48,027 bases of DNA from a virus: the IMG/VR virus record IMGVR_UViG_3300027860_000014. One strand, 5' to 3'. The position numbers and the translations under genes were made by a program. Every line of letters begins with the position of its first letter. The stretch's first letter is position 1. The notes below the pieces were generated by a model. That model did not search any database, was not told where the DNA came from, and saw only the letters and a list, made by a program, of their open reading frames with translations. Shown one piece after another: positions 1-48,027 of this stretch.

Positions 1-127
1 GCTGTCTGGATGAATAGGTATGTGAGACAGAATAACCTTATTACCCTCTTTGTCTTTCTGTACAACGCAAGACCTTATGTCATCAAAGAATGGGAGATAG
101 TCCTCGATTTTAAAGATGTCATGATTA
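1..127. repeat. 127-bp end overlap, identical to 47901-48027 (circular or terminally redundant assembly)
   Basis: Bases 1-127 (gctgtctggatgaataggtatgtgagac...gatgtcatgatta) recur exactly as the last 127 bases of the window. Confidence 0.95.
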
Positions 128-378
128 CCCTTAACAAGCACCAGACGCCCATTAAATCGCCCTAGAAGGTGCTTGAAGGGTCGGCGCATACAAACATCCC
201 CGAGCATGTAAACGCGGTCCTCGGGGCTTACAAGGGCATTGTGGTTAGCTATCAGAGCCTCATCATGCTCTTCGAGAGATTTAAAGGGCCTTAGTGGGGT
301 TCCGTCTTCTCGCTTGAAGTTGAGGATATTTGCGTGACCGAGATGATGGTCAGCACAAACCCAAGTTCTACCACTCAC
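1..378 (-). CDS. Metallophosphoesterase (calcineurin-like), N-terminal 126 codons. The gene continues across the junction into 47748-47900
   Basis: GTG start at 378 overlaps the TGA of the upstream ORF (GTGA). Product MSGRTWVCADHHLGHANILNF..YMLGDV..VKGNHD. 378+153 nt = 531 nt in frame once the ends are joined. Confidence 0.7.
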   Translation of the reverse strand, partial: MSGRTWVCADHHLGHANILNFKREDGTPLRPFKSLEEHDEALIANHNALVSPEDRVYMLGDVCMRRPFKHLLGRFNGRLVLVKGNHDIFKIEDYLPFFDDIRSCVVQKDKEGNKVILSHIPIHPDS

Positions 379-587
379 AGTGTGTGCCTTTTTCTGTACT
401 CTGTGATGGCCCTCTTACCTTTTTCAGTCGGCTTACCGAATTCACCATAACCTGAATTACGACAAAACTCGTCAGTAACTGTCAGTGCTGCACCCAAGCT
501 GGTCCAGTACTCCTCATCACCTAGAAGGAACTTAATATCCCCTTCTGTAAGGCTGGTATTATCGCTCTCAATCTCAAAGTTTACCAT
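375..587 (-). CDS. Hypothetical protein (70 aa)
   Basis: ORF coupled to its neighbours by short overlaps; no recognisable motif. Confidence 0.5.
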   Translation of the reverse strand: MVNFEIESDNTSLTEGDIKFLLGDEEYWTSLGAALTVTDEFCRNSGYGEFGKPTEKGKRAITEYRKRHTL

Positions 588-1087
588 TCTTCTCTCCTAA
601 TAGAAGTCCCCTCGGGAAGGGATCTATTCCAGATTTTGTCATGATCCGACAGAAGAAATCCCTCATAATAGCTTATGTCAATAATGTGCAAAGACATGTC
701 TTGTGGATGTGGATTGTCTTTGTTGTTGTCCCACTTGTACGGTTCATCGTCCAGAATGACATAATCCTCCACGTCTGGGTGGTCTTTCAGCCATTTAGCC
801 ACTCTGGTGTAACGCCAATGAATTGAGTCGTCACATGTGTAGTCCTCATGAAAATGCTCAGCCTTAATTCCCTGAGATATACAATGAGACAAAACAAATT
901 CAGGCCTATGAATTCTAATCCATGAGCTATGAATGGCGATCTTCCAGCCCTGAGCCTTACACAAATTATTGAGCATTCCAACCGCTATGGGGTCGAATTT
1001 AGTCATGATGGGCGTCTGACCAGTCAGCCAAAGAGCCTTATAAGGGATCATGGGCCCGTCAATATCGAGAAAGATAATCTTAGTCAT
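581..1087 (-). CDS. HAD-superfamily-like phosphatase/hydrolase
   Basis: N-terminal MTKIIFLDIDGPMIP (DxDG motif I of HAD hydrolases). 7-8 nt overlaps with both neighbours. Confidence 0.5.
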   Translation of the reverse strand: MTKIIFLDIDGPMIPYKALWLTGQTPIMTKFDPIAVGMLNNLCKAQGWKIAIHSSWIRIHRPEFVLSHCISQGIKAEHFHEDYTCDDSIHWRYTRVAKWLKDHPDVEDYVILDDEPYKWDNNKDNPHPQDMSLHIIDISYYEGFLLSDHDKIWNRSLPEGTSIRREEW

Positions 1088-1721
1088 CTAGAGTTGCCTT
1101 CAACACTTCAGGTATAACAGTTTTAAGTTCGTTCAAAATTTCATTGGCCACGGCACGGTGTTCCAACTGAGTACTTGGCTGAGTCCGGATTGAGATGTAG
1201 TGAATCCAGTCTCTTATAGTCCCTTGCATGTACATCTTAGTGGGCGTGAGGCCCTCAGGAAGTAACTTTCGGGCCACCTCTTTTGCGATCCCCGCTTCCA
1301 AGGCCATCGAGTATTGATGGTAACCGATCTTCCAGACTTCTCTCTGGGCGAAGTCCCAATGCTCTTTTAATCCGTCCCAGAATTCATTGTCATCTAATTC
1401 TATTGAATTTTGTCTATTATTAGGGTCTTGTAATCGCGGGGCACCGAAGACAGGCCTTTCTGTAACCTTACTGTAACGTTGGCTAAACTCCTGAAAATGA
1501 AAAGACCTGTGTCGGATAATTTGATGGGCTATGTCTCGTGTTGTTTTAATCTCCACACAGGCACAAACCATCTCAAAAGGTGACCAATGCTTATTTTTAA
1601 ATAGATAGTTGATGAGCTTCTTAGAGTCGTCATCGAGCGACGCTTTCGGATTGGACACACGGGCTAGATAAGCTATATGTTTCTCCGCGTCCGGTGTGAT
1701 CCAGACGAGTTTAGCCGTCAT
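1080..1721 (-). CDS. thyX: FAD-dependent thymidylate synthase ThyX
   Basis: ThyX signature IIRHRSFHFQEFSQRYS (RHRxxSxxxxSxR). Start chosen at MTAKLVWITPDAE (ATG 1721); the track ORF extends to 1817. Confidence 0.9.
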   Translation of the reverse strand: MTAKLVWITPDAEKHIAYLARVSNPKASLDDDSKKLINYLFKNKHWSPFEMVCACVEIKTTRDIAHQIIRHRSFHFQEFSQRYSKVTERPVFGAPRLQDPNNRQNSIELDDNEFWDGLKEHWDFAQREVWKIGYHQYSMALEAGIAKEVARKLLPEGLTPTKMYMQGTIRDWIHYISIRTQPSTQLEHRAVANEILNELKTVIPEVLKATLDD

Positions 1722-1864
1722 AGTCGGGGTCCAACAGAATGTCCTCATCGCCTTTAAGGGGCGGATAACCGGCAATACAGTCGAATATGACTTCCTGACA
1801 CTCCGCACACGGATCAATCAAGCTCACCGTGTCGGAGTCCTTATCACAAATTGCACACCGCAAA

Positions 1865-2218
1865 TTACTGGTCCTCTACCAAATTACGATCCGTCCACTC
1901 TTTAACGAACTTGCGCTGAAGTGGTGGCAGCGTAAGGCAGATGTTTTGAAGTCTGATACGAATAACGTCTAGATGACGCTCAGGATCATTAAATTGATCA
2001 CATATAGTGTTACAGCGTTTGATCAACTCATTCTGAATGGCCTCGGGAAGTTCTCCGTTGACCAGAACTTCGGGTTCAAAATTAGACTTATGTTTGTCCA
2101 CAATGAACCATTCTCGCCCATTGCGTTGCTGGACTCTAAATCCGTACTTGGCGATAAGTCTATGTTCTAAGTCCCAAGGGATCTCACCCCTGAACTTTAG
2201 ACGAGCTTTTACAGGCAT
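1865..2218 (-). CDS. Hypothetical protein (117 aa)
   Basis: ORF overlapping the ATP-grasp gene end by 10 nt; no motif recognised. Confidence 0.5.
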   Translation of the reverse strand: MPVKARLKFRGEIPWDLEHRLIAKYGFRVQQRNGREWFIVDKHKSNFEPEVLVNGELPEAIQNELIKRCNTICDQFNDPERHLDVIRIRLQNICLTLPPLQRKFVKEWTDRNLVEDQ

Positions 2219-2958
2219 TGTCTGAACGCCTTTGTGTAGCTTTCCACGGTCTGCCCCTCAAGACCAGGGGCCGTGTTTACCTCGAGGACGTAGAAGTTCT
2301 CCTCTTTATCTTCAATAATGTCCACGGCACCGAAATCCAGGCTAAGGGCCGCAATGGCATCGAGTGCCAGATCAGAACGATCATCATTAGGCTGAACACT
2401 ATTACGAGCAAATATAAAACCATTCGCATGAGATCTAACTTTCCAGTCTGTAATGATTTTATTTGGATCTCGGATCTTCTTCTGAGTGTCAATAACTTCA
2501 GAGCCTGCCACGTGAACACGATACTCATTCACCTTGAACACGTATTCGGTGTAGAGTGGGGCGTCTGGGACGATCTCATTTTTGGGCACTATTACTATAC
2601 CATTCCCCTCACTTCCAGTCAACACATTTCTAACAACAATAGTCTTGCCCATATTTGCCCAGGTTTGGGCCATGTCTTTACTTGTGGTCCAACGAACTGT
2701 TGGTACCTCAGTTTTATCGAACCGATCAAAACTCTTCAACTTGTCTCTGGCGATGGCAACCGATGCGGGAATATTTAGTACCAGTGGGTGTGGGAGTTCG
2801 TCCAAGTACGTCCCCCAGTTAATGATGAAATCTTGTGGTCTAACTCTATGAAATCGGTTAGGCCGGAGTCGAAGAAACCCATCTTGAGCCGCTAGTTGTT
2901 TAGCACCCTCGGAGGGACGATTGCCGGTGTACACCCAAATTCTTCTAGAATTCCGCAT
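2209..2958 (-). CDS. ATP-grasp (RimK-like) ligase
   Basis: TGSEGNGIVIV, EYRVHV, FGAVDII..FYVLEVNTAPGL, typical of ATP-grasp C-terminal lobes. Confidence 0.75.
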   Translation of the reverse strand: MRNSRRIWVYTGNRPSEGAKQLAAQDGFLRLRPNRFHRVRPQDFIINWGTYLDELPHPLVLNIPASVAIARDKLKSFDRFDKTEVPTVRWTTSKDMAQTWANMGKTIVVRNVLTGSEGNGIVIVPKNEIVPDAPLYTEYVFKVNEYRVHVAGSEVIDTQKKIRDPNKIITDWKVRSHANGFIFARNSVQPNDDRSDLALDAIAALSLDFGAVDIIEDKEENFYVLEVNTAPGLEGQTVESYTKAFRQCL

Positions 2959-3916
2959 CTACATCGTCCACTATGGGAGGAGGGGGAGGGACTTGTGCCT
3001 GAACAGCGTTTAAATTCCACTGTATATTATTAGGGTGCATTATAGGCTTCAGCTTCTTAGGCTTCCAATCAGAGCAGTAGGCAAAATCTTGGGCCAGCCT
3101 CATCCCGTCTCGAAGCATTCCCTGAGCATTCGGAACACCTGCGTATTTGTAGTAGTAATACCCTAGATGATACCTCATAAAGTCTAGAGGGCCATTATGG
3201 CTGAACTTAGAAATTATCTCACGAGGGTTTTCATAAAGCTTTGCAGAGTTTTTAAGAGCTTGAATTACACTGATCCATGATATTATTCTGTCATAATCAA
3301 TTGTACACTCTAGGGACCTAAACTCAACGGTCCCAAACTTCAGAATACTAGCAAAATTAACCGAACTGTAGCGATTATGGGGATTGATATTGACGATTGA
3401 TCCGGTGGTGGCGATTGAGTTGGAAAGTTCCTTAATCTGACCCTCGGCGTCGCGAGCCCGCAAACAGAAATTATTTCCGATACGGGTCTGGCCATTCTGG
3501 CTCACGAACAGTTCGTCAAACACGATACAGAGCGTGATAAAATTGACAAAAGTCCGAACTGTGTCCTTAAGGAAATTAATATGAACGTGAATAGACGTTC
3601 TGTAACTCGGATAAACCTCAACCTCAGGGTTTTGAAGATGATCAAATAACCTCTGAAGCGCTATTCCGGTGTCTTGCATATTAAGAGGGCGACGGAATAC
3701 GTACTCAATAGAAGATGAGCCCGGCTTATTAGCCCTAAGTGAATTATCAATATGAGTATTCCAATAAAACATGAGATCTTCGCTCTTTTTGACTACATTC
3801 TTGCCCTCTAGCTCGATCTCAACCCCGTACATATCTCCGTCAATAACATCCCCATAACCGTACGGATCCCCGATAATATTCTCTATTCTTTGATCCATCT
3901 CAACTTGTTTAGGCAT
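2945..3916 (-). CDS. Putative amidoligase (Amidoligase_2-like)
   Basis: YGVEIELEG, SIHVHINF and TVEFRSLE motifs recalled from the putative amidoligase family. Not a database search. Confidence 0.6.
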   Translation of the reverse strand: MPKQVEMDQRIENIIGDPYGYGDVIDGDMYGVEIELEGKNVVKKSEDLMFYWNTHIDNSLRANKPGSSSIEYVFRRPLNMQDTGIALQRLFDHLQNPEVEVYPSYRTSIHVHINFLKDTVRTFVNFITLCIVFDELFVSQNGQTRIGNNFCLRARDAEGQIKELSNSIATTGSIVNINPHNRYSSVNFASILKFGTVEFRSLECTIDYDRIISWISVIQALKNSAKLYENPREIISKFSHNGPLDFMRYHLGYYYYKYAGVPNAQGMLRDGMRLAQDFAYCSDWKPKKLKPIMHPNNIQWNLNAVQAQVPPPPPIVDDVDAEF

Positions 3917-4508
3917 TCTGTGCTTCTTTCAGAGATTCAAGGATGTACTCCCACTCAGGGAGTAGCTTCACACCTCGACCATAATTAGTCGTGTGACCAA
4001 CTTTATTACCCTTGTACTCAATAATGTAATCTTCATGAAGTGGGTCAAAAGTTGCAGCAAAGTTTTTATGAAAGGCCATGATTTTAGCCTCTTTGTCATC
4101 TAAAGCTTTTAGAGCATGCATGAATGTGGGGTACTTATTCTCAAGCATATTGGCAACTATCGGACTGTGCTTGAAGTCCACAGAGCTAAATTCTAGACTA
4201 CTGGAAACCCTGCCCAGTTGATCCTGCTTTAAGCCCTGTTTGTACTGCTTAAAAGGCATTCGATAAAACCAAGTTGCAGCGGTCAGACGGTTCACATACC
4301 CTATATTATAGTCTGAGCAATTGAACTCCGGCTCATCAATCCCGCCCGTAACCGTCTTATTATCCCTCATACTACTCGCCGTGAACAGGAAAGTGTTCTC
4401 AGCCACCTCAGAGATTGTCTTTACCGTGATGGCTTTACCCTTGTAAAGACAATAAGTTCCAACTAATTTACTAGATGCGTCTTCTAAGTTATCGTAGTTC
4501 AGCTTCAT
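3909..4508 (-). CDS. Hypothetical protein (199 aa) embedded in the ligase operon
   Basis: ORF with an 8-nt and a 1-nt overlap to the flanking ligase genes. Confidence 0.6.
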   Translation of the reverse strand: MKLNYDNLEDASSKLVGTYCLYKGKAITVKTISEVAENTFLFTASSMRDNKTVTGGIDEPEFNCSDYNIGYVNRLTAATWFYRMPFKQYKQGLKQDQLGRVSSSLEFSSVDFKHSPIVANMLENKYPTFMHALKALDDKEAKIMAFHKNFAATFDPLHEDYIIEYKGNKVGHTTNYGRGVKLLPEWEYILESLKEAQNA

Positions 4509-5335
4509 TAAGCCACCTGCTCCTCTGGGACAGGCTCAACATTCGGTAGAATTGGATATTTATTGAACCAATCATTTATCCCATTGTCGATTATCTGTTG
4601 TGCTAGCATACCCCAATTATCCTCAGCCCACTCTTCGTAATCAAGACCAAGCCGAACACCCATAACGGTCTGATTGTATACCCAACGGATCAAAGGCTCG
4701 GAGGTTAGCCATTTGTTAGATAAAACCCTGTATTCCATTCCGTACGGCTTAGGCCTGAAAGCCCCCGCCTTTCCGTACAACTCTCGTCGAGTATTGTCGC
4801 TGTCCCACTTCAGCGAAAAGATACCTAGAAAATAATCCAATTGCCTTGCGACCTTACCACAAAGCCTGAAGTGATCTCTGTCGTAAACGTCCATGTCAGA
4901 CGTCCAGCCAACATGAATATGCCCCGCAGCGGTCCTCAAGGGCCTATTACCGGGGTCGGGACGAGGATTAACCTCAAGGTTCCATGCACAGAAATCCGGG
5001 TCACAACCCAGTTCCTTAGACACTCCGGGAATTCCCCAGTCAAAGTACGTCCGTTCATAGACTGCAGTTGGCTCAGCTACCACATTATAGCCGGGGACAA
5101 AATCTGCAATCTGGGCCTTAACCGCTTGAATATGATGGACAAATTCCTCAACGGTATTGGCGGGATCAATATTGAACTCAAGGGCCGTTCCGTCGATTTG
5201 GACAGCTCCGAAAGGAACCTTGTGAGGCTCGTGCTTGGTTCCGGGAATAAGACCATGGGCCGACACGAACTCGCCGGTTTCCTTGTTCTTCATAAAAAGC
5301 TCTGGATCGGCTCCGACAAGGATCTTAGAACTCAT
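4508..5335 (-). CDS. phiEco32-type COOH-NH2 ligase-like protein
   Basis: N-terminal ILVGADPELF...GTALEFNI pattern recalled from the phage COOH-NH2 ligase type 2 family. ATGA overlap with the upstream gene. Confidence 0.5.
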   Translation of the reverse strand: MSSKILVGADPELFMKNKETGEFVSAHGLIPGTKHEPHKVPFGAVQIDGTALEFNIDPANTVEEFVHHIQAVKAQIADFVPGYNVVAEPTAVYERTYFDWGIPGVSKELGCDPDFCAWNLEVNPRPDPGNRPLRTAAGHIHVGWTSDMDVYDRDHFRLCGKVARQLDYFLGIFSLKWDSDNTRRELYGKAGAFRPKPYGMEYRVLSNKWLTSEPLIRWVYNQTVMGVRLGLDYEEWAEDNWGMLAQQIIDNGINDWFNKYPILPNVEPVPEEQVA

Positions 5336-6456
5336 AGTGCGTACTCCATCATTTCCCTAATTTCTGTGTCATTGTAGCAATCTTCGCACAAATACAATTT
5401 ACGGTTGTCCATGTCGTCCTTGAGACAATGGATAAAATCTCCCCAGTGAGATGTGGTGTCCTCGCAGAACACACACCCTGAAGACACAAGCTTGCTGAAT
5501 TGCACCTTATTGATCACATGCCCGTAATGATCTTTGTAAGGGGGCCTGAACTTCTTGGTGTCGATGATCATCGTAGGCTTATATTTAGCTTTAGGTTTAG
5601 GTTCGATGACCGCCACATCTGTTTTAGATGATTTATACTGCGGATCGTACCCATAGCTATAGCCAGGGAGGTAGTAATCTCCTAGGTCGTCGTTGTTCTT
5701 GCCGCCATAACCGTAGTTGACGGCCCGAGTAAAAGAACTGCCCTCAACTTTCTCCACCAAGGGCTTCTCAAACTTGTCCCCTAAGCTCTTAGGCAGCTTC
5801 CACGTGTAATGGACATTCTCCTCAATCTGATAGATAGTCTTTTCTAAGATCTTCACCCTATTGCGCTTTAGAACCCACTCAAGCATCTCAGACTCAGACG
5901 CCCAGAATAGGGTTTCTCTGTCTTCGCTGTAAGTGTAATATAAAGGGCGCTTATCATTCCTGAGTAGGTTGATCGTGTCCGAAGACTTCTCAAACCACGT
6001 CAAGGCCCATGCGCCTGAAATAGATTGTATTGTGGGCTTGAGACCATTCTTGTTGATGGCATTAAAAATGGCCTCACTGTCAGTCCCAAACATTCTCCAG
6101 TCGGGAAGCTCTCTGAGAGTCCAATGATCGAGAGTTCCGTTGTGGGCACCAACTATATTTTCGAACTTGAATGGATGGCTATTCTTCTCGTTCTTGTCCC
6201 CGACAGTGGCGTACCGATTATGGCCAATTATAGCTTTGATACCCACTTCGAGCATTAAGTCCTTGTACTCTTTTGTACTAATAAATTGAGGACTGGCGAG
6301 AGGAGCTTTAGCCAGCATAACCTTACTGTTCTCTCGTTTGATGAGAGCCGTACCGGTTGAATGAGGACCCCTTAGGACGTCCACGAACAATAGCTCTGTG
6401 AACACGTCCTTCATGTTTACAGTGCAGTTACCGGCTATCCCAACTAAGCCGCACAT
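5332..6456 (-). CDS. Class II (Ntn) glutamine amidotransferase-like protein with a C-terminal Cys-rich ribbon
   Basis: Starts MCGLVGIAG (Cys2 nucleophile) at ATG 6456. GHNRYAT, HPF, HNG motifs. C-terminal CVFC..HC..CEDC. Confidence 0.8.
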   Translation of the reverse strand: MCGLVGIAGNCTVNMKDVFTELLFVDVLRGPHSTGTALIKRENSKVMLAKAPLASPQFISTKEYKDLMLEVGIKAIIGHNRYATVGDKNEKNSHPFKFENIVGAHNGTLDHWTLRELPDWRMFGTDSEAIFNAINKNGLKPTIQSISGAWALTWFEKSSDTINLLRNDKRPLYYTYSEDRETLFWASESEMLEWVLKRNRVKILEKTIYQIEENVHYTWKLPKSLGDKFEKPLVEKVEGSSFTRAVNYGYGGKNNDDLGDYYLPGYSYGYDPQYKSSKTDVAVIEPKPKAKYKPTMIIDTKKFRPPYKDHYGHVINKVQFSKLVSSGCVFCEDTTSHWGDFIHCLKDDMDNRKLYLCEDCYNDTEIREMMEYAL

Positions 6457-7115
6457 GATTGACCAATCTCCGAGTAACACTTCTGCATAAGCTCGTACGT
6501 GTAACTAGCGAACCTTGAGTTAGGAACGTACTCTGGATGGCCCTGAATACACAGAGAGTGCGTCTTGGGATACCAGACAATCTCCACGTCCTCACCATTC
6601 CTGAGGTTCTGTACGGGCTTGAATTGCTGAATACCGAAATATCCCGAGTCCTTGTAGGAGGACATAGAGCTAATTCCGATAACAATTCCGTCCTTGACAT
6701 TCGGTCTCATCATCTGGTGATGGGTGGACGTAACTTCCAAGATCTCGCCGGTCGGTAGGTCGATCATCTTGTGTGATCTAAAATGGCCATCCACATCCTG
6801 ATAGAGCTTTCCGCCATTCAGACAATTCAATAGTTGAGAACCACGACAAATCCCGAGTAATAGTTTTCCCGGTAAGCCCCGGAAATCAATAAACATTTCC
6901 ATCTCAGTCATGTCGCGAGAACTTGGCTGAAATGGGATAGAGCGATTGACCGGAGTTTCCATATAAATTGACGTACCAATGTCCTCTCCGCCATTCCAGA
7001 TAATGACGTCAGCCTCTGAAGGTTTCTGAACCTCCTCCATTCCGTATGAGTTCTTGAGTAGCCAGGAGCAACCGCCAGGCCCGGTCTCGTCTCTAAAGCT
7101 GTAGAATGTTTTCAT
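6444..7115 (-). CDS. Class I glutamine amidotransferase / peptidase C26 (gamma-glutamyl hydrolase-like)
   Basis: LGICRGSQLLN nucleophile elbow and IQGHPE His-Glu pair. Confidence 0.75.
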   Translation of the reverse strand: MKTFYSFRDETGPGGCSWLLKNSYGMEEVQKPSEADVIIWNGGEDIGTSIYMETPVNRSIPFQPSSRDMTEMEMFIDFRGLPGKLLLGICRGSQLLNCLNGGKLYQDVDGHFRSHKMIDLPTGEILEVTSTHHQMMRPNVKDGIVIGISSMSSYKDSGYFGIQQFKPVQNLRNGEDVEIVWYPKTHSLCIQGHPEYVPNSRFASYTYELMQKCYSEIGQSCAA

Positions 7116-7843
7116 TATTCATGCTCTTTCCAGAAGTTGCGGAGAGTGTTACCCTTGAGATCCATAAGATCTTGAGACTCACCCCATATAGAGTTACAGG
7201 GAGCAGATGCACCAGGGCTCTCATAATAAGACACAGAAAGGTCACTGGGCCCTGTCTTAGTGAGACGATCCAATTTGGCGGATATGTAAAACGGCCAATG
7301 ACCGAAACTTGTCCAGTCGAATGGGGCTAGAACCTCCACGTCAAGTAGTTTAGATATTGGTGTACTAGCTGGTAGTATGCACTTGCAAGATGCGAATGCT
7401 TGACGACTGGTCAATCCTGATTTTCGAAGTTTGTCCCACAAGATCAGATTGGTTCTAAATTCAATTGGTATGCGACTGGCAATACAGAAGTTATATAGGG
7501 CATTAGCCGGTACTTTGTCTAGGTCTGTTACCTCTATGTAGTAATGACCATCCTTGGATTTAAGATTTATACAAGATGACCAATTGCTGTACAAAGGCAC
7601 AAGAAGCTCCTGAAAGAACTCTAAGTCAAGATCCTTTTTTACAGGGTACGCAGTTATCAGACCTTGCCAGTAATTACGCCTAGTGAGATTGAAAGCCATT
7701 TTATAATGACAGGCCTCTAAAGTTTGACTAATGGCAAGTCCGTCCTCGTTGATCAGGGCGTAAGATGAGGGATTAGCCTTATTTAATTTAAGGTAAGATT
7801 TGATAATCTCACTGACCGCCTCATCCCGCGATTGCAGTTGCAT
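7115..7843 (-). CDS. Hypothetical protein (242 aa), ligase operon
   Basis: ORF with a TAATG junction to the downstream GATase gene. Confidence 0.55.
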   Translation of the reverse strand: MQLQSRDEAVSEIIKSYLKLNKANPSSYALINEDGLAISQTLEACHYKMAFNLTRRNYWQGLITAYPVKKDLDLEFFQELLVPLYSNWSSCINLKSKDGHYYIEVTDLDKVPANALYNFCIASRIPIEFRTNLILWDKLRKSGLTSRQAFASCKCILPASTPISKLLDVEVLAPFDWTSFGHWPFYISAKLDRLTKTGPSDLSVSYYESPGASAPCNSIWGESQDLMDLKGNTLRNFWKEHE

Positions 7844-8204
7844 TAAACGTCTCTGATTTGTCCCTCACAAAGAACCCTTGGCGGGCTCCTCTGGGCTTTG
7901 CCGTGGCGAATTGGACAAAATTGGCTTTCTTGACCGCATTCATGATTTTCTTAGAGTCCATCTGAGATTTATTTAGAGTCAGGAAGGTGAGACTCGGCCT
8001 GATAATCTCCTGACTGTACACCTGATGATCGGGGATGTAATTATCACAGATATTTTGTATCTGCTCAACTAGTTCGTCCTCAGTCAGGTTACCAACATTC
8101 TTGAAACCTGAGATAATGCTCGCACCACAGCACAATGGCCATAGTTGAGTCCTCATTTCAGCGGGATAATTTTTGGAATTGTCTCCGAATTTCTTGGTAG
8201 TCAT
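7821..8204 (-). CDS. Hypothetical protein (127 aa), first gene of the ligase operon
   Basis: ORF about 130 nt downstream of the promoter at 8335-8362. Confidence 0.55.
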   Translation of the reverse strand: MTTKKFGDNSKNYPAEMRTQLWPLCCGASIISGFKNVGNLTEDELVEQIQNICDNYIPDHQVYSQEIIRPSLTFLTLNKSQMDSKKIMNAVKKANFVQFATAKPRGARQGFFVRDKSETFNATAIAG

Positions 8205-8305
8205 CTATTGCATTTCCGGGATTTGGGCCCATGTTCATCTGGGCGGGTTCATAAACTGGATAATAATACAGTTGTATGAAGGGAGATGGGTTGGTGGCAT
8301 CTCTA

Positions 8306-8362
8306 TAAGGTGTATTTACCAACCGCTTAAAGATATTTTATACTATTTTACGGAATTGTCAA
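8306..8362 (-). repeat. Promoter-plus-leader cassette, copy B (inverted copy of 44093-44149)
   Basis: 37 consecutive identical nt (reverse complement of 8313-8349 equals 44106-44142), plus shared TTGACA and acctta. Confidence 0.9.
8335..8362 (-). promoter_or_regulatory. sigma70-like promoter TTGACA-N16-TAAAAT
   Basis: Minus strand reads cTTGACAattccgtaaaatagtaTAAAATatc. The -35 overlaps the TGA of the upstream ORF. Confidence 0.6.
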
Positions 8363-8661
8363 GACCCTGAGCATTTCCAATTCTCCCAAGGGTGTTGTGG
8401 ATTATAAAGATAGACTGAAAATCCATTGACATTAAATGTGTGTAGGCCCTCGCCTTTGGGGACCTCACCAGCAAAATTATGTGACCAAGCTTCGCTAACT
8501 GATCTAAATACACCAGCAGCCACTAAAAGAGCCCCGTAGTCAACATCGGGCTTGAAACGTAGAAGTCTGTCAGTCGCGGGGAACACTATTTCAGGGTCCA
8601 CCCCGACGACACATAAATTCTTTTCCTTTGCTTGTTTGTTAGACAAAGGACTGAAGTGCAA
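8359..8661 (-). CDS. Hypothetical protein (up to 100 aa; start uncertain, no ATG)
   Basis: ORF opens with TTG at 8661 and overlaps the 29-aa ORF upstream; an internal GTG start is possible. Confidence 0.4.
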   Translation of the reverse strand: MHFSPLSNKQAKEKNLCVVGVDPEIVFPATDRLLRFKPDVDYGALLVAAGVFRSVSEAWSHNFAGEVPKGEGLHTFNVNGFSVYLYNPQHPWENWKCSGS

Positions 8662-8728
8662 AAAAGACCAGGGCTAAGCAAAGAGCCAAGCCAAGGCCAT
8701 AGGTGATGTCTTCGTGTTTAGACCACAT
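8639..8728 (-). CDS. Small membrane peptide (29 aa), below the ORF-track cutoff
   Basis: AAGGAAAActgaaATG ribosome-binding site. Product MWSKHEDITYGLGLALCLALVFFALQSFV has one hydrophobic helix. Confidence 0.45.
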   Translation of the reverse strand: MWSKHEDITYGLGLALCLALVFFALQSFV

Positions 8729-8729
8729 T

Positions 8730-9053
8730 TCAGTTTTCCTTTATTAGGTCTTTGAGATAGTACACTCCGGTATTGTCGTCATTGTGTGTACTTACTACCC
8801 AAGCTCTAGTTTTATAGATACAGAGTACCTTGTACGTATTGATAGTGGATCTGTAAGGACGAACCGTATCCCCCACCTTAAGAGGTTCAGGAGCTTTTAC
8901 TACGTTCAGTATCGCAGAGTCGTCTATCATGAGAATATCATGAGATCCAACCACTTTAAAAACAGTTTTAGCCAGCCCATCTGTATCACCAACTAATTCT
9001 CTACACAGTTCTTTAACCGTAAGTGTGATCTTATCACCGGTGTTCAGTTTCAT
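8730..9053 (-). CDS. Hypothetical two-domain protein, paralogue family member 3
   Basis: Shares M.L..GDK.TLT and P.(E)P..GD.V....TYKV..I......AWV with 9202-9528. Confidence 0.6.
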   Translation of the reverse strand: MKLNTGDKITLTVKELCRELVGDTDGLAKTVFKVVGSHDILMIDDSAILNVVKAPEPLKVGDTVRPYRSTINTYKVLCIYKTRAWVVSTHNDDNTGVYYLKDLIKEN

Positions 9054-9205
9054 TTGGCTAACCTCAAGTCATAGTGAAAGAATACATAAGTCATGTCGTC
9101 TTCGGCATCTTCTAAATGCACCCAAACGCGTGTTTTGTATGTACAAATCACTACAAATTTAGTGTGAGGGTTGAAGCTCTGATAAACAATGTCCCCAGGT
9201 TTCAT
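9050..9205 (-). CDS. Single-domain paralogue (51 aa), below the ORF-track cutoff
   Basis: MKPGDIVYQSFNPHTKFVVICTYKTRVWVH... matches the C-terminal half of both flanking genes. ATGA overlaps at both ends. Confidence 0.6.
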   Translation of the reverse strand: MKPGDIVYQSFNPHTKFVVICTYKTRVWVHLEDAEDDMTYVFFHYDLRLAK

Positions 9206-9528
9206 TGCTCTACCCATCTTAGGTGTTGAAGACCGATTATGTGAGTACTTTTTTTACATACTAGCTCATGTACCCAAGCATTTCCGTTAAATATCGCAAT
9301 TACTTTGTAAGTGGGATCTGATAACTTTTTATACTCCACGACATCTCCAGGCTCGATAGGTTTTTGTGGAACATCTGTCAGTGTTTTAGTATTAACCCAG
9401 ACGGTCGGGCGATGGAAGTTAACGCTAATAGACTCTTTAAAGCAAATACAAGCCCACCCATCAGGGCTATTTTCTTGCTCTATGCTCTCAATTGTTAGAG
9501 TGACCTTATCACCGGGTGCCAGTCTCAT
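9202..9528 (-). CDS. Hypothetical two-domain protein, paralogue family member 1
   Basis: See 8730-9053. Confidence 0.6.
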   Translation of the reverse strand: MRLAPGDKVTLTIESIEQENSPDGWACICFKESISVNFHRPTVWVNTKTLTDVPQKPIEPGDVVEYKKLSDPTYKVIAIFNGNAWVHELVCKKSTHIIGLQHLRWVEQ

Positions 9529-10018
9529 GATCCGTTATCCAATCTGGTTTGGGGCGAAATGACCATGAGTGAATGTGTCGCTTCGCTAGGTTGTAGTAGT
9601 TTTTGTATGACTTCACACAATCGGGAAGACCCCAATCGTTCATAACAATGTACTCCGGGCTCATGGCGATTGACGGGGGCCAGAAGGGGACCGATTTGTC
9701 AATTCTAGTCGGGGGTTTGCTCAGAGGTTTGCCCAGATCAACCCATGATCCGTGCTCCCTACCGTACCTGTATTTGTATTCCGCAGAGGTTTGTTGAAAA
9801 AGCTCATAAAGCCATAGATAATTCTCAAGTGACCATCGGGCCCAACGGGCACTGGGATGGCCTACATGAGTGACTTTGTAACCCACCTGATTATTGTCAA
9901 GGACAGAGTGGGCCGTGGACAAAAGCTGAGCGTACTCGACGGGCATCTTAACAACGTGGCGATCAACATGCCACTGACTGGCCCGTCTTGGGTCCAAATC
10001 TAGTGCGAATATGTTCAT
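9509..10018 (-). CDS. Conserved hypothetical protein (169 aa)
   Basis: Start chosen at MNIFALDLDPRRASQWHVDRHVVKMPVEYAQLLSTAH (ATG 10018). No function can be assigned from the motif. Confidence 0.5.
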   Translation of the reverse strand: MNIFALDLDPRRASQWHVDRHVVKMPVEYAQLLSTAHSVLDNNQVGYKVTHVGHPSARWARWSLENYLWLYELFQQTSAEYKYRYGREHGSWVDLGKPLSKPPTRIDKSVPFWPPSIAMSPEYIVMNDWGLPDCVKSYKNYYNLAKRHIHSWSFRPKPDWITDHETGTR

Positions 10019-10113
10019 AATGTGGTGCCCCCGCCCAGAATGCCCCGTAAAGGCCGTTTTAAAGCCCGTACGTGGCAATCATGGGTTTTCTGGTATTTGG
10101 GTAGCCTAGAGCC

Positions 10114-10377
10114 TCAAGCGGCCTCCACGCCCTCCATTTTGGCCTTTAAGCGATTGGCCACTTCCGAGACGTACTCCTCCACGTCTTCAGGTGTGGCCAT
10201 GTCAGTCTTTACGCTGTAGCCATTGTGACTTGCCCACCAAATATGCTTACCAAGCCATGCGGCGGTACCGAAATGATGCAAGTCAATAATATTACGATTG
10301 ATAAACTCCCCACCAGGGCCAGTTGTCTCGACCGTCATGTACAGTTTGGGCTTTGTGTTCTCAGTGTTAGCAGTCAT
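10114..10377 (-). CDS. Hypothetical protein (87 aa)
   Basis: ORF only. Confidence 0.5.
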   Translation of the reverse strand: MTANTENTKPKLYMTVETTGPGGEFINRNIIDLHHFGTAAWLGKHIWWASHNGYSVKTDMATPEDVEEYVSEVANRLKAKMEGVEAA

Positions 10378-10460
10378 TTTCTACGCCCCTTGCGTGAAAA
10401 GTTGTTGGAAATGGTCAACGACAATCCACTAGCACTTTAAAGGCTAGTTTAAATAGCGTC

Positions 10461-10486
10461 GATGTCGCCCCGCGACGCGGTGCAAC
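10461..10486 (+). repeat. 26-nt GC-rich repeat, copy 1 (GATGTCGCCCCGCGACGCGGTGCAAC)
   Basis: Contains GTCGC-CCC-GCGAC and CCGCG-A-CGCGG inverted repeats. Flanked by the 7-bp inverted repeat tagcgtc/gacgcta (10454-10460 and 10497-10503). Confidence 0.9.
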
Positions 10487-10508
10487 TAAAGTGTTAGACG
10501 CTAATAAA

Positions 10509-10796
10509 TTAGGCTTGTGATGTCGCCCCGCGACGCGGTTCAACTTGTGCCAAAGTTTGTATCAAGTCCTGCTCATCTGAGCACTTGACATATGGGTAAA
10601 CGCCTTTGATCGCCTGATTGAGATACTTCCCCACACTCTCGGCGAACATGAGACCGGAGTAAACTTCCATGTCAACGTTAGTGTAGACGTAAAGTCCTCC
10701 ATTTATGAACCTTACGGCCAGAGATCTAGCTTTGTCGTCATAGAAAACTTGCTTGACGTTAGACGAGTCCACGTCTTCCCAAGGAATATTAGTCAT
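10509..10796 (-). CDS. KTSC-domain protein
   Basis: DSSNVKQVFYDDKARSLAVRFINGGLYVYTNVDMEVYSGLMFAESVGKYLNQAIK fits the KTSC pattern. Start at MTNIPWE with an AAGAGG ribosome-binding site. Confidence 0.6.
   Translation of the reverse strand: MTNIPWEDVDSSNVKQVFYDDKARSLAVRFINGGLYVYTNVDMEVYSGLMFAESVGKYLNQAIKGVYPYVKCSDEQDLIQTLAQVEPRRGATSQA
10519..10544 (+). repeat. 26-nt GC-rich repeat, copy 2 (one mismatch, G to T)
   Basis: GATGTCGCCCCGCGACGCGGTTCAAC, exactly 32 nt after copy 1. Lies inside the last codons of ORF 10509-10796. Confidence 0.9.
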
Positions 10797-10861
10797 TTTA
10801 GTAACCTCTTTCCACACCCTAAGAAGTCTTTCGACTGCACACAAAAGGCTTGTGTACAGGT

Positions 10862-10949
10862 GACCCTATGGTCATGCGATAAATCCGCTCGAACATGGAC
10901 GAGTGGGGGAGTCATTCACATGGAGCGATATGGGGCACGCCATAGGGTC
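10862..10949 (-). other. Long stem-loop (10-bp closing stem GACCCTATGG/CCATAGGGTC, nested inner stems)
   Basis: Perfect 10-bp inverted repeat with a 68-nt interior containing further pairings (TCGCTC/GAGCGG). Sits just after the stop of 10954-11151. Confidence 0.5.
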
Positions 10950-10953
10950 GCCT

Positions 10954-11151
10954 TTACACAAACTTACCGGAGTCTTCCTTATTTTTAATTCTCATTTCTG
11001 CCGATATCACACAATGACGGATTGCGTCTAGTAGGTATCTTTCCCCACCCTCATAACGACCCGTCGTGTAGGCTCTTTCGGTTTCTATGAGCCTGGATAT
11101 TTGATCGAAAGTGAGTACCTTTTCGCGATCTATAAGATCTTTCACCCCCAT
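10954..11151 (-). CDS. Hypothetical protein (65 aa)
   Basis: ORF whose ATG overlaps the stop of the 32-aa ORF upstream. Confidence 0.5.
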   Translation of the reverse strand: MGVKDLIDREKVLTFDQISRLIETERAYTTGRYEGGERYLLDAIRHCVISAEMRIKNKEDSGKFV

Positions 11152-11240
11152 GCCCCCACTTGTTCACAATATTCGAGGTACTTCCACATGTACCAAACCC
11201 GATCAAGATCACAGAAGTCGAAGTCATTTTCGTACGGCAT
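11142..11240 (-). CDS. Small ORF (32 aa), below the ORF-track cutoff
   Basis: GGGAGGttaatcaaATG ribosome-binding site. Product MPYENDFDFCDLDRVWYMWKYLEYCEQVGAWG. Confidence 0.45.
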   Translation of the reverse strand: MPYENDFDFCDLDRVWYMWKYLEYCEQVGAWG

Positions 11241-11372
11241 TTGATTAACCTCCCATCCAGAACCAATAGACAAACGCCCCTAGAATTATCAGAAGCGAGT
11301 AAACACCCGTTATGATCGTTAGCTCTTTTAGGAATCTGATCATTAGGCCACAACCCCAAGATTTGCGTTTGG

Positions 11373-11422
11373 TGAGACACACGAACGACATAAACTACTC
11401 TAAAACTCGCCCGTGTGTCTCA
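11373..11422 (-). other. 10-bp inverted repeat TGAGACACAC/GTGTGTCTCA with a 30-nt spacer
   Basis: Seen directly in the intergenic region between 11510-12214 and 11142-11240. Confidence 0.5.
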
Positions 11423-11476
11423 ATAAATGCAAATCGAGCAGTTTAATGACTTGCTCAGGTCATATTGCATTAATAA

Positions 11477-11510
11477 CCGCACGGATGTGCGGATACGAAC
11501 GGTTGTTCGT
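11477..11510 (-). terminator. Two tandem hairpins immediately after the stop of 11510-12214
   Basis: Minus strand: ACGAAC-aacc-GTTCGT then CCGCAC-atcc-GTGCGG followed by TTATTAAT. The U-tract is weak. Confidence 0.4.
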
Positions 11511-12214
11511 TAAGCGGCTTGAACCGCCTCCAGGACCGCCTTGCGAGCCTCTTGGTCGTCTCCAAGAGCTTGCTTCAAGTCCTCTTGGGCCTTCCGAACA
11601 GCACGGGTCTGATCCGCTGGCAGGGCGTTAGCGCGTTTCTCAACCTCATCAAAGAAGCTGATAAGCTCTGCGGGATGGACTCCATCGAAGTAAGGCTTAG
11701 TCGGATCAATCGGCTTGCCGTTGACAGTGTTAGCAATTGCGGACCGAAACTCTTTGATGGACGAATTAATTTTCGACATCAAATTGTCACGATACACAGG
11801 CTTCACAACCTCAGCAAAACGCCTATCAGTCCAGAAGGGCTTCTCGTTGGCAGTTTCAACTTCGAATGGGCGCTTCTGACCCTTCTCGTTGACGCCTGAG
11901 AGAGTGATAACGTCACCCTTTAGTTCCATGGGCGAGTAAGCTCTCATCCATTGGATCAGGCCTTGCCGACGATAACCGTTCCCCTTGGGCTCAATGATCT
12001 CAATGAGCAACCGACGCATTAGAGAAGTGTCGCCGTGCTTTTCTGCGTGTAGCAGGCATTGAACCGCGTTAGAGTGAATTGCCATGTCAAGCTTAGTCAG
12101 ATTTGACTTGATAATGTCCTGATCCGCCTTAATGGCTTCCTTGGACATAAGCTTGAGATGGACAGACGCAACGTGAACAGCGCCAAGCTCTTCGGTTTTC
12201 ACTTGTACAGACAT
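11510..12214 (-). CDS. Hypothetical protein (234 aa)
   Basis: ORF with an AAAGGGAAC ribosome-binding site; G+C-rich compared with the downstream early genes. Confidence 0.6.
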   Translation of the reverse strand: MSVQVKTEELGAVHVASVHLKLMSKEAIKADQDIIKSNLTKLDMAIHSNAVQCLLHAEKHGDTSLMRRLLIEIIEPKGNGYRRQGLIQWMRAYSPMELKGDVITLSGVNEKGQKRPFEVETANEKPFWTDRRFAEVVKPVYRDNLMSKINSSIKEFRSAIANTVNGKPIDPTKPYFDGVHPAELISFFDEVEKRANALPADQTRAVRKAQEDLKQALGDDQEARKAVLEAVQAA

Positions 12215-12242
12215 GCTATAGGTTCCCTTTAGGTTCCAAATT

Positions 12243-12258
12243 GCAGCATTAGTGCTGC
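12243..12258 (-). other. Intergenic hairpin GCAGCA-N4-TGCTGC
   Basis: 6-bp stem between 12287-12466 and 11510-12214. Confidence 0.4.
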
Positions 12259-12286
12259 GCTAGAAGGATCAATGGGCGTTAAGGTT

Positions 12287-12466
12287 TCAATGTGCAGACA
12301 ACAATTGTCGTGCACTTGTGGGGTTCATTAGTGATTTGATAACTTTGAATTTAGCGGGAAGCGTGTCTAAGAACTCTTGAGCCATCCGTTGTGAGACGAA
12401 AGGCCCGGTGTACTCTATTGGGTCGTCTGGTGATTTGCGATGTAACGCAATGTAGCGTGCGTTCAT
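12287..12466 (-). CDS. Hypothetical protein (59 aa)
   Basis: Start chosen at MNARYIALHRK (GGAGAGaaagcccATG). The track ORF extends to a GTG at 12565. Confidence 0.45.
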   Translation of the reverse strand: MNARYIALHRKSPDDPIEYTGPFVSQRMAQEFLDTLPAKFKVIKSLMNPTSARQLLSAH

Positions 12467-12805
12467 GGGCTTTCTCTCCATTGATAGGGCCCATGATCCG
12501 TCTAGCGCAGCACTAACGTACTGCATTGCGGTGACACGTGATCGCTCACGATTGGTTCTAAACACTCAGAGAGTGTCCTGCCAGTCACCGACTTTTCCGG
12601 GCAAGACTTCACCCACAATCGCGCTAACGCTCAGGCTACAGACATGTGAGATTGCTATCTCTCACACAGAGCCTGATAAGGCGCGTATTTGTGGCGTGGA
12701 TTGCCCTAAGAGTCTGCCAATCTTGACCCTGAGGCGGCAATCATGCCCATTCACCAAGCCCTACTGCGATCCTCGTGCTAAAGGCCTTCGCATCACCCAA
12801 ACCTT

Positions 12806-12831
12806 GGTGTCGCCCCGCGACGCGGTGCAAC
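12806..12831 (+). repeat. 26-nt GC-rich repeat, copy 3 (solitary)
   Basis: GGTGTCGCCCCGCGACGCGGTGCAAC, flanked by the inverted repeat ccttcg/cgaagg (12785-12790 and 12831-12836). Confidence 0.9.
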
Positions 12832-12968
12832 GAAGGTCTAGGAGTCAGCTAATGACCCTATCGAAGATCACCTAGGTGTCTAACACCTTGGCCGTAGGCC
12901 CGCAGGCCCCGTTTAGATATGTTAAGCGGACAATACGTAGTCCGCCTAGGAATGTAAACCCCTCGCTT

Positions 12969-13376
12969 TTAACCGTTGTCGATTTTCTCGCCCCAGACAC
13001 CCGGAGGTAATTTGTGGCGTGCTTCAAACTCGACGGTCGAGGTCTTGCCTGACCATGTTTTGTGTCCGACTGGTTGAACCTTGTCCGGCCTTGCTAGCCT
13101 GCGAACAGGCGGCGGAGACGGTCTGGGGCTCACAATCGGGTCACGAACATGCTCAGGTGTGGTCACTGGTCCGTCAAGCTTGACGCCTGACTGACCCTTG
13201 TCCAGCTTGCGTTGATAGAAGGCTTTGCGGGCAACGATCTCAAGCGGCTTTTGTGCCGTTGACGACCGTAAGAAGCCCACAGAGCTTACCATAGAAGGGT
13301 TCCGGAGTGCACTCTGAGCTATGCGCTCTTTATGTTCCGCGAGTGCCCTTCTACGCTTGGCATTTAGCCGAGCCAT
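12969..13376 (-). CDS. Basic Pro/Arg-rich early protein with an arginine-rich N-terminus
   Basis: MARLNAKRRRALAEHKERIAQ... It is the promoter-proximal gene of the leftward block. Confidence 0.6.
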   Translation of the reverse strand: MARLNAKRRRALAEHKERIAQSALRNPSMVSSVGFLRSSTAQKPLEIVARKAFYQRKLDKGQSGVKLDGPVTTPEHVRDPIVSPRPSPPPVRRLARPDKVQPVGHKTWSGKTSTVEFEARHKLPPGVWGEKIDNG

Positions 13377-13490
13377 AGGTGCAAGTGTCCTCTGCGAGGG
13401 GTTAGCGAGCCAGCTATATGCTGGTCACTGTCGGGCCATTGGCCGCTGACAACCTCCATATGCTCACAGCCCATTGCCCGGTGCAAGTAA

Positions 13491-13510
13491 CATATTGTTT
13501 CATATTGTTT
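13491..13510 (+). repeat. Tandem direct repeat CATATTGTTT x2
   Basis: Seen directly in the divergent control region. Confidence 0.9.
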
Positions 13511-13714
13511 CACTCGATGTGATCAGTTGCTTGTTTGTTCACGTTGGCCAGGCGACTGGACTCTCACCCACCCCATGCCGGGGGTACCATGAATTCGAAT
13601 GCTGCCCAGATCGCGGTCACGGCCACCTACTCGCCTACATAAGAAAATAGCATTTTTTGGGGCCCCATGTAACCCTCGAATGTAACTTTTTTATGTCCTT
13701 TTGTACGATTTTAC

Positions 13715-13743
13715 TTGACTTGGGTGCCCGAAAATAGTATAAT
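13715..13743 (+). promoter_or_regulatory. Near-consensus sigma70 promoter P1 (TTGACT-N17-TATAAT)
   Basis: TTGACTtgggtgcccgaaaatagTATAAT. Confidence 0.7.
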
Positions 13744-13920
13744 GTACTTAAAGATGCTACACGATAACATACAGCTATAGAGCATGATCATAAAGATCAA
13801 GACTCACTTCGTACGTAGATGAGCACTATAACATACATCTATAAGACATAAATTAAAAAGACAATAATACAAAAGATAACCTCCTAGATGTAACATAGGC
13901 CTTTTTGTTTATTTTGTCTA

Positions 13921-13949
13921 TTGACTTTTGTCGCCCAAAATGGTATAAT
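13921..13949 (+). promoter_or_regulatory. Near-consensus sigma70 promoter P2 (TTGACT-N17-TATAAT)
   Basis: TTGACTtttgtcgcccaaaatggTATAAT, 206 bp downstream of P1 and about 65 nt upstream of ATG 14014. Confidence 0.7.
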
Positions 13950-14013
13950 GTGGATAGTGGAGATAGGTCTATCTTCGAACCCACCAGGCGAGGCGACCCC
14001 AGGGAGAACCGAT

Positions 14014-14298
14014 ATGGGCGCAATAGACGATATCGTTACTTCTGTTATCAGAGAAAGGCTCAGTGGCGTTACTATTGAATCAATTGAGGTGGAGCCTGAC
14101 GTCGGTATCGATGGTGATCCCATTTTGCGGATTACTGTGGTGTTCCCAGACGCGGAAGGCCCCGAACTTGATCCTGAAAAACTGGTGACAATTCCGCGCC
14201 ATCTTCGCTCTGAGCTAAAGAAGCTGGACGTTGATAGGTTTCCCATACTCAGTTTCATATCAAGGGGTGATGCTAAGAAACTAAAGGAGGCAATATAA
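14014..14298 (+). CDS. Hypothetical acidic protein (94 aa)
   Basis: AGGGAGaaccgatATG ribosome-binding site. The track ORF start at 13921 coincides with promoter P2 and is unlikely. Confidence 0.55.
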   Translation: MGAIDDIVTSVIRERLSGVTIESIEVEPDVGIDGDPILRITVVFPDAEGPELDPEKLVTIPRHLRSELKKLDVDRFPILSFISRGDAKKLKEAI

Positions 14299-14496
14299 AT
14301 GTGGTTCTTAGTTCTAGTCGCCCTCATTAGTGGCGATAACGGTCCAACACGGAAAGCCCTCTTACACCCTTACGAAACCAAAGAGAGTTGTGAGGCGGAT
14401 CGGGCCAGACTAACAAAAGAAATGGCCATAGTGGAAAACCACGTAATGGAGGCCGGGTCGGTGTGTGTTCGAATTGAAATTGGGAAATTGACTTAA
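14299..14496 (+). CDS. Hypothetical protein (65 aa) with a hydrophobic N-terminus
   Basis: GGAGGcaatataaATG ribosome-binding site. Confidence 0.5.
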   Translation: MWFLVLVALISGDNGPTRKALLHPYETKESCEADRARLTKEMAIVENHVMEAGSVCVRIEIGKLT

Positions 14497-14500
14497 ATTA

Positions 14501-15037
14501 ATGGCTTATCTGTCAGTTACCGAAGGTCGGGTGAAGAGTACTGGCCATAAGGGTCATAAACTCACCCCGAAGATGAGGTCGTTCATTGACCAGTACTTCG
14601 GGGCGGCCAACTTCAACGCCACAAAGGCGTACCAACTCTCAGACTACAAAGACAGCAAGAACCCGATGCCCCGTGCTGGGGAGTTGATGGCTCACCCTCT
14701 CATTCGTGAGGAGATTGAGCGCAGGCAGGCAATCCGGACACAGAAGTCTGAGATCAAGGCCGAGTACCTGATCAACAAGCTCATTAACATCATCGACGCA
14801 ACCGAGGTGGACAACCCCCAGGCGGCTCTTCGGGCGATTGAACTGGCCGGTAAGTCGATTGCCCTCTGGAAGGATCGCCAAGAAATCTCCGGGCCCGACG
14901 GTAATGCGATCAAACATGAACAGCATGTAAAGGAAAGTGTTGCAGACTTCACCGGCAGAATATCTAGCCTCGTTAAGCGAGCAGGAGCGTCTAACATTGT
15001 TAGCCTCCCTGAGCGAAGAGGAACTAGCGGAGCTTAA
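14501..15037 (+). CDS. terS: Terminase small subunit
   Basis: LTPKMRSFIDQYFGAANFNATKAYQLSDY helix-turn-helix-like N-terminus typical of small terminases. Lies immediately upstream of the large terminase. Confidence 0.65.
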   Translation: MAYLSVTEGRVKSTGHKGHKLTPKMRSFIDQYFGAANFNATKAYQLSDYKDSKNPMPRAGELMAHPLIREEIERRQAIRTQKSEIKAEYLINKLINIIDATEVDNPQAALRAIELAGKSIALWKDRQEISGPDGNAIKHEQHVKESVADFTGRISSLVKRAGASNIVSLPERRGTSGA

Positions 15038-16358
15038 GTGGCACTGGGCTTTCTGGGCAAGACCCAACCAACTGGCCCCTGAGGGGATCTGGAACACCTG
15101 GTTGGTCCTCGCGGGCCGTGGATTTGGCAAGACCCGGATGGGGTCAGAATGGATCAGACAGAATGTTACAGGCCCCACACCACTATCTCCCCCTCCCTCT
15201 GGGTGGCGACGGATCGCTCTTGTTGCTGAAACCGCCGCAGACGCCCGAGACGTCATGGTCTTGGGGGATAGTGGAATCCTCGCCTGTCATCCCAGAGACT
15301 TTAGACCCGAGTGGTCCCCCACAAACAGGCGTCTAACCTGGCCCAACGGGGTCGAAGCATGGGTGTACAATGCAACAGAACCTGACCAGCTTCGAGGTCC
15401 CCAGCACCACGCGGCGTGGGTTGATGAACTTGCTAAATTCCGTTACATCCAAGAAACCTGGGACCAACTCCAATTCGGTCTCCGCCTCGGAGAACACCCT
15501 CGTGCGCTGGTTACTACGACCCCAAGACCACTCCCTCTAATCAAACGTCTTACGGCTGACCCCGACACCGTGGTAACCCGTGGAGCCACACTGGACAATC
15601 AGGCCAATCTCGCCTCGAACACTGTCAAACAGCTTTACGAGCGCTACGGAGGTACTCGCCTGGGTCGTCAGGAACTTGAGGGGGAGATCCTCACGGACAT
15701 TCCGGGAGCGCTCTTCAACCGTGAAGACCTAGACAAAGGGCGTGTGTACGAGGTGCCCGAGGTCCTCGAAAGAGTCATAGTGGCCGTGGACCCCGCCGTG
15801 TCGAACAATGAGGGGTCCGATGAGCATGGTATTGTTGTTGTTGGTCTCGCCCGCGACAAAGACGGGTACGCCAGAGGCTACGTCTTAGAGGACGGTTCCT
15901 GCCGTGGCACCCCCGAAGAATGGTCTCGCAAAGCTGTCAGGCTATACCGTTCTTGGTCCGCAGACAAGATTGTGGCGGAAAAGAACCAAGGCGGACTGAT
16001 GGTCGAAAGCACAATCAAGGCTGTTGATCGGTCCGTTCCCGTTAAACTTGTCCACGCGTCTCGGGGCAAGATCGTCCGAGCGGAGCCCATTAGCGCTCTG
16101 TATGAGCAGGGCAGAGTCCATCACGTGGGTCGATTTGACGCCCTTGAAGATCAGATGTGTCTCTTCGCTGCGGACAATCTTCGCAACATATCCAATGGTT
16201 CCCCTGACCGTGTTGACGCCCTTGTGTGGGGTCTCACCGAAATATTCGACAAGATCACCGGTCGCCGGATCCTATCTGACACACATGACAAAACAAAGAT
16301 TGAAGAGTACGAGACGTACGAGTTCGTGAAAGAGTCTCCCACAGGTTGGATGGCATAA
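14937..16358 (+). CDS. terL: Terminase large subunit
   Basis: WAFWARPNQ..WLVLAGRGFGKTR Walker A; nuclease-half motifs (VAVDPA, HGIVVVG). No ATG before Walker A, so the start is GTG 14937 or TTG 14997 (AGGAG ribosome-binding site). Confidence 0.9.
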   Translation: MLQTSPAEYLASLSEQERLTLLASLSEEELAELKWHWAFWARPNQLAPEGIWNTWLVLAGRGFGKTRMGSEWIRQNVTGPTPLSPPPSGWRRIALVAETAADARDVMVLGDSGILACHPRDFRPEWSPTNRRLTWPNGVEAWVYNATEPDQLRGPQHHAAWVDELAKFRYIQETWDQLQFGLRLGEHPRALVTTTPRPLPLIKRLTADPDTVVTRGATLDNQANLASNTVKQLYERYGGTRLGRQELEGEILTDIPGALFNREDLDKGRVYEVPEVLERVIVAVDPAVSNNEGSDEHGIVVVGLARDKDGYARGYVLEDGSCRGTPEEWSRKAVRLYRSWSADKIVAEKNQGGLMVESTIKAVDRSVPVKLVHASRGKIVRAEPISALYEQGRVHHVGRFDALEDQMCLFAADNLRNISNGSPDRVDALVWGLTEIFDKITGRRILSDTHDKTKIEEYETYEFVKESPTGWMA

Positions 16359-16359
16359 T

Positions 16360-18630
16360 TTGGCTGGTTTTCAGCAGAACGACGGCTTAGCCGACATTGA
16401 TGTAAATCGCCAAAAGGTGTCTCCGACAAAGCAAAACCTGCGTCGGCCAGATCTCATTGACGTCGAGCCGATTAAGAAGGATTACATTCCTGAAGGTTTT
16501 GACAGCCAAGACGCCTTTATCGCCGACATGCGGCAGAACTACCAAAATGACATCGACTTCGACAGAATCAATCGTTATGAAGCTATAGATGATTTACGCT
16601 TTGCTGCTGGTGAGCAGTGGGATCCTGTTGTTCTTCTCCAGCGGAAATCCCTCCCTTGCCTTGTCATTAACACCATACCTCAGTTTACCGCCCAACTTGT
16701 CGGTGATTGGCGGGAAAGCCGGAAGGCCATCAAAGTTGTTCCGTCTAACGATGAGGACACAGACATCGCGAGTGTCCGTGAAGATCTAGTCCGTAACATC
16801 GAGATGCAATCACGGGCCGACCGTTCATACGATCAGGCCTTCGAGTCAATGATCCAATGTGGCGACGGGGCCTTCAAGGTGACCGTCGAGTACGCCCGAG
16901 ACGACGTGTTTGATCAGGACATCTTCATTCGTCCAATCGAAGATGTGATGGCCACGGTATGGGACAGGTTCTCTGTGGACCCCACGGGCCGAGATGCCCA
17001 ACGAGTGTTTGTGGACGACCGTATTCCGAAGGACGAGTTCACCCGCAAATGGCCCCAAGCCGCTGGCGGTGCTAATCTCATGGAGGTCGATAAGATTGAC
17101 CGAGTGACGATGGCCGGGTGGATGGATGAGGAGAGCTATCGAGTCACGGAGTACTGGCGCATAATCGAGCGTCAGAAGACTCTGGCTCTCTTTGAGAATG
17201 GTCGTATGTATGAGGTCGACGACGACACTGATCTCGACAAGATGATTGAAGAGAACGGTAATCCCACTAAGACTCGTGTGGTCTGGTGTCGGTTTGCTCA
17301 AATGCACTATTGCACTGGCTGGCAGATTCTTGCGGGCCCGTACGAGTATCGAATGAACCGTCTTCCGATTATTCGGATGTCTGGACGGATCGTCAATGTT
17401 GCTGGTCGCCGAGTCCGCTATGGGCTTGTGCGCTTCATGAAGGACCCCTCCCGCCTTAAGAACTTTTGGCGGTCCATTGCTGCGGAGCAACTTGGCTACG
17501 CCCCCAAGGCTCAGTGGCTTGCCACGCAGTCGGCTGTCGAAGGACGACAGGAGGCTTTTCGTAGGGCTCACTTGACCCGTGACCCATTGCTGATCGTCAA
17601 CGACGAAGCCATTATTGGTCAGAACATCCAGAGGATCGAACCTCCCCAACCGCAGGCTGCCATCTTCCAAGAGGTGGCTATGAATACTCAAGACATGAAA
17701 GACGTGTCTGGTATTCAAGACGCCAGTCTGGGAATGAGGTCGAATGAAACCTCCGGCAAGGCGATCATGAATCGTCAGCATGAGGGGGACATTGCTTCTC
17801 AGACGTACTACGACAATGCCGACGCCGCTTTGTTGGAAGCTGGCGATGTGATCAACCAACTCATTCCTCAAATCTATGACGGAACTCGTGTTGTTCGTCT
17901 GATCGGGGAAGATGAGGCAATCAAGTTCCAGCGTATCAATGACCCCATGGATCCCCATTCGATTGACCTGGGGGCGGGGAAATACGATGTGGCTCTCTCC
18001 ACTGGCACGTCTTACACTACGCGCAGGGTTGAAGCCGCTCAGGCGATGATGGACGCCATTCAGGTTTGGCCTCAACTTATGTCCGTTGCGGGCGACCTGG
18101 TGGCGAAAGCTCAAGATTGGCCCGGTGCTGACGAGCTTGCTGATCGTCTCAAGAAGACCATCCCACCTCAGCTCCTTGATGAGAAAGACGGTGGTCCTCC
18201 ACCGGTGCCCGCTGCTCAAGTTCAACAGATGCAGCAACAAGCTCAGATGCTCATTAGCCAACTGCAGAATGAGAATCAGCAGCTCAAGGCGGACAAGACC
18301 ATCGACTTCAAGAAACTTGAGATCGAGTCTTACAACGCCGAGACAAAGCGAATTACCGCCCTAAATCAGGACCGCGGAACCGAAACACCGCCCGACTTGG
18401 AAGCCCTTAAGATGCTTCTGGACGGTGCTCAGACTATTGATGAACATGATATCCAGCGTGCTCAGTTGGCCCATTCAATGCATATGGACCATCTCACGCA
18501 CCTTCAAAAGCAACAGCAACTTGAACAAAGTCAAGAGCTGGCTATGAAGACTCTTTCGGCGAAGGTTAGTGCAGGTGCGCAGACTGCTAACCCTCAGAAA
18601 GCCGCAACTCAGCCCGCGCAATCGGTTTAA
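16360..18630 (+). CDS. Portal protein (P22-like), with a long C-terminal Gln-rich helical extension
   Basis: 756 aa directly after terL. DDLRFAAGEQWDP motif. C-terminal QQMQQQAQMLISQLQNENQQLK coiled region. TTG start. Confidence 0.85.
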   Translation: MAGFQQNDGLADIDVNRQKVSPTKQNLRRPDLIDVEPIKKDYIPEGFDSQDAFIADMRQNYQNDIDFDRINRYEAIDDLRFAAGEQWDPVVLLQRKSLPCLVINTIPQFTAQLVGDWRESRKAIKVVPSNDEDTDIASVREDLVRNIEMQSRADRSYDQAFESMIQCGDGAFKVTVEYARDDVFDQDIFIRPIEDVMATVWDRFSVDPTGRDAQRVFVDDRIPKDEFTRKWPQAAGGANLMEVDKIDRVTMAGWMDEESYRVTEYWRIIERQKTLALFENGRMYEVDDDTDLDKMIEENGNPTKTRVVWCRFAQMHYCTGWQILAGPYEYRMNRLPIIRMSGRIVNVAGRRVRYGLVRFMKDPSRLKNFWRSIAAEQLGYAPKAQWLATQSAVEGRQEAFRRAHLTRDPLLIVNDEAIIGQNIQRIEPPQPQAAIFQEVAMNTQDMKDVSGIQDASLGMRSNETSGKAIMNRQHEGDIASQTYYDNADAALLEAGDVINQLIPQIYDGTRVVRLIGEDEAIKFQRINDPMDPHSIDLGAGKYDVALSTGTSYTTRRVEAAQAMMDAIQVWPQLMSVAGDLVAKAQDWPGADELADRLKKTIPPQLLDEKDGGPPPVPAAQVQQMQQQAQMLISQLQNENQQLKADKTIDFKKLEIESYNAETKRITALNQDRGTETPPDLEALKMLLDGAQTIDEHDIQRAQLAHSMHMDHLTHLQKQQQLEQSQELAMKTLSAKVSAGAQTANPQKAATQPAQSV

Positions 18631-18647
18631 GGACCGCAACTACCTAG

Positions 18648-19658
18648 ATGAGTGAGACTGTAACCTCTACAGACGCCCAAGTCCCTGTTATTGATGATCT
18701 TGACGCCTTCAGTGCTGATTTCTTTGGTCAGACCTTAGCACCTGAGTCAACAACCCAGACCAAGGTTGAAGAGCAGGCGGAACAAGACGACACCGACACC
18801 AGCCAGCCAGAGGCTAAGTCTCAACAGCAACAAGAAGAGCCTGACCCGAACGATGACCCGGAGGCGGAGTACAAAGAAGCTCCACCGAAGAAGAAGACTG
18901 TTCAGGACAGGATTGATGAACTCGTAAGGCAACGCGAGGACGTAAAGCGAGAGGCCGACGCTAAGCTCGAACAACTCCGCAAAGAGTTCGAAGAGAAGTT
19001 AGCAGGTCTTCAGCCTAAGCCTGCGCAAGCGGCAAAGACTAATACTGAACCACAACCCGATGATGTCCGTGAGGACGGTACTGAGAAGTACCCATTGGGT
19101 GAATTCGATCCTCAATATATTCGGGACCTGACCCGCTACACTCTGGAAACAGAGCGTGTTCAGATGGCTGCGAAAGCCGCCGAGGAGCAACGAATTCAAG
19201 AGGCCAATCGTTCAAGGCAAGAACTCCAGACGTCCTGGAACTCTAAACTTGAATCGGCCAAGACTGAGTATCCGGATCTTCAAGAGAAGATTGGTCCGAT
19301 GCTCAATGGTTTCAGTAACCTTCCGCCAAACTACGCTGGCTATTTGTCCACAGTTATCATGTCAATGGACAAAGGCCCCGACGTTCTTTACTACTTGTCC
19401 AATCATCCAGAAGAAGCAACTCAGATCGTAAATAGCGGCGCACAAAAAGCGACCCTCGCGCTAGGTCGGATCGAAGCCAAGTTCCTGGAAGCGGACGCCC
19501 AAAAAACACTGGCAAAACCGAAGGTCACAAAAGCCCCTCCCCCGCCTCCCGTAAGAGCCCGTGGGACCAACGGAGCTTTTATTTCGGTCGCCCCAGACAC
19601 CGATGACCTCGATGCCTTTGAGGCGGAATTCTTCGCCCCTGCAAGGTATGGAAAATAA
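18648..19658 (+). CDS. Scaffolding protein
   Basis: Acidic, Glu/Lys/Gln-rich helical protein between the portal and coat genes. Confidence 0.6.
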   Translation: MSETVTSTDAQVPVIDDLDAFSADFFGQTLAPESTTQTKVEEQAEQDDTDTSQPEAKSQQQQEEPDPNDDPEAEYKEAPPKKKTVQDRIDELVRQREDVKREADAKLEQLRKEFEEKLAGLQPKPAQAAKTNTEPQPDDVREDGTEKYPLGEFDPQYIRDLTRYTLETERVQMAAKAAEEQRIQEANRSRQELQTSWNSKLESAKTEYPDLQEKIGPMLNGFSNLPPNYAGYLSTVIMSMDKGPDVLYYLSNHPEEATQIVNSGAQKATLALGRIEAKFLEADAQKTLAKPKVTKAPPPPPVRARGTNGAFISVAPDTDDLDAFEAEFFAPARYGK

Positions 19659-19689
19659 CCCACACACTCATTTTAGGAGTACCTGATTA

Positions 19690-21069
19690 ATGTCTACTGG
19701 TGGCGCTAACGTTACCGTTGATCAGGCAAAACTTGTCCTTAACTCGTTTGCCGCGATCTTCCAAAATAACCTGACTTCCGCTGAGATGGTAACTTGGCGT
19801 AAGTTTGAAAATGAAATGAATGACCGAAACGCTTTGACCGTGGTCGAGCAGGTTGTGCCCCGTTACGTTGTGACTCACACCGTCAACGCCGTCAATAACC
19901 TGACCGCTAACGACGTTCAAAACACCATCTTCGGTTCTGAACAATACAAAATCCAAGACATCTTTGGGTCGTCCATGGGTTGGCAGGACTTCGTGCGTAT
20001 TCGCGACGTCGGTGCTGCTCGTGAGTCCGAAGCTCTTCGTTCTGCGGCTATGAACTTGGCCGAACAGATCGACGCGTACATTCTTGGCTTTGCTGTCAAC
20101 TCGTCCAACAACTGGCTTGGCACTCCCGGCGATCCCGTGTCCACCTGGAATGACATCGCCAGCGGTTACACCCGCCTTAAAGAAGAAGGTGTTGAGGACA
20201 CTGACTTCCGGGCTGTCTTGTCTTACTATGACAAACAAGCTCTGGGCGGCAACATCCTGAACCAAACTGGTTATGGTAGTACCGGTACTGCGTACAGCCA
20301 AGGTAACGCGTCTCTCCCGGGTCTAGGCCAATCGGTCTTCCGCAAGGGCTTTACTGGTGACATCCACGGTATTCCGACGATGTTCACCCAGCAACTCCCG
20401 ACGCTGACCCTCGGTACTCGTGGTACGACTACGGTTACCGGTGCGAACCAGTACTCTGACTACGCATCTGTGGCGATTTCGAGCGCCCCGGGTTACTTCC
20501 TGACGCAAACCTTCAGCATTACGACCACTGCCAATGCCACCATCTCTGATGGCGAAGTGTTCACGATTGCTGGTGTGTACGCGTATGATAACCGCCTCCA
20601 AGCCCCGCTTGAGCACCTCCAACAGTTCCGGGTAATCGGTAACACGACTGCCAACGGTTCTGGTGTGGCGACTCCGACGATCTTCCCGGCCCTTGTGGTC
20701 CCGAATTCGTCTCCGTCGGGCTCGGATCCGAACACACTGCTTGTCAACGCGGCCCACGGTACTGTGGCGTCCATCCCGGCTTCGGGTGCGGCGATCACCT
20801 GGCTCGGCACCGCGTCGACTGCTGTGAAGCCTCGGGTTATCATGTCCAAGGACGCCATCGTGGTCAACACGGCGGACCTCATCATGCCCGCGACCGGTAT
20901 TGGTTCGCGTAAAGCTCTGACGAAGGTTCCGATCAGTGTCCGCATGTGGCAGAACTCGGTCTTCAATACTGGCGAACACCAAGTGCGCTTTGACGTCGCT
21001 CTCTCGGCCAACGTGGTCGATAGGCGTCGGATCTGCCGCATCAATGGTGCAACCGGTACGGATCAGTAA
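19690..21069 (+). CDS. Major capsid protein (P22 coat-like)
   Basis: 459 aa after the scaffold gene, strong AGGAG ribosome-binding site, and a terminator-like hairpin downstream. The sequence pattern is reminiscent of P22 gp5. Confidence 0.75.
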   Translation: MSTGGANVTVDQAKLVLNSFAAIFQNNLTSAEMVTWRKFENEMNDRNALTVVEQVVPRYVVTHTVNAVNNLTANDVQNTIFGSEQYKIQDIFGSSMGWQDFVRIRDVGAARESEALRSAAMNLAEQIDAYILGFAVNSSNNWLGTPGDPVSTWNDIASGYTRLKEEGVEDTDFRAVLSYYDKQALGGNILNQTGYGSTGTAYSQGNASLPGLGQSVFRKGFTGDIHGIPTMFTQQLPTLTLGTRGTTTVTGANQYSDYASVAISSAPGYFLTQTFSITTTANATISDGEVFTIAGVYAYDNRLQAPLEHLQQFRVIGNTTANGSGVATPTIFPALVVPNSSPSGSDPNTLLVNAAHGTVASIPASGAAITWLGTASTAVKPRVIMSKDAIVVNTADLIMPATGIGSRKALTKVPISVRMWQNSVFNTGEHQVRFDVALSANVVDRRRICRINGATGTDQ

Positions 21070-21077
21070 CTAACTTA

Positions 21078-21101
21078 GGGGAGGAGTTAACGCTCCTCCC
21101 C
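21078..21101 (+). terminator. Hairpin after the capsid gene (GGGGAGGAG-N6-CTCCTCCCC, then GCTTT)
   Basis: 9-bp G+C-rich stem 9 nt after the coat stop codon. Confidence 0.55.
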
Positions 21102-21117
21102 GCTTTAGGAGAATTGA

Positions 21118-21396
21118 ATGGCTAACCCTGTTACTGCTCAGTACACACTCCATCCAAATGATGGTTGGGTACAGATCTCGGGCGCTGTTACCACCTTTGT
21201 ACGGATCAGTAAGCATCAGCCGCATGTTCCCGTCTTGCTGACCGTGGCGGCAACCGCTCCGACCGGTACCCCTTCAGGTGGTTACCGAATGGAGAAGATG
21301 ACCGAGTGGTTTAACGGTGCGTACACAGGTAATCTGTACGCCCGAATTTCAAATAACTCGAATGATAAGGTCAATATTTCTGTCTGGGCACTCTAA
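21118..21396 (+). CDS. Hypothetical virion protein (92 aa)
   Basis: ORF in the head module. Confidence 0.5.
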   Translation: MANPVTAQYTLHPNDGWVQISGAVTTFVRISKHQPHVPVLLTVAATAPTGTPSGGYRMEKMTEWFNGAYTGNLYARISNNSNDKVNISVWAL

Positions 21397-21400
21397 ATAG

Positions 21401-22180
21401 ATGACCGCTGTTAGCAGCATTATTACATCAGCTTTACGTGAAACGAACCTCATTCCTCTTGGCGTCACACCAGACACCAATCAGATCAATGAGGCTTTTA
21501 CGCTGCTAACTACCATTGTCCAAGGTGTTCTTGGTAATGAAGCTGGCGAACATCTAAATCCAATGCCACTGGGCCAGGACAATATCGAGAGCCCCACAGG
21601 CTACCCTTGGTGGGCCAATGACCTACCGGGTAACATCTTTGTCAACACTAATGTCCGTCTAATGTGCAACCTTACGGGGCCAGGTAATGCGAAGTTTCAT
21701 CCTCGTCCTCACGATGGTGCTCGTATGGGTGTGGTGGACTGCTCGAACAATTTTAACGAAAACCCCCTAACCGTCTATGGCAATGGACGTCTTATTGACG
21801 GGGAAACAAGTCAAGTACTTGAAACCCCAGGTCTCAGCCAGGAATGGACTTATCGGGAAGACATGGGGTCTTGGATCACTGTCACACCTCTGAGTCTCAC
21901 GGGTGAGATGCCGTGGCCACCTGAGTTTGATGACATGTTCATCATCCTGTTGGCTATGCGACTTAATCCCCGTTACGGACAGGTCATTCACCCCGCTTCC
22001 GCTGAGACGCTAAAGAACGCAATGCAGAGGTTCTCGGCCAAGTACACACAGTCCACAAGTCAATCGCCCTCTGAAGACGGTCTCCTATATCTAACCAATT
22101 ACTACAGGTTCTATGGTCGATTTGCTAACCGTCAGTACGGCGATCCCGCAGACTACTTCAACAGTGGCTTCCCCTACTGA
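21401..22180 (+). CDS. Head-to-tail adaptor candidate (P22 gp4-like N-terminus)
   Basis: IITSALRETNLIPLGVTPDTNQINEAFTLL resembles the gp4 pattern LVRAALRKLGV..D...D..L; consistent by position. Confidence 0.45.
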   Translation: MTAVSSIITSALRETNLIPLGVTPDTNQINEAFTLLTTIVQGVLGNEAGEHLNPMPLGQDNIESPTGYPWWANDLPGNIFVNTNVRLMCNLTGPGNAKFHPRPHDGARMGVVDCSNNFNENPLTVYGNGRLIDGETSQVLETPGLSQEWTYREDMGSWITVTPLSLTGEMPWPPEFDDMFIILLAMRLNPRYGQVIHPASAETLKNAMQRFSAKYTQSTSQSPSEDGLLYLTNYYRFYGRFANRQYGDPADYFNSGFPY

Positions 22181-22431
22181 TGCGTAAACCGACATTCTGG
22201 CCCGCGTGGTACTACAGCCCTGATGGTGTCGGTAAGGTGTTCGAACGAATTCAGGACGTCCCTTACGGATGGGTCAAACGTCCTCCACTGAAGTTCGTTC
22301 CGGCCAAACCGTACGTAGTGGACAAAGAAAAGACAATTCAAGCACTCGAAAAACTAGGGGTTACGATTGATCCTAGGTGGGGTGCAGCGCACTTGAAGAA
22401 GGTATTAGATGACCGCAGTACCCCTAGGTAG
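22180..22431 (+). CDS. Hypothetical protein (83 aa)
   Basis: ORF with a TGATG junction. Confidence 0.45.
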   Translation: MRKPTFWPAWYYSPDGVGKVFERIQDVPYGWVKRPPLKFVPAKPYVVDKEKTIQALEKLGVTIDPRWGAAHLKKVLDDRSTPR

Positions 22432-23959
22432 AAGCGCCTATCAGCGTCTTTACGGCGGTACACCGGAGGTTAAGCTTCTTAATCGGTGGATTGAAGCTAA
22501 TCCGGCCAATTTGCGTGAGGGTACGTCCGTCTTGGCCCGTCCGGGGACCACTAATATAATGGGCCTGAACCCGGGAACTTACTCTGAACTTGGCCCAATG
22601 AGAGGCAACTACAGCCTTTCCGGGCTCTTTGACGACAGTCTTTTCGTTGTCTGCGGCCAGAATTTGTACCGTATCAACCAGGACATGTCGGTAACGAGTA
22701 TTTCGGGCATCATCAGCGGCACGGGCTACCCGGAGGTCGCATGGGCCCGGGGGGCAGGCTACGAGCAACTATGGATAATGGACGGGACGACCCTCCAGTA
22801 CTACTCTGGGACGTCCAGTTCTACTGCTTACCTTACGATGACGGGGACAATCGTAGATGGGACAGACACTTTTCAGGTTGCTAATGTTTATTATCGTTGG
22901 GGAACTACCTTTTCTGGTAGTGATAACGGAACATCTGCTCACCCATACATCATCAATCCGTACACTTCCGACGGACATGTCTTAGACCCTATGGATCAAC
23001 TTGTCCTGGCTATCAATGCCAGCGGCACGCCTGGGGTGGACTACAGTACGACTCTGACCACGGCTAACACTGCGGTCAGTGCTGCAGCCAGTACGACCGG
23101 TATTACTGGAATTGGCGTAAATGCTGGTGGATCAGGCTATACAAGTGCCCCCACAGTCGTTATCACCAGCGCTATTGGGTCTGGTGCAACCGCAACCGCA
23201 ACAGTCTCCGGCGGTGCTGTTACTGCCGTTACGATGGTCGAGTACGGCAATGGTTACAGTTCTAACAATCCACCCACTATTAGTTTCAGTGGTGGAGGTG
23301 GCTCAGGGGCCACTGCAACAGCTACTGTTGGGACTCCAGACCCTGCTCAGGTTGTAGTCTTTACCGCAACCACACCGGGCACTGCAGGTAATTCCATCCC
23401 GTTAGTAGTCACTGCAGGTACGGCCCTAGTGGCGTCCTCGGCGACTCTGATCAATGGTGGGCTTAATGCACTGGTTGGATGTGAGATTCCGGGTGGTTTA
23501 ACCCCTTGTTCGTTGACCCAGGTGTCTTCCTACATTCTGGTCGCAATCAGCAATAGTCAGCAATTCTACTGGGTCAATCCGGGCGCAACAAGCATCGACG
23601 CCCTGAACTTTGCGTCTAAAGAAAGTTCACCAGATAACATCCTCCATCTTCGAGCCGTGGGTGACCAGGTGCTCATTATTGGAGGTAAGTCCACTGAAAA
23701 CTGGTACGCAACTGGCAACTTCTCCGCCCCATTTGCCCCTGTGGAAGGCCGCGTGTACGCTCGTGGTGCCCTTGATGGAACACCTGTGGTGGTCGATGAT
23801 GGGGTCTTTCTAGTCGGTGACGACGGGCGTGTGTACTCTATTGGTTTCCAGTCTGGTGATAGTACTGACGCTGGGTGGGGCGTTACAAGGGTTTCAAATA
23901 ATGGCATTGAAGAACGAATTCGTTATCAAGTTAGGCGAGAGGCCGGACTGACTCCATGA
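22409..23959 (+). CDS. Tail hub candidate (P22 gp10-like) with an inserted tandem-repeat domain
   Basis: The N- and C-terminal segments resemble gp10 (..VCGQNLYRI.., ..LIIGGKSTENWY..). The central region carries GSGYTSAPTV..GSGATATATV repeats. Confidence 0.5.
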   Translation: MTAVPLGRSAYQRLYGGTPEVKLLNRWIEANPANLREGTSVLARPGTTNIMGLNPGTYSELGPMRGNYSLSGLFDDSLFVVCGQNLYRINQDMSVTSISGIISGTGYPEVAWARGAGYEQLWIMDGTTLQYYSGTSSSTAYLTMTGTIVDGTDTFQVANVYYRWGTTFSGSDNGTSAHPYIINPYTSDGHVLDPMDQLVLAINASGTPGVDYSTTLTTANTAVSAAASTTGITGIGVNAGGSGYTSAPTVVITSAIGSGATATATVSGGAVTAVTMVEYGNGYSSNNPPTISFSGGGGSGATATATVGTPDPAQVVVFTATTPGTAGNSIPLVVTAGTALVASSATLINGGLNALVGCEIPGGLTPCSLTQVSSYILVAISNSQQFYWVNPGATSIDALNFASKESSPDNILHLRAVGDQVLIIGGKSTENWYATGNFSAPFAPVEGRVYARGALDGTPVVVDDGVFLVGDDGRVYSIGFQSGDSTDAGWGVTRVSNNGIEERIRYQVRREAGLTP

Positions 23960-26166
23960 CTGCACTAATACTAGACGGATTTGATCATTATGGTCTTGGG
24001 TCTTCGTCCACAGCAAATATGCTGAATGGTTCGTGGGCTCAGGTGGCCAGTGCGACTTGTTCAGCGGCCATCACCCCAGCAACCGGTGTTGGCTGTCTTG
24101 CTGTTGTGCCTAGCCCATTTAATGACGGATCTGTTCGCCGAGTTCTACCCACCTCTTCGGCCAATGTGTTTGCATCTTTCAGGGTGTACCTGCCTTATTT
24201 ACCCGTAATCTCTCCCTGGCAATTTCCGCTATTTAGCTGGAGAGACGCAAGTAACAACATACTTGCCACTATCGGAGTGGACACCGTTGGTAATATTGAT
24301 GTGTACACGGGCAGTTTCGGGACCCTAAAGGGCACGTCAAGCACTCCCGTATTGACCGCAGGGACCTGGCACTTCATCGAATGCGAGTACAACACCACCA
24401 CGGGGGCATTCACCCTTCGGTGTGACGACGCAACGGGTACCGCAACCCCGTGTCTTACGGCCACTCTGAACACGGGAACGAATGTTGCTCAAATAGCATT
24501 CGGTAATGAGTCCAACTTCACCCAGGACCCTCCGAGTCCTCTTGTTGTCTATTTTGACGACCTATTCGTTCGAAATGACCAAGGAACTTATAATAATGGG
24601 TGGCTAGGAGATCGTCGTATTGCCACACTCCTAGTGGACGGCGAAGGGACTAATCAGGGCTGGACGCCCAACTACTATGAAAAGTTCGGTATTGGTGTCC
24701 TGCAACTGGCCACAATGCAGCCGAATATCACGACTCCGGTTAACCCAAACTCGGGTATCAGTGCCGCTGCCGCTACGGCTCTGGACGTGGGTTCGAGTGA
24801 CTTCACCCTTGAAACTTGGGTTCGTTTCGAGGCTCTTCCCGCCGCCACTCAGTACGCTTCCATCTTCAGCAGGTGGGACGCAACAAACAATCACCGCTCA
24901 TACCGGTTGATCTATGGTGGACAGACCTTCAATAATGGCTCTCTGCAGTTCGACATCTCCACAGATGGTACCGCAGCTACTCAAGCCACTCGAATAGTCT
25001 ATCCCTGGACTCCCAATCTTAATACCTGGTATCATATTGCCCTTTGTCGGTCAGCCGGAGAGCTTCTTCTCTTTGTCAATGGCCAGCAATTCGGTCTTCC
25101 TATTGCTGACAGTGCCACCTATTTTGGCGGTGGAGATGAGGTACTTGCAATTGGTTGCGAAGCGTCTGGGACCACTTCTCCGAGCTTTGTTGCCAACACG
25201 TACTTCACCGGTATGTTCGACGAGACTAGATTTACAAACGGAGTGGGTCGTTACACCACGTCCTTCAGCCCTCCCACATCCGCATTCCCCCGAGGGTCTG
25301 TGGCCGATCCTGATTGGTCCTATGTCGTCCTTATCTGTGGCTACGAGGGTGCAATCATTGATGAAAGCTCTTACGCCAGAGTACTGTCCACACTAGGCAG
25401 TAATGCTCAGGTGTTTGAGCCCTCGGACGGAGCGGCAGTCGGGGCATATTCGACCATGAATAAACTGACGCCCGATGATAATACGTACGTGAGCGCCGCT
25501 CTTACCAACGCAACCGGCGTCCTCACCATGACGACACAACCCGCCAATGGTAACACCGTAACGGTCGGGACTAAGAACGGGTCCACTGCTGCCGTGTACA
25601 CCTTTAACACCACTCTTGGCGGGGCGTTCAGCGTCCTTATTGACACTACTGCTCAAAATACTCTCCTCAATCTGTACAATGCGATTAATGCGGGACCTGG
25701 GGCGGGGACAAAATATGGTACTGGAACCACGTCTAACTATGATGTTAATGCAGTCCAACTTCCCGCTGGCCAAATAGAGGTTGTTGCTAACCTTGCGGGC
25801 ACGGGTGGCAACTCCATTGCGTCCACCTCAACTGGTACTGCGGCTACTTGGGGTTCATCCACTCTCACGGGTGGTGCTAATATCCCCGGGCCATCTGACT
25901 TTATTGTCCAACGTCCGCCGAATAACACAACCATCGTCAGTGCCGTTGCAATGACCGTACGGGCCCTGAAGAGTGACTCGGGCACCTCGACCATCCAGGA
26001 CACTCTAGTAGGGGGTCTAGGGGGCACTGAGAGCGGTTCTAGCCATGCTCTGTCGGTCAGTCCAACCTACTACACAGACATCTTTGAACAAGACCCAGAC
26101 ACCATGGCCCAGATCACCCCGACCACTATTGTTAATGGGAAGTTCCGGATCAATCGGACAGCGTAA
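23956..26166 (+). CDS. Tail protein with a LamG/concanavalin-like domain
   Basis: SSDFTLETWVRFEALP...WYHIALCRSAGELLLFVNGQQ is typical of LamG-type lectin folds. Confidence 0.5.
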   Translation: MTALILDGFDHYGLGSSSTANMLNGSWAQVASATCSAAITPATGVGCLAVVPSPFNDGSVRRVLPTSSANVFASFRVYLPYLPVISPWQFPLFSWRDASNNILATIGVDTVGNIDVYTGSFGTLKGTSSTPVLTAGTWHFIECEYNTTTGAFTLRCDDATGTATPCLTATLNTGTNVAQIAFGNESNFTQDPPSPLVVYFDDLFVRNDQGTYNNGWLGDRRIATLLVDGEGTNQGWTPNYYEKFGIGVLQLATMQPNITTPVNPNSGISAAAATALDVGSSDFTLETWVRFEALPAATQYASIFSRWDATNNHRSYRLIYGGQTFNNGSLQFDISTDGTAATQATRIVYPWTPNLNTWYHIALCRSAGELLLFVNGQQFGLPIADSATYFGGGDEVLAIGCEASGTTSPSFVANTYFTGMFDETRFTNGVGRYTTSFSPPTSAFPRGSVADPDWSYVVLICGYEGAIIDESSYARVLSTLGSNAQVFEPSDGAAVGAYSTMNKLTPDDNTYVSAALTNATGVLTMTTQPANGNTVTVGTKNGSTAAVYTFNTTLGGAFSVLIDTTAQNTLLNLYNAINAGPGAGTKYGTGTTSNYDVNAVQLPAGQIEVVANLAGTGGNSIASTSTGTAATWGSSTLTGGANIPGPSDFIVQRPPNNTTIVSAVAMTVRALKSDSGTSTIQDTLVGGLGGTESGSSHALSVSPTYYTDIFEQDPDTMAQITPTTIVNGKFRINRTA

Positions 26167-26172
26167 TGCCGT

Positions 26173-27006
26173 ATGACAACCAGCTTCGTATCGCAGCAAG
26201 CCGTCCTTTCAGGGACAGTCGGAAATACGGCTTCTCGTACGGTTCAGGCCCTTCTTCAGTACGCATATGGGCCCCCAGCAGCGCATACTTCTGGGGCGGC
26301 TCAGACAGTCATCTTGGCCGCGTACACAGACGGGGCAGACAACGTGACCTCTGAAGTTACGCAGGCCACGATGCTCATGGCGTACGGAGAGAACCAGCCC
26401 TCTGTGCCCCGCCAAACCGCCTGGACCTTTGTGATGGACGGTCATAGGTTCTATGTCCTTCCGCTGGGCCCCGAGGGAGATTGGGCGTACGACACAACGA
26501 CTCAAGAGTGGTGTCAACTCCAGTCTCAGGGTTTCGATGGTCTCAACTTCACTCACGGGGTCATGTGGGATCTTCGTGTGATGGGCGGAGACAGTTTGTA
26601 CCCATATCTTTACGAATTAGATCCGACCCAACCCATGGATGAGGGTTGGCGGGAAATTGAACGAATTGTTACCGGAGGCATTGCAACAAGGTCTCGTGCG
26701 GCTATCGGGGTTGCAAACTTTAGTGTCACCGCCAGTGTTGGGGACGACTCCGCAATTGACATGCCCATTAGTCTCGCCTTCTCCGATGACAATGGAGTTA
26801 CTTGGTCTCAAGAGTTTGACATACCCTTAACAGACGCGTCCACTCAACTTCTCATATGGAACGCCCTTGGCTCATTTTCTCAACCAGGACGGATATTCCG
26901 TATTACAGACTATGCTGGCCCTGTTCGCCTGGACGGAGCTGATGTGGTGCTTACTGTCGGCACTGGGGCTGATAGCGGTCAATCTCAAGATGGTCAGTCT
27001 AAGTAA
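26173..27006 (+). CDS. Hypothetical tail protein (277 aa)
   Basis: ORF in the tail module. Confidence 0.45.
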   Translation: MTTSFVSQQAVLSGTVGNTASRTVQALLQYAYGPPAAHTSGAAQTVILAAYTDGADNVTSEVTQATMLMAYGENQPSVPRQTAWTFVMDGHRFYVLPLGPEGDWAYDTTTQEWCQLQSQGFDGLNFTHGVMWDLRVMGGDSLYPYLYELDPTQPMDEGWREIERIVTGGIATRSRAAIGVANFSVTASVGDDSAIDMPISLAFSDDNGVTWSQEFDIPLTDASTQLLIWNALGSFSQPGRIFRITDYAGPVRLDGADVVLTVGTGADSGQSQDGQSK

Positions 27007-27656
27007 TGGCAACGGCTAATTCAAGCGGAGCCACAACCTCTCAGGACACTGGGCCTCTCGACTGGCGTATTGCGATTGTCACCCCGGCGGGTAAACCCAC
27101 ACCCGAGTTTCAAAGGCGTTGGAACCTTCAAAGAAATAACAATGGGCTTATTGGCTCATTTCCGGAAGGCTCTGGGCCGCCAACAGGGACACCGACAGAT
27201 GGTCAGCAATATGTAGACACGTCCTCAACTCCTCCCACACTTTACACAGGCATTAATGGGTCTTGGGAAGTTGTAGGAGTTCAGACGTTTATCGAACTTT
27301 CAGATGTACCTTCTAGTTACGCAGCTAAAGGTGGATATATAGTTGCTGTCAATTCCGGAGCAACTGGTCTAACCTTTGACACTCTTTCAGGTCTGATTGA
27401 CTCTCTCGTCGGAACACCAACTCAGGGTGATATTCTCTACAGATCGTCCACTGGTTGGGTTGCTCTGGCCCCAGGGGTTGCTGGGTACGTCCTGCAGACA
27501 AATGGGACGGGAGCTAATCCGAGTTGGGTTGCTCAGACTGGTGGTGGGGGATCGACTCAGGTGTGGCTTCCATTGGTAACCGGAGATCTCAGTGAACCCG
27601 CTCCACAACTTATTTCAGATCCTTATGGTCAATGTATTGGAGTTAGAGTAGCGTGA
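27006..27656 (+). CDS. Tail fibre protein
   Basis: FIELSDVPSSYAAKGGYIVAVNSGATGLTF and GDILYRSSTGWVALAPGVAGYVLQTNG, motifs common in phage fibres. Confidence 0.55.
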   Translation: MATANSSGATTSQDTGPLDWRIAIVTPAGKPTPEFQRRWNLQRNNNGLIGSFPEGSGPPTGTPTDGQQYVDTSSTPPTLYTGINGSWEVVGVQTFIELSDVPSSYAAKGGYIVAVNSGATGLTFDTLSGLIDSLVGTPTQGDILYRSSTGWVALAPGVAGYVLQTNGTGANPSWVAQTGGGGSTQVWLPLVTGDLSEPAPQLISDPYGQCIGVRVA

Positions 27657-28540
27657 CAGCACCAAATAGTTTCTCACCTAATCAGGTCTGGGCCAGCCCC
27701 GCTAGTGGAGCTGCTGGACAAATGGTTGTGAGATCTTTGGTTGCTAGTGATCTTCCGGCGGGCGTTGGGACGGGAACGGTCACCTCCGTAGGCCTAACAG
27801 CCCCCGCCATCTTCAACGTCACCGGCTCGCCCGTTACCACGGCGGGATCGCTCAATCTTGGGCTTGCGAACCAGTCCGCCAATCAGGTCTGGGCGGGGCC
27901 TGCATCTGGGGGAGCCGCTGCGCCGGGGTTTCGGGCTTTGGTGGCTGGCGACATCCCCGGTACCTTGAACGCGGAAATCATCGATCCCTACACCGGATCG
28001 GGGGTCGCGCCGTCGCCTCCCTCGGCTAACACGCCCCTCATCGTGCGCGCCGCCGATGGCGTGCAGTCCAACATCACCGTTCAGTCTTTCGGCACAGGAT
28101 CGTCCGCTAACTTCCAATCAGCTAATGGAACACGTGCCGCCCCCACGGCGACTACCGCATCCCAGAACTTCGGCATATTCCGCATTTACGGTTTCGACGG
28201 ATCGAACTTTATCCAAGGCGGTAACTTCCGGGCCGTTGCTACACAGAACTGGACGGTAGGATCTAACGGTACAGCCTTCCAGATGCTGACTACCGAAAAC
28301 GGATCGGCCAGTATACGGGTTGGCCTAATGGTCGATCACGATACCACACTTTATCAGGGTCAACTTCAGACTGTTGCCACATTGGCGTCATCCACAATCC
28401 TCGCTACGACGATCACTGGGCGAACGTTCGTTAGCGACAGCACTGTCGGTCCTGTAGGAAACTTCGGGGAGATTGTAGTCGGTGGTGGAACCAATGTTGT
28501 TCCTGTTTGGAATGACGGGACCCACTGGCGGATCGGATGA
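27653..28540 (+). CDS. Tail fibre protein with an internal duplication
   Basis: PNQVWASPASGAAGQMVVRSLVASDLPAG and ANQVWAGPASGGAAAPGFRALVAGDIPG repeats. Confidence 0.55.
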   Translation: MTAPNSFSPNQVWASPASGAAGQMVVRSLVASDLPAGVGTGTVTSVGLTAPAIFNVTGSPVTTAGSLNLGLANQSANQVWAGPASGGAAAPGFRALVAGDIPGTLNAEIIDPYTGSGVAPSPPSANTPLIVRAADGVQSNITVQSFGTGSSANFQSANGTRAAPTATTASQNFGIFRIYGFDGSNFIQGGNFRAVATQNWTVGSNGTAFQMLTTENGSASIRVGLMVDHDTTLYQGQLQTVATLASSTILATTITGRTFVSDSTVGPVGNFGEIVVGGGTNVVPVWNDGTHWRIG

Positions 28541-28575
28541 GAATAAGCGATGAAGCTAGTTGGAGAATAGGCTAA

Positions 28576-29481
28576 ATGTCCGCATCCTCGACCATCATAA
28601 ACTACCTCGGCGAGGGTCTGGCGGCCAATCGTCCTGCGGCTCCCATCCCCTTCTCGGGTGGGTTGGCTTTCTATTACGCCACGGACACTGCAACTCTGTC
28701 GTTTTATGACTACAGCACCTCGGCGTGGATCACCGTTGGCGGTGGCGGGGGATCTGTGAGCTTTGGTTCGGGCGCGCCCTCAACCCTTGTCAGCGAAGGG
28801 GCGATCTACTTCAACACGGCGTCGACTCCCTATGTCGGCTATGTTCAACATTCATCCGCATGGCACTCATTTAGCAGTTCAGGCGGAGGATTTTCCGCTG
28901 GCTCACCCCCAACCATCGTTCAGTTCGGGTATGAAAATAGTGGATCAGCCTCAGTCACGCTCGGTGCCGCCCCCACAAATGGTAACACACTGGTCGCCCT
29001 CTGCTGGACGTCAAATAATGCCGCTGGTGCTGGGTGGACCAGACAGGCCAATGACGCATCGGGCACCGACTATGCAGACATTCTTACAAAGGTCGCGGGG
29101 TCAAGCGAAAGTGCAACTCAGACCCCTGTAACTGGTGGTGCGGGTGGGGCTATTATGATGTGGGAGTTGAATGGTGTGAATGCCACCAACCCCATCGTTA
29201 ATGTGTCTGTTACCGCTCAGCAAGGTGGACCATTTGTTAGCTCCACAGCGTACAATCAATTCCCAAATATGTTAACACTTGCGGGAGTTGCTGTGGTCCC
29301 TTCCACCACAATTACCGAGACCTATGGCGGTCTAACTCAGGACGTGTCTAATTCGGGGACTAGAAACATCTACGGAGGGCACTCGACCTATGCCGGAGCG
29401 ACAATCTCACAGATTATTGCTATGATCTCCGCATCTGGATCCGGGGCCGCCAAGGCTGAAATCATTCAGTTAACGTCTTAA
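28576..29481 (+). CDS. Tail fibre / receptor-binding candidate
   Basis: N-terminal INYLGEGLAANRPAAP..YYATDT pattern followed by a Gly run. Confidence 0.45.
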   Translation: MSASSTIINYLGEGLAANRPAAPIPFSGGLAFYYATDTATLSFYDYSTSAWITVGGGGGSVSFGSGAPSTLVSEGAIYFNTASTPYVGYVQHSSAWHSFSSSGGGFSAGSPPTIVQFGYENSGSASVTLGAAPTNGNTLVALCWTSNNAAGAGWTRQANDASGTDYADILTKVAGSSESATQTPVTGGAGGAIMMWELNGVNATNPIVNVSVTAQQGGPFVSSTAYNQFPNMLTLAGVAVVPSTTITETYGGLTQDVSNSGTRNIYGGHSTYAGATISQIIAMISASGSGAAKAEIIQLTS

Positions 29482-29482
29482 G

Positions 29483-29890
29483 ATGAGAACGTACGACCTA
29501 GCCCTAATCAGCGAAGCTATTGGATTCTTTCTGAAAGACGATAACTTCAAAGTCGATCCGGTTGAGTGGATTAAAGATCCTGAGAATATTGCTCTTGTCA
29601 ATGATCGAGGTGACCTAGCCGTATTTGAGAAGGGGATCAAACATGTGTACTCGGGCCATTACTACTTTAAGTCACGCGGGCGATCCGCCCTGATTGCGGC
29701 CCGAGAGTTCCTTGACGAAATCTTTAATACGTGTTATAATATACCTGTGATAATTGGACTTACACCCCTGAACTACCTGGGGGCTCGGTGGCTAAGCCGT
29801 CAAGTTGGTTTTACCTCACACGGTGTCATTCACTTCAACGATAAGCATTACGAACTATTTATACTCACTAAAGAGGAATTTAACCGATGA
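29483..29890 (+). CDS. Low-G+C gene, possibly a GNAT-like acyltransferase fold
   Basis: A 60-nt line at 29701 counts 35% G+C against about 58% in the flanking genes. C-terminal LTPLNYLGARWLSRQVGFTSHG resembles a GNAT C-terminal motif (weak). Confidence 0.35.
   Translation: MRTYDLALISEAIGFFLKDDNFKVDPVEWIKDPENIALVNDRGDLAVFEKGIKHVYSGHYYFKSRGRSALIAAREFLDEIFNTCYNIPVIIGLTPLNYLGARWLSRQVGFTSHGVIHFNDKHYELFILTKEEFNR
29712..29740 (+). promoter_or_regulatory. Intragenic near-consensus sigma70 promoter (TTGACG-N17-TATAAT)
   Basis: TTGACGaaatctttaatacgtgtTATAAT inside 29483-29890, pointing at the ejection-protein genes. Confidence 0.35.
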
Positions 29891-30399
29891 GTTCAATCTT
29901 TGGAGGTTCTCAGAATCAGAGTCAGAATCAGAGTTCCTCTTCAAACCAAGCGTATCCGATGCTCAGCCAGGCTCTCGGTGGCAACATCTCTAGCGGAACC
30001 GGGGCGACCAGCCAGATTGCCAATCTTCTAGGGGTCAACGGCAGTGCTGCTCAGAATCAAGGGTTTCAGAACTGGCAGGGCAGCACTGGATATCAGTTCG
30101 GCCTAAACCAGGGTACTCAAGCTCTTACGGGTAACGCGGCCGCTTCGGGGCTTCTCGACAGCGGGGCAACTGCTAAAGCCCTCAACACGTACGGTCAGAA
30201 TTATGCCAATACACAGTACGGCAACTACATGAGTCAGCTTCAAGGTCTTGCTGGAATTGGTAACACGTCTGCTGGTATTGTCGGATCTACGGGCCAAGTT
30301 AGTCAATCTAGCGGGTCTAGCAGTGGATCCAGTACTCCTGGTTTCTTTGGTAATAACGGAGCTGCTTCTGGATTTGTTGGTGGTCTTCTGGGGAAATAA
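29887..30399 (+). CDS. Gly/Ser/Gln/Asn-rich internal virion (ejection) protein candidate
   Basis: Low-complexity 170-aa product; position between the fibres and the large internal protein. Confidence 0.4.
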   Translation: MSSIFGGSQNQSQNQSSSSNQAYPMLSQALGGNISSGTGATSQIANLLGVNGSAAQNQGFQNWQGSTGYQFGLNQGTQALTGNAAASGLLDSGATAKALNTYGQNYANTQYGNYMSQLQGLAGIGNTSAGIVGSTGQVSQSSGSSSGSSTPGFFGNNGAASGFVGGLLGK

Positions 30400-31677
30400 A
30401 TGGCTGATCTGTCTGGAATGCTAGATGAATATCTGCAACAAGAAGGTGGGGCTCAAGGGGCTGCCGCACAAGCTGGTGTGACTCCGGCAAGTCTTCCGGT
30501 TCAATCGTCTCAAGCCCCGTCCCCTAATGCTAGCGTTCCCGCAGCGGGTAATTTTGATGACTATTTGATGGCCAGTTCACCCTATAGTGATCCGAACAAC
30601 CCGCCAATTGATCCGTCTCAGACTGTGACCGTGACGGCCCATAAACCCACTCAAGCTCTGCAGACCAATTACGACAATACGTCTGACCTCCAAGCCATTC
30701 AGGCGGTTCAGCAGAAGCAAGCGGCCATGGGTCTTGGCAATAATGACCCGAGTGCTAATCCGGGTATTTGGGGCCTGTTACCTCAAGGAATGCAGCACGG
30801 TACACTCAGGAACATTGTGGGTGCCCTAGGGGACGCTTTCCTGATCTCCTCGGGGCATCAACCTATGTATCAGCAACGTCTTCAACGTGAAGCGATTGCT
30901 AATGCTCAGGTCGGAATGCAGAATGACCCCGGGGCCGCTGCGTCCAGAGTTGCCGCCACAGCCGCACCTGGTGCGGACACAATGGCCAATCAGATGGTGG
31001 AGCAACAGAACCAGATGAAACTCCGTCAACAGATGATGGAGCAACAGAATGTGTACCGTCAATCTGTGGTGGACGCCAGACGTCAATCCATTCTGAGCCA
31101 GATGCAGCCCAAAGCGGGTGGCCTGGTTCAAGGGGCAAAGGACAGCACTGACTATGCTCAACGCTACGCTCTTGCGGACGCCATGGCTAAGCGGGTTGAT
31201 CCGAACACCAACGCCACTGAAGCTTTTGGTCTTCCATTGCCTGAGGCTTGGACTCCCGGCTCCACGGACACAGTTGGAGCGACCACCGGTCAGGTGATGC
31301 ATAACGAGACGTCCAACGCGTCCATTCAAGAACGTGCCACCGCCGCTGCGAACCGAAATGCTGTGACTATGCGTGGGCAGAATATGGGTGCGTACAACAG
31401 TCGTTATCGCACCGACGCAACCACTCCCGCTCAGTTGAGAGCACTCCAGAACAAGCAGAACAATGGACAAACCCTGACCCCTGCTGAACAAGCTATCTGG
31501 GAACGGGGAACTCATGTGTCTGCTGGTCGAACCGGTACTAGTATTCCCGCTGGGCTTAGGGTTGGTGGTACGGGTGCCACTAATGCTCTTCCCACAATCA
31601 GTAATCCCGCAGATGCTCAGAAACTCCATAGTGGTACACACTTTATTTATCAAGGTAAGGAATACTTTAGACACTAA
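30400..31677 (+). CDS. Gln/Ala-rich internal virion (ejection) protein candidate
   Basis: 425 aa with a TAATG junction to the next gene. Confidence 0.4.
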   Translation: MADLSGMLDEYLQQEGGAQGAAAQAGVTPASLPVQSSQAPSPNASVPAAGNFDDYLMASSPYSDPNNPPIDPSQTVTVTAHKPTQALQTNYDNTSDLQAIQAVQQKQAAMGLGNNDPSANPGIWGLLPQGMQHGTLRNIVGALGDAFLISSGHQPMYQQRLQREAIANAQVGMQNDPGAAASRVAATAAPGADTMANQMVEQQNQMKLRQQMMEQQNVYRQSVVDARRQSILSQMQPKAGGLVQGAKDSTDYAQRYALADAMAKRVDPNTNATEAFGLPLPEAWTPGSTDTVGATTGQVMHNETSNASIQERATAAANRNAVTMRGQNMGAYNSRYRTDATTPAQLRALQNKQNNGQTLTPAEQAIWERGTHVSAGRTGTSIPAGLRVGGTGATNALPTISNPADAQKLHSGTHFIYQGKEYFRH

Positions 31678-34600
31678 TGCCTGATCCGTTTGCCGGAATC
31701 GCATCGCCAGTCCAAAGTGCCCCTGACCCCCTGCAGGGTATCGCCACTCCTGTGTCCACACCACCGGCCCAGAGCGATCCATTTGCCGGTGTTGCGTCCC
31801 CTGTTCAAGGATCCGCTGCTCAGCCCAATATAATTGAAAAAGGGATCATGGGCCTTGCAAATAGTCCTGTGGTCAAGGGTCTGACCGGATCGTACATGCA
31901 AGGGGTCACCAACGGTCTCTTCATGCAGCCCGTCAGAGCCGCCATGCAGGCCACAGACTTCGGTGGGTACAATGAGAAGATTAGGTCCCTGTACCCCGGC
32001 CAGACTGATGACTGGTACAATCAGCGGGTCAATGACCTCTACAACTCCGCGGTAAGTCAGTCTCGACAGGACGCCCAACAGCAGACTGCTCATAACCCAT
32101 ATCCAGGTCACCAAGTCGGTAACTTCTTGGCGAATGTTGTTAGCCAGCCCGAGATGCTTCTGATGGGCGGATCTGGGACTGGTGCAACTGTGGGTGCCCG
32201 TGTTCTTTCTGCGGGTGTCAAGAATGCCGCTATAGGTGGCGCGTCTGATGCTGCTGCCCAGATTATGGACCAGGCCACAGGGCAGAAGAAGAACTTTGAC
32301 ATTACCCAGAACCTGGCTAACGCTGCAACTGGTGGTGTGGCTGGGGCGGCTATGCACGGTGCTACTGAATTTGCTCCCGTTGTCAGTGACTTTGTTAAGG
32401 GTCTTTTCAGCGAGAGGGGTGTGGACACAAAACCACCTGAAAACCCTACGGGTGTAACAACCCCCACCACCACTAATTCGGTCCAATTTACCCCTGAGCA
32501 GGCTACTCAATTCAAGCAACTGCTTAAGACTGGTTCTGTAGACGACATCAAGAACTTCTTGGCGGGTCATAATGGCCCCCAACCCTCTTGGTCCGATGTC
32601 AATCAGATGGTCCAGATGCGGGACGGTGCGGGGCTCCCCGATCAATTCACGGGTCAACAGAACCTCAATCAGGCTCTGGACTCAATGATTTCTGATCAAC
32701 AACACCAACTTGTGTCAGATCACGTTGCGGCTCAGACTGCTGGATGGAAGAATGCCCCAGACATTGAGGTGGTTCGTAATCCCAGTGAGATTGCCGATCC
32801 CGCTGTCCGTCAGAATGTGGTGGATCAAAGTGCGGACGGATCTAAGCCTCTCGGTGTGTTTGGATCTGATGGCAAGGTTCGTCTGTTTTCTGACAACATT
32901 CCGGACGCTGAGACTGCCAATGCGGCTCTCTTCCATGAGGCTCTTGGTCACAATGGTCTGACTCAACAATTTGGTGCGGGTCTTGATCGTACTCTTCAAA
33001 CTCTTACAGATAGAAATGTCGGTAAGTTTGGAGACACGGTTGACCAATGGATGAAGGACAATCCTGGTGCGTACGGAGGGTCTAAGGTAAGAGCCGCCGA
33101 GGAGGTCATGGCCGAAATGAGCCAGGCTGGGGCACTCAAGCCTTCTTGGCAACAGGCTCTGATCTCCAAGTTCCGTCAATTCGGCCGAGGAATGGGTCTT
33201 AATCTCGCGTACTCAGACAATGAGATCCAGCACATCCTGGCGATGGCTCATGACGCCGTTATCAATGGCAAGGCCGGAGACGCAAGGGCTAATGGATTCC
33301 GTGGTACGAGACCTAGTGCTAACCCTGTAACTTCCAATTGGCTAAATCTCGACGGTACACCCCCCGAGAACAAATTTATGTTCACGGGCCCGAAAGCGAC
33401 CGGATTTGATCCGATGAATGCCACCGAGATGTCCACCGGGCCTCGAAATGAGATCAGCGACGAGGGGGCGACCATTAAGGCGTATCCACAGTCGGGTCCA
33501 AAGACACTCGGAGATGTCCTAGATCACCCTGATCTGTACGCCCAGTACCCGCACCTCAGGGACGTTCCCGTGGTCCACACGGCCCTCAGAGAGGGAATGG
33601 ACGGGGCGTACAACCCTAAGACGGGGCGGATGTACATCAGTGACACTCTGACCCCAGAGAATGAACGTAGTACGATCTTGCATGAAACCCAACATGCAAT
33701 TCAAGACTACGAGAACTATCCGGGTGCCCGGGACAATGACGCCCGTAAAGCCCCTGAGTACGACTACGATGCGGACCCTCATGAGAAAGAGGCGTACGCT
33801 ACTGAAGCTCGACAAGGTATGACTGCCGCTGAGAGGTCTGCCAACCCTCCTGAAAGGTTCATGACCCGTGCTCAATTGGCGGCCACTCCGGGTTACGTCA
33901 ATGATGATCTTGAGAGCGTTTACAGGTCTCTCATGGACAATTATGTCCCCAAGCAAACTAACTGGGCTGAGACCCGCAGAGAGGCCCTTGATGTCGGCTT
34001 CTCGCCGTCTCAGATCAAAGACCTCAAGCCCAACGAACTGGCTGCCCGTACTTGGCGGGTCAACGCTGCGGCTAATGCGGCTCTTCAGCGTATCGAAGAA
34101 CTCAACAAGCGTATCGGAACTCCTGATGAAACTGTGGCTGATCGGCAGAACTGGCTAAAGGCTGTTGCTGATCGGGACTATCTTGTCGCTAGAGCTATGG
34201 GTGACGCGTCTGAGCTTGGTCGGGCTCTACAAATCCGTAAGGCGTTCCCTTCGATCACAGCGTCCTCTATGAAGCAGATCGCTGAGGCTCTTCGTGAACA
34301 TGGTTCGGGTCTAGCAACTTTAGCCGAAGACCCTGAGAAGTTCATGAAGTTCAGTCAGATGATCAAGAACCTCATGGCTCAAGGCAACCCTAAAGGTGCT
34401 AATGTGGCCCTTGCAGGGTTCACCAAACCATATTTTGAACAATATATGACTTCTGTCCATTTCAATATGATGCTTGCGAGCTTGTCTGCTCAAGCAAAAG
34501 CACCTATTGACATGATGACTGGAATTACTCGTAATGTAATTGAACGAGGAGTCGCAGTCCCGATTGGTTTGGCCCGTAAAACTGTCCTAACTGCAATCGG

Positions 34601-36236
34601 TAAGAAGTCAGATCCTCGGGTCCAGGGGTCTGAGGTTGCCGCTAATGTATGGGGCCTAGCTAGAGCTATAACTAACGCGGAGGTCTGGAAGGCGACTGCT
34701 CATGCCCTGAAGACCGGTGACGGAAGCTACGTGGGCCCGAACAATCAACGTATTGCGTCCACCTTTGGTGCTAAGATGGGTATGGCCAGAAACCCGGATA
34801 TTCCGGTTGTCAACTTCCCCTCTCGGCTGATCACGGCCCACGACACCTTCTTCAGGTCTGTCGAAATGCAGAGCCAGATGTACGCCTTGGCTGCTCGTCA
34901 GGCCCATGCAGACCTAGTAGCGACTGGCAAGAAATTTAGTTTCGATGATGTGATGGCTCGTGCGGCTAGCTTGGCTCATACTCCGAGCGTTAGTCTTTTA
35001 AACCATGCTATGGAGGAGACCGATAGGACTCTACTTCTAAATAACAACCCGGTTAACTCCTGGATAGACAAAGCTAAGGCTAACTATCCCGGTCAAAAGC
35101 CTATGAGTCGTCTAGGGTCCTTCGTTCTTCAAAACTTAGCCCCATTTATTCGGGTTGAGTCCAATAGCTTGATGAACCGAGTTATTGCTCGTTCCCCTCT
35201 GTTTTTCCTAGATCCTTACACCAGAGCCCAGTTTGCTGCTGGAGGTCCTCAAGCTGACATTGCTGCTGCTAAGGTGGCGTACGGAACAGTCCTGATGGGT
35301 CTTTACTGGATGGCCGCTGACAAGGCGAAGGGTGTACTCACAGGCCCCTATCCAGACAACACCAATAAAGGGAAGGAAATGGAGGCGGGGGGTTGGAGGC
35401 CAGACAGTGTGAAGTCTGGAGACACGTACGAGCGTAACTCCAATCTCGCTATGTCGATCAATCCGTTTGATACACATAACGCCACAGCGTCTATGGTTGC
35501 TGATCTACGTGACAGCTTCGATAAGGGGGCTAATAAGGGATCAGTCGGAACCGGTCTTAAACTTGCTCTCGGGTCCATACTTCATAATATGGCGTCTGAG
35601 TCCTGGATCAATGATGTCGCTCCGACTATTGACGCCCTCACGGCTCGTGGTCAGGACGCGGGCCAAAAGACGGCTAATGTTATTGGCAACGAGGCCAAGT
35701 CTTGGGTGCCCAGCGAACTTGGGCAGATCGCCCGAATGACCTCTAACACTCGTGACACCCGTTCAGACGATGCTAACGGATTTGCCAACATAACGGGCCA
35801 AGCGATCAATGACGTGGCGTCCGCTGTCCCTGGGCTGAACTCCACTCTACCTCCTAGATATTCTGTCTATGGGGACGAGACGCCCACGGGCCAGGGGATT
35901 ATCGGTGTTCACACCCCGTTTGGCGGTGGTAATGAAACACGGGCGACCCAGGATCCGGCTGAACAGGAGCTTGATCGTCTCAACAGTCTGATTCCGTCCG
36001 CCTTGATCACCCCGGTCAGCCGCAATGTGAAGATCGGTGGAGTTCCCACTAAACTCACCATTCGGCAATTCGAAGACTACCAACGCTTGGCGGGTCAGTC
36101 TATTGTTCAAGCTGTTCGCGAACAGATGTCTACTCCCCAGTGGCAACAAATGGACGACCAACAAAAGGTTCTGACTGTCAAGGCTATTGAAAAAGACCAG
36201 AAGAAAGCTAGTAAGGAGTATCTCTATGGACAATGA
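31677..36236 (+). CDS. Giant (1519 aa) internal virion / polyvalent ejection protein with two HExxH motifs
   Basis: HEALGH at 32934-32951 and HETQH at 33681-33695; largest gene in the genome; lies upstream of the lysis cassette. Confidence 0.55.
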   Translation: MPDPFAGIASPVQSAPDPLQGIATPVSTPPAQSDPFAGVASPVQGSAAQPNIIEKGIMGLANSPVVKGLTGSYMQGVTNGLFMQPVRAAMQATDFGGYNEKIRSLYPGQTDDWYNQRVNDLYNSAVSQSRQDAQQQTAHNPYPGHQVGNFLANVVSQPEMLLMGGSGTGATVGARVLSAGVKNAAIGGASDAAAQIMDQATGQKKNFDITQNLANAATGGVAGAAMHGATEFAPVVSDFVKGLFSERGVDTKPPENPTGVTTPTTTNSVQFTPEQATQFKQLLKTGSVDDIKNFLAGHNGPQPSWSDVNQMVQMRDGAGLPDQFTGQQNLNQALDSMISDQQHQLVSDHVAAQTAGWKNAPDIEVVRNPSEIADPAVRQNVVDQSADGSKPLGVFGSDGKVRLFSDNIPDAETANAALFHEALGHNGLTQQFGAGLDRTLQTLTDRNVGKFGDTVDQWMKDNPGAYGGSKVRAAEEVMAEMSQAGALKPSWQQALISKFRQFGRGMGLNLAYSDNEIQHILAMAHDAVINGKAGDARANGFRGTRPSANPVTSNWLNLDGTPPENKFMFTGPKATGFDPMNATEMSTGPRNEISDEGATIKAYPQSGPKTLGDVLDHPDLYAQYPHLRDVPVVHTALREGMDGAYNPKTGRMYISDTLTPENERSTILHETQHAIQDYENYPGARDNDARKAPEYDYDADPHEKEAYATEARQGMTAAERSANPPERFMTRAQLAATPGYVNDDLESVYRSLMDNYVPKQTNWAETRREALDVGFSPSQIKDLKPNELAARTWRVNAAANAALQRIEELNKRIGTPDETVADRQNWLKAVADRDYLVARAMGDASELGRALQIRKAFPSITASSMKQIAEALREHGSGLATLAEDPEKFMKFSQMIKNLMAQGNPKGANVALAGFTKPYFEQYMTSVHFNMMLASLSAQAKAPIDMMTGITRNVIERGVAVPIGLARKTVLTAIGKKSDPRVQGSEVAANVWGLARAITNAEVWKATAHALKTGDGSYVGPNNQRIASTFGAKMGMARNPDIPVVNFPSRLITAHDTFFRSVEMQSQMYALAARQAHADLVATGKKFSFDDVMARAASLAHTPSVSLLNHAMEETDRTLLLNNNPVNSWIDKAKANYPGQKPMSRLGSFVLQNLAPFIRVESNSLMNRVIARSPLFFLDPYTRAQFAAGGPQADIAAAKVAYGTVLMGLYWMAADKAKGVLTGPYPDNTNKGKEMEAGGWRPDSVKSGDTYERNSNLAMSINPFDTHNATASMVADLRDSFDKGANKGSVGTGLKLALGSILHNMASESWINDVAPTIDALTARGQDAGQKTANVIGNEAKSWVPSELGQIARMTSNTRDTRSDDANGFANITGQAINDVASAVPGLNSTLPPRYSVYGDETPTGQGIIGVHTPFGGGNETRATQDPAEQELDRLNSLIPSALITPVSRNVKIGGVPTKLTIRQFEDYQRLAGQSIVQAVREQMSTPQWQQMDDQQKVLTVKAIEKDQKKASKEYLYGQ

Positions 36237-36468
36237 TGTGGTTAGCGAAACTCTTCTGGATCAGCAAAGCCGAATTGCCGCTCTTGAGGCGAACTATCAG
36301 ACTTTGAATAAAGACCTTGAGGAGATTATAGATAGACTGGACGACTTACTTCATCTCAAGTCTAAAGGTATGGGTGCTCTCTGGCTTGTCAGTCTTATTC
36401 TTGGGTCCGGTGTTATCGGGGCTGTGGCTTTTATTGTCAACCTATTTAATCAGAGACCCCATCTGTAA
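36226..36468 (+). CDS. Holin candidate (80 aa, one C-terminal transmembrane helix)
   Basis: AAGGAGtatctctATG. Coiled N-terminus then GALWLVSLILGSGVIGAVAFIVNLF. Directly upstream of the endolysin. Confidence 0.45.
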   Translation: MDNDVVSETLLDQQSRIAALEANYQTLNKDLEEIIDRLDDLLHLKSKGMGALWLVSLILGSGVIGAVAFIVNLFNQRPHL

Positions 36469-37013
36469 TGGCAAAGACAAGCACGGTGGTTAGTGCCACT
36501 GCGGCTGCGGCTGTTCTCGGGGCTGCTATAACCACAATTGTACCGCAGATACAAGTCTTTGAAGGGACTCGTAATGTTGCTTACCGTGACCTGGGTGGTG
36601 TTTTAACGGTCTGTTCAGGCCACACGGGCCCAGACGTTGTGGTCAACAAGGTGTACACGTCGTCTGAGTGCTCTGCTCTAACGTCCGAAGACACAGTTAA
36701 AGCAGCTCAGGGCGTACTAAAGGTTTCCCCTCAACTTCAATATCATCCATTACAGCTTGCGGCGGCGATCAGTTTCAGCTATAATGTGGGTGTGGGGACA
36801 TACGACAAAAGCTCAGTGGCCCGTGATTTTAATAAAGGTGACTTCGGGCAAGCCTGTACGGACCTACTAAAGTACACCTATATTGGTGACACTTATAATG
36901 AGGGTCTTTTTAACAGACGAAAACAGGAGTACGCGATCTGCATCTCAACATTAACCCCAGAAGGACTTTCTAATGTTTCCCTTCCTAGCCCCACTATTAG
37001 CACTAGCAAGTAA
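36468..37013 (+). CDS. Endolysin, GH24 lysozyme with a signal-anchor-release (SAR)-like N-terminus
   Basis: E-x8-D-x5-T catalytic spacing in FEGTRNVAYRDLGGVLTVCSGHT. Ala/Gly/Thr-rich N-terminal STVVSATAAAAVLGAAITTIV. Confidence 0.85.
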   Translation: MAKTSTVVSATAAAAVLGAAITTIVPQIQVFEGTRNVAYRDLGGVLTVCSGHTGPDVVVNKVYTSSECSALTSEDTVKAAQGVLKVSPQLQYHPLQLAAAISFSYNVGVGTYDKSSVARDFNKGDFGQACTDLLKYTYIGDTYNEGLFNRRKQEYAICISTLTPEGLSNVSLPSPTISTSK

Positions 37014-37632
37014 ACTTCCCGCGATTATGGGACCGGTTATGGGGGCTTTAACCGGAATTAACTTTCAAGCCATCGGTACTTGGATTGCCACTAATTGGCG
37101 GTTTATTCTTCCGATTGTCTTGATCCTTGTTATAGTCGGTGAAAGCTACGGCTGGCACCATGAGCATTCGCTTCTTGTCTCTGAGAAGGCGAGTCATGCT
37201 TTAGACATTAAAAACTACAGAGACGCTCAAGCAAAGGCAACCGCAGATGCGGAAGCCGACAAACTCGCACTAGAAGAAAAGGCAAAAGCAGATGCAAAAC
37301 AAGCTGATGCTAATTATGCCGCTCTGCTTGCTAAGTATCGCGCTAATCTCGTGCGCTTCAAAGCCGCTCAAAGTAGAGCCAGCAAAGCCAGTAATAGTCA
37401 ACTTCCAGCCCCCCAAAGCGGCAACGGATCCAGTCCAAGTACCAACGTTCCTACAGCCGGATCTGATCAAGTAGTCATCTCTATGGAGGACGCTCAAGTC
37501 TGTGCAGCCAATACGGCTCGTCTCAAGGCGGTGCAGGAGTGGGCCAATCAACTAAAAGACGCAAAGAAGGATGAAAACAAAAGTGAAGATGGTGACACCA
37601 AACTACAGTCAACGGACCCCAGTGTTCAATGA
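36973..37632 (+). CDS. i-spanin (Rz-like)
   Basis: N-terminal transmembrane segment, Ala/Lys/Glu-rich coiled periplasmic domain, and an embedded lipoprotein ORF. Confidence 0.6.
   Translation: MFPFLAPLLALASKLPAIMGPVMGALTGINFQAIGTWIATNWRFILPIVLILVIVGESYGWHHEHSLLVSEKASHALDIKNYRDAQAKATADAEADKLALEEKAKADAKQADANYAALLAKYRANLVRFKAAQSRASKASNSQLPAPQSGNGSSPSTNVPTAGSDQVVISMEDAQVCAANTARLKAVQEWANQLKDAKKDENKSEDGDTKLQSTDPSVQ
37292..37474 (+). CDS. o-spanin (Rz1-like lipoprotein) embedded in the +1 frame of the i-spanin gene
   Basis: Lipobox LISC in MQNKLMLIMPLCLLSIALISCASKP; the mature part is Pro-rich. Confidence 0.7.
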   Translation: MQNKLMLIMPLCLLSIALISCASKPLKVEPAKPVIVNFQPPKAATDPVQVPTFLQPDLIK

Positions 37633-37810
37633 CAGTAACTACACGGATTCCCGGCCGAGCTTAGGGTCTTCCAATGCCACGTTTAACCCGGGAAATGCTA
37701 GCCAGGCTGGTCCACTACCCAAAGGTCCCCCCAAGTACATCAATGCGGGCGGTGGGCGATCCAGGAACCTGGCCCAAGGACTTACCAACAAGCGATATCA
37801 ATACAACTAA
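37589..37810 (+). CDS. Hypothetical protein (start uncertain)
   Basis: ORF ending in a double stop taataa just before the ribosome-binding site of the next ORF. No motif recognised. Confidence 0.25.
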   Translation: MVTPNYSQRTPVFNDSNYTDSRPSLGSSNATFNPGNASQAGPLPKGPPKYINAGGGRSRNLAQGLTNKRYQYN

Positions 37811-37826
37811 TAAGGAGACTAGAACT

Positions 37827-37937
37827 ATGGCTAAAATGAAAATGGGCAAAGGTAAACCGACTAGCCCACCCGCCTCGAATTCCAAGGGCGGCGTAATCCC
37901 CAAGAACACTCGCCCATTTAATAAGAAGGGCAAGTAA
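37827..37937 (+). CDS. Very basic 36-aa peptide, below the ORF-track cutoff
   Basis: AAGGAGactagaactATG. Product MAKMKMGKGKPTSPPASNSKGGVIPKNTRPFNKKGK. Last plus-strand ORF before the terminator. Confidence 0.45.
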   Translation: MAKMKMGKGKPTSPPASNSKGGVIPKNTRPFNKKGK

Positions 37938-37938
37938 C

Positions 37939-37978
37939 AAAAAAAAGGCCATCCAGGAGAAATCCCAGATGGCCTTTT
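37939..37978. terminator. Bidirectional rho-independent terminator at the convergent junction
   Basis: A8-GGCCATC-ca-GGA-GAAA-TCC-ca-GATGGCC-T4. It reads as a hairpin plus T8 on the minus strand and sits between the last plus-strand ORF and the RNR gene stop. Confidence 0.8.
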
Positions 37979-37987
37979 CCATGTCTA

Positions 37988-39862
37988 CTAGACAATCTCA
38001 CAGAACCCAGCGGCACATGCGTACTCTTGTGTACCTGTAGTATTGTCTTCTTTTTCATAGTCAGCTAGTTTGCTCCAGTCGATACTCTGGGGCATTTTTT
38101 GTATCCACTCTTCGTACTCTTTAGCCCCAATCTCCTGATAGGGTGCTTGTCGGTACGTATGTTCAGAATAAGGGAGAAAACTCACACCCGAAAGTGTGGC
38201 GAAATTCTCGAATACATGCGCACCGACTGAGAGCCATTCATCCTCACGGACGCTGATAGTAACAGAGGGTTTGTGCTCACAATAGTGATGTTGGACACGT
38301 TGCCAGAGTTCCAGATGCTTGACGGCGCTGAGGTCAGATCGTGTAACGGCCCCATCTGGAGCTTTTTGTGGGAAACTGAAGACAACAGTGTCATCGGGCT
38401 TGGTGACGTCTGGCTCATTTGGAATGCCCTGATCAATCATAAACTTGGTTATGGGGTCTTTCTTGTCTCCTCGTACAGTTCGAATATAGTACCGAGAATG
38501 CCGAGGATGAAGGCCGCTAGCGCTGTCCACCAACTGGCTGACCGTACCGGAAGGTTTAACACAAGTGATAGCGACAGAAGGTCGTATCCCGAGCATATCA
38601 GCGTATTTTTTATTCGTGGCAATGGCCACCTCTTTCAAATGACTCAGCCATCGGGGTGACTCTACGAGATCGGGGTGATCAAGAATTCCGGTGAGGGACA
38701 CTCCGAGTAAACGTTCGGCTTCGGTGTTCCGTTTCCAGATGGGACGTAGATATTTAAAGTCAGTAAGCGTGGATTGAAAAGTTCCAAGTATTGTTGCAAG
38801 TCTAACTTTTCGTTCCAGATCCTGAAGATTATCTCCAGCTCGCACGACGACTTCTGATAGATTACAGAACTGATTCGGTCGAAGAATGATTTCAGAACAG
38901 GGATTTGTTCCAAACTCGAAATCAGGGTCTCTGCGTCCGCCTCTGACCACTTGTAAGACAGACGCTTCGCGATTAAATATTCCTCGCTCCCCACTTTTGC
39001 TCTCGTACAGAGACTGCCACTCTCGAAGAAATTCTCCGACGGTTGGTCGTCCCATGTACACAGCGCTGTTATTAGAAAGTCCCCTTTGGGGATTGTCGTG
39101 GTACCACTCGCCATGTTTAGCATCTCTCATTTTCCCATCTTCAAGATCACTCAGGGAGATCATTGCGGATCGTCTGACCCCACCCACAACAACGACATCG
39201 GCGATCTTGCACATGATGTCATGGCACTCAAGGCTCGTTAACTGACGCCCTCTTGCACCATCAAAGACCCTACATATGAATTTAAATAAATCAACCAATG
39301 GCTCAGGGCCCGAAGCTCTGCCACCGAAGGTCTTGAGTCTGGCTCCCGCAGGTCTAACTCTAGAAGTGTCCCATTGGACAGAATGACCTTGATATAGCGA
39401 AGTGATAAGTCGTCTGAGACTAGAAGCCCATCCTTCTTTCGAGTCGGGGACTTCGATTTGAGTGCATTGCCCGCTATTGCCACCGGCCACTCTTGGGAGC
39501 TGCTCGACATACTTCTTCTCCACACTAAAACCAACACCAGTACCACACATTAAAATGTACATGGTCTCGTCAAAGGCCCTATAATCGTCCACAGTCAGGT
39601 ACGCACAATTATATCCCGCCACGTGATTTCGGTCCAGGGCGGGTCCGGCGGTCATCAAGCAGCGCATCGAGGGCATGACTTCTAGGTTGACGATTGCTTT
39701 GTAAATCTCATCCCAGAACTCGGTGTCTTGGGTCTTAGTGTGATAGGCCATCCAATTACAGTATCGGCCCACGACCTCTTCCCACGTCTCTCGTCGACCC
39801 TGATCTTCAAGCCATCGAGAGTAGCGGCTGTACGCTATGAACTTCTGATAATCATTCATCAT
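37988..39862 (-). CDS. nrdJ: Class II (adenosylcobalamin-dependent) ribonucleotide reductase
   Basis: 624 aa. GTGVGFSVE, GGRASGPEPL, GGVRRSAMISLSDL, the TNPCSEI active-site Cys and a C-terminal CAAGFC redox pair. Confidence 0.88.
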   Translation of the reverse strand: MMNDYQKFIAYSRYSRWLEDQGRRETWEEVVGRYCNWMAYHTKTQDTEFWDEIYKAIVNLEVMPSMRCLMTAGPALDRNHVAGYNCAYLTVDDYRAFDETMYILMCGTGVGFSVEKKYVEQLPRVAGGNSGQCTQIEVPDSKEGWASSLRRLITSLYQGHSVQWDTSRVRPAGARLKTFGGRASGPEPLVDLFKFICRVFDGARGRQLTSLECHDIMCKIADVVVVGGVRRSAMISLSDLEDGKMRDAKHGEWYHDNPQRGLSNNSAVYMGRPTVGEFLREWQSLYESKSGERGIFNREASVLQVVRGGRRDPDFEFGTNPCSEIILRPNQFCNLSEVVVRAGDNLQDLERKVRLATILGTFQSTLTDFKYLRPIWKRNTEAERLLGVSLTGILDHPDLVESPRWLSHLKEVAIATNKKYADMLGIRPSVAITCVKPSGTVSQLVDSASGLHPRHSRYYIRTVRGDKKDPITKFMIDQGIPNEPDVTKPDDTVVFSFPQKAPDGAVTRSDLSAVKHLELWQRVQHHYCEHKPSVTISVREDEWLSVGAHVFENFATLSGVSFLPYSEHTYRQAPYQEIGAKEYEEWIQKMPQSIDWSKLADYEKEDNTTGTQEYACAAGFCEIV

Positions 39863-40055
39863 CAGGGGGAAATCGTTCCTTCAGTGTATCATAATCAATA
39901 AGATTTTCTTTCCTAAGATAGGAGACAACGTTCTTTCCCGTCTCTTCGTCCAGTTCACACATATAAGATATGTTCTCTAGCAATCTGTCATAGACACTAG
40001 CCATCTGCATCTTCTCCATAGTCTCTTGACTCAAAATAGTCCGAGGTGCCCTCAA
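39852..40055 (-). CDS. Hypothetical protein (67 aa or less; internal starts possible)
   Basis: ORF only. Confidence 0.4.
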   Translation of the reverse strand: MRAPRTILSQETMEKMQMASVYDRLLENISYMCELDEETGKNVVSYLRKENLIDYDTLKERFPPDDE

Positions 40056-40185
40056 TAAACTTATAGGTGTCTCGGACTATTCGTTGATGGTATTTAGGTG
40101 TCATCAGGTCCCGAGCAATATGGTTTCGTCTCCTCTGGGCTCTTCGTTCTTTTTCACTAAAACTATTCATTCCCCGTCTTGTCAT
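39997..40185 (-). CDS. Hypothetical basic protein (57-62 aa)
   Basis: ORF with an alternative ATG at 40170. Confidence 0.4.
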   Translation of the reverse strand: MTRRGMNSFSEKERRAQRRRNHIARDLMTPKYHQRIVRDTYKFIEGTSDYFESRDYGEDADG

Positions 40186-40348
40186 CAGAAGTCCAATACC
40201 TAGAGCACTTTAACGCTAATTCGATATCTTTTTCAGGGTAACCGTGATTTTCAAGTTGTTGTCTGTAGGTGATAGAGTCGTCCCGTGGGGCGGGAAAACC
40301 ATATAGCCAACCTCCCGGTGGGTCTACCATTAATCTTGGCTCACTCAT
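40163..40348 (-). CDS. Hypothetical protein (61 aa)
   Basis: ORF only. Confidence 0.45.
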   Translation of the reverse strand: MSEPRLMVDPPGGWLYGFPAPRDDSITYRQQLENHGYPEKDIELALKCSRYWTSDDKTGNE

Positions 40349-40523
40349 CTCTTACAATCTCGGCGTAATTCACCCTAGATGCTGGGTAGAATGTATCATG
40401 ATACCAAAACCCAACATTACAGATCTCTACACACTGCTTACGCAGAATTTGTTCCGGATCCCCTTCAAAGGAAGCTATTGGAATTTCCATCTGCCCCATA
40501 TCAGTTGATACTGTCACGTACAT
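40341..40523 (-). CDS. Hypothetical protein (60 aa)
   Basis: Start chosen at MYVTVSTD (GGAGcaacgtaATG); the track ORF extends to 40592. Confidence 0.45.
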   Translation of the reverse strand: MYVTVSTDMGQMEIPIASFEGDPEQILRKQCVEICNVGFWYHDTFYPASRVNYAEIVRDE

Positions 40524-40815
40524 TACGTTGCTCCTCAAGCAATTGAAGTTGTGCCAGAGCCCTCCAGGCCACAGCACATGCGTGATACTCATCAGTACTG
40601 GGATCTATCTGATCGAAGTCCATTTGATGTCGGACAATACAATCCCCGTGATCATCTGACTTGTCTCTGGCCCAATGAAGGGGCTCACCGGGGTTATGTT
40701 TGTCATTCCCCTTTTTAGACAGTCGACCAACAGCAGCGATGGCATCAGGAAAATAGCGAAGCACTCCAGTAAAAATCGGTGTGGACTTTCGTGCTTCGCT
40801 ATTAGTATCAAGCAT
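40501..40815 (-). CDS. dATP/dGTP pyrophosphohydrolase-like domain protein (DUF5664-like)
   Basis: The pattern FTGVLRYFPDAIAAVGRLSKKGNDKHNPGEPLHWARDKS..CIVRHQMDF..HACAVAWRALAQLQL is recalled from that family. Not searched. Confidence 0.4.
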   Translation of the reverse strand: MLDTNSEARKSTPIFTGVLRYFPDAIAAVGRLSKKGNDKHNPGEPLHWARDKSDDHGDCIVRHQMDFDQIDPSTDEYHACAVAWRALAQLQLLEEQRNVRDSIN

Positions 40816-41056
40816 TCTTAGTCAGAGTGTACTGCAATGTGTAACCCAGGGCGTCCACAACCCTCTGTGACATCCGTAGAGCAACCTCCACAGCGGCAAC
40901 AAGAGTTGGTTCAGACCCGTCCGTAATAGCAGTTGTGGCACTGGCTTTAAATGCCCCTAGATCGGCTTCAACCTTGGCAGCAATACGTGCTTCTTCAGCT
41001 TTGGCCGCTTCTTCCGCCTCTTTAAAGAGGTCTTCTGTAGTTGTTCCTTCGATCAT
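40808..41056 (-). CDS. Hypothetical Ala/Glu-rich protein (82 aa)
   Basis: Start at MIEGTTTEDLF with a GGAGGAtttagaATG ribosome-binding site, ATGA-coupled to the upstream small ORF. Confidence 0.5.
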   Translation of the reverse strand: MIEGTTTEDLFKEAEEAAKAEEARIAAKVEADLGAFKASATTAITDGSEPTLVAAVEVALRMSQRVVDALGYTLQYTLTKNA

Positions 41057-41208
41057 TCTAAATCCTCCGGGGTTAATTCCAAACATTCTTCAAAGAATCT
41101 GTCAAATATGTCTTCTGTTTTGAGACAAAGAAGTTCAACCAACTCCTCAGCCGTTAGACGGTCACAGACAATCTTCCGCCACTCGTCGATCCTATTGCTA
41201 TCCAACAT
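41053..41208 (-). CDS. Small acidic ORF (51 aa), below the ORF-track cutoff
   Basis: MLDSNRIDEWRKIVCDRLTAEELVELLCLKTEDIFDRFFEECLELTPEDLE. Overlaps the exonuclease stop and is ATGA-coupled downstream. Confidence 0.55.
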   Translation of the reverse strand: MLDSNRIDEWRKIVCDRLTAEELVELLCLKTEDIFDRFFEECLELTPEDLE

Positions 41209-41914
41209 CGACCTTCGTACGCGATCCTAGGCTCCAAGAACCACAGTCTTGACACTGTAACCTCTGTGTCTTAAAGAACTTGGTTCGCCTATACCCTCTG
41301 TATTGAAAATGATTGGACCCGCAATTACCGCAAGATCCGACTTGATCACCTAGATGAGGATGGTTCTCAATAAATGGCTTGACACGATTGTACAGATTGA
41401 CAAGAAGTTTAACGTCCTGAATATTGTACTTCCTCATTCGTGTCTGAGCTTTTGTGTCTCCATCCATGACAAGACGCCATAGTCGGAAACCCTCATGCTT
41501 CATCTTGCCGCCCACTTCGAGTAACGGCCCGATGTAGGCTAGGCGATTCATCACAAACCCGAACTTCTTCACAACCTTAATCAGGTCGATAGAGGTGATT
41601 GGACCGGGCGGAGGAAGACCCGCAAGTACGATAGTCCCTCGAAGTTTGGGAATGTCATACTTATCGCCATTGTAAGTGACGACCGCCTCAGCCTCATTAA
41701 GAAGATCGAGGGCCGCCTGGGCCATTCCACCAATCCCATGTTCCCAGTCTGAGAAGAACATGTACTCTTTGCTGCCGTACCAATGAGCACAGAAGCAAAG
41801 AAGACCGCCCTCATCAACAAGTTGATCTGGACTGATGTTCTCGTCCCACATTTTCCACACGTACGCAAGAGCGGGTTTCCACTCCACATCAATGCAGAGA
41901 ACTTTACTACTCAT
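41198..41914 (-). CDS. DEDDy-type 3'-5' exonuclease with a C-terminal zinc ribbon
   Basis: CIDVEW (Exo I), YNGDKYDIP (Exo II), YNIQDV (Exo III), CGNCG..CQDCG. Confidence 0.7.
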   Translation of the reverse strand: MSSKVLCIDVEWKPALAYVWKMWDENISPDQLVDEGGLLCFCAHWYGSKEYMFFSDWEHGIGGMAQAALDLLNEAEAVVTYNGDKYDIPKLRGTIVLAGLPPPGPITSIDLIKVVKKFGFVMNRLAYIGPLLEVGGKMKHEGFRLWRLVMDGDTKAQTRMRKYNIQDVKLLVNLYNRVKPFIENHPHLGDQVGSCGNCGSNHFQYRGYRRTKFFKTQRLQCQDCGSWSLGSRTKVDVG

Positions 41915-42260
41915 TCAACCAACTTTCCGGTATTCGGGCTTCGGCGTACGGAAATCCATTTCGCTCTGCCCACTGACCATGTGTCTGTTTAGTCCCGGGT
42001 ATCTTTTTATCATTCTGCATAAAGACAAATCTTAAGTCTAATTCAGGATGCTGTTTCTTTACTGCAACCATTTTACGTTTACTCTCACGGTCAAGAAGAC
42101 CCTTAGCCTCAATAAGAATACCCGAGCGGACCAGAAGAAAGTCAGGATTGTACTCGCCCTGAAGCGTGTAGTCGATCTTCTGAGCCTCGTATTTCCAGTC
42201 TATTTGGGCTGCATTGAGCTGAGCGGCAAGAGTACGTTCGAACCCGCTCTTAAACGCCAT
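41907..42260 (-). CDS. T7 endonuclease I-like Holliday junction resolvase
   Basis: SGFERTLAAQL..YNPDFLLVRSGILIEAKG..KQHPELDLRFVF parallels T7 gp3 (PDFLLPNGIFVETKG..REQHPELDIRIVF). Confidence 0.85.
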   Translation of the reverse strand: MAFKSGFERTLAAQLNAAQIDWKYEAQKIDYTLQGEYNPDFLLVRSGILIEAKGLLDRESKRKMVAVKKQHPELDLRFVFMQNDKKIPGTKQTHGQWAERNGFPYAEARIPESWLNE

Positions 42261-42523
42261 TACTCAGGTTCGTCCTCATCATCGTCAACTATCTCAGCAA
42301 ACTCGATATCTATGAGAGGGACAAGAAGAACTGGAATAGCCCCCTTCCCCTTGTCTCTCATAACTGTGACGTGTTGAGACGTAAAGATTAGGAAACCGTC
42401 CGCTAGAAGTTCACGGCCATTCTTACAGACAATGGCGTACGTGTCTGTGGGGAACTGATCAGACTGATTGGCCGCTTTACCCCCGGGCATTACCTTAAAG
42501 ATATTATTGTTGTCGTTGTCCAT
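42260..42523 (-). CDS. Hypothetical protein with an acidic tail (87 aa)
   Basis: ORF with 1-nt junctions. Confidence 0.5.
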   Translation of the reverse strand: MDNDNNNIFKVMPGGKAANQSDQFPTDTYAIVCKNGRELLADGFLIFTSQHVTVMRDKGKGAIPVLLVPLIDIEFAEIVDDDEDEPE

Positions 42524-43279
42524 TTAGAATGTAACTTCCTTCACCTGTGGTTCTCTGACCACTTTTGTCAAGAATTTCGGGCCCGATGAGTAAAGAAATG
42601 TCCGAAGACCTAAACCACCATTGGCGTCCGCCCAACATCTAGTTTTATGATTGCAATAAGAGCAACCCACACCCAAAGCACGATTGCCTGACTTACCCTC
42701 CTCCTCGTCCGGATAACACCTTTCAGGAGGCTCGGGCTGATCAACCACCTCTTTTATATAGTCGATCCGGGATTCCACATCAAAGACACTCAGTTCCGCC
42801 TTTGTGTACGGTAGATACGCTAGGTGTCCGTTTTGCTTGTCAACGGCGAGGAAGGCCCCGTCGGTGTCACGGGCCTTGGCGTAACCAGCTATCTGCTCGA
42901 TGTAGCCAAATGGATCATCGTGCTGTAAAGACCCATCCGCGAACTTACGAAAAGCATGTGTGCTCGCGGACTTAACATCGACTGTTACTCCATCTATGTC
43001 TGCGTCGATATGTCCCTTAATACCTTTGAGGTGTACTTCAGCTTGCCTAGCCTCCACGCGATGGCCAGCGAGATCGGCGAGGAAAAGTACCAACTGCTCA
43101 ATGACATCACCGAACATGAATTTAATAAGCGTTGGCGCAGGAAGCTTCTCTTCATTTCCATACCTTTTGTCGTACCAGAGTTGGCGTCCACCCTTGCCAA
43201 TATTTGACATTCTAAGGGTGAACGCCCTGTCACCACCCGCCTTACGGGCCCTTAATCGGTCGGCAATGAGATCACCCAA
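42524..43279 (-). CDS. PD-(D/E)XK (Cas4/RecB-like) exonuclease with a C-terminal Cys cluster
   Basis: GHIDADIDGVTVDVKS (D..D/E-x-K) and C..CSYCNHKTRC. TTG start at 43279 or ATG at MSNIG. Confidence 0.65.
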   Translation of the reverse strand: MGDLIADRLRARKAGGDRAFTLRMSNIGKGGRQLWYDKRYGNEEKLPAPTLIKFMFGDVIEQLVLFLADLAGHRVEARQAEVHLKGIKGHIDADIDGVTVDVKSASTHAFRKFADGSLQHDDPFGYIEQIAGYAKARDTDGAFLAVDKQNGHLAYLPYTKAELSVFDVESRIDYIKEVVDQPEPPERCYPDEEEGKSGNRALGVGCSYCNHKTRCWADANGGLGLRTFLYSSGPKFLTKVVREPQVKEVTF

Positions 43280-43349
43280 GGTACGGCCAAATTCAGTAGC
43301 CTGAGCCTCGGTGACTTCACTGCCTTCCTCAACTACTCGATAGATATCC

Positions 43350-43523
43350 TCAACTAGTTTTTGCAGGGGGATTAATCTTATTCAAAACAGCCTGGGCGTC
43401 CGCCTCAGCTTGCTTGATGACAGTGAGGGCCTTGTCTAGTGCGGGGGTGTTAGTAATTCCCGCATAAGCTCCCGCCAGGAATGCAACAATAGCAATAAAG
43501 AAATCAACAAAAATATGTACCAT
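43350..43523 (-). CDS. Small membrane protein (57 aa), below the ORF-track cutoff
   Basis: TAATG junction with the SSB gene. Product MVHIFVDFFIAIVAFLAGAYAGI... has one transmembrane helix. Confidence 0.5.
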   Translation of the reverse strand: MVHIFVDFFIAIVAFLAGAYAGITNTPALDKALTVIKQAEADAQAVLNKINPPAKTS

Positions 43524-43978
43524 TACGCAGCGTCCTTTTCCCAGCTATCATCTTCTTCTTTAACGGGGAACTCGCCCCCTTCGTACTTAACAAGATCCCA
43601 TACTTGGAGGCTCAGAATATTAGCCGCCTTCTGGTTCTTGCCGTACTCGTTAATAGCGAAGTTAACGTGAACAGTAGACCCATTACCAATCTTAACTCGG
43701 TTGTCCCACGGCTCACCGCGATGATCGACAATTCGAATTGGCTGATTGGGCTTTTGTTCACCCGTAACTAGATCGGTCTTAAATTCTTTGCGCTTGAAGC
43801 TGATGTATGGGCCATTGCCCTTGTCCTTAATCTTGGACCCAAGCCCCTCCGCCTTCAGCTTTTCGACGGTGGCTTCGTCAACATAAACATCAATAGACCA
43901 TTCTTTAAACTTATTTTCGTATCCCCAAACGGGATCACCAATTACTTTGGCCCACTTGGCCTTACCACGAATTAACAT
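43523..43978 (-). CDS. ssDNA-binding protein (T7 gp2.5-like, acidic C-terminal tail)
   Basis: OB-like pattern GNGSTVHVNFAINEYG..LSLQVWDLV and the tail EEDDSWEKDAA. Positioned in the replication module. Confidence 0.55.
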   Translation of the reverse strand: MLIRGKAKWAKVIGDPVWGYENKFKEWSIDVYVDEATVEKLKAEGLGSKIKDKGNGPYISFKRKEFKTDLVTGEQKPNQPIRIVDHRGEPWDNRVKIGNGSTVHVNFAINEYGKNQKAANILSLQVWDLVKYEGGEFPVKEEDDSWEKDAA

Positions 43979-44049
43979 TCAGTCTTTTTCCTATCGGATT
44001 TTTTGTTATTAGTTTTGTTTGGTGGGTCTAAAGCCCTATCACTATTGTA

Positions 44050-44077
44050 AGTATAACACATCTTAGTATTAAGTCAA
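44050..44077 (-). promoter_or_regulatory. sigma70-like promoter for the SSB operon (TTGACT-N16-TATACT)
   Basis: Minus strand reads tcTTGACTtaatactaagatgtgtTATACTtac. Confidence 0.55.
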
Positions 44078-44092
44078 GAAAAAGTTTAGCTA

Positions 44093-44120
44093 TTGACAAA
44101 GTTAGAAAATAGTATAAAAT
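44093..44120 (+). promoter_or_regulatory. sigma70-like promoter TTGACA-N16-TAAAAT, oriented antisense to the neighbouring genes
   Basis: TTGACAaagttagaaaatagtaTAAAAT, lying back-to-back with the SSB promoter. Confidence 0.5.
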
Positions 44121-44149
44121 ATCTTTAAGCGGTTGGTAAATATACCTTA
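44093..44149 (+). repeat. Promoter-plus-leader cassette, copy A (inverted copy of 8306-8362)
   Basis: See 8306-8362. Confidence 0.9.
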
Positions 44150-44166
44150 ATAGGTGGCATGGGCCC

Positions 44167-44352
44167 TTAAGTCAGATCGAAGGGAATAACCTCCCAGCGA
44201 TTGTTGGAATTAAGACACCATACAATAAGATCACTATTACGAAATTCCTTGAATATTTCATCTGGTATAGTGATCAAATAAGTCCCATGCCCATCATCTC
44301 GAATATACGACTTGTACTCATGGGTAGGACGGAATTTACGCTTAGTTATCAT
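44167..44352 (-). CDS. Hypothetical protein (61 aa)
   Basis: ORF just downstream of the DNA polymerase gene. Confidence 0.5.
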   Translation of the reverse strand: MITKRKFRPTHEYKSYIRDDGHGTYLITIPDEIFKEFRNSDLIVWCLNSNNRWEVIPFDLT

Positions 44353-44360
44353 TCTTCAAC

Positions 44361-46193
44361 CTAATGACACTCGCTCCAATTGGCACCAATCTTAAATTCT
44401 CCTGTAAATGGTACTTTGCATCCAAGCCACTCACCAGCCTGTTTGATTGCTGTAACGCAAGTAGCTCCAACGGATTCCGCATCTCTCGGGTCGCTGTCAT
44501 GTTGTCCCTCATCGTGAATTGATCCCACAAGTAAACTGTCCAAGCCAAGACGTTTGATCTCTCGTCTTGCAATAATGGCCGCAACCTTCATCAAGATTGC
44601 TCCTCCAGATTGTAGCTTATAGTTAAGCGCTGCTGACTTAGATGGACACCGTACGTATCCGCCATCAATCGTCTTAAGCAGGCCTCCCATATGGTTGAAT
44701 TCGTCTCCGATTCCTGCAACCAAACGGGCAAGGCCGGGTGTTCCTTTCTCAAGAATTTTGCGAGCCTGAGCGCCATATTTTCCAGCGTCATCACCTTGAA
44801 GTTCCGGCTTGAGCGTACGACCGAGTTTAGGATCTCCCGCTCCATAAAGATATGCGTAGAATCCGTTTTTGACAGTGATATCCCGCATGTCGTCTGACAA
44901 TCCGAGGTTACGAGTGTTGAGTAGATGCGGGTCACCAGTGGTGAACAGGGCAGTTGCCGCCGGATCTGCAAGATATTCAGCAAACATTCGCATTTCAAGA
45001 CCGCTGGCATCATATCCAACTTCCACTCTTCCTGGCCTAGCTCGCCAGAGTCGTCTGCACTCAATTCCATATTTCACCTTTTTCTTAGCTTTAGGTATGT
45101 TCATCGTATTCGGTTTGGACCCGATCATACGACGAGTTGTGGCGGCACAGGTCAGAACCCTACCGTGCATACAGTGATCATCGTAATTCACATGGTCTAG
45201 CCAACCTTCAACCATAGTGGCCCGACCCTGAAGTACAATCCACTCGGCAATGGCCTCAACCTCTGGTCTTCCCGACTGCTCGGCAAAAGACATAAGACTC
45301 TCTTCATCAACCTTCGGAAAGCCCTTCTCGGTGAAGTCCTTAGGTTCCCACCCGAGCCCGAGAAGCCTGTTAACTCTCTGGATAGGAGATCCAATATTGA
45401 AGTCTCGGTACTCTAGTGTTGTGTAGGTCCCGTCTCCGTTGTCTCGGATTTCAGGAAACGTTCGTACATGTCGAAGGTAAGTTTCATACTCTGAACCGTC
45501 TTTTCTAGTTCGTCTAACATACGTACCCGCTTCTTCAAGTCTACTCGGAAATAACTCATGTATTGCAGATTCTTTACTTGTCTGTGTAAATCGCAAATGT
45601 CCCGCCAGAGACTGTGCTCCAGGGATGTCAAAGTACCATCCGTTTCTTTCTTGCTCATCAATTACCTCTCTTATGTGGTGCTCAATCTCACAAGACATCT
45701 CACTAAAGCCAGCACGGATCATACGAACCCATAGGGCTTTGGCGATCTTCTTACCTAGTCTAACGTCCTGTTGGCAGTACTTGTCCATGTCTGGGCTATA
45801 AGCAGACCAGTCACTAAAATCGCCCTTAGGGTCGTGGAGACGATCTCCCCAAGCTGCAAGACTATGACCACCAGGCATCGCAGGATCATAAAGATAAGAG
45901 AGAACAAGGGTATCAACAGAATTTCCAATGTTTGCACTACCCTGTACAAGACGTGCAGTATGAACCATATCGTATGAGACAATATTGTGTCCCACAAAGA
46001 AAACTTCCTGGCCCCTGAGTTCATCGAAAAACCTCTTTATCTGTTCATGGCCCACAAATGAGTGAACTTCATCCTGATCCATGCGGGATGCACACATCAC
46101 CCAAAGCTTGCTGGGCCAAAGCGAGTCCGCCTCACAATCTATATACCAATACTTATGGTACTCCTCGGGCTTCGGCAGATACTTCAAACCCAA
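44361..46193 (-). CDS. Family A DNA polymerase with a 3'-5' exonuclease domain (T7-like, Tyr at the Phe762-equivalent position)
   Basis: IDCEAD, HNIVSYD and YCQQDV (exonuclease). GYDASGLEMR (motif A), RDITVKNGFYAYLYGAG (motif B), VGSIHDE (motif C). TTG start with a GGAG ribosome-binding site. Confidence 0.9.
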   Translation of the reverse strand: MGLKYLPKPEEYHKYWYIDCEADSLWPSKLWVMCASRMDQDEVHSFVGHEQIKRFFDELRGQEVFFVGHNIVSYDMVHTARLVQGSANIGNSVDTLVLSYLYDPAMPGGHSLAAWGDRLHDPKGDFSDWSAYSPDMDKYCQQDVRLGKKIAKALWVRMIRAGFSEMSCEIEHHIREVIDEQERNGWYFDIPGAQSLAGHLRFTQTSKESAIHELFPSRLEEAGTYVRRTRKDGSEYETYLRHVRTFPEIRDNGDGTYTTLEYRDFNIGSPIQRVNRLLGLGWEPKDFTEKGFPKVDEESLMSFAEQSGRPEVEAIAEWIVLQGRATMVEGWLDHVNYDDHCMHGRVLTCAATTRRMIGSKPNTMNIPKAKKKVKYGIECRRLWRARPGRVEVGYDASGLEMRMFAEYLADPAATALFTTGDPHLLNTRNLGLSDDMRDITVKNGFYAYLYGAGDPKLGRTLKPELQGDDAGKYGAQARKILEKGTPGLARLVAGIGDEFNHMGGLLKTIDGGYVRCPSKSAALNYKLQSGGAILMKVAAIIARREIKRLGLDSLLVGSIHDEGQHDSDPRDAESVGATCVTAIKQAGEWLGCKVPFTGEFKIGANWSECH

Positions 46194-47827
46194 ACTTCAA
46201 TCTCCGCATTACCACCCGAATTGTACACCTTAATCTGCTCATCACTCAGCTCGGTCAACCGGCCCGTGTCCTCATTATAGTGCAAGTAAGTGGCTGGGCC
46301 CGTCCTACCACAGAAACGATTCTTATCAATAACAAGCTTGGTTATGTTCCTTCGCCATTTGTCTTCACTAAGATTCTCCCGATAGAGTTTGATGACGATA
46401 TTCGCCAGTTGTTCCACTCCCATAGTGCCTCTAATTTCGCCTTGTCTATTGACGTGGATAACGGCAATGACCGCGATGTTGAGTTCCATGCAGAGCGTTT
46501 TGATTTTCGTCGAGATCTCATCTAGTTGCTTTCGTTCATCACCCGACTGATCAGAAACAACAATACTAAGGTGATCAAGTACAATATATTTGCACCCAAG
46601 ATTAACCATATGTCTGATTTTGTTGAGGATTTCCTGGACACTATTAGAACCAAAGTGATCATAAATAACAAGCTTATCAGTATTGACAGTCCGATCAAAG
46701 TAACCACGAAGGTCCTCCTGAGTAACCTCTTGCCTGATGTCTGGCAGGTGCAAGGGTAGATTGGCCTCGATGGACATGAGCCCTAAAGCTGTGTCCGAGT
46801 TCGGCTCCTCCAGGTGAAGAAGTCCAATACCCGCATCTGGCTTCTCTTTTCGAATGTGATATTCGATTTCTTTGAGAACTGATGTCTTTCCTACCCCAGT
46901 CTTGGCGGTGACAATGACCAGCTCCGAGAGCCTTATTCCGTACGTCTGTGAGTTAAGACCGGCCCAAGGATAGGAAACCGTCTCGTAGTTCTTGGGCGTA
47001 CTGATCTCGTCCCACATGTCCCGGCCAATCTTGAGACCCGTGGGAGTGAACGTCGGGGCGGCCCACCATTCACGATTGAATTTGTCTCGCCAGCCCTGCT
47101 TAAGGTAATCGTTGGCGTCTTTGGCGTCCGCAAGGGTGAGTATTTTGACCTTACCAATTGGAAACATTCCGGCAACCGCCAGAGCAGCTTCCTGGCCGGG
47201 ATAGCGGATTTCACCAGTCTTTTCGTTGACTTTAGCCTCATCCTTATCGAAACAAATGACAATATGCGGAAAGGAGTTCAGATACTCAAAGTTACTGGCA
47301 ATGTCTTTTGCCGCCCCTTCGGCTCCATTCTTAACGGACACAAAAGGCCAACGTGAGCCGGTCAGCTCGTAACCCGCAAGAGCGTCGTACTCACCTTCCG
47401 TAATGGTAATGTACTTAGCAGAGCCCGGGGGAAATATGTTCTGCCCAAACAGATCGGACTGCTTGATGTCGCCTTCAGAATAGAAGACCTTATCAGGCTT
47501 TCTGACTTTATTAGCTAAATGAATCTTATCATTAAAATAGGGAAAGTAAGTTGTACTACCCTCCCGCCATACTCCGTACTTCTCTGCAGTTGACTTCGAT
47601 ATTACTCGGTCTTCCAGAGGTACGAATGTCTTTCCGAGTTCAGTCAAAGTACCTGGCAATTTGTCTTTTTCTTTTTTGGCCCATGGGTAACTAGAAGTAC
47701 CACACGAGAAACAGTAGCTATGCCCATCTGAGTAGAATGCGTTAGCGTCACTTGACCCGCAGTTCTCGCAACTTAAGTGCTTCGTGAATTTCGATTGGTC
47801 TGTAATTCGTGTGCTCCATACTAACAC
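46184..47827 (-). CDS. Bifunctional primase-helicase (T7 gp4-like)
   Basis: Zn finger CENCG..CFSCG, TOPRIM ITEGEYDALA and CFDKDEA, Walker A TAKTGVGKTS, Walker B YIVLDHLS. GTG start. Confidence 0.9.
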   Translation of the reverse strand: MLVWSTRITDQSKFTKHLSCENCGSSDANAFYSDGHSYCFSCGTSSYPWAKKEKDKLPGTLTELGKTFVPLEDRVISKSTAEKYGVWREGSTTYFPYFNDKIHLANKVRKPDKVFYSEGDIKQSDLFGQNIFPPGSAKYITITEGEYDALAGYELTGSRWPFVSVKNGAEGAAKDIASNFEYLNSFPHIVICFDKDEAKVNEKTGEIRYPGQEAALAVAGMFPIGKVKILTLADAKDANDYLKQGWRDKFNREWWAAPTFTPTGLKIGRDMWDEISTPKNYETVSYPWAGLNSQTYGIRLSELVIVTAKTGVGKTSVLKEIEYHIRKEKPDAGIGLLHLEEPNSDTALGLMSIEANLPLHLPDIRQEVTQEDLRGYFDRTVNTDKLVIYDHFGSNSVQEILNKIRHMVNLGCKYIVLDHLSIVVSDQSGDERKQLDEISTKIKTLCMELNIAVIAVIHVNRQGEIRGTMGVEQLANIVIKLYRENLSEDKWRRNITKLVIDKNRFCGRTGPATYLHYNEDTGRLTELSDEQIKVYNSGGNAEIEVWV

Positions 47828-48027
47828 AGACGTAACGCTTGTCGTTTTTCACCTGCTGATAGTGGAGGTGCCCATGTATATTAGTACCAAACCTATCCAA
47901 GCTGTCTGGATGAATAGGTATGTGAGACAGAATAACCTTATTACCCTCTTTGTCTTTCTGTACAACGCAAGACCTTATGTCATCAAAGAATGGGAGATAG
48001 TCCTCGATTTTAAAGATGTCATGATTA
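47748..48027 (-). CDS. Metallophosphoesterase, C-terminal part (47748-47900) plus the duplicated junction segment
   Basis: Continuation of 1-378: ...LDRFGTNIHGHLHYQQVKNDKRYVCVSMEHTNYRPIEIHEALKLRELRVK, stop at 47748-47750. Confidence 0.7.
   Translation of the reverse strand, partial: NHDIFKIEDYLPFFDDIRSCVVQKDKEGNKVILSHIPIHPDSLDRFGTNIHGHLHYQQVKNDKRYVCVSMEHTNYRPIEIHEALKLRELRVK
47901..48027. repeat. 127-bp end overlap, identical to 1-127
   Basis: Exact identity by inspection. Confidence 0.95.

What the first reader, a model, noticed from the sequence alone, without database searches (positions are those of the whole stretch)
2209..8362. Eight-gene amidoligase / ATP-grasp / glutamine-amidotransferase operon of unknown product
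Eight minus-strand genes (8204 down to 2209) lie downstream of a sigma70-like promoter at 8335-8362 (minus strand) and are joined by 1-23 nt overlaps. In order they encode:
- two unknown proteins (127 aa and 242 aa);
- a class I GATase / peptidase C26-like protein (GICRGSQLLN, IQGHPE);
- an Ntn class II GATase that begins MCGLVGIAG;
- a phiEco32-type COOH-NH2 ligase-like protein;
- an unknown 199-aa protein;
- an Amidoligase_2-like protein (YGVEIELEG, SIHVHINF);
- a RimK-like ATP-grasp (VLEVNTAPGL).

That makes three distinct ATP-dependent amide-bond-forming enzymes plus two amide-transfer or hydrolysis enzymes. I see no recognisable carrier, NRPS or substrate-defining partner.

Phage ligase clusters of this kind were predicted by comparative genomics (Iyer, Abhiman, Burroughs and Aravind, 2009) to make a peptide-like metabolite or a peptide tag. 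To my knowledge no product, target or phenotype has been established.

The operon lies directly upstream of thyX and a HAD/metallophosphatase pair. A nucleotide- or DNA-linked amide modification is therefore an additional possibility, by inference only.
Basis: partly seen in the sequence, partly recalled or inferred. Interest (0 to 1): 0.85.

Follow-up and report, generated by a model that had tools for sequence, protein, structure and literature searches.

The report
Phage amidoligase / gamma-glutamyl enzyme operon
This is an intact copy of a gene module for amide-bond-forming enzymes that many unrelated phages carry; it was recognised by comparative genomics in 2009, but its product is still unknown, so this window is a new example of an old puzzle, not a new kind of system.

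Summary
Eight overlapping minus-strand genes (8204 to 2209) follow the best sigma70-like site in the first 13 kb. Profile searches confirm a peptidase-C26/class-I GATase, a Cys1 Ntn GATase, a phiEco32-type COOH-NH2 ligase, an Amidoligase_2 and a RimK-like ATP-grasp. The residues expected to be catalytic are conserved in all five.

The module is not new. 319 of 50,697 deposited phage records carry the COOH-NH2 ligase. The order g242-C26-Ntn-ligase-g199-Amidoligase_2-ATP-grasp recurs in Zobellviridae and in a T4-like jumbo Vibrio phage. A reshuffled version occurs in Kuravirus, Bruynoghevirus, Moazamivirus, Lahexavirus and a crAss-like phage.

New here:
- The 127-aa protein has a short GNAT-like fold. 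It is clade-specific and very conserved.
- The 242-aa protein belongs to a fast-evolving family with invariant Cys-His...His.
- The 199-aa protein is a phage-only beta-barrel protein, probably also shared with the phiEco32-type module.

I found no biochemical characterisation in the literature I could search.

Most likely mechanism (inferred): an ATP-driven cycle that makes and trims gamma-glutamyl-type amide bonds on an unidentified amine acceptor. The ThyX adjacency reflects position inside the replication module. It is not evidence for DNA modification.

The parts
8335..8362 (-). Sigma70-like promoter candidate, TTGACA-16-TAAAAT, about 130-160 nt upstream of the first gene.
   Evidence: It is the best match (11 of 12) in window 1-13000. 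A perfect consensus site lies upstream of the orthologue in L013, and weaker sites in three other relatives. Function was not tested.
7821..8204 (-). g127: a small GNAT-like-fold protein, first gene of the unit. Its membership in the pathway is unproven.
   Evidence: - No Pfam or PHROG hit.
- At least 163 homologue clusters at 53-69% identity, all uncultured. No hit in 50,697 phage records.
- AF2 model with pLDDT 89.8.
- Foldseek against PDB gives GNAT acetyltransferases (AAC(6')-Ib, 3bln, the NAT10 GNAT domain) with probability 0.99-1.0, E about 0.01 and TMq 0.4-0.48.
- Invariant residues include R18, Q20, W22-P23-L24-C25-C26-G27, S32, G33, K35, D59, Q61 and E66. The C-terminus is not conserved.
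- It lies directly upstream of the module in 8 of 8 sampled related contigs.
7115..7843 (-). g242: member of a fast-evolving family of unknown fold with invariant Cys45-His46, Arg124, Glu128, His182 and Trp220. It is a conserved component of the PA11/Zobellviridae-type module.
   Evidence: - 154 representative proteins at E<=1e-3 in the exhaustive search. Alignment A3.
- No Pfam or PDB sequence match.
- The A3 profile finds the gene directly upstream of the C26 gene in CVT22 (6e-21), Klyazma, KZY1, T2S1 and Vibrio phage V07, and in 9 MAG-binned phage contigs.
6444..7115 (-). Peptidase C26 / class-I GATase-like protein, a gamma-glutamyl hydrolase type.
   Evidence: - Pfam PF07722, 4e-12. phrog_7218, 5e-32.
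- PDB sequence relatives: Lin1909 (3fij), 'probable glutamine amidotransferase' chains 7d4r/7d53/7d50, and more weakly gamma-glutamyl peptidase 1.
- The nucleophile Cys90 in GICRG is invariant. The His and Glu of IQGHPE are read directly from the sequence.
5332..6456 (-). Stand-alone class-II (Ntn) glutamine amidotransferase with a C-terminal four-Cys zinc-ribbon-like motif. It has no synthase or SIS domain.
   Evidence: - GATase_6, 4.7e-18.
- PDB: 1te5 ('conserved hypothetical protein') and the GlmS N-terminal domain. NCBIfam: weak EgtC match, 1e-5.
- Invariant: Cys (residue 2 after the ATG at 6456), R89, N114-G115 and D134. C336 and C339 are invariant and C365 and C368 are conserved in all but one of 13 orthologues (ORF numbering).
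- No SIS domain in any of 8 orthologues.
4508..5335 (-). phiEco32-type COOH-NH2 ligase, a carboxylate-amine ligase of the glutamine-synthetase / gamma-glutamylcysteine-ligase type.
   Evidence: - PF14395, 5e-8. phrog_3815, 3e-75.
- 319 phage records carry a homologue.
- Invariant D10, E12, E53, H139, H141, E201 and R203.
- No solved structure by sequence.
3909..4508 (-). g199: conserved phage-only beta-barrel protein between the two GS-like ligases. Likely a non-catalytic partner (acceptor, scaffold or specificity subunit).
   Evidence: - phrog_11055, 5e-22. 23 homologues.
- AF2 model with pLDDT 91.4, mostly beta.
- Foldseek against PDB gives only weak hits to small-barrel proteins (eIF5A, EF-P, HEX-1), E>0.01, TM about 0.2.
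- BFVD gives only uncharacterised phage orthologues, e.g. CW02 gp8.
- hhalign to LUZ24 gp17 / phi32_85 / 7-11 gp104: probability 89%, E 2.4e-6.
- Near-universal G70, R83, G92 and G171 across 53 sequences.
2945..3916 (-). Amidoligase_2, the second GS-like carboxylate-amine ligase.
   Evidence: - PF12224, 6e-12. phrog_7469, 4e-58.
- Invariant E33, E35, E37, R61, H110, H112, E198 and R200 in 13 orthologues.
- No solved structure by sequence.
2209..2958 (-). RimK-like ATP-grasp ligase.
   Evidence: - PF08443, 6e-7, above gathering score. phrog_2599, 3e-71.
- NCBIfam best matches: RimK family 1.9e-14 and MptN 8e-13, both below their curated cut-offs.
- PDB: Ddl and RimK at about 1e-5.
- Invariant K73, R110, E145, K161, D213, E226 and N228.
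1865..2218 (-). g117: unknown protein overlapping the ATP-grasp gene by 10 nt. It is a positional neighbour conserved within the clade; its membership is uncertain.
   Evidence: A 115-146-aa gene follows the ATP-grasp gene in every related contig whose locus extends past that gene. No Pfam, NCBIfam or PADLOC hit. It is not a GGCT.

Best explanation
**Identity (high confidence).** This is a complete, intact copy of the phage 'amidoligase module' described by comparative genomics (Iyer, Abhiman, Burroughs and Aravind 2009). It has the PA11/Zobellviridae-type gene order. It sits at the head of the nucleotide-metabolism and replication module of a complete 47.9-kb genome of an uncultured podophage.

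**Mechanism (inferred, moderate confidence).** The module is a self-contained, ATP-driven pathway that makes and then trims gamma-glutamyl-type amide bonds on an amine-bearing acceptor. The product is a small Glu/Gln-containing, peptide-like conjugate, most likely a metabolite and not a ribosomal protein tag.

Steps:
1. The two glutamine-synthetase-fold ligases (COOH-NH2 ligase and Amidoligase_2) each activate a carboxylate as an acyl-phosphate and couple it to an amine. In every characterised member of this fold known to me the carboxylate is a glutamate gamma-carboxylate.
2. The RimK-like ATP-grasp adds an amino acid, probably L-glutamate, to a carboxylate.
3. The Cys1 Ntn amidotransferase either delivers ammonia from glutamine to one ligase (amidation of a carboxylate) or cleaves a gamma-glutamyl amide, as EgtC does.
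4. The peptidase-C26 enzyme hydrolyses a gamma-glutamyl-amine bond, for deprotection or recycling.
5. The 199-aa beta-barrel protein is a non-catalytic partner that holds or selects the acceptor.
6. In this clade a GNAT-like protein may cap a free amine, and the Cys-His protein g242 may add a further hydrolase or transferase step.

**Shown:** gene content, intact active-site residues, and co-inheritance and block transfer of the genes.

**Inferred:** every chemical step, the order of the steps and the acceptor.
For: **Family assignments** and their scores are.

**Active-site residues** are invariant in 12-14 orthologues spanning six or more phage lineages.

**Functional linkage:**
- The four core enzymes are adjacent in Zobellviridae, Kuravirus, Bruynoghevirus, Moazamivirus, Lahexavirus, a crAss-like phage and a T4-like jumbo phage, in several different gene orders.
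- They are also adjacent in 19 of 23 MAG-binned phage contigs that have at least 11 kb of context.
- The seven-gene block g242-C26-Ntn-ligase-g199-Amidoligase_2-ATP-grasp occurs in the same order in Zobellviridae and in Straboviridae phage V07. That implies transfer as a unit.

**Gamma-glutamyl theme:**
- The C26 enzyme matches gamma-glutamyl peptidase 1 and 'probable glutamine amidotransferase' chains (7d4r and relatives) that I recall as gamma-glutamyl-polyamine hydrolases.
- The Ntn enzyme matches EgtC weakly and a stand-alone class-II GATase structure, 1te5.
- The ATP-grasp is closest to the RimK and MptN alpha-L-glutamate ligases.
- A gamma-glutamyl cyclotransferase gene accompanies the module in phiEco32, LUZ24, CW02, RIO-1, phi14:2, LAh_9 and 11 MAG-binned contigs.

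**Precedent.** Linked ATP-grasp, COOH-NH2 ligase and GNAT genes are interpreted as successive peptide ligations with acyl capping in PMC4431377.

**Fitness relevance.** Two independently evolved lines of Pseudomonas phage FJK both acquired missense changes in genes annotated as an amidoligase and a 'GlmS-like' aminotransferase (PMC11450229).

**Substrate generality.** Hosts range from Gammaproteobacteria to Bacteroidota, which suggests a universal substrate.
Against: - No product, acceptor or phenotype is known. All the chemistry is extrapolated from distant family members.
- The ATP-grasp scores far below the RimK-family cut-off (53.7 against 143.4 bits).
- The two GS-like ligases have no solved or characterised close relative.
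- GS-fold ligases also include the protein-tagging enzyme PafA (from memory).
- The conserved non-enzymatic-looking g199 and the zinc ribbon on the Ntn enzyme fit a macromolecular acceptor as well as a small one.
- The window lacks the cyclotransferase found in many relatives.
- The role of g127 rests only on adjacency within one syntenic clade.
Confidence: 0.4

Rival explanations
1. Protein or peptide tagging. The ligases attach glutamate or a short Glu/Gln peptide to a lysine or a C-terminus of a host or phage protein, possibly g199 itself. The Ntn, C26 and cyclotransferase enzymes act as processing or erasing enzymes. This would be analogous to PafA/Dop with Pup, or to RimK with ribosomal protein S6.
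For: - There are two paralogous GS-fold enzymes, as in PafA/Dop (family knowledge).
- The ATP-grasp is RimK-like.
- g199 is a conserved, non-enzymatic-looking beta-barrel protein encoded between the two ligases, in the PA11 type and probably also in the phiEco32 type.
- In the sequences inspected, a Lys follows the conserved aromatic residue in a (Y/W/H)-K-(G/N/D/T) motif between two predicted strands.
- The Ntn enzyme carries a conserved four-Cys ribbon that could bind a macromolecule.
Against: - There is no small Pup-like or ubiquitin-like ORF in the window.
- The C-terminus of g127 is not conserved.
- The resemblance of g199 to EF-P/eIF5A is not significant (E>0.01, TM about 0.2).
- To my knowledge, characterised C26, EgtC-like and GGCT enzymes act on small molecules.
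Confidence: 0.22
2. Cell-envelope modification. The module amidates or extends peptidoglycan stem peptides or another envelope polymer, for example to block superinfection. Later papers attribute this idea to Iyer et al. 2009.
For: - The ATP-grasp also matches D-Ala-D-Ala ligases (5e-6 in PDB; PF07478, 1.6e-4).
- A glutamine amidotransferase paired with a ligase recalls lipid II amidation by MurT/GatD (family knowledge).
- The idea is repeated in PMC10580990 and PMC11318856.
Against: - None of the eight proteins matched a membrane, secretion or Mur-ligase family in the searches run.
- The module is co-located with replication genes, not with lysis or structural genes.
- RimK-family matches are stronger than Ddl matches.
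- Strictly lytic podophages gain little from superinfection exclusion through slow wall remodelling (inference).
Confidence: 0.1
3. Nucleic-acid-linked modification. The module builds an amino-acid or peptide adduct on a nucleotide, on DNA or on RNA/tRNA, protecting the genome from restriction or retargeting translation.
For: - The module always lies inside the nucleotide-metabolism and replication block, and next to ThyX in this clade.
- Amidoligase and amidotransferase domains co-occur with thymidine-hypermodification genes in viromes (PMC8989533).
- The weak structural neighbours of g199 are nucleic-acid- or ribosome-binding small barrels.
- The Ntn enzyme carries a four-Cys ribbon-like motif.
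Against: - None of the 29 window ORFs scanned against Pfam matched a 5-hmdU kinase, an aGPT-Pplase, a dUMP/dCMP hydroxymethylase, a TGT/DpdA or a DNA glycosylase-fold transferase.
- ThyX makes ordinary dTMP.
- ThyX is not adjacent to the module in PA11, Klyazma, CVT22, LUZ24 or phiEco32.
- The BASEL authors point to a dCTP deaminase and a nucleotidyltransferase, not to this module.
Confidence: 0.1
4. The genes are unrelated auxiliary metabolic genes that merely sit side by side in an early region. There is no common pathway.
For: - Within the window's own clade the whole early region is syntenic, so adjacency there is uninformative.
- This applies to g127 and g117 in particular.
Against: The core genes stay together through several independent rearrangements and across at least seven unrelated phage lineages, including transfer of the block into a T4-like jumbo phage.
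Confidence: 0.03

Closest known systems
Phage amidoligase module of phiEco32 / LUZ24 / PaP3 / PA11 (Iyer, Abhiman, Burroughs and Aravind 2009, Mol BioSyst 5:1636; the paper itself was not readable here, so its content is known to me from memory and from citing papers)
   Same: - The same four core enzyme families are present: COOH-NH2 ligase, Amidoligase_2, RimK-like ATP-grasp and Ntn GATase.
- The ~200-aa partner protein is also present.
- The position, just upstream of the primase-helicase and replication genes, is the same.
- Gene order is identical to PA11, Klyazma, CVT22, CW02 and Vibrio phage V07.
   Different: - Protein identity to the best cultured relatives is only 30-54%.
- A clade-specific GNAT-like gene sits in front.
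- No GGCT gene is present.
- All genes overlap, with no inserted small ORFs or homing endonucleases.
- ThyX, HAD and a metallophosphatase follow the module.
Gamma-glutamylation pathways for amines (PuuA/PuuD, PauA/PauD-SpuA) and gamma-glutamyl protecting-group chemistry (EgtA/EgtC in ergothioneine; BtrJ/BtrG in butirosin)
   Same: A GS-fold or ATP-grasp gamma-glutamyl ligase is combined with a C26, Ntn or GGCT enzyme that removes the gamma-glutamyl group. The C26 and Ntn proteins here give weak sequence matches to gamma-glutamyl peptidase 1, 7d4r-type chains and EgtC.
   Different: - No oxidase, dehydrogenase, methyltransferase, PLP enzyme or carrier protein that defines those pathways is present.
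- The matches are far below equivalog cut-offs.
- The acceptor amine is unknown.
Pupylation (PafA ligase, Dop deamidase/depupylase, Pup)
   Same: Two paralogous GS-fold carboxylate-amine ligase-like enzymes are encoded together. A gamma-glutamyl isopeptide is the likely bond type.
   Different: There is no Pup-like small disordered protein with a C-terminal GGQ/GGE, and no proteasome or Mpa. The extra ATP-grasp and two amidohydrolases have no counterpart in pupylation.
RimK / LysX / MptN / CofF alpha-L-glutamate ligases
   Same: The best profile matches of the ATP-grasp are to this group. The ATP-grasp residues K, E, D and E-x-N are conserved.
   Different: - It scores 53.7 bits against a 143.4-bit family cut-off.
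- It is shorter (249 aa), with a reduced N-terminal domain.
- No S6, LysW, F420 or methanopterin context is present.

Membership tests
Phage amidoligase module (Iyer et al. 2009 type) | phiEco32-type COOH-NH2 ligase (PF14395) present with its conserved acidic, His-x-His and Glu-x-Arg motifs | tested here: met
   PF14395, 32.9 bits against a cut-off of 25. D10, E12, H139, H141, E201 and R203 are invariant.
Phage amidoligase module (Iyer et al. 2009 type) | Second GS-like ligase (Amidoligase_2, PF12224) adjacent | tested here: met
   46.4 bits against a cut-off of 22. E33, E35, E37, H110, H112, E198 and R200 are invariant.
Phage amidoligase module (Iyer et al. 2009 type) | ATP-grasp ligase and class-II (Ntn) GATase in the same cluster | tested here: met
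   Cys follows the initiator Met at 6456.
Phage amidoligase module (Iyer et al. 2009 type) | Genes co-occur as a cluster in unrelated phages | tested here: met
   The cluster is present in all 16 public phage or metagenome loci with enough context (all but the 4.2-kb L010), and in 19 of 23 MAG-binned phage contigs with at least 11 kb of context.
Phage amidoligase module (Iyer et al. 2009 type) | Gamma-glutamyl cyclotransferase (AIG2/GGCT) gene associated (a frequent accessory gene) | tested here: not met
   No GGCT anywhere in the window by tblastn or by a profile built from six phage GGCTs. GGCT is also absent from PA11, Klyazma and CVT22, so it does not define the module.
RimK family alpha-L-glutamate ligase (TIGR00768) | Score above the curated family cut-off | tested here: not met
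   53.7 bits against 143.4. The Pfam RimK domain does pass (29.6 against 21). The protein is therefore RimK-like, not a RimK-family member.
GlmS (glutamine-fructose-6-phosphate aminotransferase), the name used for this gene in many phage records | C-terminal SIS isomerase domains | tested here: not met
   Only GATase domains are found in the window protein and in 8 orthologues of 420-846 aa. The GlmS name is an over-annotation.
Peptidase C26 / gamma-glutamyl hydrolase-type class-I GATase | Pfam score above gathering and a Cys-His-Glu triad | tested here: met
   46.8 bits against 20.5. Cys90 is invariant. The His and Glu of IQGHPE are seen in the sequence.
GNAT acyltransferases (for g127) | GNAT fold with an acyl-CoA pyrophosphate-binding loop | tested here: inconclusive
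   Fold matches have probability 0.99-1.0 but E about 0.01 and TMq below 0.5, and the protein covers only about 60% of a GNAT domain. No Pfam hit. Conserved S32, G33 and K35 lie after the strand at 28-32, which I take (without a residue-level alignment) to be where the CoA loop would be. Binding was not tested.
Pupylation-like tagging system | Small tag protein with a conserved C-terminal Gly-Gly-Gln/Glu | tested here: not met
   There is no such ORF among the eight genes. The C-terminus of g127 is not conserved. g199 ends in a conserved helix.
Thymidine hypermodification clusters (Lee et al. 2018, 2021) | 5-hmdU DNA kinase, aGPT-Pplase and a dUMP hydroxymethylase or TET/JBP dioxygenase | tested here: not met
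   None of these appeared among the 29 ORFs scanned against Pfam in the early, module and replication regions. The structural region was not scanned.

The most novel reading that the evidence does not exclude
The module is a nucleic-acid-directed hypermodification pathway. It would build a glutamyl or peptidyl adduct on DNA, or on a nucleotide or RNA. g199 (tandem small beta-barrels) and the zinc ribbon of the Ntn enzyme would serve as the nucleic-acid-binding parts. This would explain the unexplained restriction resistance of the Kuravirus group, which carries the sister version of the module.
Probability: 0.1. Interest if true: 0.85.

Novelty: new member of a known kind. Interest (0 to 1): 0.45.

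Why it matters
The module is one of the most widespread known-unknown enzyme sets in phages. It occurs in 319 of 50,697 deposited phage genomes. Carriers include therapy-relevant Pseudomonas (LUZ24-like and PA11-like), E. coli (Kuravirus) and Klebsiella phages, crAss-like and T4-like phages, and many uncultured genomes.

It costs the phage 5-6 kb of a 48-kb genome. It is kept intact and is transferred as a block. Yet I found no product reported in the 17 years since it was predicted.

Solving it would reveal either a new phage-made metabolite, a new protein or nucleic-acid modification, or a new counter-defence chemistry.

This window contributes three things:
- a very compact, insertion-free eight-gene version suitable for cloning;
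- a fold assignment (GNAT-like) for a highly conserved extra gene;
- evidence that the 242-aa and 199-aa proteins are true module components.

Tried and rejected
- **Megablast** of the region against phage records gave no match. All relatives are at protein level only.
- **C26 and GGCT as mutually exclusive analogues.** This looked true in cultured phages, where only CW02 has both. It failed in MAG-binned contigs, where 11 loci carry both.
- **g242 as a homologue of the two ~300-400-aa proteins upstream of the ligase in LUZ24, phiEco32 and 7-11.** hhalign probability was 0.2%.
- **g117 as a divergent GGCT.** No hit.
- **g127 as a ubiquitin-like tag ending in Gly.** Its C-terminus is not conserved.
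- **g199 as an EF-P/eIF5A-like protein.** Only weak Foldseek hits (E>0.01, TM about 0.2). BFVD returned only uncharacterised orthologues.
- **PADLOC defence models.** Nothing relevant.
- **PDB sequence searches** for the two GS-like ligases and the g242 profile gave no usable hit.
- **Repeated weak hits of the g242 C-terminus** to giant BED-zinc-finger proteins were judged spurious.
- **A papain-like reading of g242** (Cys45...His182...Asn217-x-x-Trp220-Gly) is motif-spotting only.
- **A cellular pathway to borrow a function from.** All 45 genome-collection hits are phage-sized or short MAG contigs plus two ~1-kb scaffolds of one isolate assembly. None shows a chromosomal context.
- **Iyer et al. 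2009** could not be opened.
- **Internal terminators and promoters** are not more frequent than chance.

Full report
**1. Observation**

- 8204-7821 (127 aa, g127)
- 7843-7115 (242 aa, g242)
- 7115-6444 (223 aa)
- 6480/6456-5332 (382 or 374 aa)
- 5335-4508 (275 aa)
- 4508-3909 (199 aa, g199)
- 3916-2945 (323 aa)
- 2958-2209 (249 aa)

Successive genes overlap by 23, 1, 13, 4, 1, 8 and 14 nt. The 13-nt figure assumes the Ntn enzyme starts at the ATG at 6456 (MCGLVG), which places the nucleophilic Cys at residue 2.

The site TTGACA-16-TAAAAT at 8362-8335 is the best sigma70-like match (11 of 12) in the first 13 kb. It lies in a 154-nt gap. The total count of such sites is not above the shuffled expectation, so the promoter is plausible, not shown. 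One related contig (L013) has a perfect consensus promoter before the orthologous first gene. Three other relatives have weaker sites. Terminator-like sites inside the cluster are no more frequent than chance.

**2. What the proteins are**

Pfam places five proteins above gathering score: RimK ATP-grasp, Amidoligase_2, COOH-NH2_lig, class-II GATase (GATase_6, _7 and _4) and Peptidase_C26. PHROGs agrees with much stronger E-values.

Alignments with 12-14 orthologues from six or more phage lineages show the expected catalytic residues to be invariant:
- COOH-NH2 ligase: D10, E12, H139, H141, E201, R203.
- Amidoligase_2: E33, E35, E37, H110, H112, E198, R200.
- ATP-grasp: K73, R110, E145, K161, D213, E226, N228.
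- Ntn enzyme: Cys1 (mature numbering), R89, N114-G115, D134.
- C26 enzyme: the nucleophile Cys90. The His and Glu of IQGHPE are seen directly in the sequence.

The Ntn enzyme has no synthase or SIS domain. It carries a C-terminal four-Cys ribbon-like motif (C336, C339, C365, C368) that is conserved in both module types. The 'GlmS' name used in many phage records is therefore an over-annotation.

By sequence, the closest solved structures are:
- for the C26 protein, Lin1909 (3fij), 'probable glutamine amidotransferase' chains (7d4r and relatives) that I recall as gamma-glutamyl-polyamine hydrolases, and more weakly gamma-glutamyl peptidase 1;
- for the Ntn enzyme, a stand-alone class-II GATase deposited as a 'conserved hypothetical protein' (1te5) and the GlmS N-terminal domain, plus a weak EgtC match in NCBIfam;
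- for the ATP-grasp, Ddl and RimK. Its best NCBIfam models are the RimK family and MptN, both far below their cut-offs.

The two GS-like ligases have no solved relative detectable by sequence.

**3. The three 'unknown' proteins**

*g199.* It matches phrog_11055 and has 23 close homologues. AlphaFold gives a confident, mostly beta model (pLDDT 91.4). Its neighbours in PDB are only weak small-barrel proteins: eIF5A, EF-P and HEX-1, with E>0.01 and TM about 0.2. Its BFVD neighbours are uncharacterised phage orthologues such as CW02 gp8. Profile-profile comparison links it to the positionally equivalent LUZ24 gp17, phi32_85 and 7-11 gp104 (probability 89%, E 2.4e-6). It is therefore a core component of the PA11-type module and probably of the phiEco32 type as well. 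Across 53 sequences G70, R83, G92 and G171 are nearly universal. In the sequences inspected, a Lys follows the conserved aromatic residue in a (Y/W/H)-K-(G/N/D/T) motif that lies between two predicted strands.

*g242.* It has 154 representative relatives in the exhaustive search. Invariant residues are C45, H46, P112, R124, E128, H182 and W220. It has no Pfam or PDB sequence match. Its profile detects the gene immediately upstream of the C26 gene in CVT22, Klyazma, two oyster-virome Zobellviridae and Vibrio phage V07, and in nine MAG-binned contigs. It is unrelated to the two proteins upstream of the ligase in LUZ24 and phiEco32.

*g127.* It is the best-conserved protein of the region: at least 163 clusters at 53-69% identity. 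It has no homologue in any deposited phage record. Its model (pLDDT 89.8) matches GNAT acetyltransferase domains with probability 0.99-1.0, but with modest E (about 0.01) and TMq 0.4-0.48. It covers only about 60% of a GNAT domain. Its C-terminus is not conserved.

**4. Context and distribution**

The window is a complete circular assembly. Its last 127 nt repeat its first 127 nt, and the exhaustive protein search shows a 48,027-bp contig of identical sequence.

The minus strand runs from early genes, through the promoter candidate and the eight genes, then through:
- a 117-aa gene;
- ThyX;
- HAD_SAK_2;
- a metallophosphatase that spans the junction;
- the primase-helicase and PolA;
- endonuclease I and an exonuclease;
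- a MazG-like ORF;
- a class II RNR.

The phage has no close cultured relative. Its terminase is at most 53% identical to any deposited phage.

The COOH-NH2 ligase has homologues in 319 of 50,697 phage records. Local profile searches on 17 loci show two main layouts:
- Type A: g242-C26-Ntn-ligase-g199-Amidoligase_2-ATP-grasp. It occurs in Zobellviridae (PA11, Klyazma, CVT22, CW02, KZY1, T2S1), in the window's clade (with g127 in front), and in the same order in the T4-like jumbo Vibrio phage V07.
- Type B: ligase-(~200 aa)-Amidoligase_2-Ntn-ATP-grasp-GGCT. It occurs in phiEco32, LUZ24 and LAh_9, and in 7-11 without a detected GGCT.

RIO-1 and the crAss-like phi14:2 show further permutations.

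A scan of 185,579 species genomes returned 45 loci. Forty-three are MAG contigs, mostly of phage size (43-54 kb), and two are ~1-kb scaffolds of one isolate assembly. None shows a chromosomal context. In 19 of the 23 loci with enough context, all four core enzymes are adjacent. This is strong evidence for one functional unit of six or seven genes.

For g127 the evidence is weaker. It precedes the module in 8 of 8 sampled relatives. However, those genomes are syntenic throughout, and the block that moved into V07 lacks it.

**5. Mechanism**

Five of the enzyme families in or around the module converge on gamma-glutamyl-amine chemistry.
- Makers: the two GS-fold ligases. Characterised members (GS, GshA/YbdK, PuuA/PauA, PafA) all activate a glutamate gamma-carboxylate. 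That statement is family knowledge from memory.
- Breakers: C26 hydrolases, EgtC-like Ntn hydrolases and GGCT.
- A further ligase: the ATP-grasp is nearest to enzymes that add L-glutamate.

I therefore favour an ATP-driven cycle that builds and trims gamma-glutamyl-type amides on an unidentified amine, giving a small peptide-like conjugate. In this model glutamine is the nitrogen donor or a substrate, g199 is a non-catalytic partner, and the GNAT-like protein is an optional capping enzyme. This follows the interpretation of linked ATP-grasp, COOH-NH2 ligase and GNAT genes in PMC4431377.

Nothing beyond gene content, intact active sites and co-inheritance is shown. Confidence in this specific reading is about 0.4. 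Confidence that this is the known module is above 0.9.

Rivals:
- Protein tagging, about 0.22. g199 could be the acceptor.
- Envelope modification, about 0.1.
- Nucleic-acid modification, about 0.1.

The nucleic-acid reading gains some external support. Gordonclarkvirinae are unexpectedly resistant to restriction and have no known modification pathway (PMC11990801). Amidoligase and amidotransferase domains occur in thymidine-hypermodification clusters (PMC8989533). Against it, none of the defining hypermodification enzymes was found in the window, and ThyX adjacency is specific to this clade.

**6. Literature**

Full-text searches for amidoligase, COOH-NH2 ligase, the Pfam accessions, phiEco32 with ATP-grasp, and related terms found only genome descriptions that cite Iyer et al. 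2009. The one functional hint is parallel missense evolution in an annotated amidoligase gene and an annotated GlmS-like aminotransferase gene, in two experimentally evolved lines of Pseudomonas phage FJK (PMC11450229). The library lacks most subscription journals. A characterisation published there cannot be excluded.

**7. Verdict**

The finding is a new member of a known but biochemically unsolved phage module. It carries one clade-specific addition, a GNAT-like protein. It also allows a clearer list of true components: g242 and g199 belong to the module.

Interest is moderate. The open question is real and long-standing, but this window does not make it more testable than the cultured phages that already carry the module. 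Its one practical advantage is a compact, insertion-free operon for cloning.

Noticed in passing
window 1-127 and 47901-48027: The last 127 nt of the window are identical to the first 127 nt. The contig is therefore a circular assembly of a complete genome of about 47,900 bp.
   Followed up: yes
window 1-414 (minus), continuing at 47751-47900: A calcineurin-like metallophosphatase gene spans the ends of the window (PF00149, 21.8 bits against a cut-off of 21.5).
   Followed up: yes
window 8730-9053, 9050-9217 and 9202-9528 (minus): Three adjacent small ORFs just upstream of the promoter look like tandem paralogues. They share a 'PGD-V ... YKV ... AWV' motif in the translations. No Pfam hit for the two that were scanned.
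   Followed up: no
window 40501-40815 (minus): A 104-aa ORF matches PF18909, the N-terminal domain of dATP/dGTP diphosphohydrolases. From memory, that family is linked to 2-aminoadenine phage genomes. No PurZ-type match appeared among the 29 ORFs scanned against Pfam; the rest of the window was not searched for it.
   Followed up: partly
window 10509-10844 (minus), and related contigs: A KTSC-domain protein is conserved about 1-3 kb upstream of the module in all seven related contigs for which Pfam annotation of the upstream region was returned.
   Followed up: no
window 7115-7843, residues about 190-235 of g242: The C-terminal stretch gives repeated weak matches to giant proteins made of BED zinc-finger arrays (P0269, P0277, P0293). 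This is probably compositional. Separately, the motif Cys45...His182...Asn217-x-x-Trp220-Gly resembles the layout of a papain-like thiol hydrolase. That was not tested.
   Followed up: partly
loci L018-L062 (genome contigs): Phage genomes carrying the module have been binned into MAGs of very different phyla, including Saccharibacteria and other Patescibacteria, Bacteroidota and Gammaproteobacteria. Many are 43-54 kb contigs. Host assignments drawn from such bins would be unreliable.
   Followed up: no
L003, L004, L005, L015, L017 (public phage records): [quoted passage not shown] None of the 8 tested proteins has a SIS domain, and their 200-600-aa C-terminal regions match no Pfam family.
   Followed up: yes
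L005 (phage 7-11), L017 (LAh_9), and the 58-kb ENA contig: Genes for ribose-phosphate pyrophosphokinase and nicotinamide phosphoribosyltransferase (NAD salvage) lie within a few kb of the module in three unrelated phages. Whether this is more than shared early-region placement is unknown.
   Followed up: no
L013 4321-4349, upstream of the g127 homologue: A perfect TTGACA-16-TATAAT promoter starts 47 nt upstream of the start codon of the g127 orthologue.
   Followed up: partly
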